From positions 19,120 through 83,119 of the forward strand of contig JAFQPM010000016.1 of NCBI GenBank assembly GCA_017411745.1: a DNA stretch of 64,000 bases. Direction: 5' to 3'. A program made the translations under genes and the position numbers. Shown piece by piece: positions 1 through 64,000 of this stretch. The notes beneath the pieces were generated by a model. The model worked only from the letters and a program-made list of their open reading frames with translations. It was not told the DNA's origin and ran no database searches. This DNA is from Clostridia bacterium. Lineage in GTDB: Bacteria > Bacillota > Clostridia > Oscillospirales > CAG-272. Each line of letters starts with the position of its first letter. Positions within the stretch are counted from its first letter, which is position 1.

Positions 1-1
1 T

Positions 2-904
2 ATTGCCGACGCTAAAGCTGTTTGTGATAAGATCGGCATAGAGCATACCGTTTACGATCTTGAAAATAAGTTCCACGATACAGTCGTAAAGGATTTTATC
101 GATACCTATGTGTCGGGCGGTACACCCAATCCTTGTATAGTTTGCAACAAGCTCCTCAAATTCGGTGCACTGCTCGATATGGAGATAGCACGCGGAGCAG
201 ATCTCGTAGCAACGGGACATTATGCTCAGATAGAAGAAAAAAACGGACGCTTTCTTTTAAAGAAAGCCGCCGATGAAAAAAAAGACCAAAGCTATATGCT
301 CTGGTCGCTTTCCCAACATCAGTTATCTCACACGCTTTTCCCTCTCGGCTCGCTTACCAAGCCCGAGATAAGAAGGATGGCAGAGGAACGTGGTTTTGTC
401 ATTGCACACAAAAGCGACAGTCAGGACATCTGCTTCGTGCCCGATGGAAATTACGCCGCGTTCATAGAAAATGAGCGCGGAGAAGGCTTTCCCGAGGGAG
501 ATTATATCGACGAAAACGGAAATATACTTGGCAGACACAAGGGCGTGATCCATTACACGATCGGTCAGCGCAAGGGACTTGGGATCTCAATGGGACGGCA
601 TATTTTCGTTGCGGCAAAGGATGCCGAGAAAAACACCGTCACGCTTGCCGATGAGGACAAGCTGTTTACGAATACCGTCGTAATAAGAGGCATAAATCTC
701 ATTCCCTTTGACAAAATTGAAGGAAAATTAAGAGTAAAAGCAAAGATCCGTTACCGTCATGCCGAAAGCGATGCTTATGCTGAGCAAACGGGACTCGACG
801 AGATAACCTTGACCTTCGATGAACCCCAAAGAGCTCCCGCAAAGGGACAATCGGCGGTAATGTACTACGGCGACTACGTTATCGGCGGCGGAATAATTCA
901 ATAA
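2..904 (+). CDS. mnmA: tRNA 2-thiouridine(34) synthase MnmA, C-terminal ~300 aa (5' end lies outside the window)
   Basis: The frame is open from nt 2 (IADAKAVCDKIGIEHTVYDL...) and continuous with the listed 110..904 ORF. Conserved MnmA blocks are present: GGTPNPCIVCN, KDQSYMLW, KSDSQDICF, HYTIGQRKGLG. Confidence 0.93.
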   Translation: MADAKAVCDKIGIEHTVYDLENKFHDTVVKDFIDTYVSGGTPNPCIVCNKLLKFGALLDMEIARGADLVATGHYAQIEEKNGRFLLKKAADEKKDQSYMLWSLSQHQLSHTLFPLGSLTKPEIRRMAEERGFVIAHKSDSQDICFVPDGNYAAFIENERGEGFPEGDYIDENGNILGRHKGVIHYTIGQRKGLGISMGRHIFVAAKDAEKNTVTLADEDKLFTNTVVIRGINLIPFDKIEGKLRVKAKIRYRHAESDAYAEQTGLDEITLTFDEPQRAPAKGQSAVMYYGDYVIGGGIIQ

Positions 905-953
905 AAATTTCGCGCTCGTGGTGGATGAAACCGTCACGGCGCGAAATTTTTTT
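905..953. terminator. Bidirectional intrinsic terminator between convergent mnmA and the DUF4037 gene
   Basis: Inverted repeat aaatttcgcgc (905-915) / gcgcgaaattt (939-949), flanked by an A-run on the left and a T-run on the right. Confidence 0.8.
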
Positions 954-1884
954 AGTTGTTATAAAAAACGTGCAGATTTCTGATCTCGGAGCTTGATATC
1001 TGATCATTGATAGAGTATGCGTGGGATTCCAGAAAGCCGCAGGTGGCTTCGGTAATTCCCTGCTTTTTGAATTTCTCAATGAAGATTGCGCTGATCTCCT
1101 CTATCAGAAGCTCGATCTTCAATGTCTCGTCAGCAGGCAGCGTTATCAAATTTTCAATCTTATTTGCAAGATATTCCAAAGCAGAAAGCTCTCGCATCGC
1201 CCTGAATATCCACTTGTAGTAAGGAGCGTGGCGACGCTCAAGTAAAAATGCCAATTCTGCCGCGTTTGAGGCAAACTCATTCAACGCAAATCTCGCCGCG
1301 CCAAGCTCTCCGTGAGCTATACAGCGCTTATAATTATATTGACCCGACTGTGCCATGTGTAACGCACACGATGCAATCTTTTTTAGTCTGACGTCCTCGG
1401 GCATACCGTTTTTTATGATCTCGCGTATCCTTGTAAATTCACCGAGAGGGTCGCAAAAGACCTCGCCGTTAGTTGCCTCGGCAAAATAGTGCGATGGCGT
1501 GTATAGCCAATCCTGCCAGCACTCAGGTGCACCTCGTCTGCCCGTATAAGCAGAATAAAACTCGGATATCGTACGTACTCCCTTTTCCTTCGAGCCCAGA
1601 GCACTCTTATCAAGGCATTTGACACCCATAAATTCTTTCGGGAGCTTTGAATAAGCCCGAAAAAGTCGAAACCCGAAGGTTTGCTCGTCTTCGTCTGTCA
1701 GCCATAAACAAAATCCGGGCTCAAAGTCGTGATCTGAAGAGATATCGTCGTCAAAGCCAAAGCACTCCGAGCCGTGACCGACGAGTCCTACCGCTATCCT
1801 GTCCAAATGCTCGGCAAAATCCTTTTCCAGCATAGGGTTGCCGTACTCCTCAAAATACGCTCTCGAAAGCTCAATTCCCTTCAT
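952..1884 (-). CDS. Nucleotidyltransferase-fold / DUF4037-like protein
   Basis: 310-aa ORF. The N-terminus GLVGHGSECFGFDDDISSDHDF resembles a pol-beta-type NTase G[SG]...DxD signature. The overall look matches the DUF4037 proteins common in Clostridia. The start overlaps the stop of the upstream TPR gene by 14 nt. Confidence 0.7.
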   Translation of the reverse strand: MKGIELSRAYFEEYGNPMLEKDFAEHLDRIAVGLVGHGSECFGFDDDISSDHDFEPGFCLWLTDEDEQTFGFRLFRAYSKLPKEFMGVKCLDKSALGSKEKGVRTISEFYSAYTGRRGAPECWQDWLYTPSHYFAEATNGEVFCDPLGEFTRIREIIKNGMPEDVRLKKIASCALHMAQSGQYNYKRCIAHGELGAARFALNEFASNAAELAFLLERRHAPYYKWIFRAMRELSALEYLANKIENLITLPADETLKIELLIEEISAIFIEKFKKQGITEATCGFLESHAYSINDQISSSEIRNLHVFYNN

Positions 1885-2659
1885 ATATCCTCTCGGTCAG
1901 AGCCTTAAGCTCTGCTCCCTTTTCAAAATATCCAAAAAATTCAAATGACGGATAGCATTTTGAGCACAGAAAAGCAAAATTACCGTCAAGGGTATTCTTT
2001 TCCGATTTCAGTAGATCCCATGCCTTATCCATGAGCTCGTATATTCTTTCGTCAAACGGGTCTTGATCATAATAAAGATGAGCAATATTTATCAGCGTTA
2101 CCGCGATCTCGCCGCGGCAATCCTCATTCTGCTTCAATATTTCGATGGCTTTGTAGCAGGCTTCCTCTGCTTGAATATAATCGCCGAGATCCTTATATGC
2201 CGATGACATATTGTTATACAGAGCAGCCATTTTGTAGTCGTTGGACTCAAGACGGCTCTCGTATATCTCCTTGGATTTTTCATAGTATGGCATTGCCTGT
2301 TCTGCCAGACCAAAGGCCTTCATAGTTGTAGCACAGTTGAGATAGACTGTTCCTACAGATATTGGATCGCCTATTCCCTTTTGCTCTATAAGCTCGAGTG
2401 CGGAGTTAACGGCTGATAAAGCCTTCTCCCTTTCGGCTGTTCTTCTGTAATATCCGATCTTTTCGTTGAGTATCTCTAAAAGTCCGCGCATATCTCCAAG
2501 CGCGATAGCCTCACCCTCCCAGTAATCGAGAAGTCGTCCAACGGCAGAAAGATCGTTTCTTGAGAAAAATTCATTCAGCTTATCAAATATACGCGTTAGG
2601 GGTAGCGTTTTGTAGTTTTCCTTGGAACAGCTTGAGCAGCTTATGTTTTCATTCATCAA
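1871..2659 (-). CDS. Tetratricopeptide-repeat protein
   Basis: 262-aa ORF with several 34-aa A/Y/L-patterned helical repeats (e.g. AALYNNMSSAYKDLGDYIQAEEACYKAIEI). It is translationally coupled to the downstream DUF4037 gene. Confidence 0.8.
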   Translation of the reverse strand: MMNENISCSSCSKENYKTLPLTRIFDKLNEFFSRNDLSAVGRLLDYWEGEAIALGDMRGLLEILNEKIGYYRRTAEREKALSAVNSALELIEQKGIGDPISVGTVYLNCATTMKAFGLAEQAMPYYEKSKEIYESRLESNDYKMAALYNNMSSAYKDLGDYIQAEEACYKAIEILKQNEDCRGEIAVTLINIAHLYYDQDPFDERIYELMDKAWDLLKSEKNTLDGNFAFLCSKCYPSFEFFGYFEKGAELKALTERIYEGN

Positions 2660-2756
2660 CTTTTCCTCCGTATAAGCTTTGATTTTAACCTCACGTCAAT
2701 TATAACACGAAAGCTACGTATTTGTCAATAAAAGGGCACAAAATTGGGAATATCAC

Positions 2757-2785
2757 TTGACAAAATTATAGTTATCTTATATAAT
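2757..2785 (+). promoter_or_regulatory. Consensus sigma-A promoter for the antiporter gene
   Basis: TTGACA (2757-2762), 17-nt spacer, TATAAT (2780-2785). Confidence 0.65.
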
Positions 2786-2816
2786 AATTGTATAACACAA
2801 GTTTACGGAGACGTAT

Positions 2817-2867
2817 CACAGCAAAAGGCGCTTTGGGGCTTTTGTTTTGGTGTGTCTTTTTGTTTTT
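2817..2867 (+). promoter_or_regulatory. Terminator-like hairpin plus U-tract inside the antiporter 5' leader (possible attenuator)
   Basis: cacagcaaaa (2817-2826) pairs with ttttggtgtg (2845-2854) with one mismatch, followed by tctttttgttttt. The element lies between the promoter and the RBS (aaaggagg, about 2873-2880). Confidence 0.35.
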
Positions 2868-2887
2868 CAGAGAAAGGAGGACGAATC

Positions 2888-4342
2888 TTGTTAAACGATT
2901 TTTATTTAACCATATCACCGTCAGCTGTCGTGATAATTGCAATATCAATAATGCTTTTTTCGGGATTTGCGTTGACGAGAATTACGAAGCTTCTTCGACT
3001 TCCAAACGTTACAGCATATATAATCGCGGGAATTCTGATAGGTCCGTTCTGCCTTGATCTGATTCCCGAGACGGTGATTCAGGGTACCGATTTTATATCC
3101 GATATCGCGCTTGCATTCATCGCGTTCAGCGTTGGAGAGTTTTTCAAGGTCTCCTCTCTGCGCAAAAACGGACTCAAAACGCTGGTCATAACCGCTTGCG
3201 AGGCGCTTATCGCCGCATTTTTGGTATTTATTCTAACTTTCTTTATCTTGCGGCTTGATACCGTTTTCTCGGTCGTCCTTTCTGCTTTGGCGGCGGCAAC
3301 CGCGCCGACGTCAACGGCAACGACTATCCGTCAGACCAAAGCAAGAGGCGAATTCGTCGATACGCTTCTTCAGGTCATAGCGCTCGACGACGTGCTCAGC
3401 CTTATCGCGTTCAGCATCGCATTGTCCGTTGCGGGTGCTCTTATGGGCGGCTCGGGTAGCTCCGTATCCCTCACAGATATCATTATGCCCGTTATTGTCA
3501 ATATCGGAGTAATGATCCTAGGTGCATTTTTCGGCTTCTTTTTGAAATGGCTTATGCCTGTAAAAAGATCTACGGACAACAGACTGATCATTTTGATCAG
3601 TATGCTCTTTTTATTCTGCGGAATCTGTACCCTTCTCGATATCTCGCCTCTGCTTGGCTGTATCGCGATGGGAATGGTATACATAAATATTACGGGGGAC
3701 GATAAGCTTTATAAGCAGCTCAACTATTTCAGCCCTCCCGTTATGCTTCTTTTCTTCGTTCGCTCGGGAGCTAATCTGCAAATCGAGTCCCTGTTTACCT
3801 CGTCGGGAAGCTCGTGCACGGTTCCGATAATTCTGATCTCTATCCTTTACTTTTTGGTCAGAATGGTCGGAAAATACGGCGGAGCGTTTCTCGGAGGATT
3901 TATTACAAAAAGCTCCAAGGGCATTCGAAATTACCTCGGACTTGCGCTTATTCCACAGGCTGGAGTTGCTATTGGTCTTGCGGCAATGGCGGCGCGAACG
4001 CTTGGTGGAGAGACGGGTGAAAGTCTGCAGACGATCATTCTCGCTTCGAGCATTCTGTACGAGCTTATAGGTCCTGCGTGTGCAAAGCTTTCGCTCTATC
4101 TTTCGGGATCGTTCTCAAATAAGATCGAGGATCTTGCCCCAGTAGAGCCGCTTGACGAAAACGGCAATCCGAAAAGTGAGGTCGAAATACTTATCGAACG
4201 AATAAATAAGATACGCCAAGAGCTTCCCGACCCCGAAAAGCGCGAGATATCCCCCGAGGAGCAAGCGTTTACAGAAGCGGCTGACGAACAGCTTGAAGCA
4301 TTATCTGAGCTGCAAAAAAGGCGATTCAGAAATCGCAGATAA
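2888..4342 (+). CDS. Cation:proton antiporter (CPA2/Kef-like Na+/H+ or K+/H+ exchanger family)
   Basis: Multi-TM protein with the typical N-terminus RLPNVTAYIIAGILIGP and 10 or more hydrophobic segments, plus a hydrophilic acidic C-tail. The start is moved to an in-frame TTG at 2888, 8 nt after aaaggagg, because the listed ATG at 2744 lies upstream of the promoter. Confidence 0.82.
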   Translation: MLNDFYLTISPSAVVIIAISIMLFSGFALTRITKLLRLPNVTAYIIAGILIGPFCLDLIPETVIQGTDFISDIALAFIAFSVGEFFKVSSLRKNGLKTLVITACEALIAAFLVFILTFFILRLDTVFSVVLSALAAATAPTSTATTIRQTKARGEFVDTLLQVIALDDVLSLIAFSIALSVAGALMGGSGSSVSLTDIIMPVIVNIGVMILGAFFGFFLKWLMPVKRSTDNRLIILISMLFLFCGICTLLDISPLLGCIAMGMVYINITGDDKLYKQLNYFSPPVMLLFFVRSGANLQIESLFTSSGSSCTVPIILISILYFLVRMVGKYGGAFLGGFITKSSKGIRNYLGLALIPQAGVAIGLAAMAARTLGGETGESLQTIILASSILYELIGPACAKLSLYLSGSFSNKIEDLAPVEPLDENGNPKSEVEILIERINKIRQELPDPEKREISPEEQAFTEAADEQLEALSELQKRRFRNRR

Positions 4343-4363
4343 AATATAGAAAGGTTATTAATT

Positions 4364-5104
4364 ATGAACGTAAACGATATACTCAACACAGTCGATCCCC
4401 TCAGCCGCCTATTCGGCGAATGGTCAAGCAGACTTGATCTATGGTCTATACTTTTAAGGACCGCTATGTCAATACTTTTCTCCGCTATCATCGGCTGGGA
4501 ACGCTCTACCAAGCGCCATGCTGCAGGCCTGCGTACGTTTATGCTGATATCCTTGGCATCTACAATGTCGATGCTGCTTGATATTTTCATTATGACGACC
4601 TTCAGCGTATCCTTCCCAATGATATCTGCCGCAGTGGTCGTCGGAATTGCGATAATCAGCTCGAATTCCATTCTTTTCAGCTCAAAAAATCAGATCAAGG
4701 GACTTACTACCGCGGCGGCACTTTGGGCGGTCGGGTTTATCGGTCTGTTGATCGGTGCGGGCTTCTACACGGTCTCGGTGATAGGCTTCGTTACTATGAT
4801 GCTCTGCCTTTCAACCTTCCCTCATCTTGAAAGACGCTTCAAGAACAAATCCAATCATTTCGAGGTGCATCTCGAGCTTAAAAACAAAGAAAATCTGCAA
4901 AGCTTCGTTGCAACGATACGCAAGCTAGGTATGAAAATAGACGATATCGAGGTCAACCCCGCTTACATAACCTCGGGCTTGAGCGTTTATACCGTAGCAC
5001 TTACTATCCAAAGCCAAGAACTTAAAAAATACAAAACTCACAGCGAGATAATCGAGGCTCTGCGCTCGATCGAATATATCTATCACATCGAGGAGATAAC
5101 CTGA
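4364..5104 (+). CDS. MgtC/SapB family membrane protein
   Basis: The ILFSAIIGWERSTKRHAAGLRTFMLISLAS block is typical of the MgtC family. There are four to five TM segments followed by a soluble ACT-like C-terminal domain. Confidence 0.85.
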   Translation: MNVNDILNTVDPLSRLFGEWSSRLDLWSILLRTAMSILFSAIIGWERSTKRHAAGLRTFMLISLASTMSMLLDIFIMTTFSVSFPMISAAVVVGIAIISSNSILFSSKNQIKGLTTAAALWAVGFIGLLIGAGFYTVSVIGFVTMMLCLSTFPHLERRFKNKSNHFEVHLELKNKENLQSFVATIRKLGMKIDDIEVNPAYITSGLSVYTVALTIQSQELKKYKTHSEIIEALRSIEYIYHIEEIT

Positions 5105-5141
5105 TCTCCAAATATATAAAAACTGAACGATTGGAGCTTTT

Positions 5142-6479
5142 ATGGATACACCTATACTGATAATTTGCATTTTTTCGCTCTGCATATCCGCCATCTGTCT
5201 TATCACGCTGATCGCTGTGTATGGAAAAATGAAAAAGCTTTCGGACGGCGGTAAGACCGAGCGACAGCTTGGCGAACTCAAGGAAAGCATATATAACGAA
5301 TTCTCGCGCAATCGTACCGAGCAAAATGCGGTCGCTCGTGCACAGCGTGACGAGGTCTCAAGGCAGATGTCGGATATTAATAAGCTGCTCAAGGAGCTGA
5401 CAGAAACGAACCGCGAGCAGCTTCTCCGTATATATCGCGAAATGGCGGCGGGAATAAACACTGTCCGTGAAAAGAACGCCGAGATGACCGAAAAGCAAAA
5501 TCAGCGCATTGAGGATTCCCTGACTAAGATCCGCGAGAGCAACGAAAAGAAGCTCGACGAAATGAGAGCAGTCGTTGACGAAAAGCTTACAAATACCCTC
5601 ACACAAAGGCTTGACAGCTCGTTTAAGACGGTTTCGAGCCAGCTTGAAAATCTTTACAAGGCTCTTGGCGAGATGAAGGAGATGTCGGGAGGAATCACCG
5701 AGCACGTCACCTCGCTCAATCGCGTATTGTCCAACGTCAAAGCCAGAGGAACTTGGGCAGAGGTCCAGCTCAAAAACATTCTCGATCAGACGATCCCAAA
5801 TATGTACGTTGAGAATTACGCTCCCACGGCAAGCTCAAAGGAAAGAGTAGAGTTTGCCATAAAGATTCCGTCCGGCGAGAATTATTCCGAGATAACATAT
5901 CTCCCTCTCGATTCCAAATTCCCGATGGAAGATTACGTACGTCTTTGCGAGGCGGCAGATCGCGCAGATCCCGAGGCGACGCGTGCGGCGAGAAAAGCAC
6001 TTGAGGAGAGAGTCATTCAGGAGGCGCGAGCTATCCGCAAATACATAAGCGTTCCTAAGACTACTCCGTTTGCTATAATGTATCTCGCAAGCGAAGGCTT
6101 GTATGCCGAGATAGCCTCCTCCCCGAACGCTATTCCCGAAAGACTGCAGACCGAGTTCAATATTATGATCGCGGGTCCTTCTACCATTACCGCACTGCTC
6201 AATTCGCTTGCTATGGGCTTTAGATTTGCCGCTATCAACGAAAAGGCAAACGAGGTAAGAAAGATACTCGCGGCGGTCAAATCGCAGTACGATAACTTCT
6301 CTACCGTGTTGGCAAAGGCAAAAAAGAAGATCGACGAGGCGGGCAAGACTCTCGACGACGCACAGCACCGAAATGATATCATTCAAAAGAAGCTCAAGGC
6401 TATCGAGGAGATCGATACGTCAGAGGGCGAGGAGATACTTGGTATTGAGCAGGCATCTGTGTCGGATCTTGATGAATAA
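5142..6479 (+). CDS. rmuC: DNA recombination protein RmuC
   Basis: N-terminal TM helix, a long coiled-coil, then the conserved RmuC nuclease-like core (ARGTWAEVQLKNILDQ, FAIKIPSG, YLPLDSKFPMEDY, AIMYLASEGLYAE). Confidence 0.9.
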   Translation: MDTPILIICIFSLCISAICLITLIAVYGKMKKLSDGGKTERQLGELKESIYNEFSRNRTEQNAVARAQRDEVSRQMSDINKLLKELTETNREQLLRIYREMAAGINTVREKNAEMTEKQNQRIEDSLTKIRESNEKKLDEMRAVVDEKLTNTLTQRLDSSFKTVSSQLENLYKALGEMKEMSGGITEHVTSLNRVLSNVKARGTWAEVQLKNILDQTIPNMYVENYAPTASSKERVEFAIKIPSGENYSEITYLPLDSKFPMEDYVRLCEAADRADPEATRAARKALEERVIQEARAIRKYISVPKTTPFAIMYLASEGLYAEIASSPNAIPERLQTEFNIMIAGPSTITALLNSLAMGFRFAAINEKANEVRKILAAVKSQYDNFSTVLAKAKKKIDEAGKTLDDAQHRNDIIQKKLKAIEEIDTSEGEEILGIEQASVSDLDE

Positions 6480-6486
6480 TAATTAC

Positions 6487-6517
6487 AAACGGGCTGAAAT
6501 TCAGCCCGTTTCTTATT
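6487..6517 (+). terminator. Intrinsic terminator after rmuC
   Basis: aaacgggctgaa (6487-6498) / ttcagcccgttt (6500-6511), followed by a T-rich tail. Confidence 0.85.
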
Positions 6518-6544
6518 GACAAATATGCCAAATTATATTATAAT
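6516..6544 (+). promoter_or_regulatory. Consensus sigma-A promoter for the THUMP-MTase/rsmA/GH25/lipoprotein operon
   Basis: TTGACA (6516-6521), 17-nt spacer, TATAAT (6539-6544). Confidence 0.65.
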
Positions 6545-6582
6545 ATTAAATGAATCATTATGTATTCTAGAAAGGTTGAATT

Positions 6583-7815
6583 ATGCTTCTTGCTGCTACC
6601 TGCCTTTTCGGTCTTGAGAGACAGTTGGGTGAAGAAATAGACGCGCTCGGACTAAAAAGAGTCGAGACTATCGACGGACGAGTGCTTTTTGAGGGCGAGG
6701 AAAAGGATATCCCTCGCGTAAATATTAATCTTCGATGTGCCGAGCGTGTATTCATCGTTCTCGGTCGCTTTCACGCCGAGAGCTTTACCGAGCTTTTCGA
6801 CGGCACGAACGCAATTCGTTGGGAGGATTGGATCGGCAGACTCGATCAGTTCCCCGTCTCGGGTCACTCGATAAAGAGCAAGCTGACCTCTATTCCCGAT
6901 TGTCAAAGCATAGTCAAGAAGGCTATCGTGGATAGGCTTTCAGGTGCTTACGGTATTGCTTGGTTTGATGAGACTGCGGTAAAATACAAGGTCGAATTTT
7001 TCATTCTTAAGGACGAGGCTATGCTTATGATAGATACCTCGGGTGTGGCACTTCACAAGCGCGGATACAGACCCGATGCAGGTATTGCTCCCTTGCGCGA
7101 GACCTTGGCGGCGGCCATCGCCCTGACCTCCCGTCCAAGCGAAGATATTCTATTTTGGGATCCCTTCTGCGGCTCGGGAACGATCGCGATAGAGGCGGCT
7201 ATGATCGCGCGCAAGATCGCCCCGGGACTCAAAAGAAGCTTCGCGTCCGAGGATTTTCCGCGTATCGATGCAGATATGTGGAGGACTGCCCGTGAGGAAG
7301 CGGCATCATTTGAAATTAAAGATTCCAAATTTGAGGCTTGGGCATCTGATATCGACGAGGACATCCTCGACGTAGCTTACGAGAACGCTCTGCGCGCGGG
7401 AGTCGAGGAAAATATCAACCTTTTCCATTGTGATGCTCGTAAAATAGAAAAGCCCGCCGACCGCAGAGGTACGATCGTCTGCAATCCCCCCTACGGAGAA
7501 CGAATGGGCGATATGAAGGAAATAGAATGGCTCTACAAGGACATAGGAAGACATTTCAAGACCTTTGAACCGTGGCACGTCTACGTTATCACGTCCTGCG
7601 ACTATTTTGAAAGGCTTTACGGCAGATCTGCCGACAAGACGAGAAAGCTTTATAACGGTATGCTTCCCTGCACGCTCTATCAATTCTTCAAGCCCGCAGA
7701 ATTCAGAAAAGACAAACCGCAGAACAGATCTTTTGATAAAAAGAACTTCGACAAGAAAAGCAGCTACGGTAAAAACGACAGATCATATAACGAAAATTAC
7801 AAAAAGAAAGGTTAA
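6583..7815 (+). CDS. THUMP-domain class I SAM-dependent RNA methyltransferase (RlmL/YpsC-like, COG0116 type)
   Basis: SAM motif I FWDPFCGSGTIAIEAA and motif IV NPPYGERMG are present. The N-terminal THUMP-like region starts LLAATCLFGLERQLGEEI. The C-tail is Lys-rich. Confidence 0.88.
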   Translation: MLLAATCLFGLERQLGEEIDALGLKRVETIDGRVLFEGEEKDIPRVNINLRCAERVFIVLGRFHAESFTELFDGTNAIRWEDWIGRLDQFPVSGHSIKSKLTSIPDCQSIVKKAIVDRLSGAYGIAWFDETAVKYKVEFFILKDEAMLMIDTSGVALHKRGYRPDAGIAPLRETLAAAIALTSRPSEDILFWDPFCGSGTIAIEAAMIARKIAPGLKRSFASEDFPRIDADMWRTAREEAASFEIKDSKFEAWASDIDEDILDVAYENALRAGVEENINLFHCDARKIEKPADRRGTIVCNPPYGERMGDMKEIEWLYKDIGRHFKTFEPWHVYVITSCDYFERLYGRSADKTRKLYNGMLPCTLYQFFKPAEFRKDKPQNRSFDKKNFDKKSSYGKNDRSYNENYKKKG

Positions 7816-7818
7816 ACA

Positions 7819-8688
7819 ATGCTAAATCTTTGTGATCCCAGAACTATAAAACAGGTCATGGATATGTTCGGTCTGAATTTCAAAAAGGAATTCGGTCAGA
7901 ACTTCCTTACCGATAATATGACCGTTGAGGATATAGCCGACGCGTGTAACGACGATAAGGATATCACCGTCGTTGAGATCGGCCCCGGTATCGGTTGTAT
8001 GACTCGCGAGCTTTGCGAAAGATATTCGAGAGTCGTAGCATACGAGATCGACTCGGGGCTTATTCCCGTCTTGAAATATACCCTTGATGGTTACAAGAAC
8101 GTCACGATTATCAATGAGGATATTATGAAGGCAGATCTTGCAAGTGCTCTCGCCCCTTATTTTGAGATGGGCAAGGTTGCTGTTTGTGCAAATCTTCCTT
8201 ATTACATAACCACCCCGATACTCATGAAGCTTATCGAAAGCAATCTCCCCTTCGACAGCATTACGGTAATGGTACAAACCGAGGTCGCCGAGAGGCTTGC
8301 GGCAGGCGCGGGCAAGAAGAACTGCGGCGCTATAACTGCGGCGATCGACTACTACGGAGACGCGAAAATGCTCTTTACCGTCAGCGCGGACAGATTCATG
8401 CCGCCCCCCAAGGTAACTTCAAGTGTTGTTCGCATAGATCTTTGGAAGGACAAGCCTATAAAGCCAATCGATGAGGCGCTTTTCTTTAGAACAATCAAAG
8501 CGGCGTTTGAGCAAAGACGAAAGACACTTCCAAACTCTCTTATGACGGGATTTCCCGAGATAAGCAAGGAAAGATTGACCGAAATGATCGTGGAGTGCGG
8601 TCATAAGTCCGACATCCGCGGCGAAAAGCTGACGGTTGCCGATTTCTGCGCTCTGTCCGATCTTATCCATAAGGAACTGAACAAGTAA
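7819..8688 (+). CDS. rsmA: 16S rRNA (adenine1518/1519-N6)-dimethyltransferase RsmA/KsgA
   Basis: FGQNFLTD, VVEIGPGIGCMTREL and ANLPYYITTPI motifs. The start is 3 nt after the upstream stop. Confidence 0.96.
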   Translation: MLNLCDPRTIKQVMDMFGLNFKKEFGQNFLTDNMTVEDIADACNDDKDITVVEIGPGIGCMTRELCERYSRVVAYEIDSGLIPVLKYTLDGYKNVTIINEDIMKADLASALAPYFEMGKVAVCANLPYYITTPILMKLIESNLPFDSITVMVQTEVAERLAAGAGKKNCGAITAAIDYYGDAKMLFTVSADRFMPPPKVTSSVVRIDLWKDKPIKPIDEALFFRTIKAAFEQRRKTLPNSLMTGFPEISKERLTEMIVECGHKSDIRGEKLTVADFCALSDLIHKELNK

Positions 8689-8709
8689 CCAACAATCTTT
8701 GATAATGAT

Positions 8710-10344
8710 ATGAAATTTTTACGATTATTTTTTGCTATTTGTTTTGCCGTTCTGCTCGTGTGCATGATCTCCTCTTGCGATACGGAGTGCAAGCACGAAA
8801 ATATGCAGGCAATAACGACTGACCCCACCTGCACCGAAAACGGTAAAACTGTGCACTCCTGCCATGACTGCACATATTATTACGTTTCTGATATCATCAA
8901 TCCGACCGGGCACTCATATACGGCAAACACAGTCAAGCCCGACTGTGAAAATCAGGGATACACCGAATACACCTGCTCTTGCGGTTTTTCCTACGTATCG
9001 GATATTACGGATGCGCTCGGACACGATCTCGTTTTATCGAATACGGTTAGCTCTAACTGCGAGAGTCAAGGATACAGTAAATACGAATGCTCTCGCTGTG
9101 ATTTCACATACGATACGGATTACGTAGCGGCCCGCGGACACTCGTTTTCAATCGAGACTGTTTCCCCTACTTGTACTGCCGAGGGCTATACGGTATATTC
9201 GTGCAAAAAATGCGAATACAGCTACAGATCCGACAGTGTAGCTCCTCTTGAGCATTCATTTTCGACCGAAATCATCTCACCCACGTGCACCGCAGAGGGC
9301 TATACCGTATATTCGTGTGAAAATTGTGAATATGGCTACGTATCGGACCACGTAGCACCGAAAGGACATGAATATGCCGTGTCTTCGTCAGCGCAACCTA
9401 CCTGCACCGAAGAAGGCTATACCACCTATACCTGCACGTGCGGGGATTCCTACACCTTCATCACCTCCCCGCTTGGTCATAATTTCTCTTTGACGACTGT
9501 CTCTCCGACAGTTTCCGAAATGGGATACACCGAGTATTACTGTGAAGGCTGCAAATATTCATATATAGGTAACTACGTCTTTTACAGCGATATTCTTGAT
9601 AACGCATATGCGGGAACAGATACCGTAGTTGCTAAAGGCATTGACATATCAAAGTGGAATCATACCGTAAATCCCGATGGTACTTATGCACCTATTGATT
9701 GGACTGCTCTCAAAGACGCGGGCTTCGATTACGTTATTTTGAAGATCGGAAGCTCAAACAGTGGTCTGGAGCCAACCTTTGAAATGGACTACGAGGGCGC
9801 AAAAGCCGCGGGGCTTGACGTCGGCGTCTATTTCTTTACATACTCTACCAACGTAACAGAAATAAAAAAAGATGCCGAACTGCTTATAGATTGGCTCTAC
9901 GGTAAGCAATTTGAGTACCCCATCTATCTTGATCTTGAGGATGCACCGAATTCAGGCTACTACCCAAGCGAGATCGCCGCGCCGATCCTCACTGAAATGT
10001 GTCTTACCTTTTTCTCCGAATTACAAAAGGAAGGATACTACACAGGACTCTACGTTAACAACAACTTTTTGTTCAACATACTTCAGACCGATAATATGAT
10101 CGAGCTTTTCGAGATCTGGTACGCGCGTTATCCGAGTATGTCCGACTACGTTTGGAGCGTTGAGGATAACGAAACGTTCGTATGGAACACAGATAAATAC
10201 GGAGAGACCCTCGGAATGTGGCAATATTGCTGTACAGGTATTTTCGATTCGATATCGGGAGATCTTGATTTCAATTATTCATATAAAGACTACCCCGCTA
10301 TCATAAAATATTACGGTTTTAACGGTTTTTCCGGCGAAAGCTAA
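8710..10344 (+). CDS. Lipoprotein: seven Cys/His-rich repeats fused to a GH25 muramidase (lysozyme) domain
   Basis: Signal peptide with lipobox-like MISSC (Cys23). The C-terminal domain (KGIDISKWNH...FDYVILKIG...YFFTYS...YLDLED) matches the GH25 layout. The gene starts 21 nt after rsmA. Confidence 0.85.
   Translation: MKFLRLFFAICFAVLLVCMISSCDTECKHENMQAITTDPTCTENGKTVHSCHDCTYYYVSDIINPTGHSYTANTVKPDCENQGYTEYTCSCGFSYVSDITDALGHDLVLSNTVSSNCESQGYSKYECSRCDFTYDTDYVAARGHSFSIETVSPTCTAEGYTVYSCKKCEYSYRSDSVAPLEHSFSTEIISPTCTAEGYTVYSCENCEYGYVSDHVAPKGHEYAVSSSAQPTCTEEGYTTYTCTCGDSYTFITSPLGHNFSLTTVSPTVSEMGYTEYYCEGCKYSYIGNYVFYSDILDNAYAGTDTVVAKGIDISKWNHTVNPDGTYAPIDWTALKDAGFDYVILKIGSSNSGLEPTFEMDYEGAKAAGLDVGVYFFTYSTNVTEIKKDAELLIDWLYGKQFEYPIYLDLEDAPNSGYYPSEIAAPILTEMCLTFFSELQKEGYYTGLYVNNNFLFNILQTDNMIELFEIWYARYPSMSDYVWSVEDNETFVWNTDKYGETLGMWQYCCTGIFDSISGDLDFNYSYKDYPAIIKYYGFNGFSGES
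8788..9588 (+). repeat. Seven tandem 37-39-aa modules: H-x10-C-x3-GY-x3-(Y/S)-C-x1-2-C-x3-Y
   Basis: Repeat-initial His residues fall at aa 68, 105, 144, 182, 220 and 257. Each module has 1 His and 3 Cys, except the last, which has lost its first Cys. Modules 4 and 5 (9139-9366) are also recognisably similar at the DNA level. Confidence 0.85.
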
Positions 10345-10372
10345 CAGTATATAAAAAAGAAAGGACACCATT

Positions 10373-13300
10373 ATGAAAAGATATGTCATCACAATTTTGT
10401 CGTTGATGCTTTCAAGTGCTATGCTTGTCGGTATTTTCGCTTCCTGCACAGGTGGCGGAAAAGGCAACGAAGAAACTACCACAGCAAGCGGTGAAACCTC
10501 AGGCGAGACGACCGGAGAGACCACCAAGGGTTCAGAGGATACAACCGAAGAAACCACGGAAGGCGGGACCGAGATTGAGATCAATCTTGAGGGCGACTAT
10601 GCCGATTCCATTAAGCACGCCAACAAGCTTGCGAACGGTGTAAAGACCTACTATAACGCTAATCGCACTCAGTATACCGTTGAGAATCTTAATATGACTC
10701 TCAGCTTCCCTCTTGTAGGCGATTCGAAAACTCTTACGTATTTGACTAACAAAAACGGCGGCGTTTATCTTCAGAATACGATGGATGCATTCGTTGAAAT
10801 GGCAGACGGAAGCGTTTATTATTCGTCGGGATCTTATGCTCCTGCGAGAGCCAACGTATACAGACTTGGCTATTACTACTATGACGTACACTTCTTGGGT
10901 CAGGACTTTCTGAACGACTACGGTGTTACCGAGTCTAATGATTTGGATATAAAAATTTTCAACAATAAGCACAGTGCAAGTGTATCCAGCGCGAAGACGA
11001 GAAAAGGCGACGGTGGGTATTATCTTGAAGTAAAGATAAAGGACGCAACCGATCCCTACATTCATTCCGGCAAGGATGCCTATTCCTATTCCGCGGATAA
11101 ATACAACGCATTGATCCTTTCAATTAAATCGGATAGCACATCCTCTGCACGAATTCGTTACGTAGCAGGACGATATACAGACTTTAACAACGATCAGGTA
11201 ATCGGATTTTCTCTCAACAACGACGGAGAATACCATGAATACGTCATTCTTCTTGATGACGGAGTTGATTATACGGGCAATTTAAAGGGCTTGCGTATAG
11301 ATTTCGCCGATGGAAGTGCCGACGAGGTAATTCACATTAAAGATATGAAGCTTGTCAACCTCGAGTCAAGCGCTCCCAACATTGTTCTTGACAGAACCTT
11401 CCACACCTATTCCGATAAGCTCCATCAGGCGCTTCATTTCGTTGCAAAGAAGACCACAAGCGGCATTGCTTCGGTCGGTCTTATCACCGAGATCGCGGCT
11501 GATACCGTTGATAAGCTCGTTGTAAAAGATGCAAAGGGACTTCACGAAACCCTTGACGGTGTTGATTGGGCAACTGCTGAATATATTGGATTTGATATAA
11601 AGACCGTAGGTATTTTCGGTTACGTGCTTCCCATCCATGAAAATTCCGGCAAACTGACCGTAGAGCTTAAGGATGGCAAATACGTGATCAAGCAGACCTC
11701 GTCGCTCGCGTCTCAGAACGGAACCATTCAGGCTCCCAACAAGAGCACCGATAACGACTATTTTATGGGTCAGAGAATTTATACCGACGCTTCTCACGAC
11801 TTCACCGCATTCTTGAAGGAAGCAGAGTGGGAGAGACATCCTATAACAACCGTTACAAGTGACGGCTACGTAAAATACGATGCTATTCGTGGCGACTATC
11901 TTTTCACTATCGACGGCACTGATTTTAATCCTCCCTTCTTTACGCAGTGGAACTATCATTTCAGCGTCAGCGCCTCCTTCACAAGCGACGTAGACAGACC
12001 TGTCTATATTCGCACCAAGACCTCCTCGGGCTGTCTTGAAAATGCGGCGCTTCTCAGCGATAAGGATATGGTTCTCCCCGTTCTTGTCGAGGTCTCAAAG
12101 AACTTTGTCGGCGAGCATGAAGAGCCCCTTTTCGACGCAGGTGACGCGCAGTACGGAGAAACCATCTTCCCGATGGTCGTTACAAAAGACAAGGCGCTTG
12201 AGTTCACAGTCCTCAACTTCTATCAGAACTGGGGTAACTTCCCTCTCAAGCAGCTCTCGTCCATTCAGTATTTCTGGCCCTATTATCACCTTTCCGTAGG
12301 AACTACCGAGACCAGCTGTATCTCTCCCTGGTACGGAGCAAGGGATCTCTGGACTCTTCCCGACTTCCGTTCGATCTCCATGCCTTACTGGTTCGAGCTG
12401 GAGGGTGAAGCATACAGTAATCAGCCTCAGCACACTCACGGCGGATATCAGTATTTCCTCCAATACACAGATTCGAACGGAAACTATTCCGCAACAGAAA
12501 ACATAAACAATACCATTGGCTCATCAGGCCCCGTTTATTCCGAGGTCGGAATGGACTACATATCCGACGACGGTCGCATCAAGGTTACTTACACTCACCT
12601 TGAATTGCCCCAGACCGACGAGCTTCGCGCTTACTACGTGATCAACTATGAGGTTCTCGAGGACATCACTATCTCCGATTTCAGCAAGGACTTCTCCTTC
12701 TACTCCTTTGAAGGTTACGCGGGCCACTATCGCAAGATGGGATATCTTGACGCTAACAATCAGATAGTACATAAGGACACCAACGGATCTTCAACCGCAG
12801 AAAAGATCGTGCTTGGCGATGATCATCCTTACGTTGCACTCTACGATCTTGATGCATCGGGTACAAGTATGGAAAAGAACAACGTAAACCTCGGTTTCGT
12901 TATTTATGACTCCAATTTTGTCATCGGCGGTGAGAAATACAACGGCAACTTAGTAGTGACGGGCAGTAACTATCTTTACAGCCTCTCACTTGACCTCGGA
13001 GAGACCACTCTTAAAGCAGGCGACACGATGTCGATCGCTATGGTGATATCTCCTTGGGGCTGGTACAACTCAACCGACGACTCCAATATGCAGAAGATCC
13101 GCGAGAACACCTGCCTCGATCCTATCACCGTTATCGTAAATGATGGAGAAAAGATCGAAAGCACCTACCTCCCCCGAGTTCTTTCCTCTAACGGCACAAG
13201 CGCAGAATTTACCGTTTCGGGAGGCACTAACAACCAAGCAGTACGTGTTTACGGCTTCAACAAGCTGACCGTTCCGAAGATCTACGAGCTTGTGGACGGC

Positions 13301-14707
13301 GAATGGCAGGAATACGTCGTAAGCTCCGCTAACTCCCCCGACAAGAACGGTTACGCTAATTATTACGACGGTTACTATGCTTATTACGATGGCAACGGCA
13401 CTTATTCCTACGCGTTTGCCTTCAATATGGACAACGTAGAGAGCAGAACCTTCAAGATCGTTGCAGACGAGGACTTCAAGGGCTGGCCCGAAAAGCAGGA
13501 TCCTACTGTTACAGAAAAATTTGACCACGTTTATATTCCCGCCGATGATCTTTATCTGAAAACGGCTGGTACCGGTCACGGATTTGGAGATATAATTCTT
13601 CAGGAAGAAGACTGCAACTACGTAAGATATTATGCAATCGGCGTTGAAGGTTACACCGAAGCGTACACCACCGTTTATAATAACACGGATAATGATATAA
13701 CTGGTCAGTATATCTTCGTAAAATACCGTATTCCCTCTACTAACACCGAAAAGATGGAGTTCCAGTTCTTCACGAGCACCTCTAAAACGGGTGCCGACGG
13801 TGTAGGTGACAATTTGTATGCATACACCTTGGAGAACGATGATGAATGGCATCTTCTGATAGTAGACGTTGCAGCGGCTAACCTTGCATTCTTCAAGCCC
13901 GACGGTAACGGCGAATATTCCGCAAAGTATCTGAGATTTGATATGTTCAATACTGCCGCTTCTGCTGAAAGCTATGTAGACGTTGCATATATCGGCATAG
14001 CGGACAGCATTGAGGATATATGTAAGCTTGAGTGCTCCATGAAGGATGAAAGCAATTACGTTTCCAAGGCTGACCTCAGTCAGAACAGAAGACTGGCTGC
14101 CTCCTATAATGTGGAAACAGGTACAGTCATCGAAGGCAGCGTTGAGGATGATTTCAACGCTGAATATATCAAGGCAGAATCGGGAAAAGTAATTTGTGAA
14201 GCTCCCTACTTGTCAAGAATTGATTTTATCAACGGTAAGGGCGACGGAGACGGATTCTTCGATAACAGGGGCGGCTCGAGCAACCTCACGGGATATATCG
14301 ACGTTATGGATCTGAAGAATTTTGATCTCGGCGCTCAGTATATCGTTCTTTCGGGATGGACTATGGTATATGGCGGTTGGAATGGAATGGTTTATTCTAC
14401 TGATGGCGGTCTTACCTGGCAGGAAACCACGCTTTATAACATGGATGCTTTTGGCGAAGCGAGTGATGCAATGATAGCCGCAACCGAAGGTGCAACAGGT
14501 CATGGTGGATTCGCAGCATACAAAGAAAGCTGCAAATTCCAAGGAGGAGAGACCACTCTCGATCAGGCAATCGGAATTAAAGCCGATCTTTCGGCTTACG
14601 CGGGACAGACCGTAAATATCACCTTTGCGGCAGTTTCCGCAGAAAACAATAACGAGCTTTGCCTTATAATGCATTTCAAAAACGTTACCGTTCCCTCCGC
14701 GGAATAA
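10373..14707 (+). CDS. Very large (1444 aa) secreted lipoprotein of unknown function
   Basis: Signal peptide plus lipobox GIFASC, then a Thr/Glu/Gly-rich linker (about 10450-10565). After that comes a non-repetitive, beta-rich, aromatic-rich sequence. It starts 28 nt after the GH25 gene and is followed by a strong terminator. Confidence 0.8.
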   Translation: MKRYVITILSLMLSSAMLVGIFASCTGGGKGNEETTTASGETSGETTGETTKGSEDTTEETTEGGTEIEINLEGDYADSIKHANKLANGVKTYYNANRTQYTVENLNMTLSFPLVGDSKTLTYLTNKNGGVYLQNTMDAFVEMADGSVYYSSGSYAPARANVYRLGYYYYDVHFLGQDFLNDYGVTESNDLDIKIFNNKHSASVSSAKTRKGDGGYYLEVKIKDATDPYIHSGKDAYSYSADKYNALILSIKSDSTSSARIRYVAGRYTDFNNDQVIGFSLNNDGEYHEYVILLDDGVDYTGNLKGLRIDFADGSADEVIHIKDMKLVNLESSAPNIVLDRTFHTYSDKLHQALHFVAKKTTSGIASVGLITEIAADTVDKLVVKDAKGLHETLDGVDWATAEYIGFDIKTVGIFGYVLPIHENSGKLTVELKDGKYVIKQTSSLASQNGTIQAPNKSTDNDYFMGQRIYTDASHDFTAFLKEAEWERHPITTVTSDGYVKYDAIRGDYLFTIDGTDFNPPFFTQWNYHFSVSASFTSDVDRPVYIRTKTSSGCLENAALLSDKDMVLPVLVEVSKNFVGEHEEPLFDAGDAQYGETIFPMVVTKDKALEFTVLNFYQNWGNFPLKQLSSIQYFWPYYHLSVGTTETSCISPWYGARDLWTLPDFRSISMPYWFELEGEAYSNQPQHTHGGYQYFLQYTDSNGNYSATENINNTIGSSGPVYSEVGMDYISDDGRIKVTYTHLELPQTDELRAYYVINYEVLEDITISDFSKDFSFYSFEGYAGHYRKMGYLDANNQIVHKDTNGSSTAEKIVLGDDHPYVALYDLDASGTSMEKNNVNLGFVIYDSNFVIGGEKYNGNLVVTGSNYLYSLSLDLGETTLKAGDTMSIAMVISPWGWYNSTDDSNMQKIRENTCLDPITVIVNDGEKIESTYLPRVLSSNGTSAEFTVSGGTNNQAVRVYGFNKLTVPKIYELVDGEWQEYVVSSANSPDKNGYANYYDGYYAYYDGNGTYSYAFAFNMDNVESRTFKIVADEDFKGWPEKQDPTVTEKFDHVYIPADDLYLKTAGTGHGFGDIILQEEDCNYVRYYAIGVEGYTEAYTTVYNNTDNDITGQYIFVKYRIPSTNTEKMEFQFFTSTSKTGADGVGDNLYAYTLENDDEWHLLIVDVAAANLAFFKPDGNGEYSAKYLRFDMFNTAASAESYVDVAYIGIADSIEDICKLECSMKDESNYVSKADLSQNRRLAASYNVETGTVIEGSVEDDFNAEYIKAESGKVICEAPYLSRIDFINGKGDGDGFFDNRGGSSNLTGYIDVMDLKNFDLGAQYIVLSGWTMVYGGWNGMVYSTDGGLTWQETTLYNMDAFGEASDAMIAATEGATGHGGFAAYKESCKFQGGETTLDQAIGIKADLSAYAGQTVNITFAAVSAENNNELCLIMHFKNVTVPSAE

Positions 14708-14721
14708 CACGTTATAATTTT

Positions 14722-14755
14722 AAAGGCTTCCGCAGTTTTGCGGAAGCCTTTTTGA
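14722..14755 (+). terminator. Intrinsic terminator after the 1444-aa lipoprotein gene
   Basis: aaaggcttccgca (14722-14734), loop gttt, tgcggaagccttt (14739-14751), then ttt. Confidence 0.9.
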
Positions 14756-14772
14756 TGTTTATTTGTAAAATG

Positions 14773-14807
14773 AAAGGGTAGCTTTTGGGCTACCCTTTGT
14801 TTTTTTA
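14773..14807. terminator. Second hairpin in the convergent gap (typA terminator / back-up plus-strand terminator)
   Basis: aagggtagc (14774-14782) / gctaccctt (14789-14797), with an A-rich left flank and a tgttttttt right flank. Confidence 0.65.
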
Positions 14808-16649
14808 TCAGTTATTCTCCGCTGCTCTGCGGGCTTTCATCATTTCCTTCATACGAGTGCTCGTATCAAGGATCTTTTTGCGAAGTCTTATAGACTTGGG
14901 AGTTACCTCGATAAGCTCGTCGTCCTGAATGAACTCGATCGCCTCCTCAAGCGAGAAGATCTTGGGGGGAGTAAGCAGGAGCTTTTCGTCCGCGCCCGAG
15001 CTGCGAATAGCGGTAAGATGCTTTTCCTTGCAGGGATTGACCGCAATATCGTCGTTCTTGGGGTTTTCACCTACGATCATACCCTCGTAAACAGGGGTCT
15101 GAGGGCCAACGAAGAGCTGACCGCGCTCCTGAGTATTGAAAAGACCGTATCTCGTGGTAACGCCTGCCTCGGAGGCAATAAGCGCACCAGTAAATCTCAT
15201 AATGATACCGCCGCGGTGAGGCTGATATCCGTCAAAGAGCGTATTGAGAACGCCCTCGCCGCGAGTTGCCGACAAAAATTCGGAACGGTAGCCGAAAAGA
15301 CATCTCGAAGGAATACTGTACTCTATTCTCATACGGCTTCCAACGGGGTTCATCTCGATAAGGTCACCCTTTCTCTGTCCGAGCTTTTCAATGACCGCGC
15401 CAACGTAATCGGTGGGCACGTCAAGCGTTACGCGCTCCATAGGCTCGCAGGTCACGCCGTCGATATCCTTTAAGATAACCTTGGGGTTCGAGCAGGTCAG
15501 CTCGTAGCCCTCACGGCGCATATTTTCGATGAGGATGGAAAGGTGCATTTCTCCTCTGCCCGACACGATAAATTCGTCGGTAGTGTCACCGTCACGGACA
15601 CGGAGAGAGACGTCACGCAGAAGCTCTCTGTATAGTCTTTCGCGTAGCTGACGGGAGGTAACAAACTTACCCTCCTTGCCTGCCAAGGGGCTTGTGTTGA
15701 CCGAGAAGGTCATCTCTACGGTAGGCTCGCTTACCTTAACGAATTCAAGCGGCTCGGGGTTATTCGTGGATGTAAGAGTATCTCCGATCGAAATGTCACC
15801 AGCTCCCGAGAAGCAGATTATATCGCCCATTTTCGCGCTTTCAACCTGAACGCGATTGAGTCCGTCTATCTGGAAAAGCGCAACGACCTTGGTCTTTCTC
15901 GGCTTTTCATCGGGCTTGTGATAGTTGCAGACGAGTATTTCCTGATTTACCTTGATAGAGCCGCGCTCGATTCGACCGATACCGATACGTCCTACGTATT
16001 CGTTGTAGTCGATAGAGGATACGAGGACCTGAAGATCTCCGTCAGGCTCGCCCTCGGGTGCGGGAATATAGTCGAGAATAGTGTCGAACAGAGGCTTGAG
16101 GTCCGTTCCCTCCTCAAGCGGATCAAAGCTTGCCGTGCCCGAGCGACCCGAGCAATAAAGCATCGGAGAATCAAGCTGCTCGTCGCTTGCGCCAAGGTCG
16201 ATAAGAAGCTCAAGGATCTCGTCCTCGACCTCGCCAAGACGCGCATCGGGCTTGTCTATCTTGTTTATACAAACGATTACTCTGTGATCAAGCTCAAGCG
16301 CGCGCTTAAGCACGAATCTCGTCTGAGGCATAGGACCCTCAGCCGCATCAACGAGAAGTATAACGCCGTTTACCATTTTCAGTACGCGCTCTACCTCGCC
16401 GCCGAAGTCCGCGTGTCCGGGGGTGTCAACGATATTGATCTTGACGTCCTTATAATGCACCGCGGTGTTTTTGGCAAGTATGGTAATGCCTCTTTCCTTT
16501 TCGATATCGTCCGAGTCCATAACTCTAGTTACGGTCTCCTGATTATCTCTGTAAATGCCGCCCTGCTTGAGCAGACCGTCCACAAGCGTTGTTTTTCCGT
16601 GGTCAACGTGCGCGATTATTGCTACGTTTCTTAAATCTTCTCTTACCAT
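14808..16649 (-). CDS. typA: Translational GTPase TypA/BipA
   Basis: [29 protein letters not shown] and NKIDK G-motifs. Length (613 aa) and the C-terminal domain are typical of BipA. Confidence 0.97.
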
Positions 16650-16838
16650 ACTTACTCCTTATATTTAAACTAAAATTTATACAGTTTTCTTCCAACTATA
16701 TATTTTAACATATTTGTACAAAAAAATAAATTGAAAGATATCACGATATTTATGATTTTTTCATTCCGATTTTGTGCAATATGACACAATTTATCACCAA
16801 AAACCTAACATTTCGAGGCTTAAATATGTCTTTCTCCG

Positions 16839-16867
16839 TTGACATTTGTTTTGCTCCGTGTTATAAT
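16839..16867 (+). promoter_or_regulatory. Consensus sigma-A promoter upstream of the DUF4091 gene
   Basis: TTGACA (16839-16844), 17-nt spacer ending in TGt (extended -10), TATAAT (16862-16867). Confidence 0.6.
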
Positions 16868-16950
16868 TACCATAACGGAACCTACCACCGCAAATTTTTA
16901 CAAATACAGTTAAAACAACCGATTTTCATGTATCAAAATACGGAGGAATT

Positions 16951-18612
16951 ATGCTTAAGACAAAAATCATGTCTTCTCTTGAAAATTGCTTTCTTGATAA
17001 CAAAATAGATGATTTTAAATCCCTCACCAAGCTGACCGCGTTAAAAAACGAGCGCTTCTCGTTTCAGCTTCTCTGCTCTCTCGAGAACACCGACCCCGGC
17101 AGAGTCCTTTACGACGTTAAGCTTGACGGCGACTTGTCCAAATACGCGACCTTGCGCGAGGTAATAAGCCTTCCAGCCTCCATGCCCGTTGTACCCGGTG
17201 CTCCCGTTGATAACTATCTGCGCTCTACCCCCGGGCTTTATCCCGACCTGCTCATACCCCTGCGCTATCACGGCAGAGTCAGCGTGGTCAGAGGCAGTCT
17301 TTGCGCGATCTGGATCGAGGTCGATCTTTCGGAGGTGACCGATACGATATCGGCAGGCGAACGCGAGCTTTCGGTCACTCTTATAAACGGCGATTCCGTC
17401 GCGGCTCGTGAAGCCCTTACCGTTGAGATCATCGATGCCGAGCTTCCCCCTCAGACATTGAAGTTTACACAGTGGTTCTATTGCGACTGTCTTGCGAACT
17501 ATTACAACTGCGAGGTCTGGTCGGAGCGTCACTGGGAGATAGTCGAGAGCTTTGCACGAACCGCCCGCAAAAACGGAATCAATATGCTTCTAACTCCCGT
17601 TTTCACCCCCTCGCTTGACACGTATATCGGTGGAGAAAGACTCACCACACAGCTTGTTGGAGTGACTAAGAACGAAAATGAATATTCATTCGATTATTCA
17701 CTTTTGGATCGCTGGATAGATATGTGTGACCGCGTTGGCATTGAGTACCTTGAGATCGCGCATTTCTTTACGCAATGGGGCGCGCAGCACGCTCCCAAGG
17801 TTATGGCAACCGTCGACGGCGAGTATAAGCAGATATTTGGCTGGGAGACAGATGCAGTTTCGAATGAATATACAGAATTTTTGAGACAATTTATCGTCTC
17901 CTTCCTCGACCACATGAAGACAAGAGGCGACGACAAGCGTTGCTTCTTCCACATCTCCGACGAGCCAAGTCAGGAGCAGCTCCCCTTTTACAAGGCGGCA
18001 AAGGATTCGATCTCGGATCTGCTAGAGGGCTACGTTATTATGGACGCGCTCTCCAACTACGAGTTTTACAGCCAGGGCGTAGTTGATACTCCAATCCCTG
18101 GAACAGACCACACGACTCCCTTTATTGAAAATAAGGTTGAGGGGCTTTGGACATATTATTGCAGCAGCCAGTGGAGAGACGTTTCCAACAGATTTTTGGC
18201 GATGCCCTCCTACCGTAACCGCTCTATCGGTATGCAGATGTACAAATATGACATCATAGGATTTTTGCATTGGGGATATAACTTCTATAACACTCAATAC
18301 TCCTACGATCCGATAAATCCCTATCTTGACACCTGCGGCGACGGTTGGGTGCCTGCGGGAGATACCTTCTCGGTCTATCCCGCAAGTAACGGCACTGCAC
18401 TTGAATCCTTGCGTATCTTAGTCTTCAACGACGCTCTGCAGGATATGAGAGCTATGCAGCTTGCAGAATCCTTGTGCGGCAAGGAAAAGGTGGTTGAGAC
18501 CATCGAGGCGGCATTTGGCAAGGAAATTGCCTTCAAGGTCTGCGCCCGATCTGCTGATGAAATTCTTGCGGTCAGAGAGGCGGTTAATGAGTTAATAAAA
18601 AACAATATTTAA
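16951..18612 (+). CDS. DUF4091-type (GH123-like) glycoside-hydrolase-domain protein, tentative
   Basis: 553-aa cytoplasmic-looking protein with no signal peptide. The N-terminal beta domain plus a TIM-like core (NGINMLLTPVFTPSLD, FFHISDEP, HWGYNFYN) resembles DUF4091 proteins. The family call is from memory only. Confidence 0.6.
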   Translation: MLKTKIMSSLENCFLDNKIDDFKSLTKLTALKNERFSFQLLCSLENTDPGRVLYDVKLDGDLSKYATLREVISLPASMPVVPGAPVDNYLRSTPGLYPDLLIPLRYHGRVSVVRGSLCAIWIEVDLSEVTDTISAGERELSVTLINGDSVAAREALTVEIIDAELPPQTLKFTQWFYCDCLANYYNCEVWSERHWEIVESFARTARKNGINMLLTPVFTPSLDTYIGGERLTTQLVGVTKNENEYSFDYSLLDRWIDMCDRVGIEYLEIAHFFTQWGAQHAPKVMATVDGEYKQIFGWETDAVSNEYTEFLRQFIVSFLDHMKTRGDDKRCFFHISDEPSQEQLPFYKAAKDSISDLLEGYVIMDALSNYEFYSQGVVDTPIPGTDHTTPFIENKVEGLWTYYCSSQWRDVSNRFLAMPSYRNRSIGMQMYKYDIIGFLHWGYNFYNTQYSYDPINPYLDTCGDGWVPAGDTFSVYPASNGTALESLRILVFNDALQDMRAMQLAESLCGKEKVVETIEAAFGKEIAFKVCARSADEILAVREAVNELIKNNI

Positions 18613-18629
18613 CGACATATTGATAACTA

Positions 18630-18671
18630 AAAACATCGGGAGCGATCCGCTATGGTTGCTCCCGATGTTTT
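18630..18671. terminator. Bidirectional terminator between the convergent DUF4091 and sigma-factor genes
   Basis: aaaacatcgggagc (18630-18643) / gctcccgatgtttt (18658-18671). Confidence 0.85.
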
Positions 18672-18673
18672 GG

Positions 18674-20335
18674 TTATTTTTTAATAATAAGGGTAGTGAG
18701 TGATTTTTTCTGTTCTTCAGTTGGTGGCTTTAACTTGCCATTGTTCAAGAGAGTAACAATGCAGTGAAGCAAGAACCATCCGTCAGCGTGGAATACAGAC
18801 TGCAATTCGTACTCTTTCATACGGCGGAGATGTGCAGGAACCGAGTTTAATACAGCCTCGATATAGGGGGCCTTGATAGCATCAAACTCCTCCTTATATT
18901 TTCTTTTAATTTTCTCTCCTATAGCAAGCAGCTTTTCTTGAATTTCTTTGTTTCTCAAAATGATGACTTGCCATGATATTTTGAAGCATCCGTCATAATC
19001 GCCCCAAGTTTTGATATATCCGCGTTCGGAAAGCCATGCATAATCTTCTTTTGAAAGGAGATTTTCTTTTTCGTGTTCATACAACGAAATAACTCGCGCT
19101 GAAGCTTCGAATTCATTACGATTTACACTGATACGTCGTCCTGACCACTCTGTATCAATTTTCCAAAGGATATGATCTCCGTTCATAGCATCATATGGTC
19201 CGCACCAATCTCTCATACGAACATAATCGCTCGGAATTTTCAGATTCTCAGGTACAACAGAAGCATAGGCAATATTATGCGCTCCGTCGGGGCGAATAGT
19301 AGCAACTTCTTCAAAGGTGATTGTGTTATCCATTAGTTTTTTACCCGACATTGCGGCGATATACGGTATAAGCGACCATAAAAGGAAGTTTTTGTCTCTC
19401 AGGGGATTTTCTTTTGTCGAACCTTGAAGCATTTTATTGCAGAAAATATTTTCATCGTCCAAAATACCACTGCTCATTAGTTCCTCATAAAGCTCATTTG
19501 CAAACAATCCCGCCGCTTTTTTATACATTGCGTCTTGCATAGTCAAAAGCTCCGCTGTCGGCTCACTTATGATAAAATTAACGATATACTTATCCCCAAC
19601 TTGCTTCAGAAAACCGTATTCCTCCAAGAAGTCAACTTCGGTTTCGACATATACAGGCGAAACACCAAGGGCATCAGCAATTTCATTTACCGTTTTCGCT
19701 TCGTTACGTACACAATAGCAGATGTTTTGGGAAAGCGCAGAACGGAAAAATTCATCACAAGATTTTGTTCCGATAGAACCGTTGATCCCAACTGATGTAA
19801 ATTTGATAGGGTTAAATTTCAATTCACTTGTTTTTCTCATAGTATCCATACCTCGTTTCAATTCTTTTTTTGCTTCAAACAAGTGCCATTTGACCGTACC
19901 AAGAGGAATATCCAAATCCTTAGCAATATCGGCTTGTTTACGGTTTTCAAAATAATACGCTATTACTATCTTTCTTTGTGTTTTTGAAAGATAAGCAATC
20001 TCACTTTGTAAACGACGAATAGATTTTGTGTTATCATCGAAATCATATTCTGAATCAGGATCGGCAATGATTTCTGCCAATTCATCAATTGATATACCAA
20101 TTATGCCTTTGGATGCTTCACGATAATAATTGCTAAGCGTATTATGTGCGATTGTCCAAATATATTTGCTGACATCCTCAATATCGTCCTTGATTAAAAG
20201 CGATCGAAACGACCGTAATACGATTTCCTGTGAAAGATCCTCCGCATCATATGTATTTTTACATCGTTTTAGCGCAAATCCAAATATGGGTTTCAGATAT
20301 TCAGTTATAATTTTTTCGGCATCTTGTCTGTTCAC
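18674..20335 (-). CDS. Sigma-70 family (ECF-like) sigma factor with a ~380-aa C-terminal extension
   Basis: GTG start 8 nt after GAGGT. Region 2 reads DAEDLSQEIVLRSF. Region 4 reads QRKIVIAYYFENRKQADIAKDLDIPLGTVKWHLFEAKKELK. A second wHTH-like segment (TVNEIADALGVSPVYVETEVDFLEEYGFL) and an unassigned domain follow. No TM segment is seen. Confidence 0.8.
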   Translation of the reverse strand: MNRQDAEKIITEYLKPIFGFALKRCKNTYDAEDLSQEIVLRSFRSLLIKDDIEDVSKYIWTIAHNTLSNYYREASKGIIGISIDELAEIIADPDSEYDFDDNTKSIRRLQSEIAYLSKTQRKIVIAYYFENRKQADIAKDLDIPLGTVKWHLFEAKKELKRGMDTMRKTSELKFNPIKFTSVGINGSIGTKSCDEFFRSALSQNICYCVRNEAKTVNEIADALGVSPVYVETEVDFLEEYGFLKQVGDKYIVNFIISEPTAELLTMQDAMYKKAAGLFANELYEELMSSGILDDENIFCNKMLQGSTKENPLRDKNFLLWSLIPYIAAMSGKKLMDNTITFEEVATIRPDGAHNIAYASVVPENLKIPSDYVRMRDWCGPYDAMNGDHILWKIDTEWSGRRISVNRNEFEASARVISLYEHEKENLLSKEDYAWLSERGYIKTWGDYDGCFKISWQVIILRNKEIQEKLLAIGEKIKRKYKEEFDAIKAPYIEAVLNSVPAHLRRMKEYELQSVFHADGWFLLHCIVTLLNNGKLKPPTEEQKKSLTTLIIKK

Positions 20336-20442
20336 TTGTTTGTACCTCGTTGAAAGCTTTCACTCATATAGACACGGATAAAGAAAAAGGTTGGAACTTT
20401 TTTTATAATTTTTGTGATTTTTCAATCTCTGTATAATAACAT

Positions 20443-20467
20443 AAAGTCCCGTGCTAAGCGGGACTTT
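20443..20467 (-). terminator. Hairpin downstream of trxA
   Basis: aaagtcccg (20443-20451) / cgggacttt (20459-20467). The U-tract on the minus strand is weak. Confidence 0.55.
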
Positions 20468-20477
20468 ACTTTTGAAA

Positions 20478-20792
20478 TTAGATATTCTTATCAATAAAGC
20501 TCTCGAGAACTGCCTTGTTGCTATATCCTACGGATTTAGCGGCTACCTCGCCGTTTTTGAAGAGAAGAAGCGTGGGAATACTGTCGATTCCGAACTGATT
20601 GCAAAGCTGGGGATTGTTATCAACGTTTACCTTGCAGACCTTTATATCGCTTCTCTGCTCTGCGATCTCGTGAACGATGGGAGCGATCATACGGCAAGGG
20701 CCGCACCACTCTGCCCAGAAGTCTACGAGAACGGGAATTTCGGATTTTACTACTTCGTTTTCAAAATTTTCATTTGTAATATCGATTATCAT
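20478..20792 (-). CDS. trxA: Thioredoxin
   Basis: 104 aa with the canonical WAEWCGPC active site and an IPTLLLFKNG block. Confidence 0.96.
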   Translation of the reverse strand: MIIDITNENFENEVVKSEIPVLVDFWAEWCGPCRMIAPIVHEIAEQRSDIKVCKVNVDNNPQLCNQFGIDSIPTLLLFKNGEVAAKSVGYSNKAVLESFIDKNI

Positions 20793-20813
20793 TTTGTACC
20801 TCTTTAATTTTGA

Positions 20814-21011
20814 TTATTTGCTCTTATAATAAAGCAAGCAGTGGCAATAGCCCTCGAAATCGGGATCCTTGATCTGATCTCTGAACTCCTTGCACATACA
20901 CTTATTTTCAGGGGTTCTCTCTCTGCGGCAAGGACAATAGCCGCCCGTGCGCTCGAGTCCCTCCTTGATAAGCTTTACAACTTCCTTATCGGTATTCTCG
21001 GTTATTTTCAT
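20814..21011 (-). CDS. Small ferredoxin:thioredoxin reductase catalytic-subunit-like protein (three CxC motifs)
   Basis: 65 aa with a GGAGG RBS 8 nt upstream. The Cys pattern is CPC-x9-CMC-x15-CHC (GYCPCRRERTPENKCMCKEFRDQIKDPDFEGYCHCLLY). This resembles the CPC...CPC...CHC signature of FTR catalytic chains. Confidence 0.7.
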   Translation of the reverse strand: MKITENTDKEVVKLIKEGLERTGGYCPCRRERTPENKCMCKEFRDQIKDPDFEGYCHCLLYYKSK

Positions 21012-21036
21012 ATTTTTACCTCCAATTTATGTCAGA

Positions 21037-21972
21037 TCACTTCAAAAATCCGTTGATGATCTCTTCCTCGGCTTGCTTTTCGTCAAGTCCAAGCGTCATA
21101 AGCTTCATAAGCTGCTCGCCTGCGATCTTGCCTATCGCCGCCTCGTGAATGAGCGACGCCTCGGTGTTGTTCGCGATGATCTTCGGTATTGCCTGAACCG
21201 ACGCGTTATCCATAATGATGGCATCGCATTCGGTGTGTCCCGAGCAACGCGCGTTTCCGACAACGTCTGAAATAAAGAGCTGTCGCGAATTATCCTTTGC
21301 TACGGAACGCGAGACGACATGTGCTCCGCAATCCTCACCGTTGAGCGCAACGGTAAATTCGGTCTCGGCAAACTGCTCGCCGTGGGTCATTATCTTTTCG
21401 TGGACAACGAGAGTTGCTTTGTCAGCTAAGGTTGCCTCGGTCTTTCTTTTTGTAGAGTCAACGCCCTTGATCTGCGTTGTTTCCATCTCCATATACGCGC
21501 CCTCGGCAAGCTCGACGATCGTATGAGGATTCATAACGTTCTTGCCGTTTCCGTCTCCCTCGCCGTAATGCTTTTCGACGTACTTGAGCTTGGCGTTCTT
21601 GCCGACAAAGAAGCTGTGTATTCCGCTGTGCTCACTATCCTGAACTCCGCAATTATGGATTCCACAGCCCGCAACTATAAGAACGTCTGCGCCCTCTCCG
21701 ATGTGGAAATCGTTATATACGAGCTCCTTGAGTCCTGTTTCCGACAAAATAACGGGAATATGCACGCTCTCGCGCTTCGTACCCGCCTTGATATAGATGT
21801 CAATTCCGGGCTTATCGGTCTTTTTTTCGATTACTATGTTTTCCGAGGAGTTTTTTCCGTACATCTCGCCGTCCACGCGGAGAGAGTACGCTCCCTCGGG
21901 GACACCGTGAAGGTCCGCTACCTCACGAAGAAGGTTGAGCTGAATACTGTCGAGCTTTTTCTTCTCTGCCAT
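21037..21972 (-). CDS. SufB/SufD family Fe-S cluster assembly protein
   Basis: 311 aa with a beta-helix-type repetitive core. The C-terminal block reads DAIIMDNASVQAIPKI...ASLIHEAAIGKIAGEQLMKLMTLGLDEKQAEEEIINGF. The start overlaps the sufC stop (TAATG). Confidence 0.88.
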   Translation of the reverse strand: MAEKKKLDSIQLNLLREVADLHGVPEGAYSLRVDGEMYGKNSSENIVIEKKTDKPGIDIYIKAGTKRESVHIPVILSETGLKELVYNDFHIGEGADVLIVAGCGIHNCGVQDSEHSGIHSFFVGKNAKLKYVEKHYGEGDGNGKNVMNPHTIVELAEGAYMEMETTQIKGVDSTKRKTEATLADKATLVVHEKIMTHGEQFAETEFTVALNGEDCGAHVVSRSVAKDNSRQLFISDVVGNARCSGHTECDAIIMDNASVQAIPKIIANNTEASLIHEAAIGKIAGEQLMKLMTLGLDEKQAEEEIINGFLK

Positions 21973-22703
21973 TATTCGTCACCTCCCATGGTAAACTTGC
22001 ATCCTGCCTGAGCTGAAAGCAGCTCGGGCAAAATGTCGTTTTTCGCGCCGTATGCGGCAACCTTACCGTCTGCGATAACGACTATCTTGTCTGCGATATC
22101 GAGAATTCTCTCCTGATGGGAGATTATAAGGATATTTCCCTTGGTTTTTTCGTACATCTTTTCAAAGACCTTGATAAGATTGTTGAAGCTCCAAAGGTCT
22201 ATTCCCGCCTCAGGCTCGTCAAACACAGAAAATTTTGTTCCGCGCGCGTTGATCATAGCGATCTCAATTCTTTTGAGCTCGCCGCCCGAAAGAGATTCGT
22301 TTACCTCGCGGTTTACGTACTCCTTGGCACAAAGACCGACCTCGGAGAGATATTTGCACGCCTCAGAGACCGAAATTTTGCTTCCTGCGGCAAAAGATAT
22401 AAGATCCTTGACCGTAATACCCTTAAATCTTACGGGTTGCTGGAAGGCAAAGCTGATGCCTGCATTTGCGCGCTCGGTTATAGTCATATTAGTGATATCC
22501 ACGCCGTCAAGCAATATCTGACCCGAGCTTGCGGTGTAGATTCCCGCGATAAGCTTCGCGAGAGTGGATTTTCCGCCTCCGTTAGGGCCTGTTACGGCAA
22601 CGAAGCGCTCGTTTATAGTGAGACTTACGTCGTCGAGTATCTTTCTTTCCTTGCCCGTTTCGGCATCAGTGACGATATAAGTCAGATTCTTTATTTCTAA
22701 CAT
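21972..22703 (-). CDS. sufC: SufC-like Fe-S assembly ABC ATPase
   Basis: Walker A GPNGGGKST, signature LSGGELKR, Walker B FSVFDEPEAGID, ISHQERIL. Confidence 0.9.
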   Translation of the reverse strand: MLEIKNLTYIVTDAETGKERKILDDVSLTINERFVAVTGPNGGGKSTLAKLIAGIYTASSGQILLDGVDITNMTITERANAGISFAFQQPVRFKGITVKDLISFAAGSKISVSEACKYLSEVGLCAKEYVNREVNESLSGGELKRIEIAMINARGTKFSVFDEPEAGIDLWSFNNLIKVFEKMYEKTKGNILIISHQERILDIADKIVVIADGKVAAYGAKNDILPELLSAQAGCKFTMGGDE

Positions 22704-22755
22704 AGGATTCCTTTCAGATGAGTCTATATATTAAAAAGTGACATTCTTTCATATT

Positions 22756-22784
22756 ATTCTACCACATTTTTTTCGTTAAATCAA
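22756..22784 (-). promoter_or_regulatory. Candidate sigma-A promoter for sufC / sufB-D / FTR-like / trxA
   Basis: Minus strand: TTGATT (22784-22779), 17-nt spacer ending in TGg, TAGAAT (22761-22756). Confidence 0.45.
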
Positions 22785-22837
22785 TAGATAAAATGAATTT
22801 TTTAGAATATTCCATTCTTGGCATTATGGAGTAAATT

Positions 22838-22866
22838 AGGGGAAGAAAATCTGAATTTCTTCCCCT
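22838..22866 (-). terminator. Hairpin immediately downstream of the trxB-like gene
   Basis: 11-bp perfect stem aggggaagaaa (22838-22848) / tttcttcccct (22856-22866). The U-tract is poor. Confidence 0.5.
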
Positions 22867-22873
22867 TACTATT

Positions 22874-23779
22874 TTAATTATCCAAGTATCTGCAAGCCGC
22901 GAGAGCCGCTACTGCGCCGTCGCCGCATGCCGTTGCTATTTGACGGATGTTTTTCGTGCGGCAGTCGCCTGCAACGAAAAGTCCTTCGGTTTCGGTAGCA
23001 CAGTTTTCATCGGATACGATATATCCGCGGTCGGAAAGCGTTACGACGTTCTTATACTGCTCGTTTTCGGGGATCTGTCCGATAGCTACGAACATTCCGT
23101 CGAGGTCAAGTCTTGTTTTCTCGCCCGATGCGGTATTTTTAATGATGATACCGCCGAAAACCTCTGCTCCGTGTATCTCTTCAACGGTAGAGCCATAGAT
23201 TATCTCAACGTTGGCTCTCTTGCGAAGAATCTCTGCAAGCTTTTCTTCGCCCGTGAGAAAATCGAGGTTCTGAACGACGTAGACTTTTTCGCAACCGTCG
23301 GAAAGCATTATTGCCTCCTGAAGTGCGGAGTTGCCACCGCCGATGACCGCTACGGTCTTGCCTGCGTAAAACGCGCCGTCACACACGGCACAGAAGGAGA
23401 TGCCGTTTCCAACGAAGTCCTCCTCGCGTTCGATACCGAGCAAGCGGTGCTTTGCGCCTGTTGCGAGAATTACGGAACGAGCCATAAACTCGCCCTCATC
23501 GCTACTTACACAAAAGAAGCTTCCCTCCTTGTGTACGCCTGTGACCTCGCACATATCTATCTCGGCGCCGAGCTCTATTGCTTGTGAAACAAGCTTTTCG
23601 GCAAGCTCGTTACCGCTGATCTGCGCGTATCCGGGATAATTTTCAATTTTTGGGGAAAAGGTCATCTGTCCGCCGAAGGTTCCTTTATCGAGGATGAGGA
23701 CGCTTTTATCCGCACGCCGTGCATAGATCGCCGCGGTAAGACCCGCGGGACCCGCGCCGACTATTATCAAATCATACAT
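22874..23779 (-). CDS. trxB: Thioredoxin-reductase-like flavoprotein (low-Mr TrxR fold) lacking the NADPH 2'-phosphate motif
   Basis: FAD motif IIVGAGPAGLTAA, redox CAVC (C130/C133), second dinucleotide motif VAVIGGGNSA, and C-terminal FVAGDC. Where E. coli TrxR has HRRDGFR, this protein reads VQNLDFLTG. Confidence 0.88.
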   Translation of the reverse strand: MYDLIIVGAGPAGLTAAIYARRADKSVLILDKGTFGGQMTFSPKIENYPGYAQISGNELAEKLVSQAIELGAEIDMCEVTGVHKEGSFFCVSSDEGEFMARSVILATGAKHRLLGIEREEDFVGNGISFCAVCDGAFYAGKTVAVIGGGNSALQEAIMLSDGCEKVYVVQNLDFLTGEEKLAEILRKRANVEIIYGSTVEEIHGAEVFGGIIIKNTASGEKTRLDLDGMFVAIGQIPENEQYKNVVTLSDRGYIVSDENCATETEGLFVAGDCRTKNIRQIATACGDGAVAALAACRYLDN

Positions 23780-23820
23780 ACTGATCTGCCTTTCTTTTAT
23801 CTAACGGGACCCAACGTCTA

Positions 23821-26235
23821 TCAAGCGTTTACCGTTTCGATATACTTCTTGATATTGGAAAGATTTGCCGCCTTGGCAACCTCAACACCATTTTCAACTA
23901 CTACGAGTGTGGGTGCCTGTCTGATTCCGTACTTAGCAATAAGATCAAGGTGCTCGTCTGCATAGAGCTTTTCGTAGGAAACACCTGCTTTGTCAAGGAA
24001 CTCGCACGCGATCTTACAGTTGGGGCAGGTCTTGGTTGCGAACAGCATTACCTTGGTTTCTGCCGCGGGCTCGCAGGCACACTCCTCTACCATGGGCTCT
24101 GCAACTGCGTTGATAGTTCTTACGCTGTCAGCACCAACGTTGATCTCGGGGTGAAGCTCGGTGGAACGCTCGATGTTATAATTTCTTCTCTCCTTGAACT
24201 CCTGGCTCTTACCGTCATTCCAGTTCTGAACGGGTCTGTAATAACCTGTGATACGGCTATATACCTCGGTATTCTTGCCGCACTTGGGACAGGTGTACTC
24301 TTCACCGTTGATATATCCGTGGTCGGTACATACCGAGTACGTGGGAGATATCGTGTAGTAAGGAAGCTTATAATTCTCTGCGATCTTGCGAACGAGGTTT
24401 GCCGCACTCTTCCATGTAGGAAGCTTCTCACCGAGGAACGCGTGGAATACCGTACCAGAGGTGTAGAGGGTCTGGAGCTCGTCCTGAATGTCGAGAGCGT
24501 CGAAGATATCCTCGGTATAGCCTACGGGAAGGTGGCTGGAGTTGGTATAGTAAGGAGCTTTTGCGTTATCGGTTGCGGTAATGATGTCGGGCCATCTCTT
24601 TCTATCGTGCTTTGCAAAACGGTAGGAGGTGGACTCTGCGGGAGTTGCCTCAAGGTTATAGAGGTCGCCGTACATTTCCTGATAGTCGGAGAGTCTTTCT
24701 CTCATGTGATTGAGAACGTTCTTGGAGAACTCCTGGGTCTCCTTATGAGTCATATCGGCTCTGAGCCACTTTGCGTTAAGACCAACCTCGTTCATACCAA
24801 CGAGACCGATGGTCGAGAAGTGGTTATTAAAGGTTCCGAGATATCTCTTGGTGTAAGGATACAGACCCTCGTCGAGAAGCTTGGTGATAACGGTTCTCTT
24901 GGTCTTGAGCGAACGAGCCGCGATATCCATAAGCTTATCAAGTCTCTTATAGAAGTCTTCCTCATTCTCTGCAAGATATGCAATTCTGGGCATATTTATC
25001 GTAACTACACCGACAGAACCCGTGGACTCACCCGAACCGAAGAAACCACCCGACTTTTTGCGGAGCTCACGAAGGTCAAGACGGAGACGGCAGCACATAG
25101 AACGAACGTCGCTGGGCTCCATATCGGAGTTGATGTAGTTGGAGAAGTAAGGAGTACCGTACTTTGCGGTCATTTCGAAGAGGAGCTTGTTGTTCTCTGT
25201 TTCGGACCAGTCGAAGTCGCGAGTGATGGAATATGTGGGGATAGGATACTGGAAGCCTCTGCCGTTTGCGTCACCCTCGATCATGATCTCGATGAACGCC
25301 TTATTGACCATGTCCATTTCCTTCTTACAATCCTTGTACTTGAAGTCCATTTCCTTGCCGCCGACGATACAGTTGAGCTCTGCAAGATCGTTAGGAACGG
25401 TCCAGTCGAGAGTGATGTTCGTGAAGGGAGACTGCGTTCCCCAACGAGAAGGAGTATTTACACCGTAAATGAAGGACTGGATGCACTGCTTTACTTCCTT
25501 GTAGGAGAGGTTATCTACCTTTACGAAGGGAGCGAGATATGTGTCAAAGGAGGAGAATGCCTGTGCGCCTGCCCACTCGTTCTGCATGATACCGAGGAAG
25601 TTTACCATCTGGTTGCAGAGGGTGGAAAGGTGACCTGCGGGAGAGGAGGTGATCTTACCGGTTACGCCGCCAAGTCCTTCCTGAATAAGCTGCTTTAATG
25701 ACCAACCTGCACAGTAGCCCGTAAGCATAGAAAGGTCGTGGATGTGAAGATCAACGTTTCTGTGAGCGTTTGCGATCTCGTCGTCGTAAACCTCGCTGAG
25801 CCAATAGTTAGCCGTGATAGCGCCCGAGTTGGACAGGATAAGTCCTCCTACGGAATAGGTTACGGTGGAGTTCTCTTTTACTCTCCAGTCGAGAGCGCGG
25901 AGATACTGGTCTACGGTTGCCTTATAGTCGAGCGCGGTGCCCTGAACGTTTCTGAGCTTCTCTCTCTGACGGCGATACAGAATATATGCCTTAGCAACGT
26001 CTGCATAGCCCGCCTGAACGAGAACCGACTCAACACAGTCCTGGATCTCCTCGACGGAGATAAGTCCGTCCTTGATCTTGGGCTCGAATTCTGCCGTTAC
26101 CTTCAACGCCAAAAAATCTATAATATTCTGATTGAACTGTTTTTCCTGTGCCTCAAAAGCAAGCTTTATTGCATCAGAAATTTTGCTAAGATTAAATTCT
26201 ACGATCTTTCCGTCTCTTTTTTGTACGCTGTACAT
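23821..26235 (-). CDS. nrdD: Anaerobic ribonucleoside-triphosphate reductase NrdD (class III) with a fused C-terminal thioredoxin-fold domain
   Basis: N-terminal ATP-cone (VQKRDGKIVEFNLSKI), finger-loop RSMCCRLRLD, Zn-ribbon CPKCG, glycyl-radical motif SRITGYYRPV. An extra ~135 aa follows the glycyl-radical motif and ends in VMLFATKTCPNCKIACEFLDK...APTLVV. Confidence 0.95.
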   Translation of the reverse strand: MYSVQKRDGKIVEFNLSKISDAIKLAFEAQEKQFNQNIIDFLALKVTAEFEPKIKDGLISVEEIQDCVESVLVQAGYADVAKAYILYRRQREKLRNVQGTALDYKATVDQYLRALDWRVKENSTVTYSVGGLILSNSGAITANYWLSEVYDDEIANAHRNVDLHIHDLSMLTGYCAGWSLKQLIQEGLGGVTGKITSSPAGHLSTLCNQMVNFLGIMQNEWAGAQAFSSFDTYLAPFVKVDNLSYKEVKQCIQSFIYGVNTPSRWGTQSPFTNITLDWTVPNDLAELNCIVGGKEMDFKYKDCKKEMDMVNKAFIEIMIEGDANGRGFQYPIPTYSITRDFDWSETENNKLLFEMTAKYGTPYFSNYINSDMEPSDVRSMCCRLRLDLRELRKKSGGFFGSGESTGSVGVVTINMPRIAYLAENEEDFYKRLDKLMDIAARSLKTKRTVITKLLDEGLYPYTKRYLGTFNNHFSTIGLVGMNEVGLNAKWLRADMTHKETQEFSKNVLNHMRERLSDYQEMYGDLYNLEATPAESTSYRFAKHDRKRWPDIITATDNAKAPYYTNSSHLPVGYTEDIFDALDIQDELQTLYTSGTVFHAFLGEKLPTWKSAANLVRKIAENYKLPYYTISPTYSVCTDHGYINGEEYTCPKCGKNTEVYSRITGYYRPVQNWNDGKSQEFKERRNYNIERSTELHPEINVGADSVRTINAVAEPMVEECACEPAAETKVMLFATKTCPNCKIACEFLDKAGVSYEKLYADEHLDLIAKYGIRQAPTLVVVENGVEVAKAANLSNIKKYIETVNA

Positions 26236-26358
26236 TTCCTTCTCCTTTTGTTTTTTATATTTTTTGAATTTTGATTACTGATTTTGCCTTATGCCATATA
26301 GGATCTTTCTAAAAAAGGGCATAAAATGGGCGCGGACACAGATCCGCGCCGCATTAGC

Positions 26359-26387
26359 ATTATACTATATTTAGTGGTAGTTGTCAA
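26359..26387 (-). promoter_or_regulatory. Consensus sigma-A promoter of nrdD
   Basis: Minus strand reads gggTTGACAactaccactaaatatagTATAATgc. The -35 is at 26387-26382, the spacer is 17 nt, and the -10 is at 26364-26359. Confidence 0.7.
26362..26377. promoter_or_regulatory. NrdR box 1 (overlaps the -10/spacer of the nrdD promoter)
   Basis: atactatatttagtgg matches about 13/16 positions of the NrdR consensus acaCwAtATaTwGtgt. Confidence 0.6.
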
Positions 26388-26394
26388 CCCCTAA

Positions 26395-26410
26395 ACACAA
26401 TATATTGTGT
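26395..26410. promoter_or_regulatory. NrdR box 2 (perfect palindrome)
   Basis: acacaatatattgtgt is a perfect 16-bp palindrome and a full match to the NrdR-box consensus. Its centre is 33 bp from box 1. Confidence 0.85.
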
Positions 26411-26426
26411 CAAATTTCGAATTTTG

Positions 26427-26442
26427 TCACTATATATAGTTT
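26427..26442. promoter_or_regulatory. NrdR box 3 (abuts the nrdG stop codon)
   Basis: tcactatatatagttt matches 14/16 consensus positions. Its centre is 32 bp from box 2. Confidence 0.7.
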
Positions 26443-27155
26443 TATACCCCTCTTAATTGTGCATTTGGCACAAAAGGCAACAAAACGTTCAAAAAGTTTT
26501 CCATTTCGCTCTCATTATAGGAAGAAATTTCCTTTCCGATTATGTCGCCCGAGTCCTTAAATTGCTGCAAAAAATACTTCTCGTCGCCCTTGATCCATTC
26601 ACCGATCAAATAAAAATCTTCTTCGGTATGGAACGGCTTTGCAACCGTGGTTCTGAATTCAAAATCCACCTTCCCTTCCATCAGGTAATTTTTACTTTCA
26701 ATTATCGGAGCAAGGTCATAGTTCTCCGCAAGACCGACCGTATAGGCGTACTTTGCGGGGTGGTTTTTGATATCCATAGCAACGTAGTCTACGAGCTTAT
26801 CCTCGACCAATCTTCTTATCACCTCGGGGCGAGTTCCGTTTGTGTCGAGCTTTACCGCATAGCCGAGCGCCTTGACTTCTTTAATAAAGTCGTACAGCCC
26901 CGGCATAAGCGTCGGTTCTCCGCCCGTGATCGCAACTCCGTCTAGCACACCTGCTCTTTTTTTCAAAAATGCTAATATCTCGGCGTTTGAGTATGGCTTC
27001 TGCTCGTCGGCACGGACAACCAAAGATGCGTTATGGCAAAACGGACATTTGAAATTACAGCCTCTCGTAAAGAGCGTGCAGGCTACCTTACCCGGAAAAT
27101 CGAGGAGCGTGAGCTTTTGCAATCCTGCGATAATATTGTCCTTCATTTTTTTCAT
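26442..27155 (-). CDS. nrdG: Anaerobic ribonucleotide reductase activating protein NrdG (radical SAM)
   Basis: The CNFKCPFCHN radical-SAM cluster motif and GVAITGGEPTL are present. The ATG at 27155 overlaps the ABC ATPase stop (ATGA). The in-frame ATG at 27146 is better spaced from GAGGT and may be the true start. Confidence 0.93.
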   Translation of the reverse strand: MKKMKDNIIAGLQKLTLLDFPGKVACTLFTRGCNFKCPFCHNASLVVRADEQKPYSNAEILAFLKKRAGVLDGVAITGGEPTLMPGLYDFIKEVKALGYAVKLDTNGTRPEVIRRLVEDKLVDYVAMDIKNHPAKYAYTVGLAENYDLAPIIESKNYLMEGKVDFEFRTTVAKPFHTEEDFYLIGEWIKGDEKYFLQQFKDSGDIIGKEISSYNESEMENFLNVLLPFVPNAQLRGV

Positions 27156-27895
27156 ACCTCGTCGAAATTGATCTTGCGCGAAAGGAGATATCCGTTATCC
27201 ATTGTATATACGGTATCTGCACGCTTGGCTATCTTCATATCGTGTGTGACCATTACGAGCGTAAGTCCTATCTGTGCACGGGTTTCCAGCAACAGCTCAA
27301 GAACCTCGTCGGCGTTTTTACGGTCGAGATTTCCCGTCGGCTCGTCGGCAAACAAGATCTGCGGCATATTTATAAGCGCGCGAGCTATAGCAACTCTCTG
27401 CTGCTGTCCGCCCGAAAGCTCGCTTGGCAGATGGTGAAGTCTATCCGACAGACCAAGCATAGGAATGAGCTTTTTAAGGTGCTCCTCGTAGGAAAATTCG
27501 TCGCGGCGACACATCATTGTCGGCACGAGAATATTCTCATACGCGGTGAACTGCGGTATGAGGTTATGCTTTTGAAAAACAACGCCGATATTCATTCCGC
27601 GATAGCGATTGAGCTCGTCGGAGCCCATTTTCGTTATCTCTCTGCTTCTTATTTTTACAGATCCCGCGTTGGGTTTATCGAGACCTGCACATATATTCAT
27701 AAACGTACTTTTTCCCGAGCCTGAAGATCCGATTATTGCCACGAATTCACCCTCGTGCACCTTGATGCTTGCTCTGTTGACCGCGGTCACAACGTCATCA
27801 TACTGCTTGTACTGCTTTATGATGTCGGTAGCCTCCAGCATAATTCTGTTGGGATCTATGGTGTTAAGGTCAATGGCACTTGTTTTATTTTCCAT
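27152..27895 (-). CDS. ABC transporter ATP-binding protein (MacB/LolD/FtsE-like)
   Basis: Walker A GSSGSGKST, Q-loop, signature LSGGQQQRVAIARAL, Walker B ILFADEPTGNLD. Confidence 0.93.
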   Translation of the reverse strand: MENKTSAIDLNTIDPNRIMLEATDIIKQYKQYDDVVTAVNRASIKVHEGEFVAIIGSSGSGKSTFMNICAGLDKPNAGSVKIRSREITKMGSDELNRYRGMNIGVVFQKHNLIPQFTAYENILVPTMMCRRDEFSYEEHLKKLIPMLGLSDRLHHLPSELSGGQQQRVAIARALINMPQILFADEPTGNLDRKNADEVLELLLETRAQIGLTLVMVTHDMKIAKRADTVYTMDNGYLLSRKINFDEV

Positions 27896-27911
27896 AATTT
27901 AACTCCGTTTA

Positions 27912-30161
27912 TTATAACTCAATTTTCTGCTCTTCAAGCAGCTTGCTCTCTCTTTCAAGCTTCTTCTTGTAAAGAATGAAAGGAATTACGCTTGAAATAC
28001 ATCCGCAAAGTGCGGAAACGCCTGCGTATAGAAGTATAGTCGAGAATGGAACAAAACTATTGAAGGAAACGTTCATTCCAGGCACTCCGAGTCTTGGCAG
28101 CACGCTGGTAAATATCCTGTATATTCCATAACAGGTCAATCTGCTGAGTATGAGGTTTACAACAAAGCTTACAGCAAATATCAGAACACCAGAGACCGCA
28201 TGTATGCCTCCGATCTCCTTGATCGTTGCACCAATCGAGCCAAGCGTTCTGAACTCCGCTTCCCTCTTTTTATAGAACATCACCTGCGAGAAAATCCAAA
28301 CGACAGGAGATATCATAAGCACGAGGATAGAAAGCAGATAAAGAAGACCCGGAAGATTTACGCGGTTGTCTACTATGGAATATATGTCCTCGTTGGTATA
28401 TGCTACGCTCCAATCGGGATAGTTTTCCATTATGGTTTTAATTTCAGATCGAATATCAGAAACATTATCGAGATCGATGCCCGATTCCGAGAATATCTTA
28501 AGCTCTGTTATTGCGTGTTTATCGGTGGTTACGCCGTAATAAGTATCGGCGTTCATTCCTACGATGAAGCTATCGGTAGCATCGGTATCGTGGATGACCG
28601 CGCCGACGGTATATTCGGTATAAATAAAGGAACAATGGTAGATCTGCTGTGTAAGTATCTTATTGATATCGGACTGCGGGAGCATTTCGCTATCGGTCGA
28701 TACCCAATCGGCAACTACTACCGTGTCGCCCGGCTTAAAATCAAAGCTTTTAGTACCATAGAGTCCTTCGCTTATTATTATCATATTGTCATCTGCGAGA
28801 AGCTTTTGAGCATCGTACCCTGCAAGATACTCAACGTCGTAAAGAGATTCGTACATCTCAAGCTCAAGCGCATCAATGCAAACGTATTTGCAGCGGTTGG
28901 TTGCTCGATTATATCCCTTGACTTCATCAAGAGAGGCTACCGTCAAATTAGATCCGCCTACCTCGGTACCCGGAAGAATAAGCAAATGGTCCATTCTTAC
29001 GTCAAAGCTCTTGCTCTGCTCGAAGGTGATCTTATCGACGTGGTCGATATTTTCAAGCTTTTCAAGAAGCTCTTCCGCTTCCCAATTCGCCTTGTGGCGA
29101 TTTTCATCCAATATGGTGCTGAATTTATAAGTGAGGACTACCGATTCGTCGGGTGCTTCGTTCTCCGTTTTCAACATATTGGCGCAATATATTCCCGTAA
29201 CGAAGATGACCGAGAAGCAGACTGCTCCGAGGACAAGTCTTGCGACGTACTTTCTGAATCTCCACGTAGTGTAAGTCTCGTAATTGAGTGGCATTTTCTT
29301 TGCGAAGATATTGAAAGAACGGCGCGGAGAGGACACGAAATTGGAGTTGTCGGCGGTGGTTATAAGCGCTATCGGGGGCTTGATGAAAAGCGTTCCGAGG
29401 GATGAGCACGCTGCGACAAAAGCCGCAATAAAGGTCAATGCCGCGTAGAGCAAGAGCTGCAAAAGCGAGATCTTGACTGCAACTCCGCTATCTGCATATA
29501 CTGTCAAGGTCAAAAGATACGATATGATCGCGGACGGAATGAGTGTGATCAGATTTATCGTCAACAGCTCGTTCATAGCGATCTTACCGAGCATTTTTTT
29601 GTCGGCGCCGAAGGTCATATATATGCCGTATTGGAATTTATAGTGATTGGTTCGCACCGAGTAGATGACCGCGAGGATCAGAGTGCCTATAATAAAGGAT
29701 AGGGCTCCGATTATGACGGACGAGAGAAGTATCTCTCCGCGCAACTCGGTCCTATAGGTATATTTCGGGGTCACTTGGCATTGTACCGTTACGTTACTGA
29801 GATACTTCTCTGTAAACTCCTCCAGCGCTCCGCCCTTAAGGTTGACTCCTATGCTTTCCTTATTTCCTACGTAGCCAAAGCTAGTAAAGCAGGCTTTACT
29901 GCTTGAAAGATCGTAATTGAGGCGGTTCATAACCGTTGATATTCCCGTATTAGTTCCCGTTATAGTTACGTCGTATTTGTAATTTTCTTCGAACAGAGTG
30001 TCGTTGGCATTATAATTGGTGAACGCAGAGAAAGTCCAGATCCCGAAAAGGAGCTGGACTACTATTACTGCGGCATACAAGCCTATAAATTCCTTGTAAT
30101 TTATCAGGACGCTTTTTACCGAGCTTTTTATTGAATTCTTAAGCTTTCTTAAAAATTCCAA
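27912..30161 (-). CDS. FtsX-like ABC transporter permease (two FtsX modules, large extracytoplasmic domain)
   Basis: 749 aa with a TTG start 8 nt after AGAGG. The layout is a TM helix, an extracellular domain and a 3-TM bundle, occurring twice. This is typical of MacB-type fused permeases. Confidence 0.85.
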   Translation of the reverse strand: MEFLRKLKNSIKSSVKSVLINYKEFIGLYAAVIVVQLLFGIWTFSAFTNYNANDTLFEENYKYDVTITGTNTGISTVMNRLNYDLSSSKACFTSFGYVGNKESIGVNLKGGALEEFTEKYLSNVTVQCQVTPKYTYRTELRGEILLSSVIIGALSFIIGTLILAVIYSVRTNHYKFQYGIYMTFGADKKMLGKIAMNELLTINLITLIPSAIISYLLTLTVYADSGVAVKISLLQLLLYAALTFIAAFVAACSSLGTLFIKPPIALITTADNSNFVSSPRRSFNIFAKKMPLNYETYTTWRFRKYVARLVLGAVCFSVIFVTGIYCANMLKTENEAPDESVVLTYKFSTILDENRHKANWEAEELLEKLENIDHVDKITFEQSKSFDVRMDHLLILPGTEVGGSNLTVASLDEVKGYNRATNRCKYVCIDALELEMYESLYDVEYLAGYDAQKLLADDNMIIISEGLYGTKSFDFKPGDTVVVADWVSTDSEMLPQSDINKILTQQIYHCSFIYTEYTVGAVIHDTDATDSFIVGMNADTYYGVTTDKHAITELKIFSESGIDLDNVSDIRSEIKTIMENYPDWSVAYTNEDIYSIVDNRVNLPGLLYLLSILVLMISPVVWIFSQVMFYKKREAEFRTLGSIGATIKEIGGIHAVSGVLIFAVSFVVNLILSRLTCYGIYRIFTSVLPRLGVPGMNVSFNSFVPFSTILLYAGVSALCGCISSVIPFILYKKKLERESKLLEEQKIEL

Positions 30162-30178
30162 TTTGGATACCTCTCAAT

Positions 30179-30775
30179 TTATATGTAACTGCGCTGGATT
30201 GCCACCACTCTGCCGAGAATGAGCACCTCGTCGACTATTATCGGCTTCATAGTGCTGTTTTCGGGCTGAAGACGGTAATGACCGTCCTCGCGGAAAAATC
30301 TCTTGACAGTTGCTTCATTTTCAATAAGTGCAACCACGATCTCTCCGTTTTCGGCGTAGCAGGTCTTTTCGGCTATTACCATATCGCCGTCCATAATTCC
30401 GACCTCTATCATACTTTCGCCCTTTACCTTCAGAGCAAACATCTCCTCAGCAGAGGTTCTTCCGATATATCCGATATATCCGTCGAAATCCTCTTCGGCA
30501 AGGATAGGCTGGCCTGCGGTGACTGTGCCGAGCACGCGCACTGCAGATACCATAGGCATATCCTCGTTAATTACGCTTATAGCGCGGCTTTTTCCGTCTT
30601 CTTTACGTATATAGCCAAGCGTGTCGAGGCGGTTGAGGTACATATGAACGGTTGAGGTGCTCTTATATCCGAGATCAGCCATAATATCGCGCACGCTGGG
30701 CGCAAATCCGTTATTCTTTACCGAATTTACGATATAGTTATAAACTTTTTGTTCTTTCGGCTTGAGTTTTTCCAT
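30179..30775 (-). CDS. lexA: LexA repressor
   Basis: N-terminal wHTH (PSVRDIMADLGYKSTSTVHMYLNRL), Ala-Gly cleavage site VTAGQP, catalytic Ser in GESM and Lys in ATVKRF. Confidence 0.94.
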   Translation of the reverse strand: MEKLKPKEQKVYNYIVNSVKNNGFAPSVRDIMADLGYKSTSTVHMYLNRLDTLGYIRKEDGKSRAISVINEDMPMVSAVRVLGTVTAGQPILAEEDFDGYIGYIGRTSAEEMFALKVKGESMIEVGIMDGDMVIAEKTCYAENGEIVVALIENEATVKRFFREDGHYRLQPENSTMKPIIVDEVLILGRVVAIQRSYI

Positions 30776-31022
30776 TTTTACTCTCCTGTTGCTTAAAAAT
30801 ATAGCACAAATGTATCTTTTTATATTTTAACATATAATTCCCTGCTTGTAAATAGGGTTTTTGAAAAATTTTCGGGTTTTTGGCTATGGTTATTCATTTT
30901 GACATAAGAAGCTGCTAATATAATGTTACAAAATATGTTTTAAATGTTAAATTCCCTTTGTTTTCAGGAAAATATTAACAAATTGAAACTTTTGAAAACT
31001 TTTGAAAATAAATATTGCAATC

Positions 31023-31050
31023 TTGCAAAAAATATTGTAAAATGTATAAT
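31023..31050 (+). promoter_or_regulatory. Sigma-A promoter of pck
   Basis: TTGCAA (31023-31028), 16-nt spacer ending in TG, TATAAT (31045-31050). Confidence 0.6.
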
Positions 31051-31121
31051 GGAGGAGAAAAGGTCATCTTCTCTCTGACAAAGTTGTCTATAATGTTTTG
31101 AATATAAAAAGGAGAAAAATC

Positions 31122-32909
31122 ATGACACCTACAAACAACAAGCACGTACTTGATTGGATCAACGACATGGCTGCTATGACTCAGCCTGACAAGATCGTTT
31201 GGATCGACGGTAGCGAAGAACAGGCAGAGGCGCTCAGAGCCGAGGCTTGCTCCACCGGCGAGATGATCAAGCTCAATCAGGAAAAGCTCCCCGGTTGTTA
31301 CCTCCACCGCACCGCTGTTAACGACGTTGCGCGTGTTGAAGGCAGAACCTTTATCTGTACCTCCAAGAAAGAGGATGCAGGTAACATCAACAACTGGATG
31401 GATCCCACCGAATGCAAGGAGAAGCTCTCCAAACTCTACACCGGCTCTATGAAGGGTCGTACTATGTACGTTATCCCCTATTCGATGTCCGTTGTCGGAT
31501 CTCCCTTCGCTAAGTACGGTATCGAACTTACCGACTCTATCTACGTTGTTCTTAACATGCTTATCATGACCCGCGTTGGAAACGACGTTCTTGAGGCTCT
31601 CGGCGACAGCGCTGACTACATCAAGGGTCTTCACGCTCGCGCTGATATCGACGAGGAGAACAGATATATCGTTCACTTCCCTGAGGAAAACACCATCTGG
31701 TCGGTCAACTCCGGCTACGGCGGAAACGTTCTTCTCGGTAAGAAGTGCTTTGCTCTCCGTATCGCTTCCTTCCTTGGACGTAAGGAAGGCTGGATGGCTG
31801 AGCATATGCTCATCCTCGGCGTAGAATATCCCAATGGCGAGACCAAGTACGTTTGTGCTGCATTCCCCTCTGCTTGCGGTAAGACCAACCTCGCTATGCT
31901 TATTCCCCCCGAGTACTACTCCAAGCAGGGTTATAAGGTTTGGTGCGTAGGTGACGATATCGCTTGGCTCCGTGTCGGCGAGGACGGCAGACTCTGGGCA
32001 GTTAACCCCGAAAACGGTTTCTTCGGCGTTGCTCCCGGTACTAACATTAACTCCAACCCCAACGCTCTTTACACCACTATGAAGGACACCATCTTCACCA
32101 ACGTTGTTCACAACACTGCTGACAACACTGTTTGGTGGGAGGGTCTTGACAAGAATCCTCCTGCAGAGGCTATTGACTGGAAGGGTAATCCTTGGGACTT
32201 CAGAAAGTACGACAAGAAGGATAAGTCCACCTGTGGCGCTCATCCCAACTCCCGTTTCACTGCAAAGGCTATCAACTGTCCTTGCATCTCCTCTGAATTC
32301 TCCAATCCCGCAGGCGTTCCGATCTCCGCTATCGTATTCGGTGGCAGACGCGCAAAGACTGCTCCTCTGGTTTACCAGTCCACCTCCTGGCAGAACGGCG
32401 CATTCGTCGGTTCTATCATGGCTTCCGAGACTACTGCGGCTGCATCAGGTGCTGTCGGCGTAGTTCGTCGCGATCCTATGGCTATGAGACCCTTCGTAGG
32501 CTACGATATGGGTGACTACTGGGCACACTGGCTCAAGATGGGTACTACGATTCCCCACGCTCCCAAGATCTTCCATGTTAACTGGTTCCGTACCGACGAC
32601 GAAGGCAACTTTATCTGGCCCGGATTTGGCGATAATATGAGAGTTCTTATGTGGATCCTCGCTCGTTGCGAGGGCAAGGTTGACGCTGATATCACTCCTA
32701 TCGGTTACGTTCCCAAGGCTGAGGATATCTGCATTGACGGACTTAAGGATGTTACTCTCGACACCATCAAGGAGCTCCTTACCGTTGATAAGGCTTCCTG
32801 GCTCGAGGATGTTGAGAATATCAAGGCGTTCTACGCTCAGGTCGGCGACAGAGTTCCTCAGACTATGTACGACGAGCTTGCAGCTCTCGAGGCAAGACTT
32901 AAGGCGTAA
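31122..32909 (+). CDS. pck: Phosphoenolpyruvate carboxykinase (GTP)
   Basis: FPSACGKTN P-loop, GDDIAWL and the WEG block are present, and the length is typical. The start is set at the ATG at 31122, 6 nt after AAAGGAGAA (the listed ORF starts 24 nt earlier). Confidence 0.95.
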   Translation: MTPTNNKHVLDWINDMAAMTQPDKIVWIDGSEEQAEALRAEACSTGEMIKLNQEKLPGCYLHRTAVNDVARVEGRTFICTSKKEDAGNINNWMDPTECKEKLSKLYTGSMKGRTMYVIPYSMSVVGSPFAKYGIELTDSIYVVLNMLIMTRVGNDVLEALGDSADYIKGLHARADIDEENRYIVHFPEENTIWSVNSGYGGNVLLGKKCFALRIASFLGRKEGWMAEHMLILGVEYPNGETKYVCAAFPSACGKTNLAMLIPPEYYSKQGYKVWCVGDDIAWLRVGEDGRLWAVNPENGFFGVAPGTNINSNPNALYTTMKDTIFTNVVHNTADNTVWWEGLDKNPPAEAIDWKGNPWDFRKYDKKDKSTCGAHPNSRFTAKAINCPCISSEFSNPAGVPISAIVFGGRRAKTAPLVYQSTSWQNGAFVGSIMASETTAAASGAVGVVRRDPMAMRPFVGYDMGDYWAHWLKMGTTIPHAPKIFHVNWFRTDDEGNFIWPGFGDNMRVLMWILARCEGKVDADITPIGYVPKAEDICIDGLKDVTLDTIKELLTVDKASWLEDVENIKAFYAQVGDRVPQTMYDELAALEARLKA

Positions 32910-32925
32910 TTTAATTAATATATTT

Positions 32926-32965
32926 GCGAGGGGGAAAGCTTCTTGAAAGAAGTTTTCCCCCTCGC
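32926..32965 (+). terminator. Long hairpin after pck
   Basis: gcgagggggaaa (32926-32937) / tttccccctcgc (32954-32965), with the stem extended by cttctt/aagaag. No clear U-tract. Confidence 0.55.
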
Positions 32966-33120
32966 GCTCCCCCTTTCAAGAACTTCCCCGAAAAAAGAAA
33001 GGTTTTAATTAAAATATTTCTCTCGATTTCGAGTTTGATTCTTGACTCATACGGATTATTATGATATACTTGTCGTAGCGGTGATTCGCTGCGGCATTTT
33101 TGATTTATAGGAGAAATGAT

Positions 33121-34389
33121 ATGGAGCACAGAATACTTAAGAGATATCCCATTGGAAATCCTACGAGAAAGTGGAGACAAGATAATTTTGTTCTTTCCAA
33201 TTTCGCGGCGCGCGGAAGCAATATGAGAAAGGCTATCTACAACTGCGCAGAAGCAGGCTTCAACACGCTTGAGCTTGGTTGGGCATCGCACGAGCAGGCA
33301 GATGAGGCGGTCGCTCTTTGCGAGCAGATCGGCGTTGATCTTATATTCCAGGATTTCAGTCGCTTCGGCGGTATGCAATGCTATCGCACGGATGGAGTCA
33401 ATGACGATATGGAGGCAGTTGTCACAGAGCTGAGCAAGTGGAAGCGAGTTGCGGGATTTTACATCTGGGATGAGCCGTTGCTCGACGATCAGCTTGAGGC
33501 TTCGCGCGTTTTGGTCGATCTTACCGAGAAATTTGCTCCCGATAGACTTCCCTTTACCGTGGCTATCCCGAGCTACAACCTTGATTACACTTGGGATAAC
33601 GGGCTTTTTGCCGATTATCTTGAAAGATACGTCACTATAATCAATCCGCCCATTCTTTCGCTTGACTACTATCCCTTCGGTATTCCCGGGGATCAGGATG
33701 AGGTCGATCAATGCGATAAGTCGCGTATGTGGTGCGATCTCGGAATTCAAAAGCTTCTTTGCGACAAATATAATCTGCCGCTTTGGTTCTATTATCAGGG
33801 ACAGAATCTTCACGATGTCGACTTCTTTATCTTCCCGATGATCCGTTCGATGATGTATGCGGGCGCTCTTTACGGTGCAAAGGGTCTTCAGCATTTCACC
33901 GCGGTTGGTGCGGTCATCGACGCAGACGGCAACAAGGAAAAGTTCTTTGACGAGCAGAAAGCTATTCACGAGGAGTTCAGAAATCTCGGAGAGACGCTTA
34001 TGGCTTTGAGCTGCAAACGAGTTATACACGACGAGAGCGTTGTTCTCCGTTGCGAAATCGCCGACAAGTTGGCTAACAAGCTTGAAGAAAGCGCGTATCT
34101 CTCCGCACCTCTACCCTACAGAGTTTCGGTTTCCGAGTTTGAGGACGAATACGGCAACGGATATATGATGATACTCAATCGCGATTATATGAAGGCTACT
34201 GATGTGGAGCTTGCGCTTAACGAAAATTACAGACTGTACGAGGTCAGCAAGACCGACGGCTTACAGCACGTAATGAACGACAAGGCCGACAAGCTTTCGC
34301 TTTCGCTCGAACCCGGAGATGCGGCTTTAGTCCGACTTCAGAGCGCCGACGAGGAAGCGTTTACTATTGAATACAGACTTTCAAAATGA
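33121..34389 (+). CDS. Hypothetical cytoplasmic protein, TIM-barrel glycoside-hydrolase-like (tentative)
   Basis: ATG at 33121 after AGGAG, with its own terminator. Blocks FNTLELGW, GFYIWDEP and LSLDYYPF resemble (beta/alpha)8 glycosidase strand ends. No signal peptide. The 372-aa ORF on the opposite strand is judged spurious. Confidence 0.7.
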   Translation: MEHRILKRYPIGNPTRKWRQDNFVLSNFAARGSNMRKAIYNCAEAGFNTLELGWASHEQADEAVALCEQIGVDLIFQDFSRFGGMQCYRTDGVNDDMEAVVTELSKWKRVAGFYIWDEPLLDDQLEASRVLVDLTEKFAPDRLPFTVAIPSYNLDYTWDNGLFADYLERYVTIINPPILSLDYYPFGIPGDQDEVDQCDKSRMWCDLGIQKLLCDKYNLPLWFYYQGQNLHDVDFFIFPMIRSMMYAGALYGAKGLQHFTAVGAVIDADGNKEKFFDEQKAIHEEFRNLGETLMALSCKRVIHDESVVLRCEIADKLANKLEESAYLSAPLPYRVSVSEFEDEYGNGYMMILNRDYMKATDVELALNENYRLYEVSKTDGLQHVMNDKADKLSLSLEPGDAALVRLQSADEEAFTIEYRLSK

Positions 34390-34395
34390 ATTTTT

Positions 34396-34424
34396 AAAAA
34401 AGAGACCTTCGGGTCTCTTTTTCT
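34396..34424 (+). terminator. Intrinsic terminator
   Basis: aaaaagagacc / ggtctcttttt with a ttcg loop. Confidence 0.9.
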
Positions 34425-34470
34425 ATCCGTATTTTGTCAAGAATTTTACTGTTTTTCATAAGTTTTTTTC

Positions 34471-34499
34471 TTGACACCATCTCGTATTAATTGTATAAT
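34471..34499 (+). promoter_or_regulatory. Consensus sigma-A promoter of the rnf operon
   Basis: TTGACA (34471-34476), 17-nt spacer ending in TG, TATAAT (34494-34499). Confidence 0.7.
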
Positions 34500-34558
34500 A
34501 TAACTATATGATATCTACTATTATGACACCTTATTGGTGAAAACAAGGAAAGGATAGT

Positions 34559-35899
34559 ATGTTTCGCTTTAAATCTATGGGTAGTACCCACATACCCCAT
34601 TATAAAAATACTGCCGGAAAGCCTGCCGTTATAATGCCTGACGCAAAGGAGGTCTTATTGCCTCTTTCGCAACATATCGGGGCTCCTGCAACTCCTATTG
34701 TCAATGTTGGTGACGAGGTTAATGTCGGTCAGAAAATTGCCGAGGCTAACGGATTTGTTTCTTCACCTATATACGCTTCGGTTTCGGGTAAGGTCTCGAA
34801 AATCGAGGACTATCTGCGGCCCGACGGCAGAACGGTGGCAGCTATACGAATCGTCAGCAACGGTTTGATGACGAGGTGTGAGGAGACCACGCCTCCGTCC
34901 GTTTCTGATCTCGAAGATCTCATCGGCGCGGTGCGAGAATCGGGTCTCGTTGGTCTTGGCGGTGCAGGATTTCCGCTTTCGGTAAAGCTCGAGGCGCTCA
35001 AAAAGGGCGTAATTGACAAGATCATCATCAACGGTGCGGAATGCGAGCCCTACATAACCTGCGACACCCACGCTATGCTTTACGATTCCGAATGGATCGG
35101 CAAAGGTATCGCTTTGCTTGAAAAATTCGCTCCCGACGTTGATCAATTCATTATCGGAATTGAAAAAAACAAGCCTGCGTGCATTAAGGAAATGAAGCGC
35201 ATCTTCGAAGGTGATGAAAAGGTCAAGGTTATTTCTCTTCCCGACACCTATCCGCAAGGCGGCGAAAAGGTACTGATATACAACACGACAAAAAGGATAA
35301 TAAACGAGGGCAAGCTGCCAGCTGACGTAGGAGTACTCGTTATAAACGTCACTTCCTTGACTATTCTTGCTAAATACGTGGAGTGCGGCGAGCCTCTCGT
35401 TTCAAGATGTGTAACTCTCGACGGTTCCGCAGTTGCCGAGCCCCAAAATATAATCGCTCCTATCGGTTGCTCGATACGTGAGCTGGTTGAATTCGGCGGC
35501 GGACTCAAGTGCGAAGTCGGAAAGGTGCTTTACGGAGGTCCTATGATGGGAACTACCGCGGCATCGCTCGACGAACCAATAGTCAAGACGACGGGAGCGA
35601 TCACGATCCTTAACCGCAAGGATTCTCTGCTCTCCGAGCCCACCGCTTGTATTCACTGCGGACGTTGTATTCGTTCGTGTCCGCTTGATCTTTCTCCCGT
35701 GGCTTATTCAAAGGCACTTGAATGCGAAAACAAAGAGGACAAGATCGCTATGCTTGAAAAGAACAAAATCATGCTTTGTATGGAGTGCGGTTGTTGCTCA
35801 TTCGTTTGTCCTGCAAGCCGTCCTCTTGTACAAAACAACCGAATCGCCAAGGCCGAGTACAGAGAGTATCAAGCGGCCATGGCAAAGCTTAAGAAATGA
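34559..35899 (+). CDS. rnfC: Rnf electron transport complex subunit C
   Basis: GLGGAGFP NADH/FMN-site motif and two ferredoxin motifs, CIHCGRCIRSCP and CMECGCCSFVCP. Confidence 0.95.
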   Translation: MFRFKSMGSTHIPHYKNTAGKPAVIMPDAKEVLLPLSQHIGAPATPIVNVGDEVNVGQKIAEANGFVSSPIYASVSGKVSKIEDYLRPDGRTVAAIRIVSNGLMTRCEETTPPSVSDLEDLIGAVRESGLVGLGGAGFPLSVKLEALKKGVIDKIIINGAECEPYITCDTHAMLYDSEWIGKGIALLEKFAPDVDQFIIGIEKNKPACIKEMKRIFEGDEKVKVISLPDTYPQGGEKVLIYNTTKRIINEGKLPADVGVLVINVTSLTILAKYVECGEPLVSRCVTLDGSAVAEPQNIIAPIGCSIRELVEFGGGLKCEVGKVLYGGPMMGTTAASLDEPIVKTTGAITILNRKDSLLSEPTACIHCGRCIRSCPLDLSPVAYSKALECENKEDKIAMLEKNKIMLCMECGCCSFVCPASRPLVQNNRIAKAEYREYQAAMAKLKK

Positions 35900-35912
35900 C
35901 GGAGGTGACGTT

Positions 35913-36854
35913 ATGGAAAAATTAATAGTATCATCGTCTCCGCATTTACACGGCAAAACCACGACAACGAGTATTATGAGAGACGTTCTCATCGCGCTTT
36001 CCCCTGCGGCGATAGCTGCAGTTGTGCTTTACGGAATAAAGGCGCTTATAATTATTTCCGTTTGCGTTGCTACATCCGTTTTGTCGGAATTTATTTTCAA
36101 TATCATCGCCAAAAAGAAGCAGACGGTCGGTGATCTGAGCGCGATCGTGACCGGACTTCTGCTTGCTTTAAGCCTTTCAACGCGAGTAAGCATCTGGCAC
36201 TGTGTTGTCGGCTCGGTTTTCGCGATAGTTGTGGTCAAATGTCTTTTTGGCGGTATTGGATGCAATTTTGCTAATCCTGCGGTTACCGCGCGCGTGATGT
36301 TATTGATCGCTTTTGGCAAGGTTGCCGGGGGATCTGCTACAAGATATATGTCTGTTGAGCTTGCCGCGAGTGCGACTCCGCTTGCGGTCATCAAGGACGG
36401 TGAGGAACTGCTTCCCTCTCTTGCTGATATGCTTATCGGTAACCGCGGCGGTGCAATCGGTGAGGTCTGTGCTATCGCTCTTATTCTTGGATTTGTTTAT
36501 CTTGTGATAAGACGTGTGATCACGTGGGAAACTCCTGTTGTTTTCGTTGCGACGGTATTCGTTCTTTCTCTTATCGTCAAGCAGGATCTTACTGCGGCGC
36601 TCTATCAGGTCCTTGGCGGTGGTCTGCTGCTCGGCGCGATATTTATGGCGACCGATTACGTAACTACTCCCATTACCCGAAGCGGAAAAGCGGTCTTTGC
36701 TCTTGGATGCGGTATAATTACCGTTCTTATTCGCTTCTGGGGCGACTATCCCGAGGGAGTCTCGTTTGCGATCTTATTTATGAACATTCTCACTCCTTAT
36801 ATCGAAAGGCTTTGCCGCAACAAGCCGATTGGAGGTGTTAAGAATGAAAAATAA
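35913..36854 (+). CDS. rnfD: Rnf complex subunit D
   Basis: SSSPHLH N-terminus and polytopic NqrB/RnfD-like TM pattern, with the FMN-attachment region TDYVTTP. The start is at the ATG at 35913 after GGAGGTGA; the listed upstream extension overlaps rnfC. Confidence 0.93.
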   Translation: MEKLIVSSSPHLHGKTTTTSIMRDVLIALSPAAIAAVVLYGIKALIIISVCVATSVLSEFIFNIIAKKKQTVGDLSAIVTGLLLALSLSTRVSIWHCVVGSVFAIVVVKCLFGGIGCNFANPAVTARVMLLIAFGKVAGGSATRYMSVELAASATPLAVIKDGEELLPSLADMLIGNRGGAIGEVCAIALILGFVYLVIRRVITWETPVVFVATVFVLSLIVKQDLTAALYQVLGGGLLLGAIFMATDYVTTPITRSGKAVFALGCGIITVLIRFWGDYPEGVSFAILFMNILTPYIERLCRNKPIGGVKNEK

Positions 36855-37371
36855 GCTTTTTCCCACGTTGGCGCTCGGAATTATCTGCCTTGTTGTCGTT
36901 TTGGTGTTGGCGGCGGTAAACACGGTCACAGCTCCGCTGATAGAAAAGGCTCAGGCAGAAAAGGTACAAAAAGCGCTTGCCGAGGTAATGCCCGAGGGCG
37001 TTAATTTCACTGAAATAGAGGTTGACGGATTGCCCGCGGCGGTCACGAAAGTTTACTCCGAGGACGGCGGCGGCTACGTATTCCAAATGAGCGTGGTCGG
37101 ATACAAGCCCGGACTTGTAATTCTCTGCGGTATTGACGCAAACGGAGTTATTACCGGCGCGGACTTCGTTTCATCAAATGAAACTCTCTCAGCAGAGGTT
37201 GGTCTTGGAAAAAACTTTATCGGGTTCACTTCTGATACCGTAACGGTCGAATTGGTCGCAGGCTCGACGGCAAAGAAGACTACGAGCGCATATTACTCCG
37301 CTATTGAGGCGGCGCTCGAGGCGTTTGAAATAATCTCTCAAAATTCCGAAGGACAGGAGGATACAAAATGA
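36844..37371 (+). CDS. rnfG: Rnf complex subunit G
   Basis: Single N-terminal TM helix plus an FMN-binding domain (SGATITS-type region reads VSSNETLSAEVG). The ATG at 36844 follows GGAGGTG. Position within rnfCDGEAB fits. Confidence 0.88.
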   Translation: MKNKLFPTLALGIICLVVVLVLAAVNTVTAPLIEKAQAEKVQKALAEVMPEGVNFTEIEVDGLPAAVTKVYSEDGGGYVFQMSVVGYKPGLVILCGIDANGVITGADFVSSNETLSAEVGLGKNFIGFTSDTVTVELVAGSTAKKTTSAYYSAIEAALEAFEIISQNSEGQEDTK

Positions 37372-38066
37372 AAAACAACAAGCTTGCTATCCTTCTTAAA
37401 GGTATCATAACAGAAAATCCCGTTCTGATACTCGTACTTGGAACTTGCCCTACTCTTGCCACCACAGGAAATGTCATTTCGGCTTTCTCAATGGGTATTG
37501 CCGCGACGCTCGTGCTTATATGCTCGAATGCCGTGATATCATTACTTCGCAAGGTCATTCCCGACACGGTACGTATTCCCTGCTACATAATTATAATTGC
37601 GGGATTCGTTACCGCGTTGCAGATGCTTTTGCAGGCTTATCTACCGTCGATATACGATATGCTCGGCGTTTATCTTGCTCTGATCGTCGTTAACTGCATC
37701 ATTCTCGGCAGAGCAGAGATGTTTGCACGCAAAAATCCCGTTCTTGATTCGGTCATGGACGGTGTAGGTATGGGAATCGGCTTCCTTGTGGCGCTTTTGC
37801 TTATGGCTACGGTTCGCGAGGTCTTCGGTGCGGCTTCATTTGCAGGAATTTCAATTCCCTTTATGGAATATTTCAAGATCCCGATTCTTACTCAAGCGCC
37901 CGGCGGTTATCTTGTCTTCGGATTTCTTATTGCGCTGATGAACAAGCTCAATCAAAAGCGCGGCGGAGTCAAGAAAAAATCGTTCTCCTGCGAAGGCTGT
38001 CCTTCGGCTTCGGCTTGCCACGGCGGCTGTGAAAATGGCATAAAGGAGGGTGACACGAATGTTTAA
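37368..38066 (+). CDS. rnfE: Rnf complex subunit E (with Cys-rich C-terminal tail)
   Basis: NPVLILVLGTCPTLA and IVVNCIILGRAE, typical of RnfE/NqrD. Extra tail KKKSFSCEGCPSASACHGGCENGIKEGDTNV. Confidence 0.93.
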   Translation: MKNNKLAILLKGIITENPVLILVLGTCPTLATTGNVISAFSMGIAATLVLICSNAVISLLRKVIPDTVRIPCYIIIIAGFVTALQMLLQAYLPSIYDMLGVYLALIVVNCIILGRAEMFARKNPVLDSVMDGVGMGIGFLVALLLMATVREVFGAASFAGISIPFMEYFKIPILTQAPGGYLVFGFLIALMNKLNQKRGGVKKKSFSCEGCPSASACHGGCENGIKEGDTNV

Positions 38067-38649
38067 ACCTCTTATTCTCATACTGATGGGCGGAGTTCTC
38101 ATCAATAATTACGTTCTTCAGCAGTTTCTTGGCATCTGCCCCTTCCTTGGCGTTTCCAAAAAGATAAATCAAGCCGTAGGAATGGGTGTCGCCGTTACCT
38201 TCGTAATGCTGGTTGCAACGGCTGCGACCTGGCCTATCTACAACTATATTCTTTTCCCTAAGTACGCTTACTTACAAACTATCGTCTTTATTCTCGTTAT
38301 CGCGACGCTCGTTCAGTTCGTTGAGATCGTTCTCAAGCGGTTTATTCCCTCTCTTTTCAAGGCGCTTGGGGTATATCTGCCTCTTATCACCACTAACTGC
38401 GCGGTCCTCGGTGTTGCGATTAACAATATCAGCGACGGATTCAATTTTGTAGAGTCTATAGTTTCTTCTCTTGGTGTCGGACTTGGATTCCTGCTTGCAA
38501 TGGTTCTTTTTGCGGGAGTTCGCTCGCGTATGGAAAATATCAAAACTCTTAAGTCCTTCCAAGGCTTGCCCGTTACTCTTATTGCGGCATCGATCGTCGC
38601 GCTCTCCTTCTATGGATTCTCGGGCGTTATCGAAGGCCTTTTGGCATAA
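38059..38649 (+). CDS. rnfA: Rnf complex subunit A
   Basis: NNYVLQQFLGICPFLGVS and ITTNCAVLGVA, typical of RnfA/NqrE. The ATG at 38059 is 8 nt after AAGGAGGG. Confidence 0.93.
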   Translation: MFKPLILILMGGVLINNYVLQQFLGICPFLGVSKKINQAVGMGVAVTFVMLVATAATWPIYNYILFPKYAYLQTIVFILVIATLVQFVEIVLKRFIPSLFKALGVYLPLITTNCAVLGVAINNISDGFNFVESIVSSLGVGLGFLLAMVLFAGVRSRMENIKTLKSFQGLPVTLIAASIVALSFYGFSGVIEGLLA

Positions 38650-38663
38650 GGGGGTGTTAAGAT

Positions 38664-39464
38664 ATGGATATGAAAATATTAATACCCGTCCTTATCGGCT
38701 TGACAATATCCGTCATATGCGGCGTTGTTTTGACCGTTGCCTCAAGGCTGTTTGCCGTTAAAGAGGACGAGAAGTTTTTAAATATCCGTGACTGTCTGCC
38801 GGGTGCTAACTGCGGTGCTTGCGGTTACAGCGGATGTGACGGATACGCGAAGGCCCTCTCTTCGGGTGAGATCGACGCGACTAATCTTTGCGTTCCCGGC
38901 GGGGACGGTGCGGCGAAGCAGATCGCAGACGTGCTCGGTGTTGAAGCCGAAGACGTGATCGAAAAGGTCGCTTACGTTGCATGTAACGGAAACTGCGATG
39001 CTGCACCAAGAAAGGTTGAATACCACGGGCCGCAAAGCTGTAGAATTGCCAATATGAATTATAACGGCGATAAATTCTGCACATTTTCCTGCCTTGGATA
39101 CGGTGACTGTGTTGCAGTCTGCTCGCAGGATGCGATTTCTATTGAAAACGGTGTTGCAAAGGTCGACCCTGAAAAGTGTGTAGGTTGTGGCGCATGTACG
39201 CGCGTTTGTCCTAACAAAGTCATTCATATCGTCGATGCTGCTTCGCGTGTAAAAGTTCTCTGCTCCAATCACGACAAGGGGGCGGTCACAAGAAAGGCTT
39301 GTGCCAACGGATGTATCGCTTGTGGTAAGTGCGAGAGAACTTGTCCCAACGGCGCTATCAAGGTCGAGCATAATCTTGCAGTTATCGATTACGAAAAGTG
39401 TACGGGCTGCGGCGAGTGCGCTGAAGCGTGTCCGATTAAATGTATTGAGTTGAAAAATTTCTGA
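38664..39464 (+). CDS. rnfB: Rnf complex subunit B (polyferredoxin)
   Basis: N-terminal TM helix, CGACGYSGCDGYA 4Fe-4S motif, and several CxxCxxCxxxCP ferredoxin motifs. Confidence 0.93.
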   Translation: MDMKILIPVLIGLTISVICGVVLTVASRLFAVKEDEKFLNIRDCLPGANCGACGYSGCDGYAKALSSGEIDATNLCVPGGDGAAKQIADVLGVEAEDVIEKVAYVACNGNCDAAPRKVEYHGPQSCRIANMNYNGDKFCTFSCLGYGDCVAVCSQDAISIENGVAKVDPEKCVGCGACTRVCPNKVIHIVDAASRVKVLCSNHDKGAVTRKACANGCIACGKCERTCPNGAIKVEHNLAVIDYEKCTGCGECAEACPIKCIELKNF

Positions 39465-39470
39465 AAATTA

Positions 39471-39502
39471 AACAGGGGCTCACTGAAGAGTCCCTGTTTT
39501 CT
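39471..39502. terminator. Bidirectional terminator between convergent rnfB and pcp
   Basis: aacaggggctc / gagtccctgtt (one G:U pair), with T-rich flanks on both strands. Confidence 0.8.
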
Positions 39503-39511
39503 TACGTATAT

Positions 39512-40099
39512 TTATATTGCTTCTATTGCCGCGATCAGTGCTTGCGTGATCATATCTAAAGACATTGAAGGCATATTCTCTTTCCTTTGCTCATCTGAAT
39601 ACGGAACGTGTATAAATCCGATCTGCATTTCAGTTTCTTTGAAATGATCGAGCAAGGAGTAAAGCAAGTCGTTGCATACGTATGTTCCTGCGGAATAAGA
39701 AACCTGTGCTGCAATTCCCTTTGATTTAATATTTTCTGCGATCTTTCTGACGGGCAGAGTCGAAAAATACGCTTTATCTCCGCCTTTGATTATCTCGTCA
39801 TCGGACGGTTGGTTTCCGTTGTTATCGGGTATGCTTGCGTGGCGAAGATTTATACCGACCATTTCGGGAGTCACCGCCGCCCTACCTCCTGCCTGACCTA
39901 TGCACAAGATAACGTCGGGAGCAAGATCCTTTGCCACAGCGATAGCCTTTTCAGGCGCTTCGCCAAACACTACGGGCAGACATAATTTTGTTATTGAAAA
40001 ATCACAGATTACATCGGGCAATCGACAAACTGCATCCCAAGAGGGATTTATCGTCTCGCCGCCAAAGGCTTCAAATCCTGTTATAAGTAATTTTCTCAT
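39512..40099 (-). CDS. pcp: Pyroglutamyl-peptidase I
   Basis: The LITGFEAFGGETINPSW N-terminus, catalytic-Cys region GTYVCNDLLY and IHVPY block are present. Confidence 0.92.
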   Translation of the reverse strand: MRKLLITGFEAFGGETINPSWDAVCRLPDVICDFSITKLCLPVVFGEAPEKAIAVAKDLAPDVILCIGQAGGRAAVTPEMVGINLRHASIPDNNGNQPSDDEIIKGGDKAYFSTLPVRKIAENIKSKGIAAQVSYSAGTYVCNDLLYSLLDHFKETEMQIGFIHVPYSDEQRKENMPSMSLDMITQALIAAIEAI

Positions 40100-40110
40100 A
40101 TATACTCCGT

Positions 40111-40554
40111 TCAGCGTTTATTTGTAAAAAAATCTGAAAGCAGCTTGGCACACTCCTCACTCATAAATCCGCCAGAGACCTTCGGCTTATGGTTGAGTGG
40201 ATACGAGCACATATTGAGGACGCTCTCGCAGGCTCCCGCTTTAGCATCCTTGGCTCCGTACACGACCTCGCCCATTCTTGAATTGATTATGGCACCCATA
40301 CACATCGGGCAGGGCTCGAGGGTGACGTAAAGCGTGCATTTTTCAAGATGCCAACCGCCGAGGATCTTACAAGCCTCACGTATTGCTATCAGCTCGGCAT
40401 GTCCCGTAGCATCGCCAGTCTGCTCCCTGTTATTATGCGCTGTCGCAATGATCTCACCGTCCTTGACAACTACTGCTCCGACGGGTATTTCGCCCTCTGC
40501 GGCGGCTTGTTGCGCCTCACAGAGCGCTTTTTGCATATATTCGTTTATTATCAT
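40111..40554 (-). CDS. tadA: tRNA adenosine(34) deaminase TadA
   Basis: HAELIAIREA and TLEPCPMCMGA zinc-binding motifs; 147 aa. Confidence 0.94.
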   Translation of the reverse strand: MIINEYMQKALCEAQQAAAEGEIPVGAVVVKDGEIIATAHNNREQTGDATGHAELIAIREACKILGGWHLEKCTLYVTLEPCPMCMGAIINSRMGEVVYGAKDAKAGACESVLNMCSYPLNHKPKVSGGFMSEECAKLLSDFFTNKR

Positions 40555-40627
40555 ATCAGATCTCCCGAAAACATGGTCTTATATTATGAGTATACCACAT
40601 TTTACCGTGTTTTTCAAGCGAAAAAAC

Positions 40628-40659
40628 AAAAAACAGTCGGACATTGTCCGACTGTTTTT
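40628..40659. terminator. Intrinsic terminator after tsf (bidirectional shape)
   Basis: aaaacagtcggac / gtccgactgtttt with loop att, and A/T runs on both sides. Confidence 0.88.
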
Positions 40660-40673
40660 ATATGTGTCAGGAA

Positions 40674-41600
40674 TTACTGCTTAACACCGGAGAGCTTTGC
40701 GATCTCTGCTGCGTAGTCTTCCTGCTTCTTCTCGATGCCCTCACCCTTCTCGAAACGAACGAAGGATGCGATTGCGATGGAGCCGCCCATAGCCTTTGCG
40801 CTATTTGCAACGTACTTAGCAACGTTCTCGTGATCGTCTGCCTTTACGTACTCCATATCTACGAGACAGTTGCTCTCGTAGAACTTACCGAGCTTACCGG
40901 TAATGATGCCGTCAAGAACCTTTTCGGGCTTGTTAGCCATCTTGGGATCGTTAGCGAGCTGAGCCTTGATGATGCTCTTCTCGTTCTCAATAACCTCTGC
41001 AGGAACTGCTTCTCTGTTGAGGTAAGGAGTGGGGTATGCACCAACCTGAAGTGCGATGTTCTTTGCGAACTCTGCGAAATCAGCGTGGTCTGCACAGTCG
41101 GTATCGAACTTAACGATAACACCGATAGAGCCGAGGCCGTGGATGTAGGTGCTGGTTACGCCGTCAACAACTGCGAAACGGCGGATGGTGATCTTCTCAC
41201 CGATCTGGAATATAAGCTCTTTGAGCTTGGCGTCAACGGTAACACCCTCGTAGTCGGATGCGAGAAGCTCCTCAACGTTTGCAGGGTTGCTAGCGATGAT
41301 GGTCTTAAGAAGGTTCTTTACGAATGCCTTGAAGGTGTCGTTCTTTGCAACGAAGTCGGTCTCGGTGTTAACCTCAACGATAGCGGTCTTGCCATTCTCG
41401 GAAAGAACGTCAACTATACCGTCTGCTGCGATTCTCGTAGCCATCTTTGCCTCTGCCTTAAGCTCACCCTTCTCACGAAGAAGCTTGATAGCAGCTTCCA
41501 TATCACCGTCAGCCTCAACGAGTGCCTTCTTGCACTCCATCATTCCGATACCGGTCTTTGCTCTGAGAGCAGCAACGTCTTTTGCTGTAATAGTAGCCAT
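40674..41600 (-). CDS. tsf: Elongation factor Ts
   Basis: ITAKDVAALRAKTGIGMMECKKALVEADGDMEAAIKLLREKG UBA-like N-terminus; 308 aa. Confidence 0.97.
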   Translation of the reverse strand: MATITAKDVAALRAKTGIGMMECKKALVEADGDMEAAIKLLREKGELKAEAKMATRIAADGIVDVLSENGKTAIVEVNTETDFVAKNDTFKAFVKNLLKTIIASNPANVEELLASDYEGVTVDAKLKELIFQIGEKITIRRFAVVDGVTSTYIHGLGSIGVIVKFDTDCADHADFAEFAKNIALQVGAYPTPYLNREAVPAEVIENEKSIIKAQLANDPKMANKPEKVLDGIITGKLGKFYESNCLVDMEYVKADDHENVAKYVANSAKAMGGSIAIASFVRFEKGEGIEKKQEDYAAEIAKLSGVKQ

Positions 41601-41641
41601 TTTGGATTATTCCTTTCTATATTTTACGAATTATTTTTCTC

Positions 41642-41685
41642 AAAATAAAGCGGTTGGTAAGTTTAGCTTAACAACCGCTGTTTTT
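41642..41685 (-). terminator. Hairpin between rpsB and tsf (partial terminator/attenuator)
   Basis: Minus strand: agcggttg...caaccgct followed by ttatttt. It lies in the 93-nt rpsB-tsf spacer. Confidence 0.55.
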
Positions 41686-41694
41686 CAGCTTAAA

Positions 41695-42441
41695 TTAAGC
41701 CTCTGCGTCCTCTTCTGCCTCAGCCTCGGTCTTTTCAACCTCTGCCTCTGCAGTCTGCTCGCCCTGCTTACCCTCGATAACTGCATCTGCAATTACGGAA
41801 GAGATGAGCTTGATAGCGCGGATAGCGTCGTCGTTTCCGGGGATTACGTAGTCTGCGTCGTCAGGATCGCAGTTGGTATCTACGATAGCGATTACCGGAA
41901 TACCAAGCTTCTTTGCTTCGAGAACTGCGTTTCTCTCCTTGCGGGGATCTACGATGAAGATCGCGTCGGGAAGCTGCTCCATAGTCTTGATACCGCCGAG
42001 GTTCTTCTCGAGGTCGAAGATCTCCTTCTGAAGCTTTGCTACTTCCTTCTTGGGAAGCATATCAAAGGTGCCGTCCTCTGCCATCTTGTTAAGGCTGTTG
42101 AGTCTTGCGATGGATCTCTTGATGGTCTTGAAGTTGGTCATCATACCGCCGGGCCAACGAACGTTTACGTAGTACTGTCCGCAACGTACAGCCTCTTCCT
42201 TGATAGCCTCTGCCGCCTGCTTCTTGGTTCCTACGAAAAGAACGGTGCCGTTGTTTGCTGCGAGATCGCGAACGAACATGTAAGCTTCTTCAAACTTCTT
42301 AACAGTCTTCTGAAGGTCGATGATGTAGATGCCGTTTCTCTCAGTAAAGATGTACTCCTGCATCTTGGGGTTCCATCTTCTTGTGTGATGTCCGAAATGG
42401 ACGCCTGCTTCAAGCAGCTGCTTGATAGAAATAATAGACAT
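41695..42441 (-). CDS. rpsB: 30S ribosomal protein S2
   Basis: The N-terminus is [27 protein letters not shown] and the C-tail is acidic. The start is set at 42441, 8 nt after GAAGGAGGA; the listed ORF start at 42531 is an upstream extension. Confidence 0.97.
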
Positions 42442-42588
42442 TTTTATGTCCTCCTTCGGTTTTTCCACCACAGTAGCTTTGGCGGCGCAATCTCCCTTTG
42501 TACAAGGATAAAGGAGACACCGACACCGCAATCGTGGTACTGTGTGTGTAATAATATTTTCTGCCGTGCTTTTTGCACAGCACTACGG

Positions 42589-42617
42589 ATTATACCATAT
42601 AATATATAAAATTGCAA
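42589..42617 (-). promoter_or_regulatory. Sigma-A promoter of rpsB-tsf
   Basis: Minus strand: TTGCAA (42617-42612), 17-nt spacer ending in TGg, TATAAT (42594-42589). Confidence 0.6.
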
Positions 42618-42652
42618 CAGCATAGGCAAATGTTTACATATTATTTACAAAT

Positions 42653-42952
42653 TCATTTGAAAAATCTTCCCTTTCTGCCCGTTTTGCAGAAGCATTCGCA
42701 GTTTGACAGCTCGTTTTGCGGTATTTTGACGAGAATGGCATCTTCTCCGATACATTCGATCTTACACCAAGGGATCATCAGCTCGTCTTTTTTACCAAAC
42801 AACGAAAATCCGTTGTTTTTCGGTACTGTGAACGACAGTATTCGTCCATCGTCGATATCTATTTCAAACTCGCAGGGATAACCGAGCCGTTCCCCTCCGC
42901 ATAGGTTTATCACCTCTAAATCCCTTAACTCGTCAGTACTCATCTTTCGCAT
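42653..42952 (-). CDS. YlmC/YmxH family sporulation protein (PRC-barrel)
   Basis: LRDLEVINLCGGERLGYPCEFEIDIDDGRILSFTVP is typical of YlmC/YmxH. The ATG at 42952 follows GGAGGTG. Confidence 0.85.
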   Translation of the reverse strand: MRKMSTDELRDLEVINLCGGERLGYPCEFEIDIDDGRILSFTVPKNNGFSLFGKKDELMIPWCKIECIGEDAILVKIPQNELSNCECFCKTGRKGRFFK

Positions 42953-42961
42953 ACAAACACC

Positions 42962-43000
42962 TCCAAAAAATATCAAGACTGCCCAAAAAGACAGTCTTGA
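42962..43000 (-). terminator. Intrinsic terminator ending the long ruvC-to-ATPase-like operon
   Basis: Minus strand: tcaagactg tctttttggg cagtcttga, followed by tatttttt. Confidence 0.75.
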
Positions 43001-43018
43001 TAAAATATATGCTTATTT

Positions 43019-45778
43019 TCAGCGTTTATTTCTCTTTTTTGAAGTCAGAAACAGTGTAAGTATCGCTATAGCGTAAAGCACGATATATGCAGGGATCACG
43101 AAATATTCGCGAGAACCCAGACCGTGAGGATAAAACTCCGAGCTGAAGACATTTTGTGTCGAAAAAGCACATATCGCTATCGCAACTGTATACGCTATTA
43201 TGACCTTGAGCCAGCAGTTGCTTCTTCCCTCACCCTTTTTAGTAAATTTTCGATTTATCATAAAGACCTCTACGAACACCGTAAGCAGCAAGCATATAAA
43301 TATTGGAAGCTTGTACGTTGTATTCGTTCCGAAAATTCCTATATGATCAAATATCTTTACAAGAATGGCGATCACAGCGGCGACAATCGCTCGGGAGATA
43401 ATAGACGGGATGCTACGCTTGACAAGCTCGATCGGATATCTTGTGAAATCTCTCGACTGGGCAAGCACTTTATCGGTCTGCTCGGCGCGGCTGAATACTG
43501 TGACGGAAAGGAAAGCAAACATTGCGGAGAGCGCTACCGTCTGCAACGGATCGAGCAGAATATTGCCCGTAAGCACTGACATTACAGTGAATGATACAAG
43601 ACCACTCATAAGCAGCACAAAGAGCAACAATGCTTGTGCAAATGAAACGTAGGCTTTTCTCGAGATTTTAATAGCTTTGAACGCTGCCGTGGCTCCTCCG
43701 CCGTTTTCATTAGCACGTCGGACTATGACCTTTGAGAGCAGACGAGTTTGCTGGGAGGCACGCTCGTTGGTATCTCTGCCCTCTGGGGCAACTCTTTCGT
43801 AAATCGATTCGCGATATTTGTCGCTCGAATATTCGACTGTGTCACAGCTTATTGCAATATCTGCGCGAGCCAATATTTCGTTATATTCGTTTGCAACGCC
43901 GTATGCGGCAATTTTTGCGCCTCGTTTTCTCATTTCTAAAATGAGCTCCGAATACTCGGGCGCGCTGAAGCCTACGTAAGCATCGTATCTGCCGAGTCCT
44001 TCGATCACGCTCCTGCCGTTTTTCTTGAATTCCGAAGCAAATGCCGTATTGCCCGACAAAATTCCTTTTTCGATGCAATTTGATACGAGATTTGAGTTGA
44101 TATCGTTCTCGGCGGAAAGCAAAACGGTAGGTTTTATGCCAAACCTTTTCATTTCCGCGACTGTGGAAGCAAGCGCCTTGTCCTCAGGCTGATAAAGAGT
44201 TATAACACCCTCAAGCACTGTGTTCCTGTCTTTTTCGGAGATGCAATAAAGACATCTGAGTCCGTTTTCTGCGGCGGCTTGGGTAAATTCCTTGATCTCG
44301 TCTATATCTCGATCGTTGATAGCTCTTGTATGCGCTCCGTCTTGGATCAGATCGCAAAAAGTAAGTATCTTGGGATCGGTAACAAGTGAGGTTCTGAATA
44401 TTTCTTTATCGGTCTCGGCACAGGCATATTCAAAGCCGTTTTTGGCGTCCTTTGCGAAATAAAGCGACTTTATCGCTAATGATGCGCCGCTTATATCGAA
44501 TTTACTCACTCGGAGATGCGTATAAAGCGCTTCAAGACAACCGTCTGCGCTCAGATCGTTCTCAATTCCGCCCTCCCTTTGCGCTTTTACATAGGTATGT
44601 ACCAAGGACAGTATTCTCAATCCTTCATTCGTTGTCGTATCGAGATTTTCAATCACTCCGTTTGCCGTATAGGTTGCGGAAAGCGAAAAGCTTCCGCCGC
44701 AAAGTCCTGCCGAGCCGACGAAAATAAAATCGGAGACTGTGGCGAGCGTATCCAAGGCTTTAACGTTTCGAATAGATGCGCGCGAGGCGTTTTTATATTT
44801 ATCTCGTTTTTTTTGTGCAAGTCTCTTTACATACGATGAAAATACGTATCTTGATCCACCACTTAAAAGCTCTGTTGTGACAAGGAAAACTGCCGAAAGC
44901 AGCATTGTAAAATTACAAACGAATATCTCCTTGCCGCGCAAAGTCATAAGTCCTATCAAAGAAAGGATAAGAAGACCTGAGGCACAAACAAATGATATCT
45001 TGTAAAGCGTCGGCTTGATCGATTTAGCCCCCATAGGCTCGGAGTCCTTACCGCCAAGCTCTCCGTTGCGGACACGTTTGTGGAGATAGACGTTTTCGCC
45101 CGTAGCAACCACAAGCGCTGTCGCCTGACCGCTGATTACTGCGCTTCCCGCATACAGCATATTTGCCGCATCGGGAACCGTGCAGTTGTTTTCGTCACAT
45201 ACAGCTTCGAAATGCTTGTCTGCTCGGCGCTTGATGATGCCGTCATTACTTATGATGAGCTCATCAACCGTCAAGCCCTCACTTCTTATAAGTCGTGCAT
45301 CACAAGTAAGCAGGTCTCCGCTTTTTATTAGTATGACGTCGCCCTCAACGAGATTTCTGCCGTCTGTATAAAAGATATTGCCGCCACGCTTTACCTTGAC
45401 CATTGGGGAGGCGTATTCGCCCATTGATCCAAATGTTTTCTGCGCGTTCAGCACAAGAATTCCGCCAAAAGCGGTCGCCGCAAGCGTTACGGCAAACACA
45501 GACCAACCGAGCACTGTCTTTCCAAACAATGCCGTCAACAGTGAGGTTATCAAAAGTAACAGAGCGTACGGCGAGCCTGCAAACGTCAGCAGCGACGTCC
45601 AAGTGGGGCGTCTTCGGCTAACGAAAAGAGAGCTGTTTTCGTGCTTCTTATCTTTTTCAAGTCTTACTCTCGCTTCTCTTGCGGGAAGTCCATCAGAAAG
45701 GTTTGTTCCCAGCTTTTTTTCAAGCGTTGAAAGATCGGGAATATGCGGATTTACCATATTCTCTTTCTCCTTTGTCAA
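43019..45778 (-). CDS. P-type ATPase homologue with degenerate catalytic motifs (probable pseudo-enzyme)
   Basis: A Cation_ATPase_N-like start (LSDGLPAREARVRLEK) and an A-domain block (VKVKRGGNIF...LVEGDVILIKSGDLLTCDARLI...VDE) are present, with about 10 TM segments. The TGES, DKTGT, TGD and GDGxND positions read ISNDG, VGSAG, SAE and AYGVANEYN. Confidence 0.8.
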   Translation of the reverse strand: MTKEKENMVNPHIPDLSTLEKKLGTNLSDGLPAREARVRLEKDKKHENSSLFVSRRRPTWTSLLTFAGSPYALLLLITSLLTALFGKTVLGWSVFAVTLAATAFGGILVLNAQKTFGSMGEYASPMVKVKRGGNIFYTDGRNLVEGDVILIKSGDLLTCDARLIRSEGLTVDELIISNDGIIKRRADKHFEAVCDENNCTVPDAANMLYAGSAVISGQATALVVATGENVYLHKRVRNGELGGKDSEPMGAKSIKPTLYKISFVCASGLLILSLIGLMTLRGKEIFVCNFTMLLSAVFLVTTELLSGGSRYVFSSYVKRLAQKKRDKYKNASRASIRNVKALDTLATVSDFIFVGSAGLCGGSFSLSATYTANGVIENLDTTTNEGLRILSLVHTYVKAQREGGIENDLSADGCLEALYTHLRVSKFDISGASLAIKSLYFAKDAKNGFEYACAETDKEIFRTSLVTDPKILTFCDLIQDGAHTRAINDRDIDEIKEFTQAAAENGLRCLYCISEKDRNTVLEGVITLYQPEDKALASTVAEMKRFGIKPTVLLSAENDINSNLVSNCIEKGILSGNTAFASEFKKNGRSVIEGLGRYDAYVGFSAPEYSELILEMRKRGAKIAAYGVANEYNEILARADIAISCDTVEYSSDKYRESIYERVAPEGRDTNERASQQTRLLSKVIVRRANENGGGATAAFKAIKISRKAYVSFAQALLLFVLLMSGLVSFTVMSVLTGNILLDPLQTVALSAMFAFLSVTVFSRAEQTDKVLAQSRDFTRYPIELVKRSIPSIISRAIVAAVIAILVKIFDHIGIFGTNTTYKLPIFICLLLTVFVEVFMINRKFTKKGEGRSNCWLKVIIAYTVAIAICAFSTQNVFSSEFYPHGLGSREYFVIPAYIVLYAIAILTLFLTSKKRNKR

Positions 45779-45787
45779 AATAAGATT

Positions 45788-48118
45788 TTACAAGCATTTT
45801 ACGGTGATCTCGCCGTTTTCTGTCGCAAGAAGCGCCTTCGTATAGCTTCCCGTATAGTCCGATATGAGCTGTTCTGCCAGCTTATCCTCAATATTCTTTT
45901 GTATATATCTGCGCATATTTCTTGCTCCGTATTTTTCGGAGAACGAGCCCTGCGCCACGGTTTTCGCAACGTCGTCGCTGTATTTGAGCGATATTCCCTT
46001 TTCTGCGAGCACGTCGGCAAGCTGGGAGAGCATTATCTTTGCGATCTCGCCGAAATCTTCAACGGTGAGGCTGCGGAAGGTAATTATTTCGTCGACTCTG
46101 TTTATAAACTCGGGGCGAAGGAAGGTAGAAAGCGCCTTTTCGGTCTTGTCGGCATCGAGCGTTCTCGAATCTGCTGCAAAGCCCACTACTCCGCTACGGT
46201 TTTCCGAGCCTGCATTAGTTGTCATTATGATGATCGCGTTTTCGAAGTTTACCGTCTTGCCGTGAGCGTCGGTGATACGTCCGTCGTCAAGTATCTGCAG
46301 AAGTATATTGAGAACGTCAGGATGTGCTTTTTCGATCTCGTCAAAGAGGACGACCGAATAGGGTCTGCGGCGTATTTTTTCGGTGAGCTGTCCCGCATCG
46401 TCGTAGCCTACGTATCCTGGAGGCGAGCCGATTATGCGCGATACCGAATGCTTCTCCATAAATTCGGACATATCAAGTCTTATAAGCGTTTCGGGGGAGT
46501 TAAAAAGATCGGCGGCGAGCGTTTTTACAAGCTCGGTCTTACCTACTCCCGTGGGTCCTGCGAATATAAAGGAGACGGGCTTTCTCTTGTACGAAATACC
46601 TGCTCTGTTTCTCTTTATAGCTCTTGCCACGGCATCGACTGCTACGTCCTGACCGACAAGCTTCTTCTTAAGTCTGTCGGCAAGGCTGTCAATTCTCGCG
46701 TATTCGTTTTCGGTGATCGAGGTTGCCGGAATTCCCGTCCAGAGCTCGATGACGTTTGCAAGATGCTCCTCGGTCAATATTACCTTTTCGCACTCTGCGG
46801 TCAATTCGTCAAGACGGTTGGAGAGTCGCATTTCCTCGGACTGAATTTTAGTGATCTCCTCGTATTTTTTCTGGATCTCCTTGTCGTCCGTGGTCATATA
46901 TGCTTCAAGTCCCTCTCTGTCGGATTTGAGAGTCAAAAGCTTATCTCTGATCTCCTGCGACTCGTTAAGCTCGGCAGAAGAAAGAGAGAGCTTGGACGCC
47001 GCCTCGTCAAGAAGGTCGATCGCCTTATCGGGCAGATATCTGTCGGTAATATAGCGCTCGGAGAGGACTACAGCCTTATTGAGTATGACCTCGGGAATTC
47101 TGATTTTATGGAACTCCTCATAATAGTGGCTGATACCGCGAAGCATTTCTACCGCTTCTGCCACAGAAGGCTCGTTTACAGTTACGGGCTGGAAACGTCG
47201 CTCGAGAGCCGAGTCCTTTTCGATATATTTTCTGTATTCGTTGAGCGTAGTCGCGCCGATTATTCTGACCTCCCCGCGAGAAAGTGCAGGCTTCAAAATA
47301 TTTGCCGCGTTAACGCTTCCCTCTGCATCTCCCGTGCCGACTATGTTATGGACCTCGTCGATAACGAGAATAGCTCTGCCGTGCTCCTTGACCTCTGCCA
47401 AGAGTCCAAGAATTCTTGACTCGAACTGTCCGCGGAACTGCGTGCCCGCGACAAGCGCAGTGAGATCAACAAGAAAGATCTCCTTGTCCTTAAGCTTATA
47501 GGGCACGTTGCCGTCGGCAATTCGGATGGCAAGTCCTTCTGCGATCGCGGTTTTACCTACTCCGGGCTCACCTATAAGACAGGGATTGTTCTTCTGACGG
47601 CGGCAGAGAGTCTGAATGACTCTGTCGGTCTCGCGGTCGCGTCCTACTATTCGGTCAAGCTTACCCTCTCTTGCGCTCTGCGTGAGATTCTTACAGTAAG
47701 TCGTGAGGAATTTGTAGGTCTTGCCCTGCTGTTTATTTCCCTTTGGAGCTTCTTTTTTATTTTTGCTCGGATTTACGGGAACTATATTGCCGCCCTCGTC
47801 CTTCTTGGGCAGATTTTCAGATGCAGACTTCATCATCTCGGCAAGTCCGCTATCCTTGAAGAGCTTGGGGAGATCTATTGCGGGAGCGCCGCCGTCCTCG
47901 CCCTCGGGCATCATTTCGGCAAGCTCGTCCTCCATATCCTCGAGCTGATCGGGCGAGATACCCATTTTGTTATAGATATCTCCCATCATATTTTCAATAG
48001 GAAGTCCGAGGTCCTTTGCACATTTGATGCAAAGTCCCTGCGACGCCTTCTCTCCGTTTTCTACTTTAGTTACGAAAATTACAGCCACTCTCTTGTGGCA
48101 ATTTGAACATAGTATCAT
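45788..48118 (-). CDS. clpC: ClpC/ClpA-type double-AAA+ unfoldase with a zinc-ribbon N-domain in place of Clp_N repeats
   Basis: Walker A motifs GEPGVGKT (D1) and GPTGVGKT (D2), a coiled-coil M-domain, and a ClpP-docking-type VGF loop ([10 protein letters not shown]). The N-terminus reads CSNC-x21-CIKC followed by an acidic/Lys-rich linker. Confidence 0.9.
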
Positions 48119-48141
48119 TATTTGATTTCACCCTTTGTCAA

Positions 48142-48849
48142 TCAGATCAATTTTCTTATAAATTCAAAGATCCGCAGGTCATAAATGAATTTGAACACGT
48201 GCGAATCCGAATAAATCTTCATAATTTCTTCGCTGTTTTTTATTGCAGATATAAATTCAAGTATCGAATAGATCGCCGTAGAAATAAACGCAACGCCAAG
48301 AACGCCAAGCGCAAGTCCGAGCGTTATGCCGAGAAGCTTATCTATTTTTGTTATTATCGGGATCTTTATCTTGCTGAATCCCTTTATAACTATACTCAAA
48401 ACTATATACGCCACTACGAATATAAGGACGTAAGCGATTATTGCGGAAAGCGTGCGGGATATTGGTCCCGAGATAACGTCAGACATCTCTCTGATAACCG
48501 TCTCGCTTCCCTGTGCGCTGCCGAACCTTGCCTCCAAAGCCTCAACGTCCGCACCGAAAAGTTTTACAACCTTTAAAAATCCGTCGGGTATATTGGCGAA
48601 AAACTCCGTTAAGCTCTTTCCACCATCAAAATAGCCGTAGATCTTATTATAAACGTGATCGGAAACTGCGTTTCCTACAAATCCGTTTGCAAGTAAAATC
48701 CCAACGGGGCTTCCAAGCGCAAGGGAGACAAGAAACGCGATTATAAATTTACCCATGCCGAGAATTGAACATACCAATCCCTTGATTCCAAATCTTGCTG
48801 TCGAAAACACGATGATAGCCACTAATAAAACGTCAATGAAAATTATCAT
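48142..48849 (-). CDS. cvpA: CvpA family membrane protein
   Basis: 235 aa with four to five TM helices. The N-terminus MIIFIDVLLVAIIVFSTARFGIKGLV is typical of the CvpA/colicin V production family. Confidence 0.78.
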   Translation of the reverse strand: MIIFIDVLLVAIIVFSTARFGIKGLVCSILGMGKFIIAFLVSLALGSPVGILLANGFVGNAVSDHVYNKIYGYFDGGKSLTEFFANIPDGFLKVVKLFGADVEALEARFGSAQGSETVIREMSDVISGPISRTLSAIIAYVLIFVVAYIVLSIVIKGFSKIKIPIITKIDKLLGITLGLALGVLGVAFISTAIYSILEFISAIKNSEEIMKIYSDSHVFKFIYDLRIFEFIRKLI

Positions 48850-48879
48850 AACTATCTCCTATTCTCTACCCGCGCCAAT

Positions 48880-50175
48880 TCAATCAAAGCTTACGTAATA
48901 TGCAAGGCTTGGAGTACATGCCAAAAGCTCGCCGCCCGAAAGCAACGTCAAGCACGCATCCTCCTCTAAAAATGCTACCGTTGATGTGTGTCCAAAGGTA
49001 GAGTCCACCTTGATTATTTTATCGTCGCAAAGCAGGTAAATATGATCTTTATTCATTTTTACGTCCGAAACGTTGCCGTCGATCTTGATAGTCAGCTTCA
49101 GATCTCCGTTGTCATCAAATACCACCAGAAGCTCGCTGGCATTTGCTTCGCTTTCATCAAACAAAAGAGCTATGCCTCCGTTTGCGTAAGACATGTGCGA
49201 AAGCTTGTCAGGATAGACGAAAATGTTTTTGCGGTTGCCGTTAAGATCATACACGGACAGGCTTTCTGAGCAAACGAGAGCTATTCGGTCGTCCGATAAA
49301 AATGCGATCCTGTACGGAAGAACGTCGGTTATTGTTGTCGATGATTTAAGTCTGCCCTTTTTTGTTTCGAGAACGCTTATAGTAACCTTGCTCTCTCCCC
49401 CCTCGGCGTCAAGTGACGCTATGGCGGCATATCTGCCGTTCGCTGAAAGCTCGGCGGATATTACAAGGTCATTTTTTAAATACTCTGTCTCAAGCTTAAA
49501 TTTGTTATTATAAATTCGCACCGCGGAGCGATATTCCGCAGATCTGGTCACGATAAGAAAGCTTCCGTTATCCGACATACTCGCTGAGCTGATTGGATAA
49601 TCGAGCGTTTCGGAATAAACGCAGATAAAGGAATTATATACCGCAAAGGAATTGCTTCCCTGATCGTAGATAAGGACATAAGAATCCGAGGCGCATATTT
49701 GGGGATTAGTATATTCAGAGCCTACGGTCATAGTCACTCTGCCCGTTGAGGTAAAGAGCTTTATCTCGCTGTCGCCTGCGACGGCAAGTCCGTTCTTGAA
49801 GGAAGCAAACGTCTGGTTTCCCACCGACTGCGAATAGCTGAGCGTTTCGGGTCTTGTTTCGCTGAAAGTGCTTATGTAAGAGATGTCCTTGAACATATAA
49901 TATACGTTCGCATACGACATTATGCTGCTTCCGAACAAAAGCACCGCCGCCAAGAATACACAAAGCACCGCGAGAACGATCACCCTCGTAATTCCAAAGC
50001 CGAATGCTATCTTTGCTTCCGCCGGACTTTCGGCAGAATCGTATCCTGCTAAAGCTTTCTGTTTTTTTACAATTTTTCTTGGAAGACGAGTTATCTGATG
50101 CTTTTCTTCGTGTGAACGGAAAAACAAAATGACTTTACCGAGAAACGATATTTCTTTATCTTTTTTCTTTTTCAT
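48880..50175 (-). CDS. Membrane-anchored beta-propeller-like protein (DUF5711-like, tentative)
   Basis: A Lys-rich cytoplasmic N-terminus and one TM helix (VIVLAVLCVFLAAVLLF) are followed by a repetitive beta-strand-rich ectodomain. The family name is from memory only. Confidence 0.6.
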   Translation of the reverse strand: MKKKKDKEISFLGKVILFFRSHEEKHQITRLPRKIVKKQKALAGYDSAESPAEAKIAFGFGITRVIVLAVLCVFLAAVLLFGSSIMSYANVYYMFKDISYISTFSETRPETLSYSQSVGNQTFASFKNGLAVAGDSEIKLFTSTGRVTMTVGSEYTNPQICASDSYVLIYDQGSNSFAVYNSFICVYSETLDYPISSASMSDNGSFLIVTRSAEYRSAVRIYNNKFKLETEYLKNDLVISAELSANGRYAAIASLDAEGGESKVTISVLETKKGRLKSSTTITDVLPYRIAFLSDDRIALVCSESLSVYDLNGNRKNIFVYPDKLSHMSYANGGIALLFDESEANASELLVVFDDNGDLKLTIKIDGNVSDVKMNKDHIYLLCDDKIIKVDSTFGHTSTVAFLEEDACLTLLSGGELLACTPSLAYYVSFD

Positions 50176-50200
50176 AGCCCGTCCTCCTTTCTGTTTGTTA

Positions 50201-50959
50201 TCAGTATATTACGCGGTTGAGGTAAAGTCCTTCAGCCGCGGCGGTCATTCCCGCGCGCTGTCTGTCGCAGGAGTCAATGATGCTTGGAATATCGTCGGGA
50301 GCGATCTTGCCCTGCGCGACTGCGACGAGAGTTCCCGTCATTATTCTTACCATATTGTAAAGAAATCCGTCTGCGGCAACCTTGAAGATTATTTCATCGC
50401 CGTTTTTGCTGACTTCGGCATATTTGACGTCTCTTACCGTTGATTCAACGGTCGAGCCGCTTGCCATAAATGCTGAAAAATCATGCTTGCCAACATAAAA
50501 TTGCGCCGCGCGGTTCATTTTTTCTATCGATGTTTCGTCGATAGAGTAAGGAATATGCCACGATCTGCCCTCCTCAAAAGGACTTCTTGAGGGTCGATTG
50601 TGTATTTTGTAAACGTATTCCTTATATTTTACGTCGTATCTCGGGTGGAAGTCATCGTCTACCCACTCGGCGCGATCTACGGCAATATCAGTGGGCAGAT
50701 GTGCATTCATAGCTGCGGGGATTCGATCGGCAGAGATATGGGTTTCGAGAAAGCTCTCGCCCTTTTTGGTAATCGCCGCGCAGAACATATTGGCATGCAC
50801 ACCCGCGTCGGTACGGCTACAGCCCGTGATATCACAGTCGTATCCGAAAAGTGACCTCGCCGCCGCGTTCAGCTCGCCTTGCACCGTTCTTGCGTTTTTT
50901 TGCACCTGATAGCCGCTGAAATTCGTTCCGAGATAGGAAAGTGTAAGAAGTATTTTCAT
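50201..50959 (-). CDS. truA: tRNA pseudouridine(38-40) synthase TruA
   Basis: YLGTNFSGYQVQ, the catalytic Asp in CSRTDAGVHA, and the FLYNMVRIM block. The start is at MKILL (50959), 9 nt after AGGAG. Confidence 0.93.
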   Translation of the reverse strand: MKILLTLSYLGTNFSGYQVQKNARTVQGELNAAARSLFGYDCDITGCSRTDAGVHANMFCAAITKKGESFLETHISADRIPAAMNAHLPTDIAVDRAEWVDDDFHPRYDVKYKEYVYKIHNRPSRSPFEEGRSWHIPYSIDETSIEKMNRAAQFYVGKHDFSAFMASGSTVESTVRDVKYAEVSKNGDEIIFKVAADGFLYNMVRIMTGTLVAVAQGKIAPDDIPSIIDSCDRQRAGMTAAAEGLYLNRVIY

Positions 50960-50972
50960 TCCGAGCATCTCC

Positions 50973-51797
50973 TTACATAGTATATCCCGGGGCGTAGATA
51001 TTTAACAAAACTATTCCTGTACCGAACGCGATCACCAAGAAAAGCGCGACAAAATCCTTGAATGAAAAGCGCAGGACGTTAAGTCTCGTTCTTCCCTTGC
51101 CGCCTCTGTAGCATCGGCAGGTCATTGCGGTCGCAAGCTCTCCCGCGCGTCTGAACGACGATATAAACAGAGGAATAAGCACGGGGATCAGCGCTTTGGC
51201 GCGCTTTACGAGCGAGCCGTTTGAAAAATCTGCACCTCTTGCCTTTTGAGCCGCCATAATTTTTTCGGTCTCCTCGATTATCGTGGGAATAAAGCGAAGC
51301 GCAATAGTCATCATCATCGCAAATTCATGCACCGGTACCTTCAGAACCTTCAACGGAGAGAGCAGCTGCTCAAGTCCGTCGGTAAGTTGTATCGGCGTAG
51401 TGGTGTAGGTCAGGAAAATTCCCGTGCCTATGATCATTGACACTATTCTGATTACGATAAATGCGGCGTTATAAAGTCCGCTTGAATAGATGTTGATAAA
51501 GCGCCACGAAAGCAGAAGCTCGTAGTCCTCGCCCTTTGTCCAGAAAATATTAAGGACCGCGGTGAAGATCATAATGAAGATTATCGCCCTGATCGATCTT
51601 ATCACTATTTTTACAGGGATTTTGCTTATGATTATAAGCAAAAGCGCGGAAATCATCAGTATGCCGAAGGTGATGACGTTTTTGCACAGAAAACAAGTCA
51701 CTATATAGAGAATTCCCATAATTATCTTCATTCTCGGGTCGAGTCTGTGCATTATTGAATTGGACGGATAATACTGTCCGAAGGCTATACTTTTCAT
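50973..51797 (-). CDS. ecfT: ECF transporter transmembrane component EcfT
   Basis: HRLDPRMKI N-terminus and the conserved coupling-helix region ARGAD. It overlaps ecfA2 by 4 nt. Confidence 0.9.
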   Translation of the reverse strand: MKSIAFGQYYPSNSIMHRLDPRMKIIMGILYIVTCFLCKNVITFGILMISALLLIIISKIPVKIVIRSIRAIIFIMIFTAVLNIFWTKGEDYELLLSWRFINIYSSGLYNAAFIVIRIVSMIIGTGIFLTYTTTPIQLTDGLEQLLSPLKVLKVPVHEFAMMMTIALRFIPTIIEETEKIMAAQKARGADFSNGSLVKRAKALIPVLIPLFISSFRRAGELATAMTCRCYRGGKGRTRLNVLRFSFKDFVALFLVIAFGTGIVLLNIYAPGYTM

Positions 51798-52651
51798 TTT
51801 GCACCTCCGAACAGCTCAATGATCGCTGCTTCAGCGTCGTCAACGGTGAATATGTCCTGAGGAAGATCTATTCCCTTTTGCGCGAGTAAGCGCACAAGGT
51901 AGGTCATCTGAGGGACACCAAGACCGATAGCCTCAAGCTCGTCGCCTCTTGAGAAGATCTCGTTTCTCTTTCCCATCATAGCAACTTTTGAATGCGACAT
52001 TACGATGATATCCTCGCAATATTTAGCCATATCGTCCATGCTGTGACTGACGATTATGACCGCCGCGCCCGTTGCCTCGGCATATTTTTGTATACCCTCA
52101 AATATAGACTTCTTGCCTGCGGGGTCGAGTCCTGCTGAAGGCTCGTCAAGTACAAGGACCTCGGGACGCATCGCCATAATACCTGCAATCGCCGCGCGGC
52201 GTTTCTGTCCGCCCGAGAGATCGAAGGGAGATTTTTTTAGGTTCTCGACACCGAGTCCCACGAATTCTGCTGATTCGAGCACTCTTTTTGCGATCTCGGC
52301 GTCGTCAAGTCCCATGTTTTTCGGACCGTATGCGATATCTGCCTCGACGGTCTCTTCAAAAAGCTGATATTCGGGATACTGCATAACAAGTCCGACTCTG
52401 TAACGAACCGCGGATATTTTCTTTGCATCCGCCCAGATATCCTCGCCATCGAGCAATATTTTGCCTTCGGTGGGACGGATAAGTCCGTTAAACATCTGAA
52501 CGAGGGTGGACTTGCCCGAGCCCGTATGTCCGATGATACCCGTTATTCGATTTGATTCTATATTTACGCTCACGCCGTCCAGCGCCTTGACCTCAAAAGG
52601 TGTGCCAGCGCTATAGACGAACGATACGTTTTCAACTGTTAATTTTGACAT
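51794..52651 (-). CDS. ecfA2: ECF transporter ATPase EcfA2
   Basis: GHTGSGKST, LSGGQKRRAAIAGI and LVLDEPSAGLD. It is second in transcription order. Confidence 0.93.
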   Translation of the reverse strand: MSKLTVENVSFVYSAGTPFEVKALDGVSVNIESNRITGIIGHTGSGKSTLVQMFNGLIRPTEGKILLDGEDIWADAKKISAVRYRVGLVMQYPEYQLFEETVEADIAYGPKNMGLDDAEIAKRVLESAEFVGLGVENLKKSPFDLSGGQKRRAAIAGIMAMRPEVLVLDEPSAGLDPAGKKSIFEGIQKYAEATGAAVIIVSHSMDDMAKYCEDIIVMSHSKVAMMGKRNEIFSRGDELEAIGLGVPQMTYLVRLLAQKGIDLPQDIFTVDDAEAAIIELFGGAK

Positions 52652-52664
52652 TACCTACTCCAAT

Positions 52665-53528
52665 TTATCGGTTAAGTGCCTGCGCTATCGTTTGTGCGCA
52701 CTGCTCGGGGGTGTTTATCTCTCCCTCAAGCTTGATCCCCTTTTCTCTCAATCGCAAAAGCAGATCGGCGCACTGCGGGAGATCAAGTCCTGCACTACGC
52801 AAGATCTCTGCCTGCGCAAATATTTTGGACGGAGCACCGTCGAGAATTATCTTGCCGTCGTTGATGACGATCACTCGGTCGGCTCTGACAGCCTCGTCCA
52901 TATAGTGAGTTATCGTGATGACGGTCTTGCCTTCTTCTTTGTTGAGCTTTTCGATAGTCTCTACTACGTCTTTTCTGCCCATAGGATCAAGCATTGCGGT
53001 CGACTCGTCGAAGATCATACAGTCGGGCTTCATCGCAATGACGCCTGCTATGGCTATTCTTTGTTTCTGTCCGCCCGAAAGTCTATGGGGCTCGTGGTGA
53101 GCAAATTCGGTCATTCCAACGGTCTTGAGGGCGTAGTCCACGCGCTGTCTTATCTCCTCGCGCGGTACGCCGAGATTTTCGGGACCAAACGCGACGTCCT
53201 CCTCCACTATCGTTGCGACAAGCTGATTGTCGGGATTCTGGAATACCATTCCTATCTTTTTACGAAGCTCGTATATGTCGTCCTCTGTCATATCATCGGA
53301 CGTGATATCCACACCGTCGACCTCTATGCTTCCTTCGAAGAAATCGTAATCCTCGATCACGAGATTCAAGAGCTTTGCAAGGGTCGATTTTCCCGAGCCG
53401 TTATGTCCGAGAATTGCGACGTACTCGCCCTTCTCTATGTCAAGAGACACGCCTCGCAGCACGGGGATCGGCTCGTCGTTGTCGTCCTTGTATGAGTATT
53501 TGAGATTTCTTATCTTGATATAAGACAT
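52665..53528 (-). CDS. ecfA1: ECF transporter ATPase EcfA1
   Basis: GHNGSGKST, LSGGQKQRIAIAGV and MIFDESTAMLD. It is first of the ecfA1-ecfA2-ecfT triad. Confidence 0.93.
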   Translation of the reverse strand: MSYIKIRNLKYSYKDDNDEPIPVLRGVSLDIEKGEYVAILGHNGSGKSTLAKLLNLVIEDYDFFEGSIEVDGVDITSDDMTEDDIYELRKKIGMVFQNPDNQLVATIVEEDVAFGPENLGVPREEIRQRVDYALKTVGMTEFAHHEPHRLSGGQKQRIAIAGVIAMKPDCMIFDESTAMLDPMGRKDVVETIEKLNKEEGKTVITITHYMDEAVRADRVIVINDGKIILDGAPSKIFAQAEILRSAGLDLPQCADLLLRLREKGIKLEGEINTPEQCAQTIAQALNR

Positions 53529-53564
53529 CGTTTTTTCCTTCTGAAATAATAATTTTGTGCGATT

Positions 53565-54431
53565 TTATTTAGCGCTTGTCCAGCGCGTGCTCGCTCCGCA
53601 AGGAAGCACCGAGCCTGTTTGCGATACGCGAAGTCCGATCTCGCCTGCCTCTACCTTACCTCCGTAGACTGACCTCACCTTCAAGTCAAGGATGTAGCTC
53701 ATCGTAAGAGGGGAAAGTCCCGTTGTGTAGGAGTTTATGAGGAAGAAAAGCGGCTCGCGCGAGAGGACCTGCGAGGCAAGTCCAATGAGCTCGTCTATGT
53801 TATCCTCTAACTTCCAGACCTCGCCGTTAGGGCCTCTGCCGTATGAGGGGGGATCCATAATTATTCCGTCGTATTTGTTGCCACGGCGGATCTCGCGCTC
53901 GATGAATTTCTTGCAGTCATCAACTATATAGCGGATAGGTGCATCTCCAAGACCCGAAAGCGCCGCATTTTCCTTTGCCATAGCGACCATTCCTTTAGAA
54001 GCATCGACATGCACGACCTGTGCGCCAACCTTTGCCGCGGCGACGGTTGCGCCGCCCGTATACGCGAAAAGGTTGAGGACCTTGATGGGTCGGTTGGCGT
54101 TCTTTATGAGGGACGAGAACCAATCCCAGTTGGTCGCCTGCTCGGGAAAGAGCCCCGTATGCTTGAAGCCCATGGGCTTGAGGCGGAATTTGAGGTCTCC
54201 GTATGAAATATCCCACGTTTCGGGCATTTTGTGCTTGACCCAACCGCCGCCACCGCTGCTTGAACGGCGGTAAACTCCGTCCGCTTGCTTCCATGCGTGA
54301 TGTCTTGCCGCGCCCTTCCAGATTATCTGAGGATCGGGACGGACGAGTATATATTTTCCCCAACGCTCGAGACGTTCGCCGTCCGAAGCATCGAGCAATT
54401 CGTAATCCTGCCATTTATCACTGCACCACAT
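53565..54431 (-). CDS. Class I SAM-dependent methyltransferase (RlmI-like catalytic domain, no PUA domain)
   Basis: LNLFAYTGGATVAAA (motif I) and IIMDPPSYGRG (motif IV). Confidence 0.8.
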   Translation of the reverse strand: MWCSDKWQDYELLDASDGERLERWGKYILVRPDPQIIWKGAARHHAWKQADGVYRRSSSGGGGWVKHKMPETWDISYGDLKFRLKPMGFKHTGLFPEQATNWDWFSSLIKNANRPIKVLNLFAYTGGATVAAAKVGAQVVHVDASKGMVAMAKENAALSGLGDAPIRYIVDDCKKFIEREIRRGNKYDGIIMDPPSYGRGPNGEVWKLEDNIDELIGLASQVLSREPLFFLINSYTTGLSPLTMSYILDLKVRSVYGGKVEAGEIGLRVSQTGSVLPCGASTRWTSAK

Positions 54432-54457
54432 AAAATTTCTCCGTTTTTCTCTGTTTT

Positions 54458-54955
54458 TTACTTGTTATAATACTGTGCGAGCTTTGAAGCACCGCTATGT
54501 CCGTGGCAGATCGCTATTGCGAGCGCATCTGCGGTATCGTCGGGCTTGGGGGGCGCGGGCAGATTCAAAAACGACGTGACCATCGTAATTACCTGCTTTT
54601 TTTCGGCTCTTCCGTAGCCTACCACCGCTTGTTTGACCTGCAGGGGCGTATATTCGGCAATTTCGACACCCTTAAGTCTTGCAGAGAGCAATATTATACC
54701 TCTTGCCTCTGCTACTACGATAGCAGTCTTTGAGTTAGTGTTGAAGAACAACTCCTCCACCGCCATTTGCTCGGGCTTGTACTTATCTATGATCTCGTTC
54801 ATTCCAAGGTGAATACGCTCAAGTCGCTCTATCATCGGCATTCCTGCGGGGGTCTGTATCGAGCCGTAGCCGAGCGTTCTGAACTTCGATCCCGAATATT
54901 CGATTACTCCCCAGCCAACTATTGCGTATCCCGGGTCAATTCCAAGTATTATCAT
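54458..54955 (-). CDS. ruvC: Holliday junction resolvase RuvC
   Basis: ILGIDPGYAIVGWGV with the catalytic Asp, plus DTADALAIAICH. The start is set at the ATG at 54955 after GGAGA. Confidence 0.93.
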   Translation of the reverse strand: MIILGIDPGYAIVGWGVIEYSGSKFRTLGYGSIQTPAGMPMIERLERIHLGMNEIIDKYKPEQMAVEELFFNTNSKTAIVVAEARGIILLSARLKGVEIAEYTPLQVKQAVVGYGRAEKKQVITMVTSFLNLPAPPKPDDTADALAIAICHGHSGASKLAQYYNK

Positions 54956-55117
54956 AGCTTCTCCGTTCTTTTGAGCAGACGCCATTTTCGCGCAAAAGCG
55001 TTTAAAGGCAACACTAACCCATTATCATAATTCATATTATTATATCACATATCCACCTCTCTGTCAAATCCTTTTTATTAAAAATTATGAATTAATGGAA
55101 AATTTTAATAAATTCAG

Positions 55118-55146
55118 TTTACATTCCCACACTTATATGGTATAAT
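55118..55146 (+). promoter_or_regulatory. Sigma-A promoter for DUF951-yfhO (and possibly ruvAB)
   Basis: TTTACA (55118-55123), 17-nt spacer ending in TGg, TATAAT (55141-55146). Confidence 0.6.
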
Positions 55147-55186
55147 GTTATTTGGTGTAAAATTTGAACTTTTAAGGTAACCGTGT

Positions 55187-55381
55187 ATGCAAATTGTTAA
55201 AATCGAAGTCGGCGACATGCTCGAATTGAAAAAGCCGCATCCTTGTGGCGAACGCATCTTCAAAGTCCTCCGTATTGGGAGCGACGTTAGAATAGTTTGC
55301 CAGAATTGTGGGCGCGACTTAACGCTTGACCGTATAAAGCTTGAAAAATCCATCAAAAAGTTTCTTAACAGAGATCTTTAA
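55187..55381 (+). CDS. DUF951 family small protein
   Basis: 64 aa. The block VGDMLELKKPHPCGERIFKVLRIGSDVRIVCQNCGRDL is typical of DUF951 (C...C...CxxC). Confidence 0.8.
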   Translation: MQIVKIEVGDMLELKKPHPCGERIFKVLRIGSDVRIVCQNCGRDLTLDRIKLEKSIKKFLNRDL

Positions 55382-55408
55382 TCCCCAGATAAAAGAAAGG
55401 ATCCCCAA

Positions 55409-58400
55409 ATGAAAAAAAAGCAACTCAACTCAAAAGATCAGTCCCCCGTTCTTCTTTCCGAGGGCGCTACCCTGACGGGAGAAAAGCTGACCTTTAAGCA
55501 AAAGCTTGCATCAATCAAAAAAGAATACGGATATATTTCGCTGGCTGCTATCATCCCCGCAGTCATCTTCTTCCTGATATACCTCGCCAGAGGACTTTAT
55601 CCCTTTGGGAACGAGACTGTTTTGGTGCTTGACCTGAACGGTCAGTACGTTTATTTTTTCGAAGAGCTGAGGAATACCGTTCTCAACGGCGGAAGCCTAC
55701 TATACTCGTGGTCACGTCAGCTTGGCGGTGAATTTCTCGGAATTTACGCGTACTATATAGCAAGTCCGCTGTCCTACCTTATTCTCCTTTTCCCTGCCGA
55801 TAAGACTCAGGAATTTTTGCTCGTGATGTTTATGATCAAGGCGGCGATCTGCGGTGGAACGATGGCATTTTATCTGCACAAGCATTCCGTCAACAAAAAC
55901 AAGCTCGCAGTCGTGACCTTTGCTATAATGTACGCTTTGTGTGCATACTGCGTGGTGCATCAGAACAATACGATGTGGATAGATGCGGTTATGTGGTTGC
56001 CCTTGGTAACTTACGGTCTTGAAGAACTGATAAAGTACGGTAAATACAAGGTCTTTGTTATTTTCCTTGCACTGACTCTGGCAAGCAACTTCTATATCGG
56101 ATATATGGTCTGCATATTCGTGCTGATCTACTATTTCTTCTACATGCTTGCATACAAGGATAACAACGTAAACAATCCTCGCAAAGAAGAAAATCATTTT
56201 CTCAAATCCATTCTGCGAGTAGGATTTTTCTCGGCGGTCGCGATAGCTATTGCCGCGGTAATCGTTTTCGGTGCTTATTATTCTCTCCAGTTCGGTAAAA
56301 ATGAATTTACAAATCCCTCTTGGGAAATAAAGTTCAAATTCGATTTCTACGATCTTCTGTTTAAACTTTTGCCCTCTTCTTACGATACCGTACGAATCGA
56401 CGGACTGCCTTTCGTATACTGCGGTCTGCTAACGGTTCTTCTTGCTCCGCTGTTCTTCTGCTCCAAGAAATTTACTACGCGCGAAAAGATCGCAAGCGGC
56501 GTTTTGATCCTCATTTTCGTATTCAGCTTTATGATATCTACGCTTGATCTCGTTTGGCACGGTTTCCAGAAGCCACAGTGGCTCAACGCAAGATTCAGCT
56601 TTATGCTCTGCTTCTTCTTGATCTTCCTTGCCTTCAGAGCGTTTGATCAGATAAAGTCGATACACGCAAGCAGTGTGGCAGCTGTAGCAACGGTCATATT
56701 CTTGTATCTTATCATTCTGCAGAACTTCGAGGAAGATTTTATCGCAAAGCTTGAAGCCTTGGCATACGGTCCCAAGGACGGAAAATTCTCTATCCATCCG
56801 TTTGCCACGGTAACGCTTACGATCGTTTGCCTTGTGGCATACGTTTCGCTTATTGCCTTGATGTCGAAGGCTAAAAATAAAGACCTCGTTGCTGCTGTTC
56901 TTCTCTGCGTAGTTTGCGGCGAGCTCTTCTTCAGCGGTCTGTCAAACATCAATGATTTTGACAGCGACGTTAGTTACTCAACTCATTCGTCATACAATGA
57001 TTTCACTGAGATGATGGATCCGATAGTGGAAGTAATCAAGGAATATGACGATTCGTTCTATCGCTGCGAAAAGACCTATTACAGAAAGACCAACGACAAT
57101 ATGCTTCTCGGTATTAAGGGACTTTCCAATTCTACGTCTACACTTAACAAGAGTACTATAGATTTTCTGCACAGGCTTGGATATTACTCAAAATCCAACT
57201 TGTCAAAGTATCAGGGCGGAACCGCAGTTACAGACTCCCTTCTCGGTATCAAGTATATAATCTCCGACAGAGATTACTCTTCTGTTTACGGCGAACCAAT
57301 CTTCTCGGGAGAGGATTATGCAGAGCATCTCGGAATTACCGTTGATGAGCTGATAGAATCCACAACGGCGGGAACGAAGTATACGGGCGGTCAGTCTAAA
57401 TATTATTCCAGCAACGATTTCTTCGTTTACTACAATCCTAACGCTCTTTCGCTGGCGTTCGCGGCTACCGACGCTATTCTTGAAGTTAATATGAAGGAAG
57501 AAAATTCCTATCTCTCTGAAAAAAATGAAAAATACGAGGCGCTGAACAATCCCGATGGATACACTTCTCCCTTCACAAGAGTAAACGCTATTCTCAGCGC
57601 TATTCTCGGTGAAGAAGTTGAGGTATTCAAGGCTGCAGTTCAGAACGGCGATCCCGTTACCTCGGGTTGTACCGCTTCGATAAGCTCAAAGCACAACAAA
57701 TACACCGCGACCGGTGATAAGCCTACCGTAACTTATTCCTACACTGTTCCCGAAAATACAATGCTTTATCTGTATTTCCCGTCTTATTATTCACGTGCCA
57801 TCAAATTGTCCTCCTCAACTTCCCCTATTCTGGACAATACGTCGTCACTTGACAGATGTGACGACAGAATCGTGGAACTGGGTGCGATCAGCGGAACCGA
57901 ATACAGTCTTACCGTTACCCCTAACGGAACTAATAAAGATTTCTACACCAAGCTTGACGATTCCTTCATTTACTACATTGATACCGAGGCGCTTGCCGAC
58001 GTATTCGGTCGTATTCAGGAAAATCAGCTTGTCATTAATGATAATTACAAGGATGACGATATCCGCGGAACTATAAAGACAGCAAACGACGATCAGCTCG
58101 TTATGACTACCATTCCTTACGACAAGGGTTGGCAGGTATACGTTGACGGCGAGAAGGTTGAGACCTTTGAGGTTCTTGATTCGCTCGTTGCGTTCAGAGT
58201 CGATGACACGGGTGATCATACCGTTAGATTCGTTTACCGTTCTAAAGCTTTTGTATTCGGTATTACATTGACGCTTGTTGGAATCGCGGGCTTCGTACTC
58301 ATTATCGTGTTTGAGCAGAGGCTCAAGAAACTCAAGCTCGTAAAAGCGATTTTCGTCGTTGATGATACTCAAAGCGTTGGAACAAAAACAAATAAGGCTA

Positions 58401-58432
58401 TTGATTCAAAGGCTTCCCACAAAGGGAAATAA
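55409..58432 (+). CDS. YfhO family membrane glycosyl-/lipid-linked-sugar transferase-like protein
   Basis: 1007 aa with about 13 N-terminal TM helices (YPFGNETVLVLDLNGQYVYFF start is typical of YfhO), a large extracytoplasmic domain, and a C-terminal TM anchor. Confidence 0.85.
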   Translation: MKKKQLNSKDQSPVLLSEGATLTGEKLTFKQKLASIKKEYGYISLAAIIPAVIFFLIYLARGLYPFGNETVLVLDLNGQYVYFFEELRNTVLNGGSLLYSWSRQLGGEFLGIYAYYIASPLSYLILLFPADKTQEFLLVMFMIKAAICGGTMAFYLHKHSVNKNKLAVVTFAIMYALCAYCVVHQNNTMWIDAVMWLPLVTYGLEELIKYGKYKVFVIFLALTLASNFYIGYMVCIFVLIYYFFYMLAYKDNNVNNPRKEENHFLKSILRVGFFSAVAIAIAAVIVFGAYYSLQFGKNEFTNPSWEIKFKFDFYDLLFKLLPSSYDTVRIDGLPFVYCGLLTVLLAPLFFCSKKFTTREKIASGVLILIFVFSFMISTLDLVWHGFQKPQWLNARFSFMLCFFLIFLAFRAFDQIKSIHASSVAAVATVIFLYLIILQNFEEDFIAKLEALAYGPKDGKFSIHPFATVTLTIVCLVAYVSLIALMSKAKNKDLVAAVLLCVVCGELFFSGLSNINDFDSDVSYSTHSSYNDFTEMMDPIVEVIKEYDDSFYRCEKTYYRKTNDNMLLGIKGLSNSTSTLNKSTIDFLHRLGYYSKSNLSKYQGGTAVTDSLLGIKYIISDRDYSSVYGEPIFSGEDYAEHLGITVDELIESTTAGTKYTGGQSKYYSSNDFFVYYNPNALSLAFAATDAILEVNMKEENSYLSEKNEKYEALNNPDGYTSPFTRVNAILSAILGEEVEVFKAAVQNGDPVTSGCTASISSKHNKYTATGDKPTVTYSYTVPENTMLYLYFPSYYSRAIKLSSSTSPILDNTSSLDRCDDRIVELGAISGTEYSLTVTPNGTNKDFYTKLDDSFIYYIDTEALADVFGRIQENQLVINDNYKDDDIRGTIKTANDDQLVMTTIPYDKGWQVYVDGEKVETFEVLDSLVAFRVDDTGDHTVRFVYRSKAFVFGITLTLVGIAGFVLIIVFEQRLKKLKLVKAIFVVDDTQSVGTKTNKAIDSKASHKGK

Positions 58433-58468
58433 GAATAGCTAACAACAATTCAATTTAAGGAAATATCT

Positions 58469-59092
58469 ATGTTTTATTATATTTCGGGCAAGCTTGCATA
58501 CGCTACCCCCACTACCGCGGTCATTGACGCGGGTGGGGTCGGCTACAAGCTTACAATCAGCGAAACCACTTATAATTCTCTCCCCCCGCGCCACACGGTC
58601 GACGCTCCTATAGCAAAGCTTTTCACCTATATGGCAGTGCGCGAGGACGGTATCGAGCTCTTCGGTTTTGCAAGCGAGACCGAGCTCTCGTCGTTCAAAA
58701 TGCTTTTGTCGGTTTCGGGTGTAGGTCCTAAAGCGGCGATATCTATTCTTTCTCTGCTTACCCCCGAAAAGTTTGCTCTTGCGGTATGCACTGAGGACAG
58801 AAAAACCATCTCTAAGGCAAACGGCATCGGTCCTAAAACGGCGGCGAGAATTATTCTCGAGCTCAAGGACAAACTCCTTAAGGAGACCGATCTTAACGAA
58901 GTTGCGAACTCGAGTATAGAAAGCGTATCTCCTATTAAGACCAATTCGGGCAAGCTTGCAGAGGCGCAGGACGCTCTGCTCGTTCTTGGTTACTCGAGAA
59001 GCGAGGCACTCAACGTTCTCAAAAGTATTGACACGCAGACTCTCGAGCTTGAGGAGATCATCAAAAAGGCTCTTAAGCTGCTTATGAAATAA
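58469..59092 (+). CDS. ruvA: Holliday junction branch-migration complex subunit RuvA
   Basis: MFYYISGKL...GGVGYKL OB-fold start and two HhH motifs ([18 protein letters not shown]). Confidence 0.95.
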
Positions 59093-59115
59093 TTCTCCAC
59101 GAAAGGAGCTTTCTG

Positions 59116-60186
59116 ATGCACGAAGAAGAATTTGATTTTGAAAACCGAATAGTTTCTACCTCCTTTTCCGCCGAGGACGCTGACGTTGACGTTTCCCTGC
59201 GTCCTAAAACGCTTGACGATTATATCGGTCAGGACAAGGTCAAGGAGAATCTTAAGGTATATATTGACGCGGCAAAGCTGCGCGGAGAATCTCTTGATCA
59301 CGTGTTATTATACGGCCCTCCCGGACTTGGTAAGACTACGCTTTCCAACATTATCGCGGCGGAAATGGGTGTTAATATCCGAGTCACCTCGGGTCCTGCT
59401 ATCGAAAAGCAGGGGGATCTTGCGGCACTCCTTACTAATCTTAACGAAGGTGACGTTCTATTTATAGACGAGATACATCGTCTTTCGCGTCAGGTTGAGG
59501 AGATACTTTATCCTGCTATGGAGGACTTTGCGCTTGATATTATTATCGGTAAGGGCCCTTCGGCAAGAAGTATCCGCATAGATCTGCCCAAGTTCACGCT
59601 TATCGGCGCGACTACCCGTGCGGGTCAGCTTACCACTCCCCTTCGCGATCGCTTTGGAGTAGTGCTCAAGCTTGAGCTTTATACTCCCGAGCAGCTCGCA
59701 ACTATCGTTACCCGAAGCGCAGGTATTCTGGGAATAGACATTACCGAGCAAGGTGCTTACGAGATCGCATCGCGATCGCGCGGCACTCCCCGTATTGCTA
59801 ATAGATTACTTAAAAGAGTACGCGATTTTGCACAGGTAAAGGGCAAGAGCGAGATCGACAATGAGATCGCGCAATTTGCTCTCGACAAGCTTGAGATCGA
59901 CGAGCTCGGTCTTGACAGCACCGACAAGAGAATGCTTGAGGCGATCATAAAATTCTACGATGGTGGTCCCGTTGGACTTGACACTCTCGCCGCAACTATC
60001 GGCGAGGAGGCAGTCACTCTTGAGGACGTTTACGAGCCTTATCTTATGCAGATCGGTTACCTCAGCCGCACGCCTCGCGGACGCTGTGTTACAAGACTTG
60101 CTTACGAGCATCTTGGAATAAGACCGAAGGTCGCTCCTAACAAGGATTCACAGCAGTTGGATATTTTTTCACAAGACGGTCAATAA
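59116..60186 (+). CDS. ruvB: Holliday junction branch-migration ATPase RuvB
   Basis: [45 protein letters not shown]. Confidence 0.97.
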
Positions 60187-60189
60187 AAT

Positions 60190-60227
60190 AAAAATGGCAT
60201 AACGCACAAGGCGTTATGCCATTTTTG
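60190..60227. terminator. Bidirectional terminator between convergent ruvB and the ABC exporter genes
   Basis: aaaatggcataacgc (60191-60205) / gcgttatgccatttt (60211-60225). Confidence 0.88.
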
Positions 60228-60230
60228 TAT

Positions 60231-62060
60231 TTAATGTTCAAACTGACTGTTCCAAAGATCTGCGTAAAACCCTTCGTTTTTAAGAAGCTCTGCATGGTTG
60301 CCCTTCTCTACTATCTTTCCGTTATTCATAACGAGAATGACGTCCGCTTCCTTGATGGTGGAAAGGCGATGAGCAACAACGAACGAGGTTCTTCCCTTCA
60401 TCATTTTAGCAAAGGCATCCTGGATCTTCATTTCGGTTCGGGTGTCGATGGAGGAGGTCGCTTCATCGAGAATAAGCATAGGCGGCAGGCAAAGCAAAAC
60501 TCGCGCAATGCAAAGCAGCTGCTTTTGTCCCTGCGAAAGAGATCCGCCATCCTCTCCGATAATGGTGTCGTATCCCTTGGGCAACTGACGGATAAAGCTA
60601 TGCGCATGTGCTTCCTTGGCGGCGGCTTTTATCTCCTCGTCGGTAGCGTCGGGCTTTCCCATAGCGATATTTTCGCGTATCGTTCCTGTTTTCAGCCATG
60701 TGTCCTGAAGCACCATTCCATAGGATCGGCGCAAGGACGAGCGCGTAAGATCGCGGATATCGTGTCCGCTGACCTCAATTTTGCCGCTGTCGACGTCATA
60801 AAAGCGCATCAGCAGATTGATCACGGTCGTCTTTCCGCAACCCGTAGGTCCAACTATCGCAACGCGTTGACCGTTTTCTATCGAAAGGTTAAAGTCTTTT
60901 ATAAGTTGACGCTCGGGGGTATATGAGAACTCGACGTTTTCGATACGTACGCGTCCGTCGACCTCGTTTGCTTTAAGATCATAGGCATTTTCTGCATCGG
61001 GCATCTGCGGCTCTGCATCTATAAGCTCGAAAACTCTTGCGGCGCAAACGATCGCGTTCTGAAGCTCGGTCACTACTCCCGAGATCTCGTTAAAGGGCTT
61101 GGTATACTGATTTGCGTAGCTGAGCAAACTTGTAAGCGCTCCCACGGTAAGCGGAAGTCCAGTTATAAAGTCCCCTCTGCCCGAAACGCAGATAAGCGCG
61201 CCGACGAGCGCAACGCCCGCGTAGACAAGGTTATTGACAAATCTTGTGCTGGGGTTGGTCAATGATGAATAAAAGACTGCCTTAAGCGAGCATTTTGCAA
61301 GTCTGCCGTTTATCTCGTCAAACTGCTCGATCGCCTCGTCCTCGTGTGAAAACGCCGCGACTACCTTTTGCTCGCCTATCATTTCGTCGATAAGGGCGGT
61401 CTGCTCTGCCCTCGTCTTTGATTGCTGTGCAAACAAGGAATGAGTGCTTTTAGCGATAAATGCCGCAACGAAAAGCGACAATGGAGTTACAAGGATAACG
61501 ACGAGCGTTATGCTGAGATTTATCGACACCATAAAGGCTATCGTGCCGATGATCGTCAAAACACCCGTGAACAGCTGTGAAAAGCCCATAAGCAAGCCGT
61601 CAGAAAACTGGTCTGCGTCGGATATGACTCGGCTGACCGTATCTCCTACGGGGTGACTGTCGATATAGGACAACGGCAGCTCTTGTATCTTGTTGAAGGC
61701 ATCTCTGCGAAGTCTGCGGACGATACCAAAGGTGATTCGGTTATTGCAGACGTTCATGAGCCATTGAAGGAGTGCGGTGATCGCCGCTACGATGCCAATT
61801 TTCAGAAGAATATTATATATTCCTTTGAAATCCACGTTGTTTTTGCCGATCGCGAGGTCTATCGCATCTCCAACAAGTACGGGAACGTAAAGCGTGAGCG
61901 CAACTATTGCTATTGCCAGTATCAGAGATATGGAAAACAGCACTCTGTACTTTTTCAGATATTTAAGCACCTTTTTGCCCGTTTGGAGATAAGTCGCGCC
62001 GCCCGGCATAGTTGCTTTTTTGTTGTTTGCGGAGGTTTTCTTCTTTTTAATGATAGCCAT
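60231..62060 (-). CDS. ABC exporter, fused permease/ATPase (type I exporter half-transporter)
   Basis: Six-TM N-terminal domain plus an NBD with GPTGCGKTT, LSQGQKQLLCIARV and LILDEATSSID. Confidence 0.92.
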   Translation of the reverse strand: MAIIKKKKTSANNKKATMPGGATYLQTGKKVLKYLKKYRVLFSISLILAIAIVALTLYVPVLVGDAIDLAIGKNNVDFKGIYNILLKIGIVAAITALLQWLMNVCNNRITFGIVRRLRRDAFNKIQELPLSYIDSHPVGDTVSRVISDADQFSDGLLMGFSQLFTGVLTIIGTIAFMVSINLSITLVVILVTPLSLFVAAFIAKSTHSLFAQQSKTRAEQTALIDEMIGEQKVVAAFSHEDEAIEQFDEINGRLAKCSLKAVFYSSLTNPSTRFVNNLVYAGVALVGALICVSGRGDFITGLPLTVGALTSLLSYANQYTKPFNEISGVVTELQNAIVCAARVFELIDAEPQMPDAENAYDLKANEVDGRVRIENVEFSYTPERQLIKDFNLSIENGQRVAIVGPTGCGKTTVINLLMRFYDVDSGKIEVSGHDIRDLTRSSLRRSYGMVLQDTWLKTGTIRENIAMGKPDATDEEIKAAAKEAHAHSFIRQLPKGYDTIIGEDGGSLSQGQKQLLCIARVLLCLPPMLILDEATSSIDTRTEMKIQDAFAKMMKGRTSFVVAHRLSTIKEADVILVMNNGKIVEKGNHAELLKNEGFYADLWNSQFEH

Positions 62061-63793
62061 TATTTTTCACCTCCCTTGAACTGCGAATCGTAGATCTCTT
62101 TATACACCGAGCAAGTGTCGAGGAGCTCCTCGTGCTTTCCGATACCGACCACTGCGCCGTCGTCGAGCACTATTATCTTATCGGCATGGCTTATAGACGA
62201 GGTTCTTTGGGAGATAATGAATACCGTGGGGGTGTTCTTGAGTTCTTTTATCGAGTGGCGAAGTCTTGCCTCAGTCGCGAAATCAAGCGCGGATGCGCTA
62301 TCGTCAAATATGAGAATGGGCGCATTTTTGACTATCGCACGAGCTATCGTGAGTCTTTGGCGCTGACCGCCCGAGAAGTTTCTACCAAACTGCGTGACCT
62401 CTGCGTCAAGCCCTCCGTCCTTTTCGGCAACGAAGTCTGCCGCCTGGGCTACTTTGAGAGCGTAGTTGAGCTCATCGTCATCTGCATTTTCATTTCCCCA
62501 CAAGAGATTTGAACGGATAGTGCCCTTGAACAGAACCGCCTTCTGCGGAACTACAGAAACGCTTTCTCGCAGAGCTTCAAGCTCGTATTCCTTGACGTTT
62601 TTGCCAAATACGAGGACTTCTCCCTTGCTTGCATCGTAGAAACGCGGAATCATATTTACAAGAGAGGTCTTTCCCGAGCCCGTGCCGCCGATGATTCCGA
62701 CGGTCTCGCCGCACTTTACGGTAAAGCTGATATTTTCAAGCGTGTTTTCACCCTCTCCGCTGTAATTGAGGGCGACGTTTCTGAATTCGACCGCAACGGA
62801 GGCATCGGAATTCTCTTTAGAGTTGCTTTGCTCTACGGTCATACCGACGGGAGTTTCGAGCACCGATTCTATTCTGTGTGCACAGGCGGTCGCCTTGGTC
62901 ATCAGAACTATAGTATTCGCAAGCTTTACGAGCTCGACGAGTATTTGCGACATATAGTTATACATTGCAAAGAGGTCGCCCTGACTCATATTGCCCGAAT
63001 TTATCTCTGCAGACGAAAGATACACAACGGCAACGACTCCGAGGTTTATGATAACGTAGGTCATCGGGTTCATCAGCGCGGTGATCTTACCGACGAAATT
63101 CTGAACGTCGGTGTGCTCGTGATTTGCTTCGCTGAATGCCTTTTTCTCACTCTCCTCTTTGTTGAACGCTCGGATAACGCGAACACCGCCGAGATTTTCG
63201 CGTGTAAGAGATGTGACCTTGTCGAGTCTGCTCTGAACCTTCTTATAAAGCGGTATGCCTGCAAGGATTATACTGAATACTACGACAGCCAAAGCAGGAA
63301 TAACTATTGCAAATATCGGCGCGACCCTATTGTTCTTATCGATGATAAACGCCATTATCATTGCGCCGAAAACGATTATGGGAGAACGCAAAAACAGACG
63401 CAAAGCCATATTTACTCCCGATTGGACCTGATTTACGTCGCTCGTCATTCTTGTTATCAGAGAGGAGCGTCCGATCTTGTCAGAATTTGAGTAGGAAAGT
63501 CCTTGTATATGTGCAAAAAGATCGTGGCGAAGCCCCGTAGACGTGCCGACCGCCGCCTTTGCTGCAAAGTATTGCGCGATTATCGTACAGGTCAGTCCTA
63601 TAACTCCAAGCGCAACGAGTACAAGGCACCCCGACACTATGTAGCTCGTATCGTTATTTTTAATGCCCACGTCCATTATCATCTTTACAACGATAGGCAC
63701 GAAAAGGTCAAAGCACGCCTCAAGCAACTTGAAAAGCGGTGCCATGACGCACTCGAGCTTATATTTTTTCAGATATTTTAAAACGAGTTTCAT
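62060..63793 (-). CDS. ABC exporter, fused permease/ATPase (heterodimer partner)
   Basis: GGTGSGKTS, FSGGQRQRLTIARA and LIFDDSASALD. The stop overlaps the partner's start (TAATG). The start is set at MKLVLKYL (63793) after GGGAG. Confidence 0.9.
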   Translation of the reverse strand: MKLVLKYLKKYKLECVMAPLFKLLEACFDLFVPIVVKMIMDVGIKNNDTSYIVSGCLVLVALGVIGLTCTIIAQYFAAKAAVGTSTGLRHDLFAHIQGLSYSNSDKIGRSSLITRMTSDVNQVQSGVNMALRLFLRSPIIVFGAMIMAFIIDKNNRVAPIFAIVIPALAVVVFSIILAGIPLYKKVQSRLDKVTSLTRENLGGVRVIRAFNKEESEKKAFSEANHEHTDVQNFVGKITALMNPMTYVIINLGVVAVVYLSSAEINSGNMSQGDLFAMYNYMSQILVELVKLANTIVLMTKATACAHRIESVLETPVGMTVEQSNSKENSDASVAVEFRNVALNYSGEGENTLENISFTVKCGETVGIIGGTGSGKTSLVNMIPRFYDASKGEVLVFGKNVKEYELEALRESVSVVPQKAVLFKGTIRSNLLWGNENADDDELNYALKVAQAADFVAEKDGGLDAEVTQFGRNFSGGQRQRLTIARAIVKNAPILIFDDSASALDFATEARLRHSIKELKNTPTVFIISQRTSSISHADKIIVLDDGAVVGIGKHEELLDTCSVYKEIYDSQFKGGEK

Positions 63794-64000
63794 TGATTGC
63801 TCCCATATCTTGTTTATCCTTATAATTATATCATCTTTTGTCTGTAATTGCAAGAGGCAAAGCAAAAATTGCACTTTATTTGGATTTACACGGAATATTC
63901 ACGAAAAAATCTTTAAAAAATCATATAAATAGGCGACAGGAAAGCATAACATTAACAATTACTTAACATTATTGTGTTAGAATACAGGATGTATTTTTAT

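Follow-up and report, generated by a model that had tools for sequence, protein, structure and literature searches.

A conserved gene unit for a redoxin-fused, probably thiol-dependent class III ribonucleotide reductase in gut bacteria

Seven genes lie on the minus strand within 6.7 kb of the 64-kb DNA stretch from a gut Clostridia bacterium analyzed here (the window), and each of these, together with a promoter, an intergenic gap, and a hairpin, was found where a preliminary description of the locus had placed it (Table 1). nrdG shares its first 4 nt with the ABC ATPase gene that precedes it, and a gap of exactly 41 nt separates the nrdD stop from a thioredoxin reductase (TrxR)-like gene, with Suf-like genes, a gene for a 65-aa protein, and trxA following downstream.

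Table 1. Genes, sites, and protein segments in the window, in the order of minus-strand transcription, with the rnf genes last
Feature	Position	Strand	Description
nrdG	26442..27155	-	Radical-SAM activase of class III RNR; TIGR02495, 217 bits (cutoff 131)
Three NrdR-box-like 16-bp palindromes	26427-26442, 26395-26410, 26362-26377	-	Centers 32 and 33 bp apart
nrdD sigma-70 promoter, TTGACA-17-TATAAT	26359..26387	-	12/12 consensus positions
GC-rich hairpin with U-run	26329..26350	-	Extreme 5' end of predicted nrdD leader
nrdD	23821..26235	-	Class III RNR catalytic subunit, 804 aa; NF006126, 1143 bits
ATP-cone	NrdD residues 3-92	-	Domain match
NRDD domain	NrdD residues 121-686	-	Domain match
Y174-C175	25711..25716	-	C175 (beta-A cysteine) corresponds to T. 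maritima C125
Finger-loop motif M380-C381-C382-R383	25087..25098	-	Aligns to T. maritima S328-C329-C330-R331
E529	24649..24651	-	Equals T. maritima E495, proposed proton-donor Glu defining NrdD2
Glycyl-radical motif RITGY	24241..24255	-	Radical glycine G664
Acidic linker	24055..24165	-	NrdD residues 691-727; no column conservation, low pLDDT
Linker C719-A-C721	24073..24081	-	CxC pair
C-terminal minimal thioredoxin-fold domain	23824..24054	-	NrdD residues 728-804, ∼78 aa
Redoxin active site C737-P-N-C740	24016..24027	-	In C-terminal NrdD domain
TrxR-like gene	22874..23779	-	301 aa; TIGR01292, 334 bits (just below cutoff 343)
QNLDFLT	23252..23272	-	TrxR-like residues 170-176, at HRRxxxR position of NADPH-dependent TrxRs
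Hairpin after TrxR-like gene	22838..22866	.	Between TrxR-like gene and sufC
Promoter-like site	22784..22756	-	Between TrxR-like gene and sufC
SufC-like ATPase gene	21972..22703	-	135 bits (cutoff 213)
SufBD-core protein gene	21037..21972	-	311 aa; Pfam SUFBD_core, 82 bits, below all NCBIfam cutoffs
65-aa three-CxC "mini-FTR-like" gene	20814..21011	-	Pfam FeThRed_B, 19.8 bits, E = 8e-4 (below cutoff 22)
trxA	20478..20792	-	WCGPC motif; 129 bits
rnfCDGEAB	34559-39464	opposite strand	7.4 kb away

NrdD belongs to an oxygen-sensitive enzyme that produces DNA precursors. Its ATP-cone is followed by a catalytic barrel and a glycyl-radical domain, from which a linker leads to a redoxin domain. The last of these, which the preliminary description had recognized as a fused CPNC redoxin, is real: Pfam Glutaredoxin matches residues 729-779 (27 bits; cutoff 22.9), the cis-Pro motif reads APTL, an AF2 model of the domain (pLDDT 85) has the β-α-β-α-β-β-α order of the thioredoxin-fold topology, and Foldseek with this domain retrieved thioredoxins (TM-scores 0.7-0.8). 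The fusion is kept in all 80 species-level genome loci with a related NrdD, the active site is CPNC or CPKC in 81/81 NrdD sequences (the 80 genome loci and the window NrdD), and the best 120 database homologs are all about 800 aa long. In the literature searched, no biochemical characterization of an NrdD::redoxin fusion was found, as the preliminary description had supposed for the bacterial fused system; a single grx::nrdD fusion, from Lachnospiraceae bacterium TWA4 (subclass NrdDd), is listed in passing and is unstudied (PMC6187632). The linker that follows the glycyl-radical domain measures ∼37-45 residues, and a CxC or CxxC pair is present in 35 of 81 linkers, versus 6.5 ± 2.3 in shuffles. 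The full-length AF2 model (pLDDT 45) is too poor for placing the tethered domain relative to the active-site loop.

The finger loop of NrdD, RSMCCRLRLD, spans residues 378-387, and its MCCR motif occurs in 81/81 NrdD sequences. We aligned NrdD to the thiol-type T. maritima enzyme, a check proposed in the preliminary description, using T. maritima residue numbers that are confirmed in two publications (PMC9669993, PMC4493059). Both the NrdD2-defining glutamate and the second finger-loop cysteine are invariant, and, judged from these aligned residues (MCCR, E529, and C175), the window NrdD is of the double-cysteine plus glutamate (NrdD2-like) type and not of the MGCR formate-only group.

The TrxR-like protein retains GAGPAG (for FAD binding), C130-AV-C133 (the redox disulfide), and GGGNSA, and most nrdD-linked TrxRs carry a conserved QNLxxxT instead of the NADPH 2'-phosphate motif HRRxxxR. 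Because this motif is absent from the flavoprotein, NADH is its most likely electron donor, with reduced ferredoxin or flavodoxin as alternatives. The preliminary description had favored ferredoxin; however, the protein is much closer to the NTR-type PDB entry 7jyp, which has QNLPYLT (244 bits), than to the clostridial FFTR 6gna (134 bits), which speaks against that choice. In six lineages, including Faecalibacterium-labeled bins, the TrxR position is occupied by a canonical HRR-type NADPH TrxR, and this exchange of one reductase for another at a constant site argues for functional coupling with the fused nrdD.

Synteny was examined across 80 genomes at species level that encode a related NrdD; nrdG was counted in the 71 analyzable loci. 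The TrxR gene lies directly 3' of nrdD in 63 of the 80 loci and at about 1 kb in two more, nrdG lies directly upstream in 58/71, and no neighbor cluster other than these two is found in more than five loci. Seen from the reductase side, among 68 metagenomic loci of the QNL TrxR subfamily, 61 have this gene directly behind a fused nrdD, so that the TrxR-like partner named in the preliminary description is tightly linked both ways. The conserved unit, common to many gut species, is thus nrdG, the redoxin-fused nrdD, and the gene for a low-molecular-weight TrxR-family flavoprotein; this cassette is also present in Lentisphaeria-labeled bins. A nearby TrxR gene is missing from about 15% of the fused nrdD loci, and an adjoining TrxR was not seen in two more distant fused-NrdD lineages, P0278 and P0391.

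The nrdD promoter, which the preliminary description had taken to be a consensus promoter under NrdR control, combines perfect -35 and -10 elements with three NrdR-box consensus matches; the rest of the window has none, and chance alone would give 0.52 in the full 64 kb. These palindromes lie on both sides of the -35 element, with overlap at the -10 element. Moreover, 53 of the 85 NrdR-box matches in the 80 related loci lie within 400 nt upstream of nrdD. The leader hairpin could be a 5' stabilizer or a terminator of the nrdG transcript. The hairpin after the TrxR-like gene and the promoter-like site beyond it set the RNR unit apart from the downstream genes.

Among these downstream genes, the names "Suf" and "FTR" in the preliminary description rest on sub-threshold matches, although the genes themselves are present. 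Since its match falls below the cutoff, the ATPase is SufC-like only. The 65-aa protein does have the three CxC motifs that had been read as an FTR pattern (cysteines at residues 26, 28, 38, 40, 56, and 58), but their spacing, CPC-x9-CMC-x15-CHC, is unlike that of FTR. Its gene adjoins trxA in the window and in L001, L091, L085, L166/L167, and L171, and it also occurs in unrelated gene contexts; the two genes recur together as a thiol module of their own, unlinked to nrdD. SufC/SufBD-like genes are found near nrdD only in L001, L002, L005, and L091.

From the observed domain architecture, diagnostic residues, fusion conservation, two-way synteny, and NrdR-box enrichment, we propose that the window probably encodes a thiol-dependent class III RNR, consisting of nrdG, the redoxin-fused nrdD, and the TrxR-family gene, in which TrxR recharges the tethered redoxin. 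The direction of electron flow, the partners, and the identity of the donor are what we infer in this model. In the most likely mechanism, electrons would pass from a donor through TrxR and the tethered redoxin to the active-site disulfide. Turnover would oxidize C175 and one finger-loop cysteine to a disulfide, which the tethered CPNC dithiol would re-reduce; the CxC pair that about 40% of species have in the linker may relay electrons in between; and the TrxR-family flavoprotein would recycle the oxidized redoxin domain through its CAVC disulfide and FAD. The donor to the QNL-type TrxR, not readable from sequence, would most likely be NADH, or alternatively one of the two reduced proteins named above. 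Both nrdD and the TrxR gene would be transcribed from the sigma-70 promoter covered by the three NrdR boxes. There are precedents both for thioredoxin dependence, in the NrdD of N. bacilliformis (summarized in PMC4390871 and PMC9669993), and for in-cis reduction, by the Grx domain of an NrdB fusion (PMC6187632).

The preliminary description had gone further and read the entire 6.7-kb cluster as one ferredoxin-driven pathway, running from Rnf or another source through ferredoxin, the 65-aa protein and/or the flavin TrxR, and then TrxA and the fused redoxin to NrdD, with Suf supplying Fe-S clusters. The shared direction of the genes within this distance, the three CxC motifs and weak FeThRed_B match of the 65-aa protein, the TrxR without an NADPH motif, the proximity of rnfCDGEAB, and an M. 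barkeri RNR operon that reportedly holds NrdH and an FTR-like reductase all fit such a pathway. We nevertheless consider it very unlikely, as synteny already largely refutes it. In the neighborhood analysis, which had itself been suggested beforehand, the trxB-like gene co-occurs with fused nrdD, whereas sufC, sufBD, the FTR-like gene, and trxA accompany nrdD only in L001 (NrdD 94% identical) and L091 (a single metagenome fragment that repeats the window's gene order downstream), and a relative with an 86% identical NrdD has a peroxiredoxin gene in place of the 65-aa gene and trxA. This adjacency is therefore not kept beyond near-identical relatives, and that part of the hypothesis falls. The Rnf genes are indeed in the window, but in none of the 80 loci is an Rnf gene closer to nrdD than 10 kb. 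The Suf, FTR-like, TrxA, and Rnf genes are thus outside the conserved RNR unit and are neighbors in this lineage only; the occurrence of the 65-aa gene in other contexts, the hairpin and separate promoter-like site that split the cluster after the TrxR gene, and the NTR-type affinity of TrxR also count against a single pathway.

A different reading makes formate the turnover reductant, through a Met380/Cys175 thiosulfuranyl route, leaving the fused redoxin and TrxR to maintenance or activation; their task would be to hold cysteines of the Zn-site, the glycyl domain, or the finger loop in the reduced state, for example after a brief encounter with oxidants in the gut, letting NrdG install the glycyl radical. 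The finger loop does retain, in every one of the sequences compared, the Met that supports formate chemistry in E. coli, and MCCR enzymes possess the components for either the formate or the thioredoxin route (PMC9669993). However, the invariant glutamate and second finger-loop cysteine are tied to formate-independent chemistry in the N. bacilliformis enzyme, and for about 80-90% of loci to co-transcribe a reductase of their own would be a large investment for occasional repair; formate-driven turnover is therefore possible but unlikely. We find it least probable that the TrxR-like gene is a housekeeping thioredoxin reductase next to nrdD by chance, with the fused domain reduced by the general thiol pool. 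Ordinary NADPH-type TrxRs at this position in six lineages, and the fused nrdD loci with no TrxR nearby, would suit a housekeeping enzyme, but about 90% of the sampled QNL-subfamily members are directly behind a fused nrdD, no stand-alone thioredoxin gene accompanied the TrxR gene in the neighbor-cluster analysis, and the window has a separate TrxA beside a different candidate reductase.

In M. barkeri, Wei and colleagues reportedly described, in 2015, an NrdD3 with an operon-encoded NrdH-like redoxin and a ferredoxin:disulfide reductase. This archaeal system resembles the window in encoding a dedicated redoxin and its own reductase with a class III RNR, but its redoxin is a separate protein and its reductase is of the [4Fe-4S] FTR type, not a flavoprotein. 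Its NrdD3 has QCCR/A and lacks both the Met and the Glu of the window NrdD.

The NrdD2 of N. bacilliformis and the NrdD of T. maritima (Wei et al. 2014; Aurelius et al. 2015, PMC4493059) have in common with the window NrdD the double-cysteine finger loop, the beta-A cysteine, and the active-site Glu, and a protein dithiol, not formate, is the expected reductant. Their finger loop reads SCCR, whereas the window NrdD, with MCCR, retains the Met. The known thioredoxin-dependent NrdD2 uses free Trx and an NADPH-dependent TrxR, and the T. maritima reductant is a protein that is not yet identified; the window NrdD differs in carrying its redoxin in cis behind the glycyl-radical domain and in having beside its gene that of the reductase, which mostly lacks the NADPH motif in this group.

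A redoxin-fused RNR subunit is also found in the Grx::ATP-cone::NrdB of Facklamia ignava, where the fused redoxin was shown to be the enzyme's own reductant (PMC6187632); that system, however, is class I, glutathione-linked, and without a dedicated reductase gene, and its redoxin is N-terminal on the radical-generating subunit. Non-NADPH low-molecular-weight TrxRs include the clostridial/cyanobacterial FFTR, the NADH-preferring TmTR and DvTR3, and DvTRi and TaTrxR, whose donors are unknown (PMC5627308, PMC10880999, PMC12796991). The window TrxR shares with them the low-molecular-weight TrxR fold, the retained CxxC and FAD site, and the loss of HRRxxxR, but it differs in retaining GxGxxA, in having a conserved QNLxxxT in place of HRRxxxR, in lacking a C-terminal aromatic tail, and, if its partner is as we propose, in having an RNR-fused redoxin, not free Trx, as its dedicated substrate.

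The preliminary description had placed nrdG, nrdD with a fused redoxin domain, a TrxR-like flavoprotein gene, two Suf-like genes, a gene for a 65-aa FTR-like protein and trxA on one strand, with an Rnf complex elsewhere in the window. Every one of these genes was recovered in our ORF listing and profile searches, the first seven all on the minus strand, and rnfCDGEAB is likewise real.

Coordinates of features in and around the nrdD region of the window
Feature	Coordinates	Strand	Remarks
553-aa protein	18674-20335	-	directly downstream of trxA
trxA, canonical	20478-20792	-	WCGPC
65-aa protein plus trxA	20478-21011	-	candidate minimal FTR-like module
65-aa protein	20814-21011	-	three CxC motifs
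SufBD-core protein	21037-21972	-	311 aa; Pfam SUFBD_core alone
SufC-like ATPase	21972-22703	-	under NCBIfam cutoff
TrxR-family flavoprotein	22874-23779	-	start 41 nt past nrdD stop
nrdD	23821-26235	-	804 aa; ATP-cone, NRDD domain, C-terminal Glutaredoxin/Thioredoxin Pfam match at residues 727-800
Linker pair C719-A-C721	24073-24081		within nrdD
Leader hairpin	26329-26350	-	9 bp, GC-rich, then U-run
nrdG	26442-27155	-	TIGR02495, 217 bits
lexA, FtsX-like permease, ABC ATPase, nrdG	26442-30775	-	head-to-tail
rnfCDGEAB	34559-39464	opposite to nrdD	

The redoxin tail of the window NrdD is shared by its relatives. The best 120 database homologues (80-97% identity) are all about 800 aa long, and a scan in which each GTDB species was represented by a single genome gave at least 597 confirmed relatives, from which 80 loci (75-94% identity) were kept; all 80 match the query NrdD through to about residue 800. 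The occurrence of the fusion in hundreds of independent assemblies rules out an assembly or gene-calling artefact. Record titles of the fused loci name Oscillospiraceae, Acutalibacteraceae, Christensenellaceae, Lachnospiraceae, Faecalibacterium and several Lentisphaeria/Victivallaceae bins, MAG labels that need to be read with caution. When the NrdDs of the 80 kept loci were combined with that of the window, the finger loop read MCCR in all 81 sequences and the tail motif was always CPNC (73) or CPKC (7), and the ∼40 residues between the glycyl-radical and redoxin domains showed no column conservation.

An AF2 model of the tail domain (pLDDT 85) has the β-α-β-α-β-β-α order of a minimal thioredoxin fold, with Foldseek TM-scores of 0.7-0.8 against thioredoxins, a CxxC at the N-terminus of helix 1 and a cis-Pro loop; the corresponding CPNC and APTL motifs are conserved. 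In a full-length AF2 model of NrdD built from 44 sequences (mean pLDDT 45), residues 728-803 alone were confident. At the sequence level, the tail matches YruB-type glutaredoxin-like proteins, NrdH, MJ0307-type thioredoxins and PDO units weakly, passes none of the curated NCBIfam models for NrdH, YruB, Grx3 and Trx (17-29 bits vs cutoffs of 85-97), and passes Pfam Glutaredoxin alone (27 bits vs 22.9).

Among database representatives at 50% identity, the fused clade falls within a wider set of unfused MCCR NrdDs (690-724 aa), and more distant fused forms are P0278 (895 aa, CPKC) and P0391 (942 aa). Another representative, P0267, is a 782-aa NrdD-like protein (48% identity) that keeps the overall architecture, including the C-terminal domain, and contains a low-complexity N/Q-rich insert; the β-A cysteine, finger-loop CC, glycyl motif and CxxC are all missing, and the protein appears to be a degenerate, non-catalytic paralogue. 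Many NrdD representatives reach 1000-1879 aa and align in two to four separate stretches, some with PF14890 (P0454 and P0470 were examined), a pattern that we interpret as frequent insertions, probably of inteins, in this NrdD family.

To define what is linked to nrdD, ORFs were called around the gene in the 80 kept loci and clustered. In the 71 analysable loci, nrdG lies directly upstream in 58 and a TrxR-family gene directly downstream in 56, and no other neighbour cluster occurs in more than five. Measured by coordinates over all 80 loci, the distance from the nrdD stop to a same-strand TrxR start is at most 700 nt in 63 and about 1 kb in two others. The reverse test, a metagenome scan with the TrxR alignment, gave 80 loci, of which 68 extend 300 nt or more upstream; in 61 of these 68 the TrxR gene is directly preceded by the C-terminus of a fused nrdD, in one the two are 2.1 kb apart, and six have no such nrdD. 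The remaining genes behave differently: sufC, sufBD, the 65-aa gene and trxA all stand beside nrdD only in L001, whose NrdD is 94% identical to that of the window, and the same four genes follow the TrxR gene on a fragment, L091. In L005 (NrdD 86% identical), a gene on the opposite strand intervenes before the Suf-like pair, which is 2.4 kb further away, and after the pair a peroxiredoxin gene takes the place of the 65-aa gene and trxA. Rnf genes were absent within 10 kb of nrdD in all 80 loci. Of the proposal in the preliminary description, the central idea survives and the wider ferredoxin/Suf/FTR/Rnf setting is lost: the adjacency beyond the window genome on which the preliminary description had staked its hypothesis holds strongly for the TrxR-like gene and fails for the trx, FTR-like and suf genes, which recur next to nrdD only in L001 and L091.

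Unfused MCCR NrdDs (contexts of P0266 and P0471) and the distant fused forms P0278 and P0391 had no neighbouring Trx or TrxR genes, with two contexts sampled of each kind, too few to generalise. The context of P0266, L174, places its unfused NrdD amid a long run of small unannotated ORFs, with no adjoining nrdG or redoxin gene, and looks like a phage or other mobile element.

The catalytic part of the protein is an NRDD domain at family threshold (PF13597, 639 bits; NF006126, 1143 bits vs a cutoff of 548), with a glycyl-radical motif, RITGY, whose G664 aligns with G621 of T. maritima NrdD (4COI, HMMER alignment), Zn-ribbon residues C636, H639, C649 and C652, and an adjoining nrdG that matches the radical-SAM activase family. 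In the same alignment, M380-C381-C382-R383 corresponds to T. maritima S328-C329-C330-R331, Y174-C175 to Y124-C125, and E529, which is invariant among the related NrdDs, to E495. T. maritima residues 328-331 and 495 are diagnostic columns (Burnim et al., PMC9669993), and the glutamate (E495 in T. maritima, E438 in N. bacilliformis) is an active-site residue of NrdD2, the thiol-dependent subtype that Wei et al. delimited, as PMC4493059 relays. The window NrdD has both the third, finger-loop cysteine and this glutamate; on the equivalences of the finger-loop doublet, E529 and C175, the enzyme is NrdD2-like, of the MCCR variety.

Two other subtypes were weighed against this assignment. The formate-dependent NrdD1 enzymes of E. 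coli and T4 have a single-cysteine MGCR loop and no glutamate, so that the methionine is all that the window protein has in common with them. The M. barkeri type, NrdD3, also has a cysteine doublet, in a QCCR/A loop, but neither the methionine nor the glutamate, whereas the window protein keeps Met380 and E529. The methionine is present in 83% of double-cysteine NrdDs, and these MCCR enzymes, the most common of the double-cysteine class III RNRs, could use formate or thioredoxin (PMC9669993). The caveat in the preliminary description about a Met next to a Cys doublet is therefore a genuine field-wide point and not an oddity of this nrdD. The attached redoxin and linked dedicated reductase of the cassette (nrdG, the fused nrdD and the TrxR-family gene) bear on this choice and, as genomic evidence, argue strongly for thiol-based turnover.

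The TrxR-family protein keeps the core motifs of NADPH-dependent low-molecular-weight TrxRs (NTRs), namely GAGPAG at the FAD site, a CAVC redox disulfide and GGGNSA. At the position of HRRxxxR, the motif that binds the NADPH 2′-phosphate (PMC10880999, PMC5627308), it instead reads QNLDFLT, and its score with the TIGR01292 equivalog is just short of the cutoff (334.1 vs 343.45 bits). In an alignment of 66 nrdD-adjacent TrxRs (65 from the loci plus the window protein), 60 have Q-N/D-L/K-x-x-x-T at this position. A canonical, NADPH-type HRRxxFR enzyme stands behind the fused nrdD in six loci (L021, L038, L041, L044, L047 and L053), of which L038 and L041 are Faecalibacterium-labelled bins. Because a reductase of a different cofactor type fills the same slot, the pattern argues that selection acts on having some TrxR beside the fused NrdD.

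The closest solved structure to the QNL-type protein, 7jyp (244 bits), has QNLPYLT at the same position; NTR-like entries score 229-244 bits, and those of the ferredoxin-linked flavin TrxRs of clostridia and cyanobacteria (FFTRs; 6gna, 6gnc, 6gnd and 5j60) 127-153, the clostridial 6gna giving 134. Nor does the window protein have an FFTR-like C-terminal tail, being no longer than the E. coli TrxB end. Taken together, the lower FFTR scores, the missing tail and QNLDFLT set it, as far as its sequence goes, outside the characterised FFTR clades and apart from motif-true NTRs. Known TrxRs without the HRR motif draw their electrons from NADH, ferredoxin, F420 or unidentified donors; for the QNL type we tentatively rank NADH first and ferredoxin or flavodoxin second. 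We regard as rather unlikely a broader reading, in which the QNL-type TrxR would be independent of pyridine nucleotides, driven by ferredoxin or flavodoxin and devoted essentially to class III RNR alone, with a relay in NrdD from CPNC through a linker CxC to the finger-loop CC and C175. If it held, low-potential electrons in bacteria would reach dNTPs without free thioredoxin, NADPH or formate, and the dominant MCCR class of NrdD would be settled as thiol-driven.

The linker itself is enriched in cysteine (3.8% vs 1.7% in the remainder of NrdD). A CxC or CxxC pair, C719-A-C721 in the window protein, occurs in 35 of 81 fused NrdDs, compared with 6.5 ± 2.3 in composition-preserving shuffles (maximum 15 in 1000); it is not universal, being absent from 33 linkers. 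Such a pair could be a shuttle dithiol, perhaps akin to the shuttle cysteines at the C-termini of class I and class II RNRs, or a metal site.

The interval between nrdG and nrdD contains a perfect TTGACA-17-TATAAT promoter. The NrdR-box consensus, reportedly that of Rodionov and Gelfand 2005, has three matches in the 64-kb window (0.52 expected by chance), all at this promoter and with centres 32 and 33 bp apart, that is, tandem 16-bp boxes about three helical turns apart as in an NrdR regulon. The 80 related loci yield 85 matches, 53 of which lie within the 400 nt that precede nrdD. The window itself has no nrdR gene. Between the TrxR gene and sufC stand a hairpin and a second promoter-like site, and behind trxA comes a terminator-like hairpin. 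We therefore propose, as most likely, three transcription units: (i) lexA, an FtsX-like permease gene, an ABC ATPase gene and nrdG; (ii) nrdD and the TrxR gene; and (iii) sufC, sufBD, the 65-aa gene and trxA. In the first of these, the gaps between lexA and the genes for the 749-aa permease, the ATPase and NrdG are at most 17 nt, with a 4-nt overlap between the ATPase gene and nrdG, so that nrdG appears, from this spacing, to share a transcript with the ABC transporter and lexA genes and not with nrdD; L005 likewise has the ATPase gene and nrdG side by side. Matches to the Cheo-type LexA box (GAACN4GTTC) were below chance in number, with none upstream of lexA.

Directly after the nrdD -10 element, at the 5′ end of a leader of ∼115 nt, lies a GC-rich hairpin that could be an mRNA 5′-end stabiliser, a transcription attenuator or a terminator of the nrdG transcript; a known riboswitch was ruled out by an Rfam scan of the whole window, which gave no match. 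At the other end of the region, the 553-aa protein carries sigma-70 regions 2 and 4 within its N-terminal ∼160 residues and continues in an extension of ∼390 residues.

The family of the 65-aa protein is strongly conserved and numbers more than 2600 homologues. In FTR catalytic subunits the cysteines are spaced CPC-x16-CPC-x8-CHC. The 65-aa protein is spaced CPC-x9-CMC-x15-CHC, which departs from that order and has the same first-to-last span of 30 residues, with all six cysteines invariant. Its score against PF02943 (FeThRed_B) is 19.8 bits, under the gathering cutoff of 22, and a family profile found no PDB chain even at E = 10; the FTR link therefore rests on the sub-threshold Pfam match and the cysteine pattern. 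The gene has trxA immediately behind it in the window, L001, L091, L085, L166/L167 and L171; in L170 it comes after DsbD-TM and Trx-like protein genes, and in L081-L084 and L168/L169 it stands alone. The 65-aa protein and TrxA are best read as a separate candidate mini-FTR module with no tie to RNR, and one without a solved relative. For the Suf-like pair, Pfam SUFBD_core is the one match that passes, and no NCBIfam equivalog cutoff is reached (SufC, 135 vs 213; SufD, 74 vs 222; SufB, 68 vs 346). The genes that the preliminary description labelled Suf and FTR are thus present, under names that lean on sub-threshold scores.

For the cassette we infer every step of electron flow, as follows. Turnover would leave a catalytic disulfide between C175 and C381 or C382; the CPNC domain, tethered by a flexible acidic linker, would re-reduce it; and the adjoining TrxR would recycle the oxidised redoxin domain, with expression under NrdR control. 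The reductant machinery of the fused clade is physically attached to NrdD and genetically linked to a dedicated reductase, and the cassette is a self-contained three-protein system open to reconstitution. No fewer than 80 species-level genomes from the gut and rumen carry it, with labels of Oscillospiraceae, Acutalibacteraceae, Christensenellaceae and Faecalibacterium as well as Lentisphaeria bins, and it may therefore be the main DNA-precursor route in abundant human and animal commensals.

In the literature searched, we found no description of how widespread the NrdD::redoxin fusion is, of the TrxR gene as its partner, of the QNL-type reductases as a subfamily or of what these mean for the MCCR reductant question. 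The RNR operon of M. barkeri, with a redoxin and a dedicated reductase, is said to be already established. Thioredoxin-dependent NrdD2 enzymes and glutaredoxin fusions to RNR subunits are established as well, and one grx::nrdD fusion is entered in a 2018 supplementary table (PMC6187632). To these the present loci add a defined TrxR subfamily, with QNLxxxT where others carry HRRxxxR.

Follow-up and report, generated by a model that had tools for sequence, protein, structure and literature searches.

The nrdD gene of this locus raises the question of why its reading frame continues far beyond the glycyl-radical domain, and what the additional C-terminal domain contributes to a class III ribonucleotide reductase (RNR). 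We analyzed a window of 64,000 nucleotides from a Clostridia bacterium, in which the gene occupies positions 23821..26235 of the minus strand as one uninterrupted ORF of 804 amino acids plus the stop codon. The NrdD equivalog profile NF006126 (ribonucleoside triphosphate reductase, 684 positions) matches residues 2-688 with 1142.9 bits (cut-off 548). Because this match stops at residue 688, about 116 residues of the ORF are extra. The order along the ORF, with all features on the same strand, is an ATP-cone (residues 3-92, 25960..26229; PF03477, 82.7 bits), the NrdD catalytic core including the glycyl-radical domain (residues 121-686, 24178..25875; PF13597, NRDD, 639 bits over the full profile), a variable linker of 38 residues, and a thioredoxin-fold domain of 78 residues. 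Pipelines name such proteins just "ribonucleoside triphosphate reductase", so the extra domain goes unflagged. The initial annotation had recognized it from the stretches CPKCG, SRITGYYRPVQNWNDGK, ...EECACEPAAETK and VMLFATKTCPNCK...QAPTLVVV..., all of which are found exactly in the ORF; the span 23821-24130 assigned to it corresponds to residues 703-804 plus the stop codon.

A fused ORF of this kind could be an artefact of assembly or annotation, in which a missed stop codon or a frameshift joins two genes, and a separate small gene is indeed called in some public assemblies (loci L001 and L002). The order nrdD, small redoxin gene, trxB in these two loci was considered as a natural split that would provide Rosetta-stone evidence, and was rejected. 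Both are broken fused genes: a TAA replaces a Tyr codon in the L001 copy, and the L002 copy carries a deletion with a frameshift. The ORF is intact in contigs of four independent gut-metagenome runs, which match positions 23700-24216 with 0-1 substitutions and have their sole indel in the nrdD-trxB spacer, after 23807. More than 180 full-length homologues keep the architecture, more than 180 assemblies have the ORF uninterrupted, and a single fused ORF is found in 120 protein clusters at 80-97% identity and in most of the 80 species-representative loci. The search for a missed stop or frameshift thus failed to refute the proposal of a genuine single gene, and the probability of an artefact is practically negligible.

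The two parts of the extension are conserved very differently. The linker (residues 689-726, 24058..24171) is predicted to be disordered (pLDDT ~50), and across 182 fused sequences it shows 8-42% identity and varies in length from 18 to 43 residues. The unconserved stretch of about 38 residues is shorter than the ~55 residues estimated initially. It contains a cysteine pair, C719-A-C721, which we considered as a conserved shuttle and rejected: 71 of the 182 sequences do not have it, so it cannot be essential. Within the domain that follows (residues 727-804, 23824..24057), T736-C-P-N-C740 and A774-P775 are invariant across the same 182 sequences. The CPNC motif (C737/C740, 24016-24027) and the cis-proline motif APT (23908-23916) therefore appear, from the alignment, to be under purifying selection, unlike the linker.

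Pfam, AlphaFold, Foldseek and conservation all delineate this region as a thioredoxin-fold redoxin domain. On the full protein, the glutaredoxin profile PF00462 matches residues 729-779 with 27.0 bits, above its gathering cut-off of 22.9, and the thioredoxin profile PF00085 reaches 20.2 bits, just below its own. With the isolated tail domain both exceed their cut-offs (31.3 and 25.5 bits, respectively). AlphaFold models residues 727-804 with a pLDDT of ~95 and a β-α-β-α-β-β-α topology, with strands at 39-45, 67-70, 88-93 and 96-102 and helices at 50-62, 75-81 and 104-115 in the numbering of the 116-residue tail, of which residue 1 is residue 689 of the protein. CPNC is located at the junction of strand 1 and helix 1, and A-P-T immediately ahead of strand 3. 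A Foldseek search with this model matched thioredoxins with a probability of 1.00. The thioredoxin/glutaredoxin fold with a CxxC site and a cis-proline, proposed in the initial annotation, is thus borne out by profile search and by structure prediction alike.

By motif and profile, the domain is neither a classical thioredoxin nor an NrdH-redoxin. As a thioredoxin (TrxA), it scores 27 bits with TIGR01068 against a cut-off of 96.8, has CPNC and no WCGPC, and in the AlphaFold model begins at the CxxC-bearing strand, so that the extra N-terminal β-α unit of TrxA is absent. NrdH-redoxins have a C[VM]QC active site (CVQC or CMQC); with CPNC at this site, the domain reaches 18.5-21.5 bits with TIGR02194 (cut-off 85.75). 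Glutathione-dependent glutaredoxins are marked by a CPYC-type site and residues that bind GSH. The glutaredoxin equivalogs GRX_bact and Grx3 give 16-20 bits on the tail against cut-offs of 90-129, although the PF00462 gathering score is passed, and the gene beside the fusion encodes a thioredoxin reductase (TrxR)-type flavoprotein and no glutathione reductase. Among solved structures, the best profile matches of the tail family are the protein disulfide oxidoreductases (PDOs) of PDB entries 1a8l, 1j08, 2ayt and 2ywm.

The catalytic part has all features of a class III RNR: the NRDD barrel, the glycyl-radical motif SRITGYY (G664, 24238..24258), a Zn-ribbon with the ligands C636, H639, C649 and C652 (24280..24330, invariant in the 182 sequences), the thiyl-radical cysteine C382, and an NrdG gene nearby. 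Thiol-dependent reduction in this class needs a second finger-loop cysteine and a glutamate (PMC9669993). Both are present. The finger loop reads M380-C381-C382-R383 (25087..25098), invariant among the 182 sequences and of the double-cysteine type (classification according to PMC9669993). E529 of N527-L528-E529 (24649..24657), at the proton-source position, is likewise invariant; it aligns with the glutamate in "FNIEQVPAE" of Thermotoga maritima NrdD, where the formate-type P. copri NrdD has leucine. C175 (25711..25713), the bottom-face cysteine on the first barrel strand, aligns with that in "yCfay" of T. maritima NrdD and is conserved in 182/182. The complete thiol set, C381-C382, C175 and E529, is therefore invariant in the fused sequences, and among the 182 aligned full-length sequences no fusion to an NrdD without it was seen.

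The finger loop is not the SCCR form without methionine. Being MCCR, it places the enzyme in the majority group able to use either reductant; 83% of double-cysteine class III enzymes retain the residues that formate and thioredoxin chemistry each require (PMC9669993). The finger-loop methionine is tied to formate chemistry (PMC9669993), so with Met380 retained the enzyme could use formate too, or instead. The tail might then be a general cellular thioredoxin fused by chance, with other targets or none, on an enzyme that runs on formate via Met380. The invariance of Met380 in all 182 sequences, the capacity of MCCR-type enzymes for either reductant (PMC9669993) and the free-standing CPNC redoxins found away from nrdD in two loci (L003 and L035) would agree with such an arrangement. 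However, at least two phyla, as well as phages, have kept the fusion with a strongly conserved active site, and the glutamate and the extra cysteine, needless for formate chemistry, are invariant in all fused sequences. We consider a chance fusion to a formate enzyme quite unlikely.

The gene order nrdG, nrdD-redoxin, trxB is conserved. A gene on the same strand that begins 41 nt past the nrdD stop (22874..23779; TIGR01292, 334 bits) encodes a thioredoxin-reductase-like flavoprotein of 301 residues with a CAVC active site (23381-23392) and the motifs GGGNSA (23324-23341) and VQNLDFLTG (23249-23275), the last of which stands in place of the HRRxxxR motif. The protein is most similar to PDB 7jyp, and the VQNL motif is common to both. 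Of 74 species-representative loci, 64 have a TrxR-like gene in the same orientation less than 400 nt downstream, and this holds even for copies of the gene with no more than 46-66% identity. The HRR NADPH motif is usually missing from these genes; the partner in Faecalibacterium prausnitzii is HRR-type. In locus L035, a free-standing CPNC redoxin of 79 residues is located 65 nt upstream of a TrxR gene, which suggests that the CPNC redoxin family is a TrxR substrate. An adjacent trxB is absent from 10 of the 74 loci, including L070, L073 and L081, which are all three Lentisphaeria/Victivallales loci retaining the full NrdD and its downstream flank.

Further downstream, the window contains trxA, an FTR-like gene and suf genes. 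A functional link of these genes to the fusion was considered and rejected, since their synteny extends no further than the closest relatives (L004-L007). They bear on the second function that the initial annotation had offered, protection of the oxygen-sensitive glycyl-radical domain, for which we found nothing here. More broadly, the domain could be a redox sensor or protector that responds to oxygen or disulfide stress by pairing with cysteines of the finger loop or the Zn-ribbon in a mixed disulfide, as an off-switch or shield. Class III RNRs are oxygen-sensitive, and a thioredoxin system and suf genes near the fusion would suit such a role. Nevertheless, the synteny of these genes ends with the closest relatives, oxygen damages glycyl-radical enzymes by backbone cleavage, which a dithiol does not prevent (PMC12288474), and we looked for a sensing-specific feature in the fusion and found none. 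A sensor or shield is accordingly very unlikely.

The other suggestion, that of a tethered disulfide reductant, gained comparative evidence. The fold, the invariant CPNC and cis-proline, the invariant thiol residues of the core and the gene order form its observed base. Because the fusion occurs only on NrdDs with the full thiol set, a TrxR-like neighbour is present in 64/74 loci and a redoxin-TrxR pair exists in L035, we think that the tail is probably a dedicated thioredoxin-type disulfide reductant, flexibly tethered to the class III RNR. Electrons would pass from a pyridine nucleotide or another donor to the FAD and the CAVC dithiol of the TrxR-like protein, and from there to C737/C740 of the fused domain. 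The latter would reduce the C175-C381 disulfide formed in each turnover beside the thiyl-radical cysteine C382, with E529 as the putative proton source for the conversion of NTP to dNTP. As precedents, a glutaredoxin efficiently reduces the RNR in a fusion with NrdB (PMC6187632), and the N. bacilliformis NrdD uses thioredoxin, as described in the citing papers (PMC9669993; PMC4493059). The loci and viral contigs without an adjacent trxB count against the chain. The barrel is plugged by the glycyl-radical domain, an obstacle to the access of a 9-kDa domain to C175/C381. The full-length AlphaFold model, based on 51 close homologues, has a mean pLDDT of 50.6 with the NrdD barrel unresolved and no confident fold outside the ATP-cone and the redoxin domain, and therefore says nothing on whether CPNC reaches the active site.

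The position of the domain, attached straight after the Zn-ribbon and the glycyl-radical domain, would also suit a maintenance function, in which it keeps the cysteines C636, C649 and C652 reduced for radical installation by NrdG and has no role in turnover. Thioredoxin is reportedly necessary for the activation of E. coli NrdD (Padovani et al., 2001, J Biol Chem), and a TrxR neighbour would serve activation equally well. Yet the same Zn-ribbon occurs in formate-type NrdDs, while the core of every fused sequence whose finger loop can be read is of the thiol type, with the double cysteine and the glutamate, in the 182 aligned sequences as well as in the viral ones except for a single NCCRL copy. 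A stoichiometric, permanent tether and a dedicated reductase also suggest electron flux over occasional repair. Maintenance without turnover is rather unlikely in our assessment, and we retain the tethered reductant as the preferred function.

Gut anaerobes share the fusion in their hundreds, and so do some phages. At least 589 species genomes contain the tail family, among them those of Oscillospiraceae, Acutalibacteraceae, Faecalibacterium prausnitzii, Lachnospiraceae and Lentisphaeria. The tail search of the representative library returned mostly short proteins, many of them fragments or chimeric calls, and gives no clean count of fused versus free domains. The fusion is also found on 26 viral contigs without an adjacent trxB; these copies, too, carry the double cysteine and the glutamate, the exception being an intein-interrupted copy that reads NCCRL. 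The phage copies fit a self-contained reductant that would be recharged by the host.

A redoxin-fed RNR is already known as a concept, from thioredoxin-dependent class III RNRs and from Grx::NrdB. The NrdD2-type enzymes of N. bacilliformis and T. maritima (Wei et al., 2014, as cited in PMC9669993 and PMC4493059) share the double-cysteine finger loop, the bottom-face cysteine and the active-site glutamate, and, according to the citing papers, they are reduced by a protein dithiol that thioredoxin reductase recycles, as we propose here. Their redoxin is described there as separate and their finger loop as SCCR without methionine, whereas here the redoxin is fused C-terminally, the loop is MCCR and a dedicated TrxR-like gene comes next. 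The Facklamia ignava Grx::ATP-cone::NrdB protein (PMC6187632) also joins a small redoxin to an RNR polypeptide, with a demonstrated role as reductant; there, a GSH-type GrxC domain is fused to the N-terminus of the radical-generating subunit of a class I enzyme, in contrast to a class III enzyme with a C-terminal CPNC domain past the glycyl-radical domain and a TrxR partner. Redoxin and RNR component share one polypeptide across taxa in our case as well. The RefSeq survey in the same study lists one "Glutaredoxin:NrdD" protein, from Lachnospiraceae bacterium TWA4 (subclass NrdDd), and does not report the C-terminal NrdD-redoxin architecture (PMC6187632).

Methanosarcina barkeri NrdD3 has a co-encoded, RNR-dedicated, thioredoxin-like redoxin of glutaredoxin size, the NrdH-like protein (Wei et al., 2015, as cited in PMC9176816). 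Its finger loop is QCCR/A without the glutamate (PMC9669993), unlike MCCR with E529, and its reductase is, as cited, an Fe-S protein of the ferredoxin:disulfide reductase (FTR) type rather than a flavoprotein. The PDO ("glutaredoxin-like protein") and TrxR systems of Thermotoga, Aquifex and Pyrococcus use a free protein of two thioredoxin-fold units with CPYC, as opposed to a single fused unit with CPNC. The T. maritima TrxR prefers NADH (PMC5627308), and TmNrdD is suspected to be reduced by the 24-kDa redoxin partner of this TrxR (PMC4493059). We found no description of a C-terminal NrdD-redoxin fusion or of a CPNC redoxin in the limited library of literature searched.

For class III RNRs that keep the residues for either reductant, the fusion to an MCCR-type NrdD beside a reductase gene is comparative evidence that the thiol route operates in vivo. 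NrdG, NrdD-redoxin and the TrxR-like protein offer a compact three-protein system for probing this route and the access of a reductant to a plugged active site. A wider proposal, which we regard as doubtful, is that the fusion and its non-HRR partner form a self-contained, formate-independent chain by which a large block of the gut Clostridia, F. prausnitzii among them, and their phages mainly obtain dNTPs. Class III RNRs of the majority "MCCR plus Glu" type would then use protein dithiols in vivo, the chain would be driven by NADH or ferredoxin instead of NADPH, and the linker cysteine pair (CxC or CC, in ~45% of sequences) would be a C-terminal shuttle of the class I kind that links the redoxin to the active site.

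Upstream of the fusion, the radical SAM activase gene nrdG (26442..27155, minus strand; TIGR02495, NrdG2, 217 bits) is also found in this position in most related loci. The nrdD leader gave no Rfam match to a riboswitch or other RNA element. The nrdD promoter region (26359..26442, minus strand) contains a perfect TTGACA-17-TATAAT promoter at 26387..26359, together with two NrdR-box palindromes at 26395-26410 and 26427-26442, two matches where 0.02 would be expected by chance.

The nrdD gene of the window (23821..26235, minus strand) is one ORF of 804 residues, NrdD::redoxin, in which Pfam recognizes an ATP-cone (residues 3–92), a full NRDD domain (residues 121–686, 639 bits), and a Glutaredoxin match (residues 729–779, 27.0 bits against a gathering cut-off of 22.9), together with a Thioredoxin match slightly below its cut-off (residues 727–792). 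About 116 residues lie past the usual NrdD end because the match to the NCBI NrdD equivalog NF006126 (684 positions), aligned to residues 2–688, stops at residue 688. All motifs quoted in the initial annotation are present, namely CPKC (residues 649–652), SRITGYY (660–666), ECACE (718–722), CPNC (737–740), and QAPT (773–776); its interval, 23821–24130, corresponds to residues 703–804 plus the stop codon. We modeled the tail (residues 689–804) with AlphaFold, using 40 homologous tails. Residues 727–804 adopt a β-α-β-α-β-β-α fold with a pLDDT of ~95, and residues 689–726 have a pLDDT of ~50. A Foldseek search of the PDB with this model returned thioredoxins at a probability of 1.00, which, together with the confident fold and the Glutaredoxin match, bears out the thioredoxin fold proposed for the tail. 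The top profile match of the tail family is the C-terminal unit of the archaeal and Aquifex "glutaredoxin-like" protein disulfide oxidoreductases, followed by thioredoxins and the minimal thioredoxin MJ0307. The domain reaches none of the NCBIfam cut-offs for TrxA, NrdH, Grx3, and YruB, which points to a distinct minimal Trx-fold family, with the signature T-C-P-N-C-K ... Q-A-P-T-L ... N-x-S-N-I-K/R-K.

Three lines of evidence establish that the fused ORF is real, running without a stop or frameshift between its domains as first described. The same terminal domain is found in all 120 best protein clusters out of 8000 scored candidate relatives (80–97% identity, nearly all 795–809 residues). 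A profile search with the tail domain found relatives in at least 589 species-representative genomes; among the best 80 of these loci, nearly all with enough upstream sequence carry the tail and a complete NrdD in one ORF. In four independent gut-metagenome runs, the contigs that match 23700–24216 have no indel in the coding sequence, the sole indel lying in the spacer after 23807. An assembly artefact could thus be rejected. Two public assemblies, L001 and L002, have a separate small gene annotated after nrdD. Both are broken copies of the fused gene rather than natural separate genes: L001 has TAA for a Tyr codon (5818–5820) just before the Zn-ribbon CPxC, and L002 has a ~60-codon deletion with a frameshift (about 4850–5110), from which gene callers produced spurious stand-alone "redoxins" of 95–103 residues. 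In the metagenome contig graphs, depth jumps 5- to 150-fold and contigs break at the stretches coding for CPNC (24012–24035) and the glycyl-radical site (24180–24260), because many co-resident species share these conserved segments; "joints" bypassing the linker arise because other species carry different linkers.

Across 182 full-length fused sequences, T736, C737, P738, N739, C740, A774, and P775 are invariant, and the linker varies in length (18–43 residues) and in identity to that of the window (8–42%). The domain is therefore under purifying selection, held at the end of a flexible linker. Linker cysteine counts are bimodal, with none in 71 and exactly two in 79 of the 182 proteins. The pair in the window is C719-A-C721 (24073–24081), and those of homologues are mostly CxC or CC with acidic residues on either side; this recurrent yet dispensable pair might act as a shuttle dithiol or bind a metal. 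A metagenomic protein of 309 residues (P0121) contains two CPNC domains, separated and preceded by ~20-residue tandem repeats (DACDGTRILGTAKAEPRP...).

When aligned with the NrdD of T. maritima, C175 takes the position of the bottom-face cysteine, M380-C381-C382-R383 falls opposite the SCCR finger-loop motif, and E529 coincides with the glutamate of FNIEQVPAE, which is Leu in the formate-dependent NrdD of Prevotella copri. Comparison of M-G-C-R in P. copri with M-C-C-R here suggests C382 as the thiyl-radical cysteine, with C381 being the additional one. A second finger-loop cysteine and this glutamate mark thiol-dependent class III reduction, and the leading Met has been tied to formate chemistry; 83% of double-Cys class III enzymes have both the leading Met and the glutamate (PMC9669993). 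C175, MCCR, and E529 occur in 182/182 fused sequences.

A thioredoxin-reductase-like (TrxR-like) gene of 301 residues (22874–23779, minus strand; TIGR01292, 334 bits; CAVC active site) begins 41 nt past the nrdD stop. Among 74 related loci that extend far enough past nrdD, 64 carry such a gene in the same orientation <400 nt downstream, a linkage kept even where its identity falls to 46–66%. The 2'-phosphate motif HRRxxxR of NADPH-dependent TrxRs is replaced by VQNLDFLTG in the window (residues 169–177, 23249–23275), with GGGNSA kept, and VQNL is shared with the best PDB match, 7jyp. The motif is replaced in 61 of 66 NrdD-linked reductases, most commonly by [VI]QNLxxLTGE (50/66); the canonical HRR persists in five, including the F. 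prausnitzii partner. As loss of HRR accompanies NADH, ferredoxin, or unknown donors (reviewed in PMC5627308), the electron source is probably not NADPH. A partnership of redoxin and TrxR is supported by the locus L035 (2026–3238), where a free-standing 79-residue CPNC redoxin is followed after 65 nt by a canonical (HRRD) TrxR with no nrdD nearby; an integrase-like ORF lies near this pair. Another genuine free-standing CPNC redoxin (99 residues; L003, 6001–6300) resides among helicase, RepB-like, and Hsp70-like genes, surroundings that look mobile.

Alongside the observed fold, conserved residues, and gene linkage, we infer electron transfer from the TrxR-like flavoprotein to CPNC and on to C175-C381. 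The flavoprotein would reduce CPNC, the tethered domain would reduce the C175-C381 disulfide formed in each turnover, and E529 would supply the proton, a role of glutamate known from the N. bacilliformis NrdD and from enzymes of classes I and II. By our own estimate the 18–43-residue linker, when extended, could span roughly 60–150 Å, making it plausible that CPNC reaches the active site, either in cis or from the other subunit of the dimer; the full-length AlphaFold model was too poor (pLDDT 50.6) to judge this reach. The domain might instead keep the Zn-ribbon cysteines reduced for activation by NrdG, serve as a redox sensor or protector, or be a general thioredoxin on a formate-driven enzyme. 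All three explanations fit less well than disulfide reduction, because the fusion was seen exclusively with thiol-type cores and has a dedicated reductase.

NrdD::redoxin combines two known things, thioredoxin-dependent class III RNR, where the thioredoxin is a separate protein, and the fusion of redoxin domains to RNR components. The Grx::NrdB fusion of F. ignava is functional, and a RefSeq survey listed one "Glutaredoxin:NrdD" protein of subclass NrdDd (PMC6187632). Two studies of RNR extensions mention nothing but glycyl-radical domains at the C-terminus of class III enzymes (PMC9669993; PMC9531940), and we found no description of a C-terminal CPNC-type NrdD fusion in the literature searched. 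The fusion is real, widespread, and of experimental use, yet mechanistically expected.

Hosts of the tail among the matches listed include Oscillospiraceae, Acutalibacteraceae, Ruminococcaceae, Lachnospiraceae, Christensenellaceae, Lentisphaeria/Victivallales, and Faecalibacterium, including F. prausnitzii (L063); among the genomes listed, the one nearest to the window, a Clostridia MAG (L004), came from the rectum of a roe deer and shows 96–99% protein identity across the region. The same fusion occurs in 26 IMG/VR viral contigs (L084–L109), many of 60–200 kb, none with an adjacent trxB. Where the finger loop is readable, all have MCCRL except one copy, interrupted by an apparent intein, with NCCRL. 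Several viral fused NrdDs lack the ATP-cone (~672 residues), and others are ORFs of 1174–1430 residues (L092, L093, L104/L105). Long, apparently intein-like insertions interrupt some of the viral copies and split the NrdD core of proteins P0209 and P0270.

Upstream of nrdD lies the radical-SAM activase gene nrdG (26442–27155, minus strand). The only two NrdR boxes in the 64-kb window, against 0.02 expected, are at the nrdD promoter, on the minus strand: one palindrome that matches the box perfectly (ACACAATATATTGTGT, 26395–26410) and one with two mismatches (26427–26442). Their centers are 32 bp apart, and they abut, on its upstream side, a perfect TTGACA-17-TATAAT promoter (within 26359–26442, minus strand) in front of nrdD. 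Downstream, sufC, sufBD, an FTR-like gene, and trxA are syntenic in the nearest relatives only and were therefore dropped from the NrdD-redoxin system. A minimal sufC/sufBD pair (21037–22703) precedes a gene for a 65-residue protein (region 20478–21011, minus strand) whose cysteines, CPC...CMC...CHC, are arranged as in the catalytic subunit of ferredoxin:thioredoxin reductase (PF02943, 19.8 bits, under the cut-off). With a classical WCGPC thioredoxin directly downstream, it may form a second, Fe-S-type thioredoxin system. On the minus strand, lexA (30179–30775) is followed by genes for an FtsX-like permease (27912–30161) and an ABC-transporter ATPase (27152–27895), the latter overlapping the nrdG start by 4 nt. 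In L001, nrdG comes straight after lexA, so the ABC pair looks inserted in the window.

What the first reader, a model, noticed from the sequence alone, without database searches (positions are those of the whole stretch)
43019..45778. P-type ATPase homologue with every catalytic signature mutated (dead pump)
Seen in sequence: the 919-aa protein keeps the family architecture.
- A Cation_ATPase_N-like start (LSDGLPAREARVRLEK).
- An actuator-domain block (VKVKRGGNIFYTDGRNLVEGDVILIKSGDLLTCDARLIRSEGLTVDE … LYAGSAVISGQATALVVATGENV).
- About 10 TM helices.

The invariant motifs are all replaced.
- TGES reads ISNDG.
- The M4 PEGLP motif reads TELLS.
- The phosphorylation site (I/V)CSDKTGTLT reads IFVGSAGLCG, with no Asp.
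- TGD reads SAE.
- GDGxNDxP reads AYGVANEYN.

Established knowledge: the Asp of DKTGT is obligatory for the P-type catalytic cycle.

Inference: the protein cannot be an ATP-driven pump. Its intact ORF and operon position argue that it is retained for another role, such as scaffold, sensor, channel or membrane adaptor. It is not a decaying pseudogene.
Basis: partly seen in the sequence, partly recalled or inferred. Interest (0 to 1): 0.65.

Follow-up and report, generated by a model that had tools for sequence, protein, structure and literature searches.

The report
Dead calcium-pump homologue behind ClpE
This gene encodes a full-length look-alike of a bacterial calcium pump that has lost every residue needed to use ATP, yet uncultured gut Clostridia keep it under strong selection directly behind a ClpE protein-unfolding motor gene, so it is a repurposed "pseudo-pump" that databases wrongly label as an active transporter.

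Summary
The gene is on the minus strand. Its real start is the ATG at 45757, giving 912 aa.

- **Fold kept.** The AlphaFold2 model (pLDDT 88) matches MgtA, SPCA1, LMCA1 and Na,K-ATPase over its full length.
- **Chemistry lost.** Three alignment methods agree that TGES, DKTGT, KGAPE, DPPR, TGD, the HAD lysine and GDGxND are all replaced. Only the M4 glutamate survives.
- **Not a pseudogene.** dN/dS is about 0.10 in every domain. There are 86 intact relatives at 34-90% identity, and the genome has four genuine P-type ATPases besides.
- **Single clade.** Dead pumps separate from live pumps on one branch (support 100). The clade spans at least three GTDB families of one order, and 51 of 51 copies examined sit directly after a zinc-ribbon ClpE gene.
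- **New element.** Its own family shares a roughly 30-aa P-domain insertion, which is the most constrained segment.
- **Neighbour corrected.** A strong terminator separates the gene from ylmC, so the conserved partner is clpE.

My best reading is a non-catalytic membrane partner of ClpE; this is inferred, not shown. This scan has already reported the same family at least eight times on other genomes.

The parts
43019..45757 (-). Pseudo-P-type ATPase CDS: 912 aa plus stop, starting at ATG 45757. The listed ORF runs to a TTG at 45778.
   Evidence: PF00122 E = 7.9e-14 and no PF00702. AF2 pLDDT 88.1, pTM 0.86. Full-length Foldseek hits to MgtA, SPCA1, LMCA1 and Na,K-ATPase. dN/dS about 0.10.
45767..45770 (-). 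GGAG ribosome-binding site 9 nt before the ATG, inside the 30-nt gap after the clpE stop codon.
   Evidence: sequence read directly.
45260..45400 (-). Actuator (A) domain core, res 120-166. It is the best conserved part across the whole dead-pump clade; R124, G139-D140, G147-D148 and D153 are invariant.
45239..45253 (-). Position of the TGES dephosphorylation loop. It reads ISNDG.
44861..44878 (-). M4 position of PEGLP. It reads TTELLS. The Glu is kept (78% of the family); the helix-breaking Pro and Gly are lost.
44696..44725 (-). Position of the phosphorylation site (I/V)CSDKTGTLT. It reads IFVGSAGLCG, with no Asp.
44411..44425 (-). N-domain position of KGAPE (nucleotide binding). It reads ACAET, which is nearly invariant in the close family.
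   Evidence: The placement against KGAPE is my reading of the alignment and is less secure than the others.
44105..44119 (-). Position of TGD (HAD motif II). It reads LSAEN.
43880..43906 (-). Position of GDGxNDxP (HAD motif IV, Mg2+ ligands). It reads AYGVANEYN.
43742..43846 (-). Lineage-specific insertion of about 30 aa in the P domain (CDTVEYSSDKYRESIYERVAPEGRDTNERASQQTR). It is absent from canonical pumps and from the f8/f17 dead pumps, and it is the most constrained segment.
   Evidence: Alignment. dN/dS 0.02-0.05 in 4 of 5 close pairs. A probe built on this region hits 185 of 388 high-quality genomes of the family.
43505..43546 (-). M6 position of the Ca2+-ligand motif N-x-x-T-D. It reads LQTVALSAMFAFLS, with no Asn, Thr or Asp.
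45788..48118 (-). clpE-type class I Hsp100 unfoldase, 776 aa. It has an N-terminal CxxC...CxxC zinc ribbon, two AAA+ modules and a VGF loop. It lies immediately upstream and is the conserved partner gene.
   Evidence: Orthologue found in 201 of 201 genomes of the order. Synteny.
42971..43002 (-). Intrinsic terminator: a 14-bp perfect stem plus a U tract, 17 nt after the pseudo-pump stop codon.
   Evidence: Fold dG = -21.9 kcal/mol, z = -5.85. Sequence.
42653..42951 (-). ylmC/ymxH-family PRC-barrel gene. Its real start is ATG 42951, after the terminator, so it is a separate unit.

Best explanation
The gene encodes a non-catalytic descendant of a P2A (PMR1/LMCA1/YloB-type) Ca2+-ATPase.

Shown:
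- It keeps the whole pump fold: ten TM helices and the A, P and N domains.
- It has lost the phospho-aspartate, the other HAD motifs, the TGES loop, the nucleotide-binding lysine motif and all Ca2+ ligands except the M4 Glu. It therefore cannot run the E1-E2 phosphoenzyme cycle.
- It is maintained by purifying selection.
- It is placed directly after a zinc-ribbon ClpE-type AAA+ unfoldase gene throughout a clade spanning several GTDB families.
- Co-transcription with clpE is inferred from the short gap and the terminator, not measured.

Inferred mechanism: the protein works as a membrane-embedded scaffold whose large cytoplasmic headpiece engages ClpE (with or without ClpP). It would tether or direct the unfoldase at the membrane, or be regulated by it. 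The lineage-specific, highly constrained, charged insertion sits where the catalytic pocket used to be and is a candidate interaction surface.

Confidence by layer:
- About 0.9 that it is a selected, non-pumping pseudo-ATPase.
- About 0.4 that its role is a physical or functional partnership with ClpE. The confidence value given is for this full statement.
For: **Loss of chemistry.** No DKTG, TGES, GD[GA]xND or PEGL in this protein or in 86 relatives. Motif columns were checked by MAFFT, by phmmer against LMCA1 and by a profile search against PDB. There is no PF00702 hit, and no NCBIfam cut-off is reached.

**Fold kept.** AF2 gives pLDDT 88.1 and pTM 0.86. Foldseek gives full-length matches: MgtA 8uy7 at E = 7e-33 and LMCA1 9evc at TM 0.65/0.68.

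**Selection.** dN/dS is 0.09-0.11 at dS 0.5-1.4. ClpE gives 0.02-0.03 in the same genome pairs. Every domain lies at 0.05-0.25, and the insertion at 0.02-0.05.

**Paralogy.** The genome has four other P-type ATPases with DKTG.

**Single clade.** 51 dead pumps and 22 live pumps are split by one branch with SH-aLRT 100. Less-diverged members match the PMR1-type model TIGR01522 over their full length.

**ClpE linkage.**
- 37 of 37 motif-less copies fetched in family f1 lie directly downstream of clpE. The only two copies not linked to clpE are canonical pumps.
- The same arrangement is seen in families f8 and f17.
- The estimated gap has a median of 44 nt and a range of 4-113 in 30 loci. It is 30 nt here, with its own RBS.
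- A terminator follows the pump gene directly.
Against: - No direct evidence of any ClpE contact.
- ClpE is universal in the order (201 of 201 genomes), but many lineages lack the pump, and unrelated genes sit downstream of clpE there. ClpE therefore does not need it.
- The ClpE N-linker motif tracks phylogeny, not pump presence.
- Residues conserved across the whole clade are mostly ancestral fold residues, so no clearly new functional site is shared by all clades.
- The protein evolves 3-4 times faster than ClpE.
- clpE is only 23 nt after cvpA, so the pair may be the tail of a longer housekeeping operon. Adjacency alone is then weaker evidence.
Confidence: 0.4

Rival explanations
1. It is a stand-alone structural or regulatory membrane protein, for example in membrane organisation or envelope stress. 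The adjacency to clpE reflects only co-regulation or inherited gene order, not a physical partnership.
For: ClpE exists without it in many lineages, and the pump has been lost in some genera of the same family. In L127, rpsB follows clpE directly. No feature of ClpE correlates with pump presence. The genes sit at the end of a long housekeeping gene string running ecf-truA-DUF5711-cvpA-clpE.
Against: Gene order is otherwise fluid, yet the pair is kept across three GTDB families while the pump diverges to below 25% identity. None of the 51 dead pumps examined was found away from clpE.
Confidence: 0.27
2. It is a passive cation or proton conduit, or an ion sensor (a 'transceptor'). It would use the remaining transmembrane acidic residue or residues, with the headpiece acting as a gate or signalling domain.
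For: The M4 Glu is kept in 78% of the close family. Many members of the wider f1 clade keep both the M4 Glu and an M6 Asp, in a GLxxDF context. The TM3-4 and TM5-6 segments are under strong constraint, with dN/dS 0.05-0.15.
Against: In this protein and its close family, the M5 Glu/Asn and the M6 Asn/Thr/Asp ligands are all replaced by hydrophobic or small residues. The M4 Pro-Glu-Gly-Leu-Pro unwinding motif is also gone. The retained Glu is not invariant. There is no evidence of a pore.
Confidence: 0.15
3. It has a sporulation-linked role together with the downstream YlmC/YmxH PRC-barrel protein.
For: ylmC follows the gene in most loci of the window's own family. YlmC matches TIGR02888. The terminator U tract abuts the ylmC RBS, so read-through is conceivable.
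Against: A strong terminator lies between the two genes. No YlmC or RpsB homologue was found in the stretches fetched downstream of the f8 and f17 dead pumps. Several f1 loci also lack ylmC there.
Confidence: 0.08
4. It is still an ATP-driven transporter that uses non-canonical chemistry.
For: The full fold is kept, and the N and P domains are under purifying selection.
Against: All four HAD motifs, TGES and the KGAPE lysine are absent. The residues that replace them differ between subclades (VGSAG, PKKGG, CGKDT and others), so no alternative catalytic constellation is conserved. It is established knowledge that the phospho-Asp is obligatory for P-type ATPases and HAD phosphotransferases.
Confidence: 0.03
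5. It is a decaying pseudogene or an assembly artefact.
For: None beyond the loss of the motifs.
Against: Intact frames of about 900 aa were found in every relative fetched, with no internal stops. dN/dS is about 0.1. The AF2 fold is predicted with high confidence.
Confidence: 0.01

Closest known systems
Bacterial and eukaryotic P2A Ca2+-ATPases: Listeria LMCA1 (PDB 9euq, 6zhf, 9evc), PMR1/SPCA1 (8iwp, 7yai), SERCA, B. subtilis YloB type
   Same: Same overall architecture and fold. LMCA1 is the best sequence hit (E = 1e-17 for the single sequence, 1e-35 for the family profile). Foldseek TM is 0.60-0.68 over about 960 aligned columns. Core A-domain residues, the M4 Glu and many structural glycines are shared. 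Less-diverged clade members match the PMR1-type model TIGR01522 end to end.
   Different: There is no phospho-Asp, TGES, TGD, HAD Lys, GDGxND or KGAPE. Of the Ca2+ ligands, only the M4 Glu remains. A 30-aa insertion sits in the P domain. Identity is 13-16%. No family cut-off is reached: 57-70 bits against 700-800 required.
MgtA (P3B Mg2+-ATPase, PDB 8uy7)
   Same: It is the top Foldseek hit (E = 7e-33, TM 0.63), with comparable length and domain order.
   Different: MgtA is catalytically intact. The sequence profile and the ancestry of less-diverged relatives point to P2A rather than P3B.
Degenerate P4-ATPase modules of alveolate guanylate-cyclase chimeras (P4GC-beta, Cryptosporidium, gregarines, Tetrahymena; PMC13466520)
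   Same: This is the only published precedent I found for P-type ATPase modules in which the DKTGT Asp and the A-domain Glu are altered while the fold is retained, with a non-pumping role suspected.
   Different: Those modules are eukaryotic, of P4 (flippase) origin, and covalently fused to the effector enzyme. Loss of activity there is itself unproven. Here the protein is free-standing, bacterial, of P2A origin, and genetically linked to an AAA+ unfoldase rather than fused to a cyclase.
ClpE-linked 'dead pump' family reported earlier by this scan in other genomes (e1-2344167, e1-3876472 and others)
   Same: The same description applies: a full-length Ca-pump look-alike without catalytic motifs, under selection, directly after a ClpE-type gene in uncultured gut Clostridia. 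My own tree and synteny data place this gene in that clade.
   Different: These are AI notes, not publications. This report adds the P-domain insertion and its constraint, the terminator that uncouples ylmC, a prevalence estimate within the family, and the presence of intermediates in two other GTDB families.

Membership tests
Catalytic P-type ATPase (HAD-IC, TIGR01494 / PF00702 + PF00122) | Phosphorylated Asp in DKTGT (HAD motif I) | tested here: not met
   The position reads VGSAG. No DKTG occurs anywhere in the protein or in 86 relatives.
Catalytic P-type ATPase (HAD-IC, TIGR01494 / PF00702 + PF00122) | TGES (or a variant) dephosphorylation loop in the A domain | tested here: not met
   The position reads SNDG and varies across the family.
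Catalytic P-type ATPase (HAD-IC, TIGR01494 / PF00702 + PF00122) | HAD motifs II-IV: TGD, the conserved Lys, and GDGxNDxP | tested here: not met
   They read SAE, Tyr and YGVANEYN. There is no PF00702 hit.
Catalytic P-type ATPase (HAD-IC, TIGR01494 / PF00702 + PF00122) | Nucleotide-binding N domain with KGAPE | tested here: not met
   There is no PF13246 hit. The region reads ACAET. The alignment here is less certain than for the other motifs.
Catalytic P-type ATPase (HAD-IC, TIGR01494 / PF00702 + PF00122) | Overall fold: ten TM helices plus A, P and N domains | tested here: met
   AF2 pLDDT 88 and pTM 0.86. Full-length Foldseek matches with probability 1.00. PF00122 scores 52 bits against a cut-off of 28.1.
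Catalytic P-type ATPase (HAD-IC, TIGR01494 / PF00702 + PF00122) | ATP hydrolysis with an acyl-phosphate intermediate | not testable with these tools
   This needs purified protein and a [gamma-32P]ATP assay.
P2A Ca2+-ATPase (TIGR01116 / TIGR01522) | Curated whole-protein score cut-off | tested here: not met
   70.2 bits against 703.4, and 57 bits against 798.3.
P2A Ca2+-ATPase (TIGR01116 / TIGR01522) | Ca2+ ligands in M4 (PEGLP Glu), M5 (Asn, Glu) and M6 (Asn, Thr, Asp) | tested here: not met
   Only the M4 Glu is kept. The M5 Glu position is Leu. M6 reads SAMFAF.
ClpE-linked dead-pump clade (defined in this scan, unpublished) | Lies directly downstream of a zinc-ribbon ClpE gene on the same strand | tested here: met
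   A 30-nt gap here. The same arrangement holds in 37 of 37 f1 loci and in 14 loci of f8 and f17.
ClpE-linked dead-pump clade (defined in this scan, unpublished) | Groups with other motif-less pumps to the exclusion of canonical pumps | tested here: met
   One branch with SH-aLRT 100 separates 51 dead from 22 live sequences. The rooting is assumed to lie among the live pumps.
Pseudogene | Disrupted frame or neutral evolution (dN/dS near 1) | tested here: not met
   The frames are intact and dN/dS is about 0.10.

The most novel reading that the evidence does not exclude
The pseudo-pump and ClpE together form a new kind of membrane-protein handling machine. The P-type transmembrane domain has lost its own ATP engine. 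It would provide a lateral cleft or docking site in the membrane, as P5A-ATPases do for mis-inserted helices. The ClpE hexamer, recruited to the remodelled P-domain surface (the constrained 30-aa insertion), would supply the pulling force to extract or unfold membrane proteins for ClpP. In short, the energy module has been swapped from phosphoenzyme chemistry to an AAA+ motor.
Probability: 0.1. Interest if true: 0.9.

Novelty: new variant of a known kind. Interest (0 to 1): 0.6.

Why it matters
**Pseudoenzyme biology.** P-type ATPases are a textbook family defined by one invariant aspartate. A whole bacterial clade has discarded the chemistry but kept the 900-aa fold under selection for a long evolutionary time. 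As far as my literature searches show, no free-standing pseudo-P-type ATPase has been described. The only published precedents I found are degenerate P4 modules fused to apicomplexan and ciliate guanylate cyclases.

**A testable partner.** The constant pairing with ClpE points to an undescribed membrane partner for a Clp unfoldase, and that can be tested directly.

**Annotation.** Public records call these proteins 'cation-transporting' or 'calcium-translocating P-type ATPase, PMCA-type'. This inflates predicted ion-transport capacity in gut Clostridia metagenomes and should be corrected.

Tried and rejected
- **CtsR operator upstream of clpE.** There is no match to the heptad repeat anywhere in the window, even with 2 mismatches. 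Heat-shock regulation by CtsR is therefore unsupported here.
- **A ClpE feature specific to pump-bearing genomes.** The N-linker motif (G-x-A/T-P-x-x-D versus DGKTATFPF) follows phylogeny, not pump presence.
- **A substitute membrane partner downstream of clpE in genomes without the pump.** The genes there are unrelated and varied: rpsB, a Cof-type HAD, an ArsC/Spx-like gene, an ACT-domain gene and others.
- **Extra domains in the longer homologues (1020-1231 aa).** They add only acidic, low-complexity C-terminal tails.
- **Order-wide search with the close-family profile at E <= 1e-50.** It found only the window's own genome. The threshold was too strict for this fast-evolving family, and looser or synteny-based searches were needed.
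- **Literature.** Searches for 'P-type ATPase' with 'pseudoenzyme', for 'pseudo-pump' and similar terms, and for FUPA gave no relevant bacterial report. Two searches combining ClpE with P-type ATPase timed out, so absence from the literature is not proven.
- **TGEN at res 219.** This is the ATGENV strand downstream in the A domain, not the TGES loop.
Full report
**1. What is at the coordinates**

The ORF at 43019..45778 is real but lies on the minus strand. Counted from the TTG it is 919 codons. The ATG at 45757 is preceded by aaaGGAGaaagagaat, and all close homologues are 912 aa. The protein is therefore 912 aa.

The gene starts 30 nt after the stop codon of a 776-aa Clp/Hsp100 gene (45788-48118). 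Seventeen nucleotides after its own stop codon comes a perfect 14-bp hairpin with a U tract (42971-43002). The hairpin folds at dG = -21.9 kcal/mol with z = -5.85 against shuffles.

The ylmC-family gene begins only after that hairpin, at ATG 42951. The local unit is therefore clpE plus this gene, and ylmC is not part of it. The clpE start is only 23 nt from the end of cvpA, so transcription may enter from the upstream ecf-truA-DUF5711-cvpA string. This layout is inferred from sequence; no transcripts were measured.

**2. The motif losses are real**

Family scans:
- Pfam finds only E1-E2_ATPase (PF00122, E = 7.9e-14). Cation_ATPase_N is sub-threshold. There is no hydrolase (PF00702), no N-domain (PF13246) and no C-terminal (PF00689) match.
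- NCBIfam Ca-, Mg-, H- and Na/K-ATPase models are hit at 14-70 bits against cut-offs of 500-950.

Three independent alignments put the canonical motifs at the same positions. These are phmmer against Listeria LMCA1, MAFFT with 16-22 canonical pumps, and a profile of 84 family members against all PDB sequences. In the profile search LMCA1 scores E = 1e-35, and a second aligned stretch covers DPPR to GDGxND.

| Canonical motif | Reads here | Residues |
|---|---|---|
| TGES | ISNDG | 169-173 |
| PEGLP | TTELLS | 294-299 |
| ICSDKTGTLT | IFVGSAGLCG | 345-354 |
| KGAPE | ACAET | 445-449 |
| DPPR | YQPED | 522-526 |
| TGD | LSAEN | 547-551 |
| HAD motif-III Lys | Tyr | within 594-602 |
| GDGxNDxP | AYGVANEYN | 618-626 |

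In the membrane, the M5 Glu position is Leu and the M6 N-x-x-T-D motif reads SAMFAF. Only the M4 Glu survives, in 78% of the family. No DKTG string exists anywhere in the protein.

**3. The fold is intact**

AlphaFold2 with the 84-sequence alignment gives mean pLDDT 88.1 and pTM 0.86, with no disordered segment. The model has ten TM helices and A, P and N domains.

Foldseek against the PDB returns only P2/P3-type ATPases, aligned over about 960 columns at 13-16% identity. Examples are MgtA 8uy7 (E = 7e-33), SPCA1, LMCA1 9evc (TM 0.65/0.68) and Na,K-ATPase. E1-state structures score higher (TM 0.60-0.65) than E2-state structures (0.47-0.55). Because this rests on a prediction, I give it little weight.

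**4. It is selected, not decaying**

- The protein database holds 86 cluster representatives at 90% down to 34% identity. 84 of them are full-length at about 895-930 aa (two are shorter), and all lack the motifs.
- Against five close relatives (dS 0.5-1.4), dN/dS is 0.09-0.11. In the same genome pairs ClpE gives 0.02-0.03 and YlmC 0.01-0.07.
- Every domain is constrained, at 0.05-0.25, including the 'useless' N and P domains.
- The genome (1.84 Mb, 97% complete) carries four other P-type ATPases with DKTG, so this is a diverged paralogue and not the cell's pump.

**5. Distribution and the ClpE link**

Within the window's own GTDB family (f1):
- I fetched 39 loci. All 37 motif-less copies lie directly downstream of the clpE orthologue. 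Most are then followed by ylmC and rpsB.
- The only two copies not linked to clpE are canonical pumps with all motifs.
- The estimated clpE-to-pump gap has a median of 44 nt and a range of 4-113 in 30 loci.
- In the same loci ClpE stays 57-97% identical and RpsB 79-100% identical, while the pseudo-pump falls to 21-30% identity. It evolves fast but is never broken.

Across the order:
- The ClpE orthologue is universal, found in 201 of 201 genomes.
- A motif-less pump follows it in two further families, f8 and f17 (8 partial loci; six full-length proteins of 855-1088 aa).
- It does not follow ClpE in f25, f15 or f2, nor in some f1 genera. In those genomes unrelated genes sit downstream of clpE.

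Ancestry and naming:
- The f8 and f17 proteins are less degraded. They still match PF13246, PF00689 and PF00690. They align end to end with the PMR1-type Ca-ATPase model TIGR01522 at 143-197 bits, against a cut-off of 798. This points to a P2A Ca2+ pump ancestor.
- In some f8 members the D-K of DKTGT persists (CDKxxAF), while in their close relatives the Asp is G, E or C. The residue is therefore not under selection.
- A maximum-likelihood tree of 73 sequences separates 51 dead from 22 live pumps on a single branch with SH-aLRT 100. This is compatible with one origin if the root lies among the live pumps.
- All named members are uncultured gut or rumen MAGs: 'Clostridia', 'Oscillospiraceae', 'Eubacteriales' and 'Ruminococcus sp. 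CAG:382'. They are annotated as cation- or calcium-translocating ATPases.

**6. A new, constrained element**

All f1 dead pumps share an insertion of about 30 aa in the P domain. It sits between the equivalents of ADIGxAMG and GTDVAKEA, at res 638-672: CDTVEYSSDKYRESIYERVAPEGRDTNERASQQTR. They also share a short insertion ending in an invariant GG(G). Neither element is present in canonical pumps or in the f8 and f17 dead pumps.

The insertion is the most constrained segment, with dN/dS 0.02-0.05 in 4 of 5 pairs. A 96-position profile of this region detects one copy each in 185 of 388 high-quality genomes of the family. It hits 48 of 76 genera and 16 of 16 genomes of the window's own genus. 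It detects none in 18 genomes of a genus that has only canonical pumps, which serves as a specificity control.

Across the whole clade the best conserved part is the A domain. The invariant residues are mostly ancestral fold residues. This fits a scaffold role rather than a new enzyme.

**7. Mechanism**

Shown: the phosphoenzyme cycle is impossible, the fold is conserved under selection, and the gene is placed directly behind clpE throughout a deep clade.

Inferred: the protein is a membrane-embedded, non-catalytic partner of the ClpE unfoldase, acting as a tether, adaptor or regulated client. The remodelled P-domain surface is the candidate contact. I give this about 0.4.

The rivals, with my estimates:
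- A stand-alone membrane protein whose linkage to clpE is only regulatory (0.27).
- A passive ion path or sensor that uses the residual M4 Glu (0.15). Many f1 relatives also keep an M6 Asp, although this protein does not.
- A ylmC-linked sporulation role (0.08), weakened by the terminator and by the lack of that linkage outside f1.
- Non-canonical ATPase chemistry (0.03).
- A pseudogene (0.01).

**8. Novelty and context**

I found no paper describing a free-standing bacterial pseudo-P-type ATPase. Two further searches timed out. The nearest published parallel is the degenerate P4-ATPase module of some alveolate guanylate-cyclase chimeras (PMC13466520).

Inside this scan the same family has already been reported at least eight times on other genomes, with the same reading. 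I had recorded my own reading before seeing those notes, and I re-derived the evidence independently.

New in this report:
- the P-domain insertion and its constraint
- the terminator that uncouples ylmC
- the prevalence estimate within the family
- the less-degraded intermediates in two other GTDB families
- the negative checks on ClpE features and on CtsR

Noticed in passing
window 45788-48118 (-): The upstream Clp ATPase is ClpE-like. It has an N-terminal CxxC-x21-CxxC zinc ribbon instead of Clp_N repeats, followed by an acidic and then a Lys-rich linker, two AAA+ modules and a VGF (ClpP-loop-like) tripeptide. An orthologue is present in 201 of 201 sampled genomes of the order. The genome also has an 870-aa ClpB/ClpC-type protein and ClpX.
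   Followed up: partly
window 42949-43002 (-): The U tract of the terminator after the pseudo-pump runs straight into the ylmC ribosome-binding site (UUUUUUGGAGGUGUUUGUAUG). ylmC has almost no room for its own promoter outside the pseudo-pump coding region. It may depend on read-through or on an internal, possibly sporulation-sigma, promoter.
   Followed up: no
window 48119-48141 and 48142-50175 (-): clpE starts 23 nt after a CvpA-family gene (PF02674). That gene follows a DUF5711 gene and truA and ecfT at gaps of 4-30 nt. The clpE-pseudo-pump pair may therefore be the tail of a long housekeeping operon.
   Followed up: no
L041 (G628), L042 (G444), L030 (G331), L160 (G170): Some dead-pump homologues are 1020-1231 aa. 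After TM10 they carry long acidic or Lys-rich low-complexity C-terminal tails and no extra globular domain.
   Followed up: partly
P0138, P0002, P0085, P0094, P0167 (public records): Motif-less members are annotated in public databases as 'calcium-translocating P-type ATPase PMCA-type' or 'cation-transporting P-type ATPase'. These are systematic mis-annotations.
   Followed up: yes
L127 (G195, same GTDB family): In this genus rpsB follows clpE directly. Both the pseudo-pump and ylmC are missing, which suggests secondary loss of the two genes together in some lineages.
   Followed up: no
f1 relatives such as L026, L027, L029, L032, L041, L042: Many dead pumps of the wider family keep both a membrane Glu in M4 and an Asp in M6 (GLxxDF). 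The window's own subfamily has lost the M6 Asp. A residual ion site may persist in part of the clade.
   Followed up: partly
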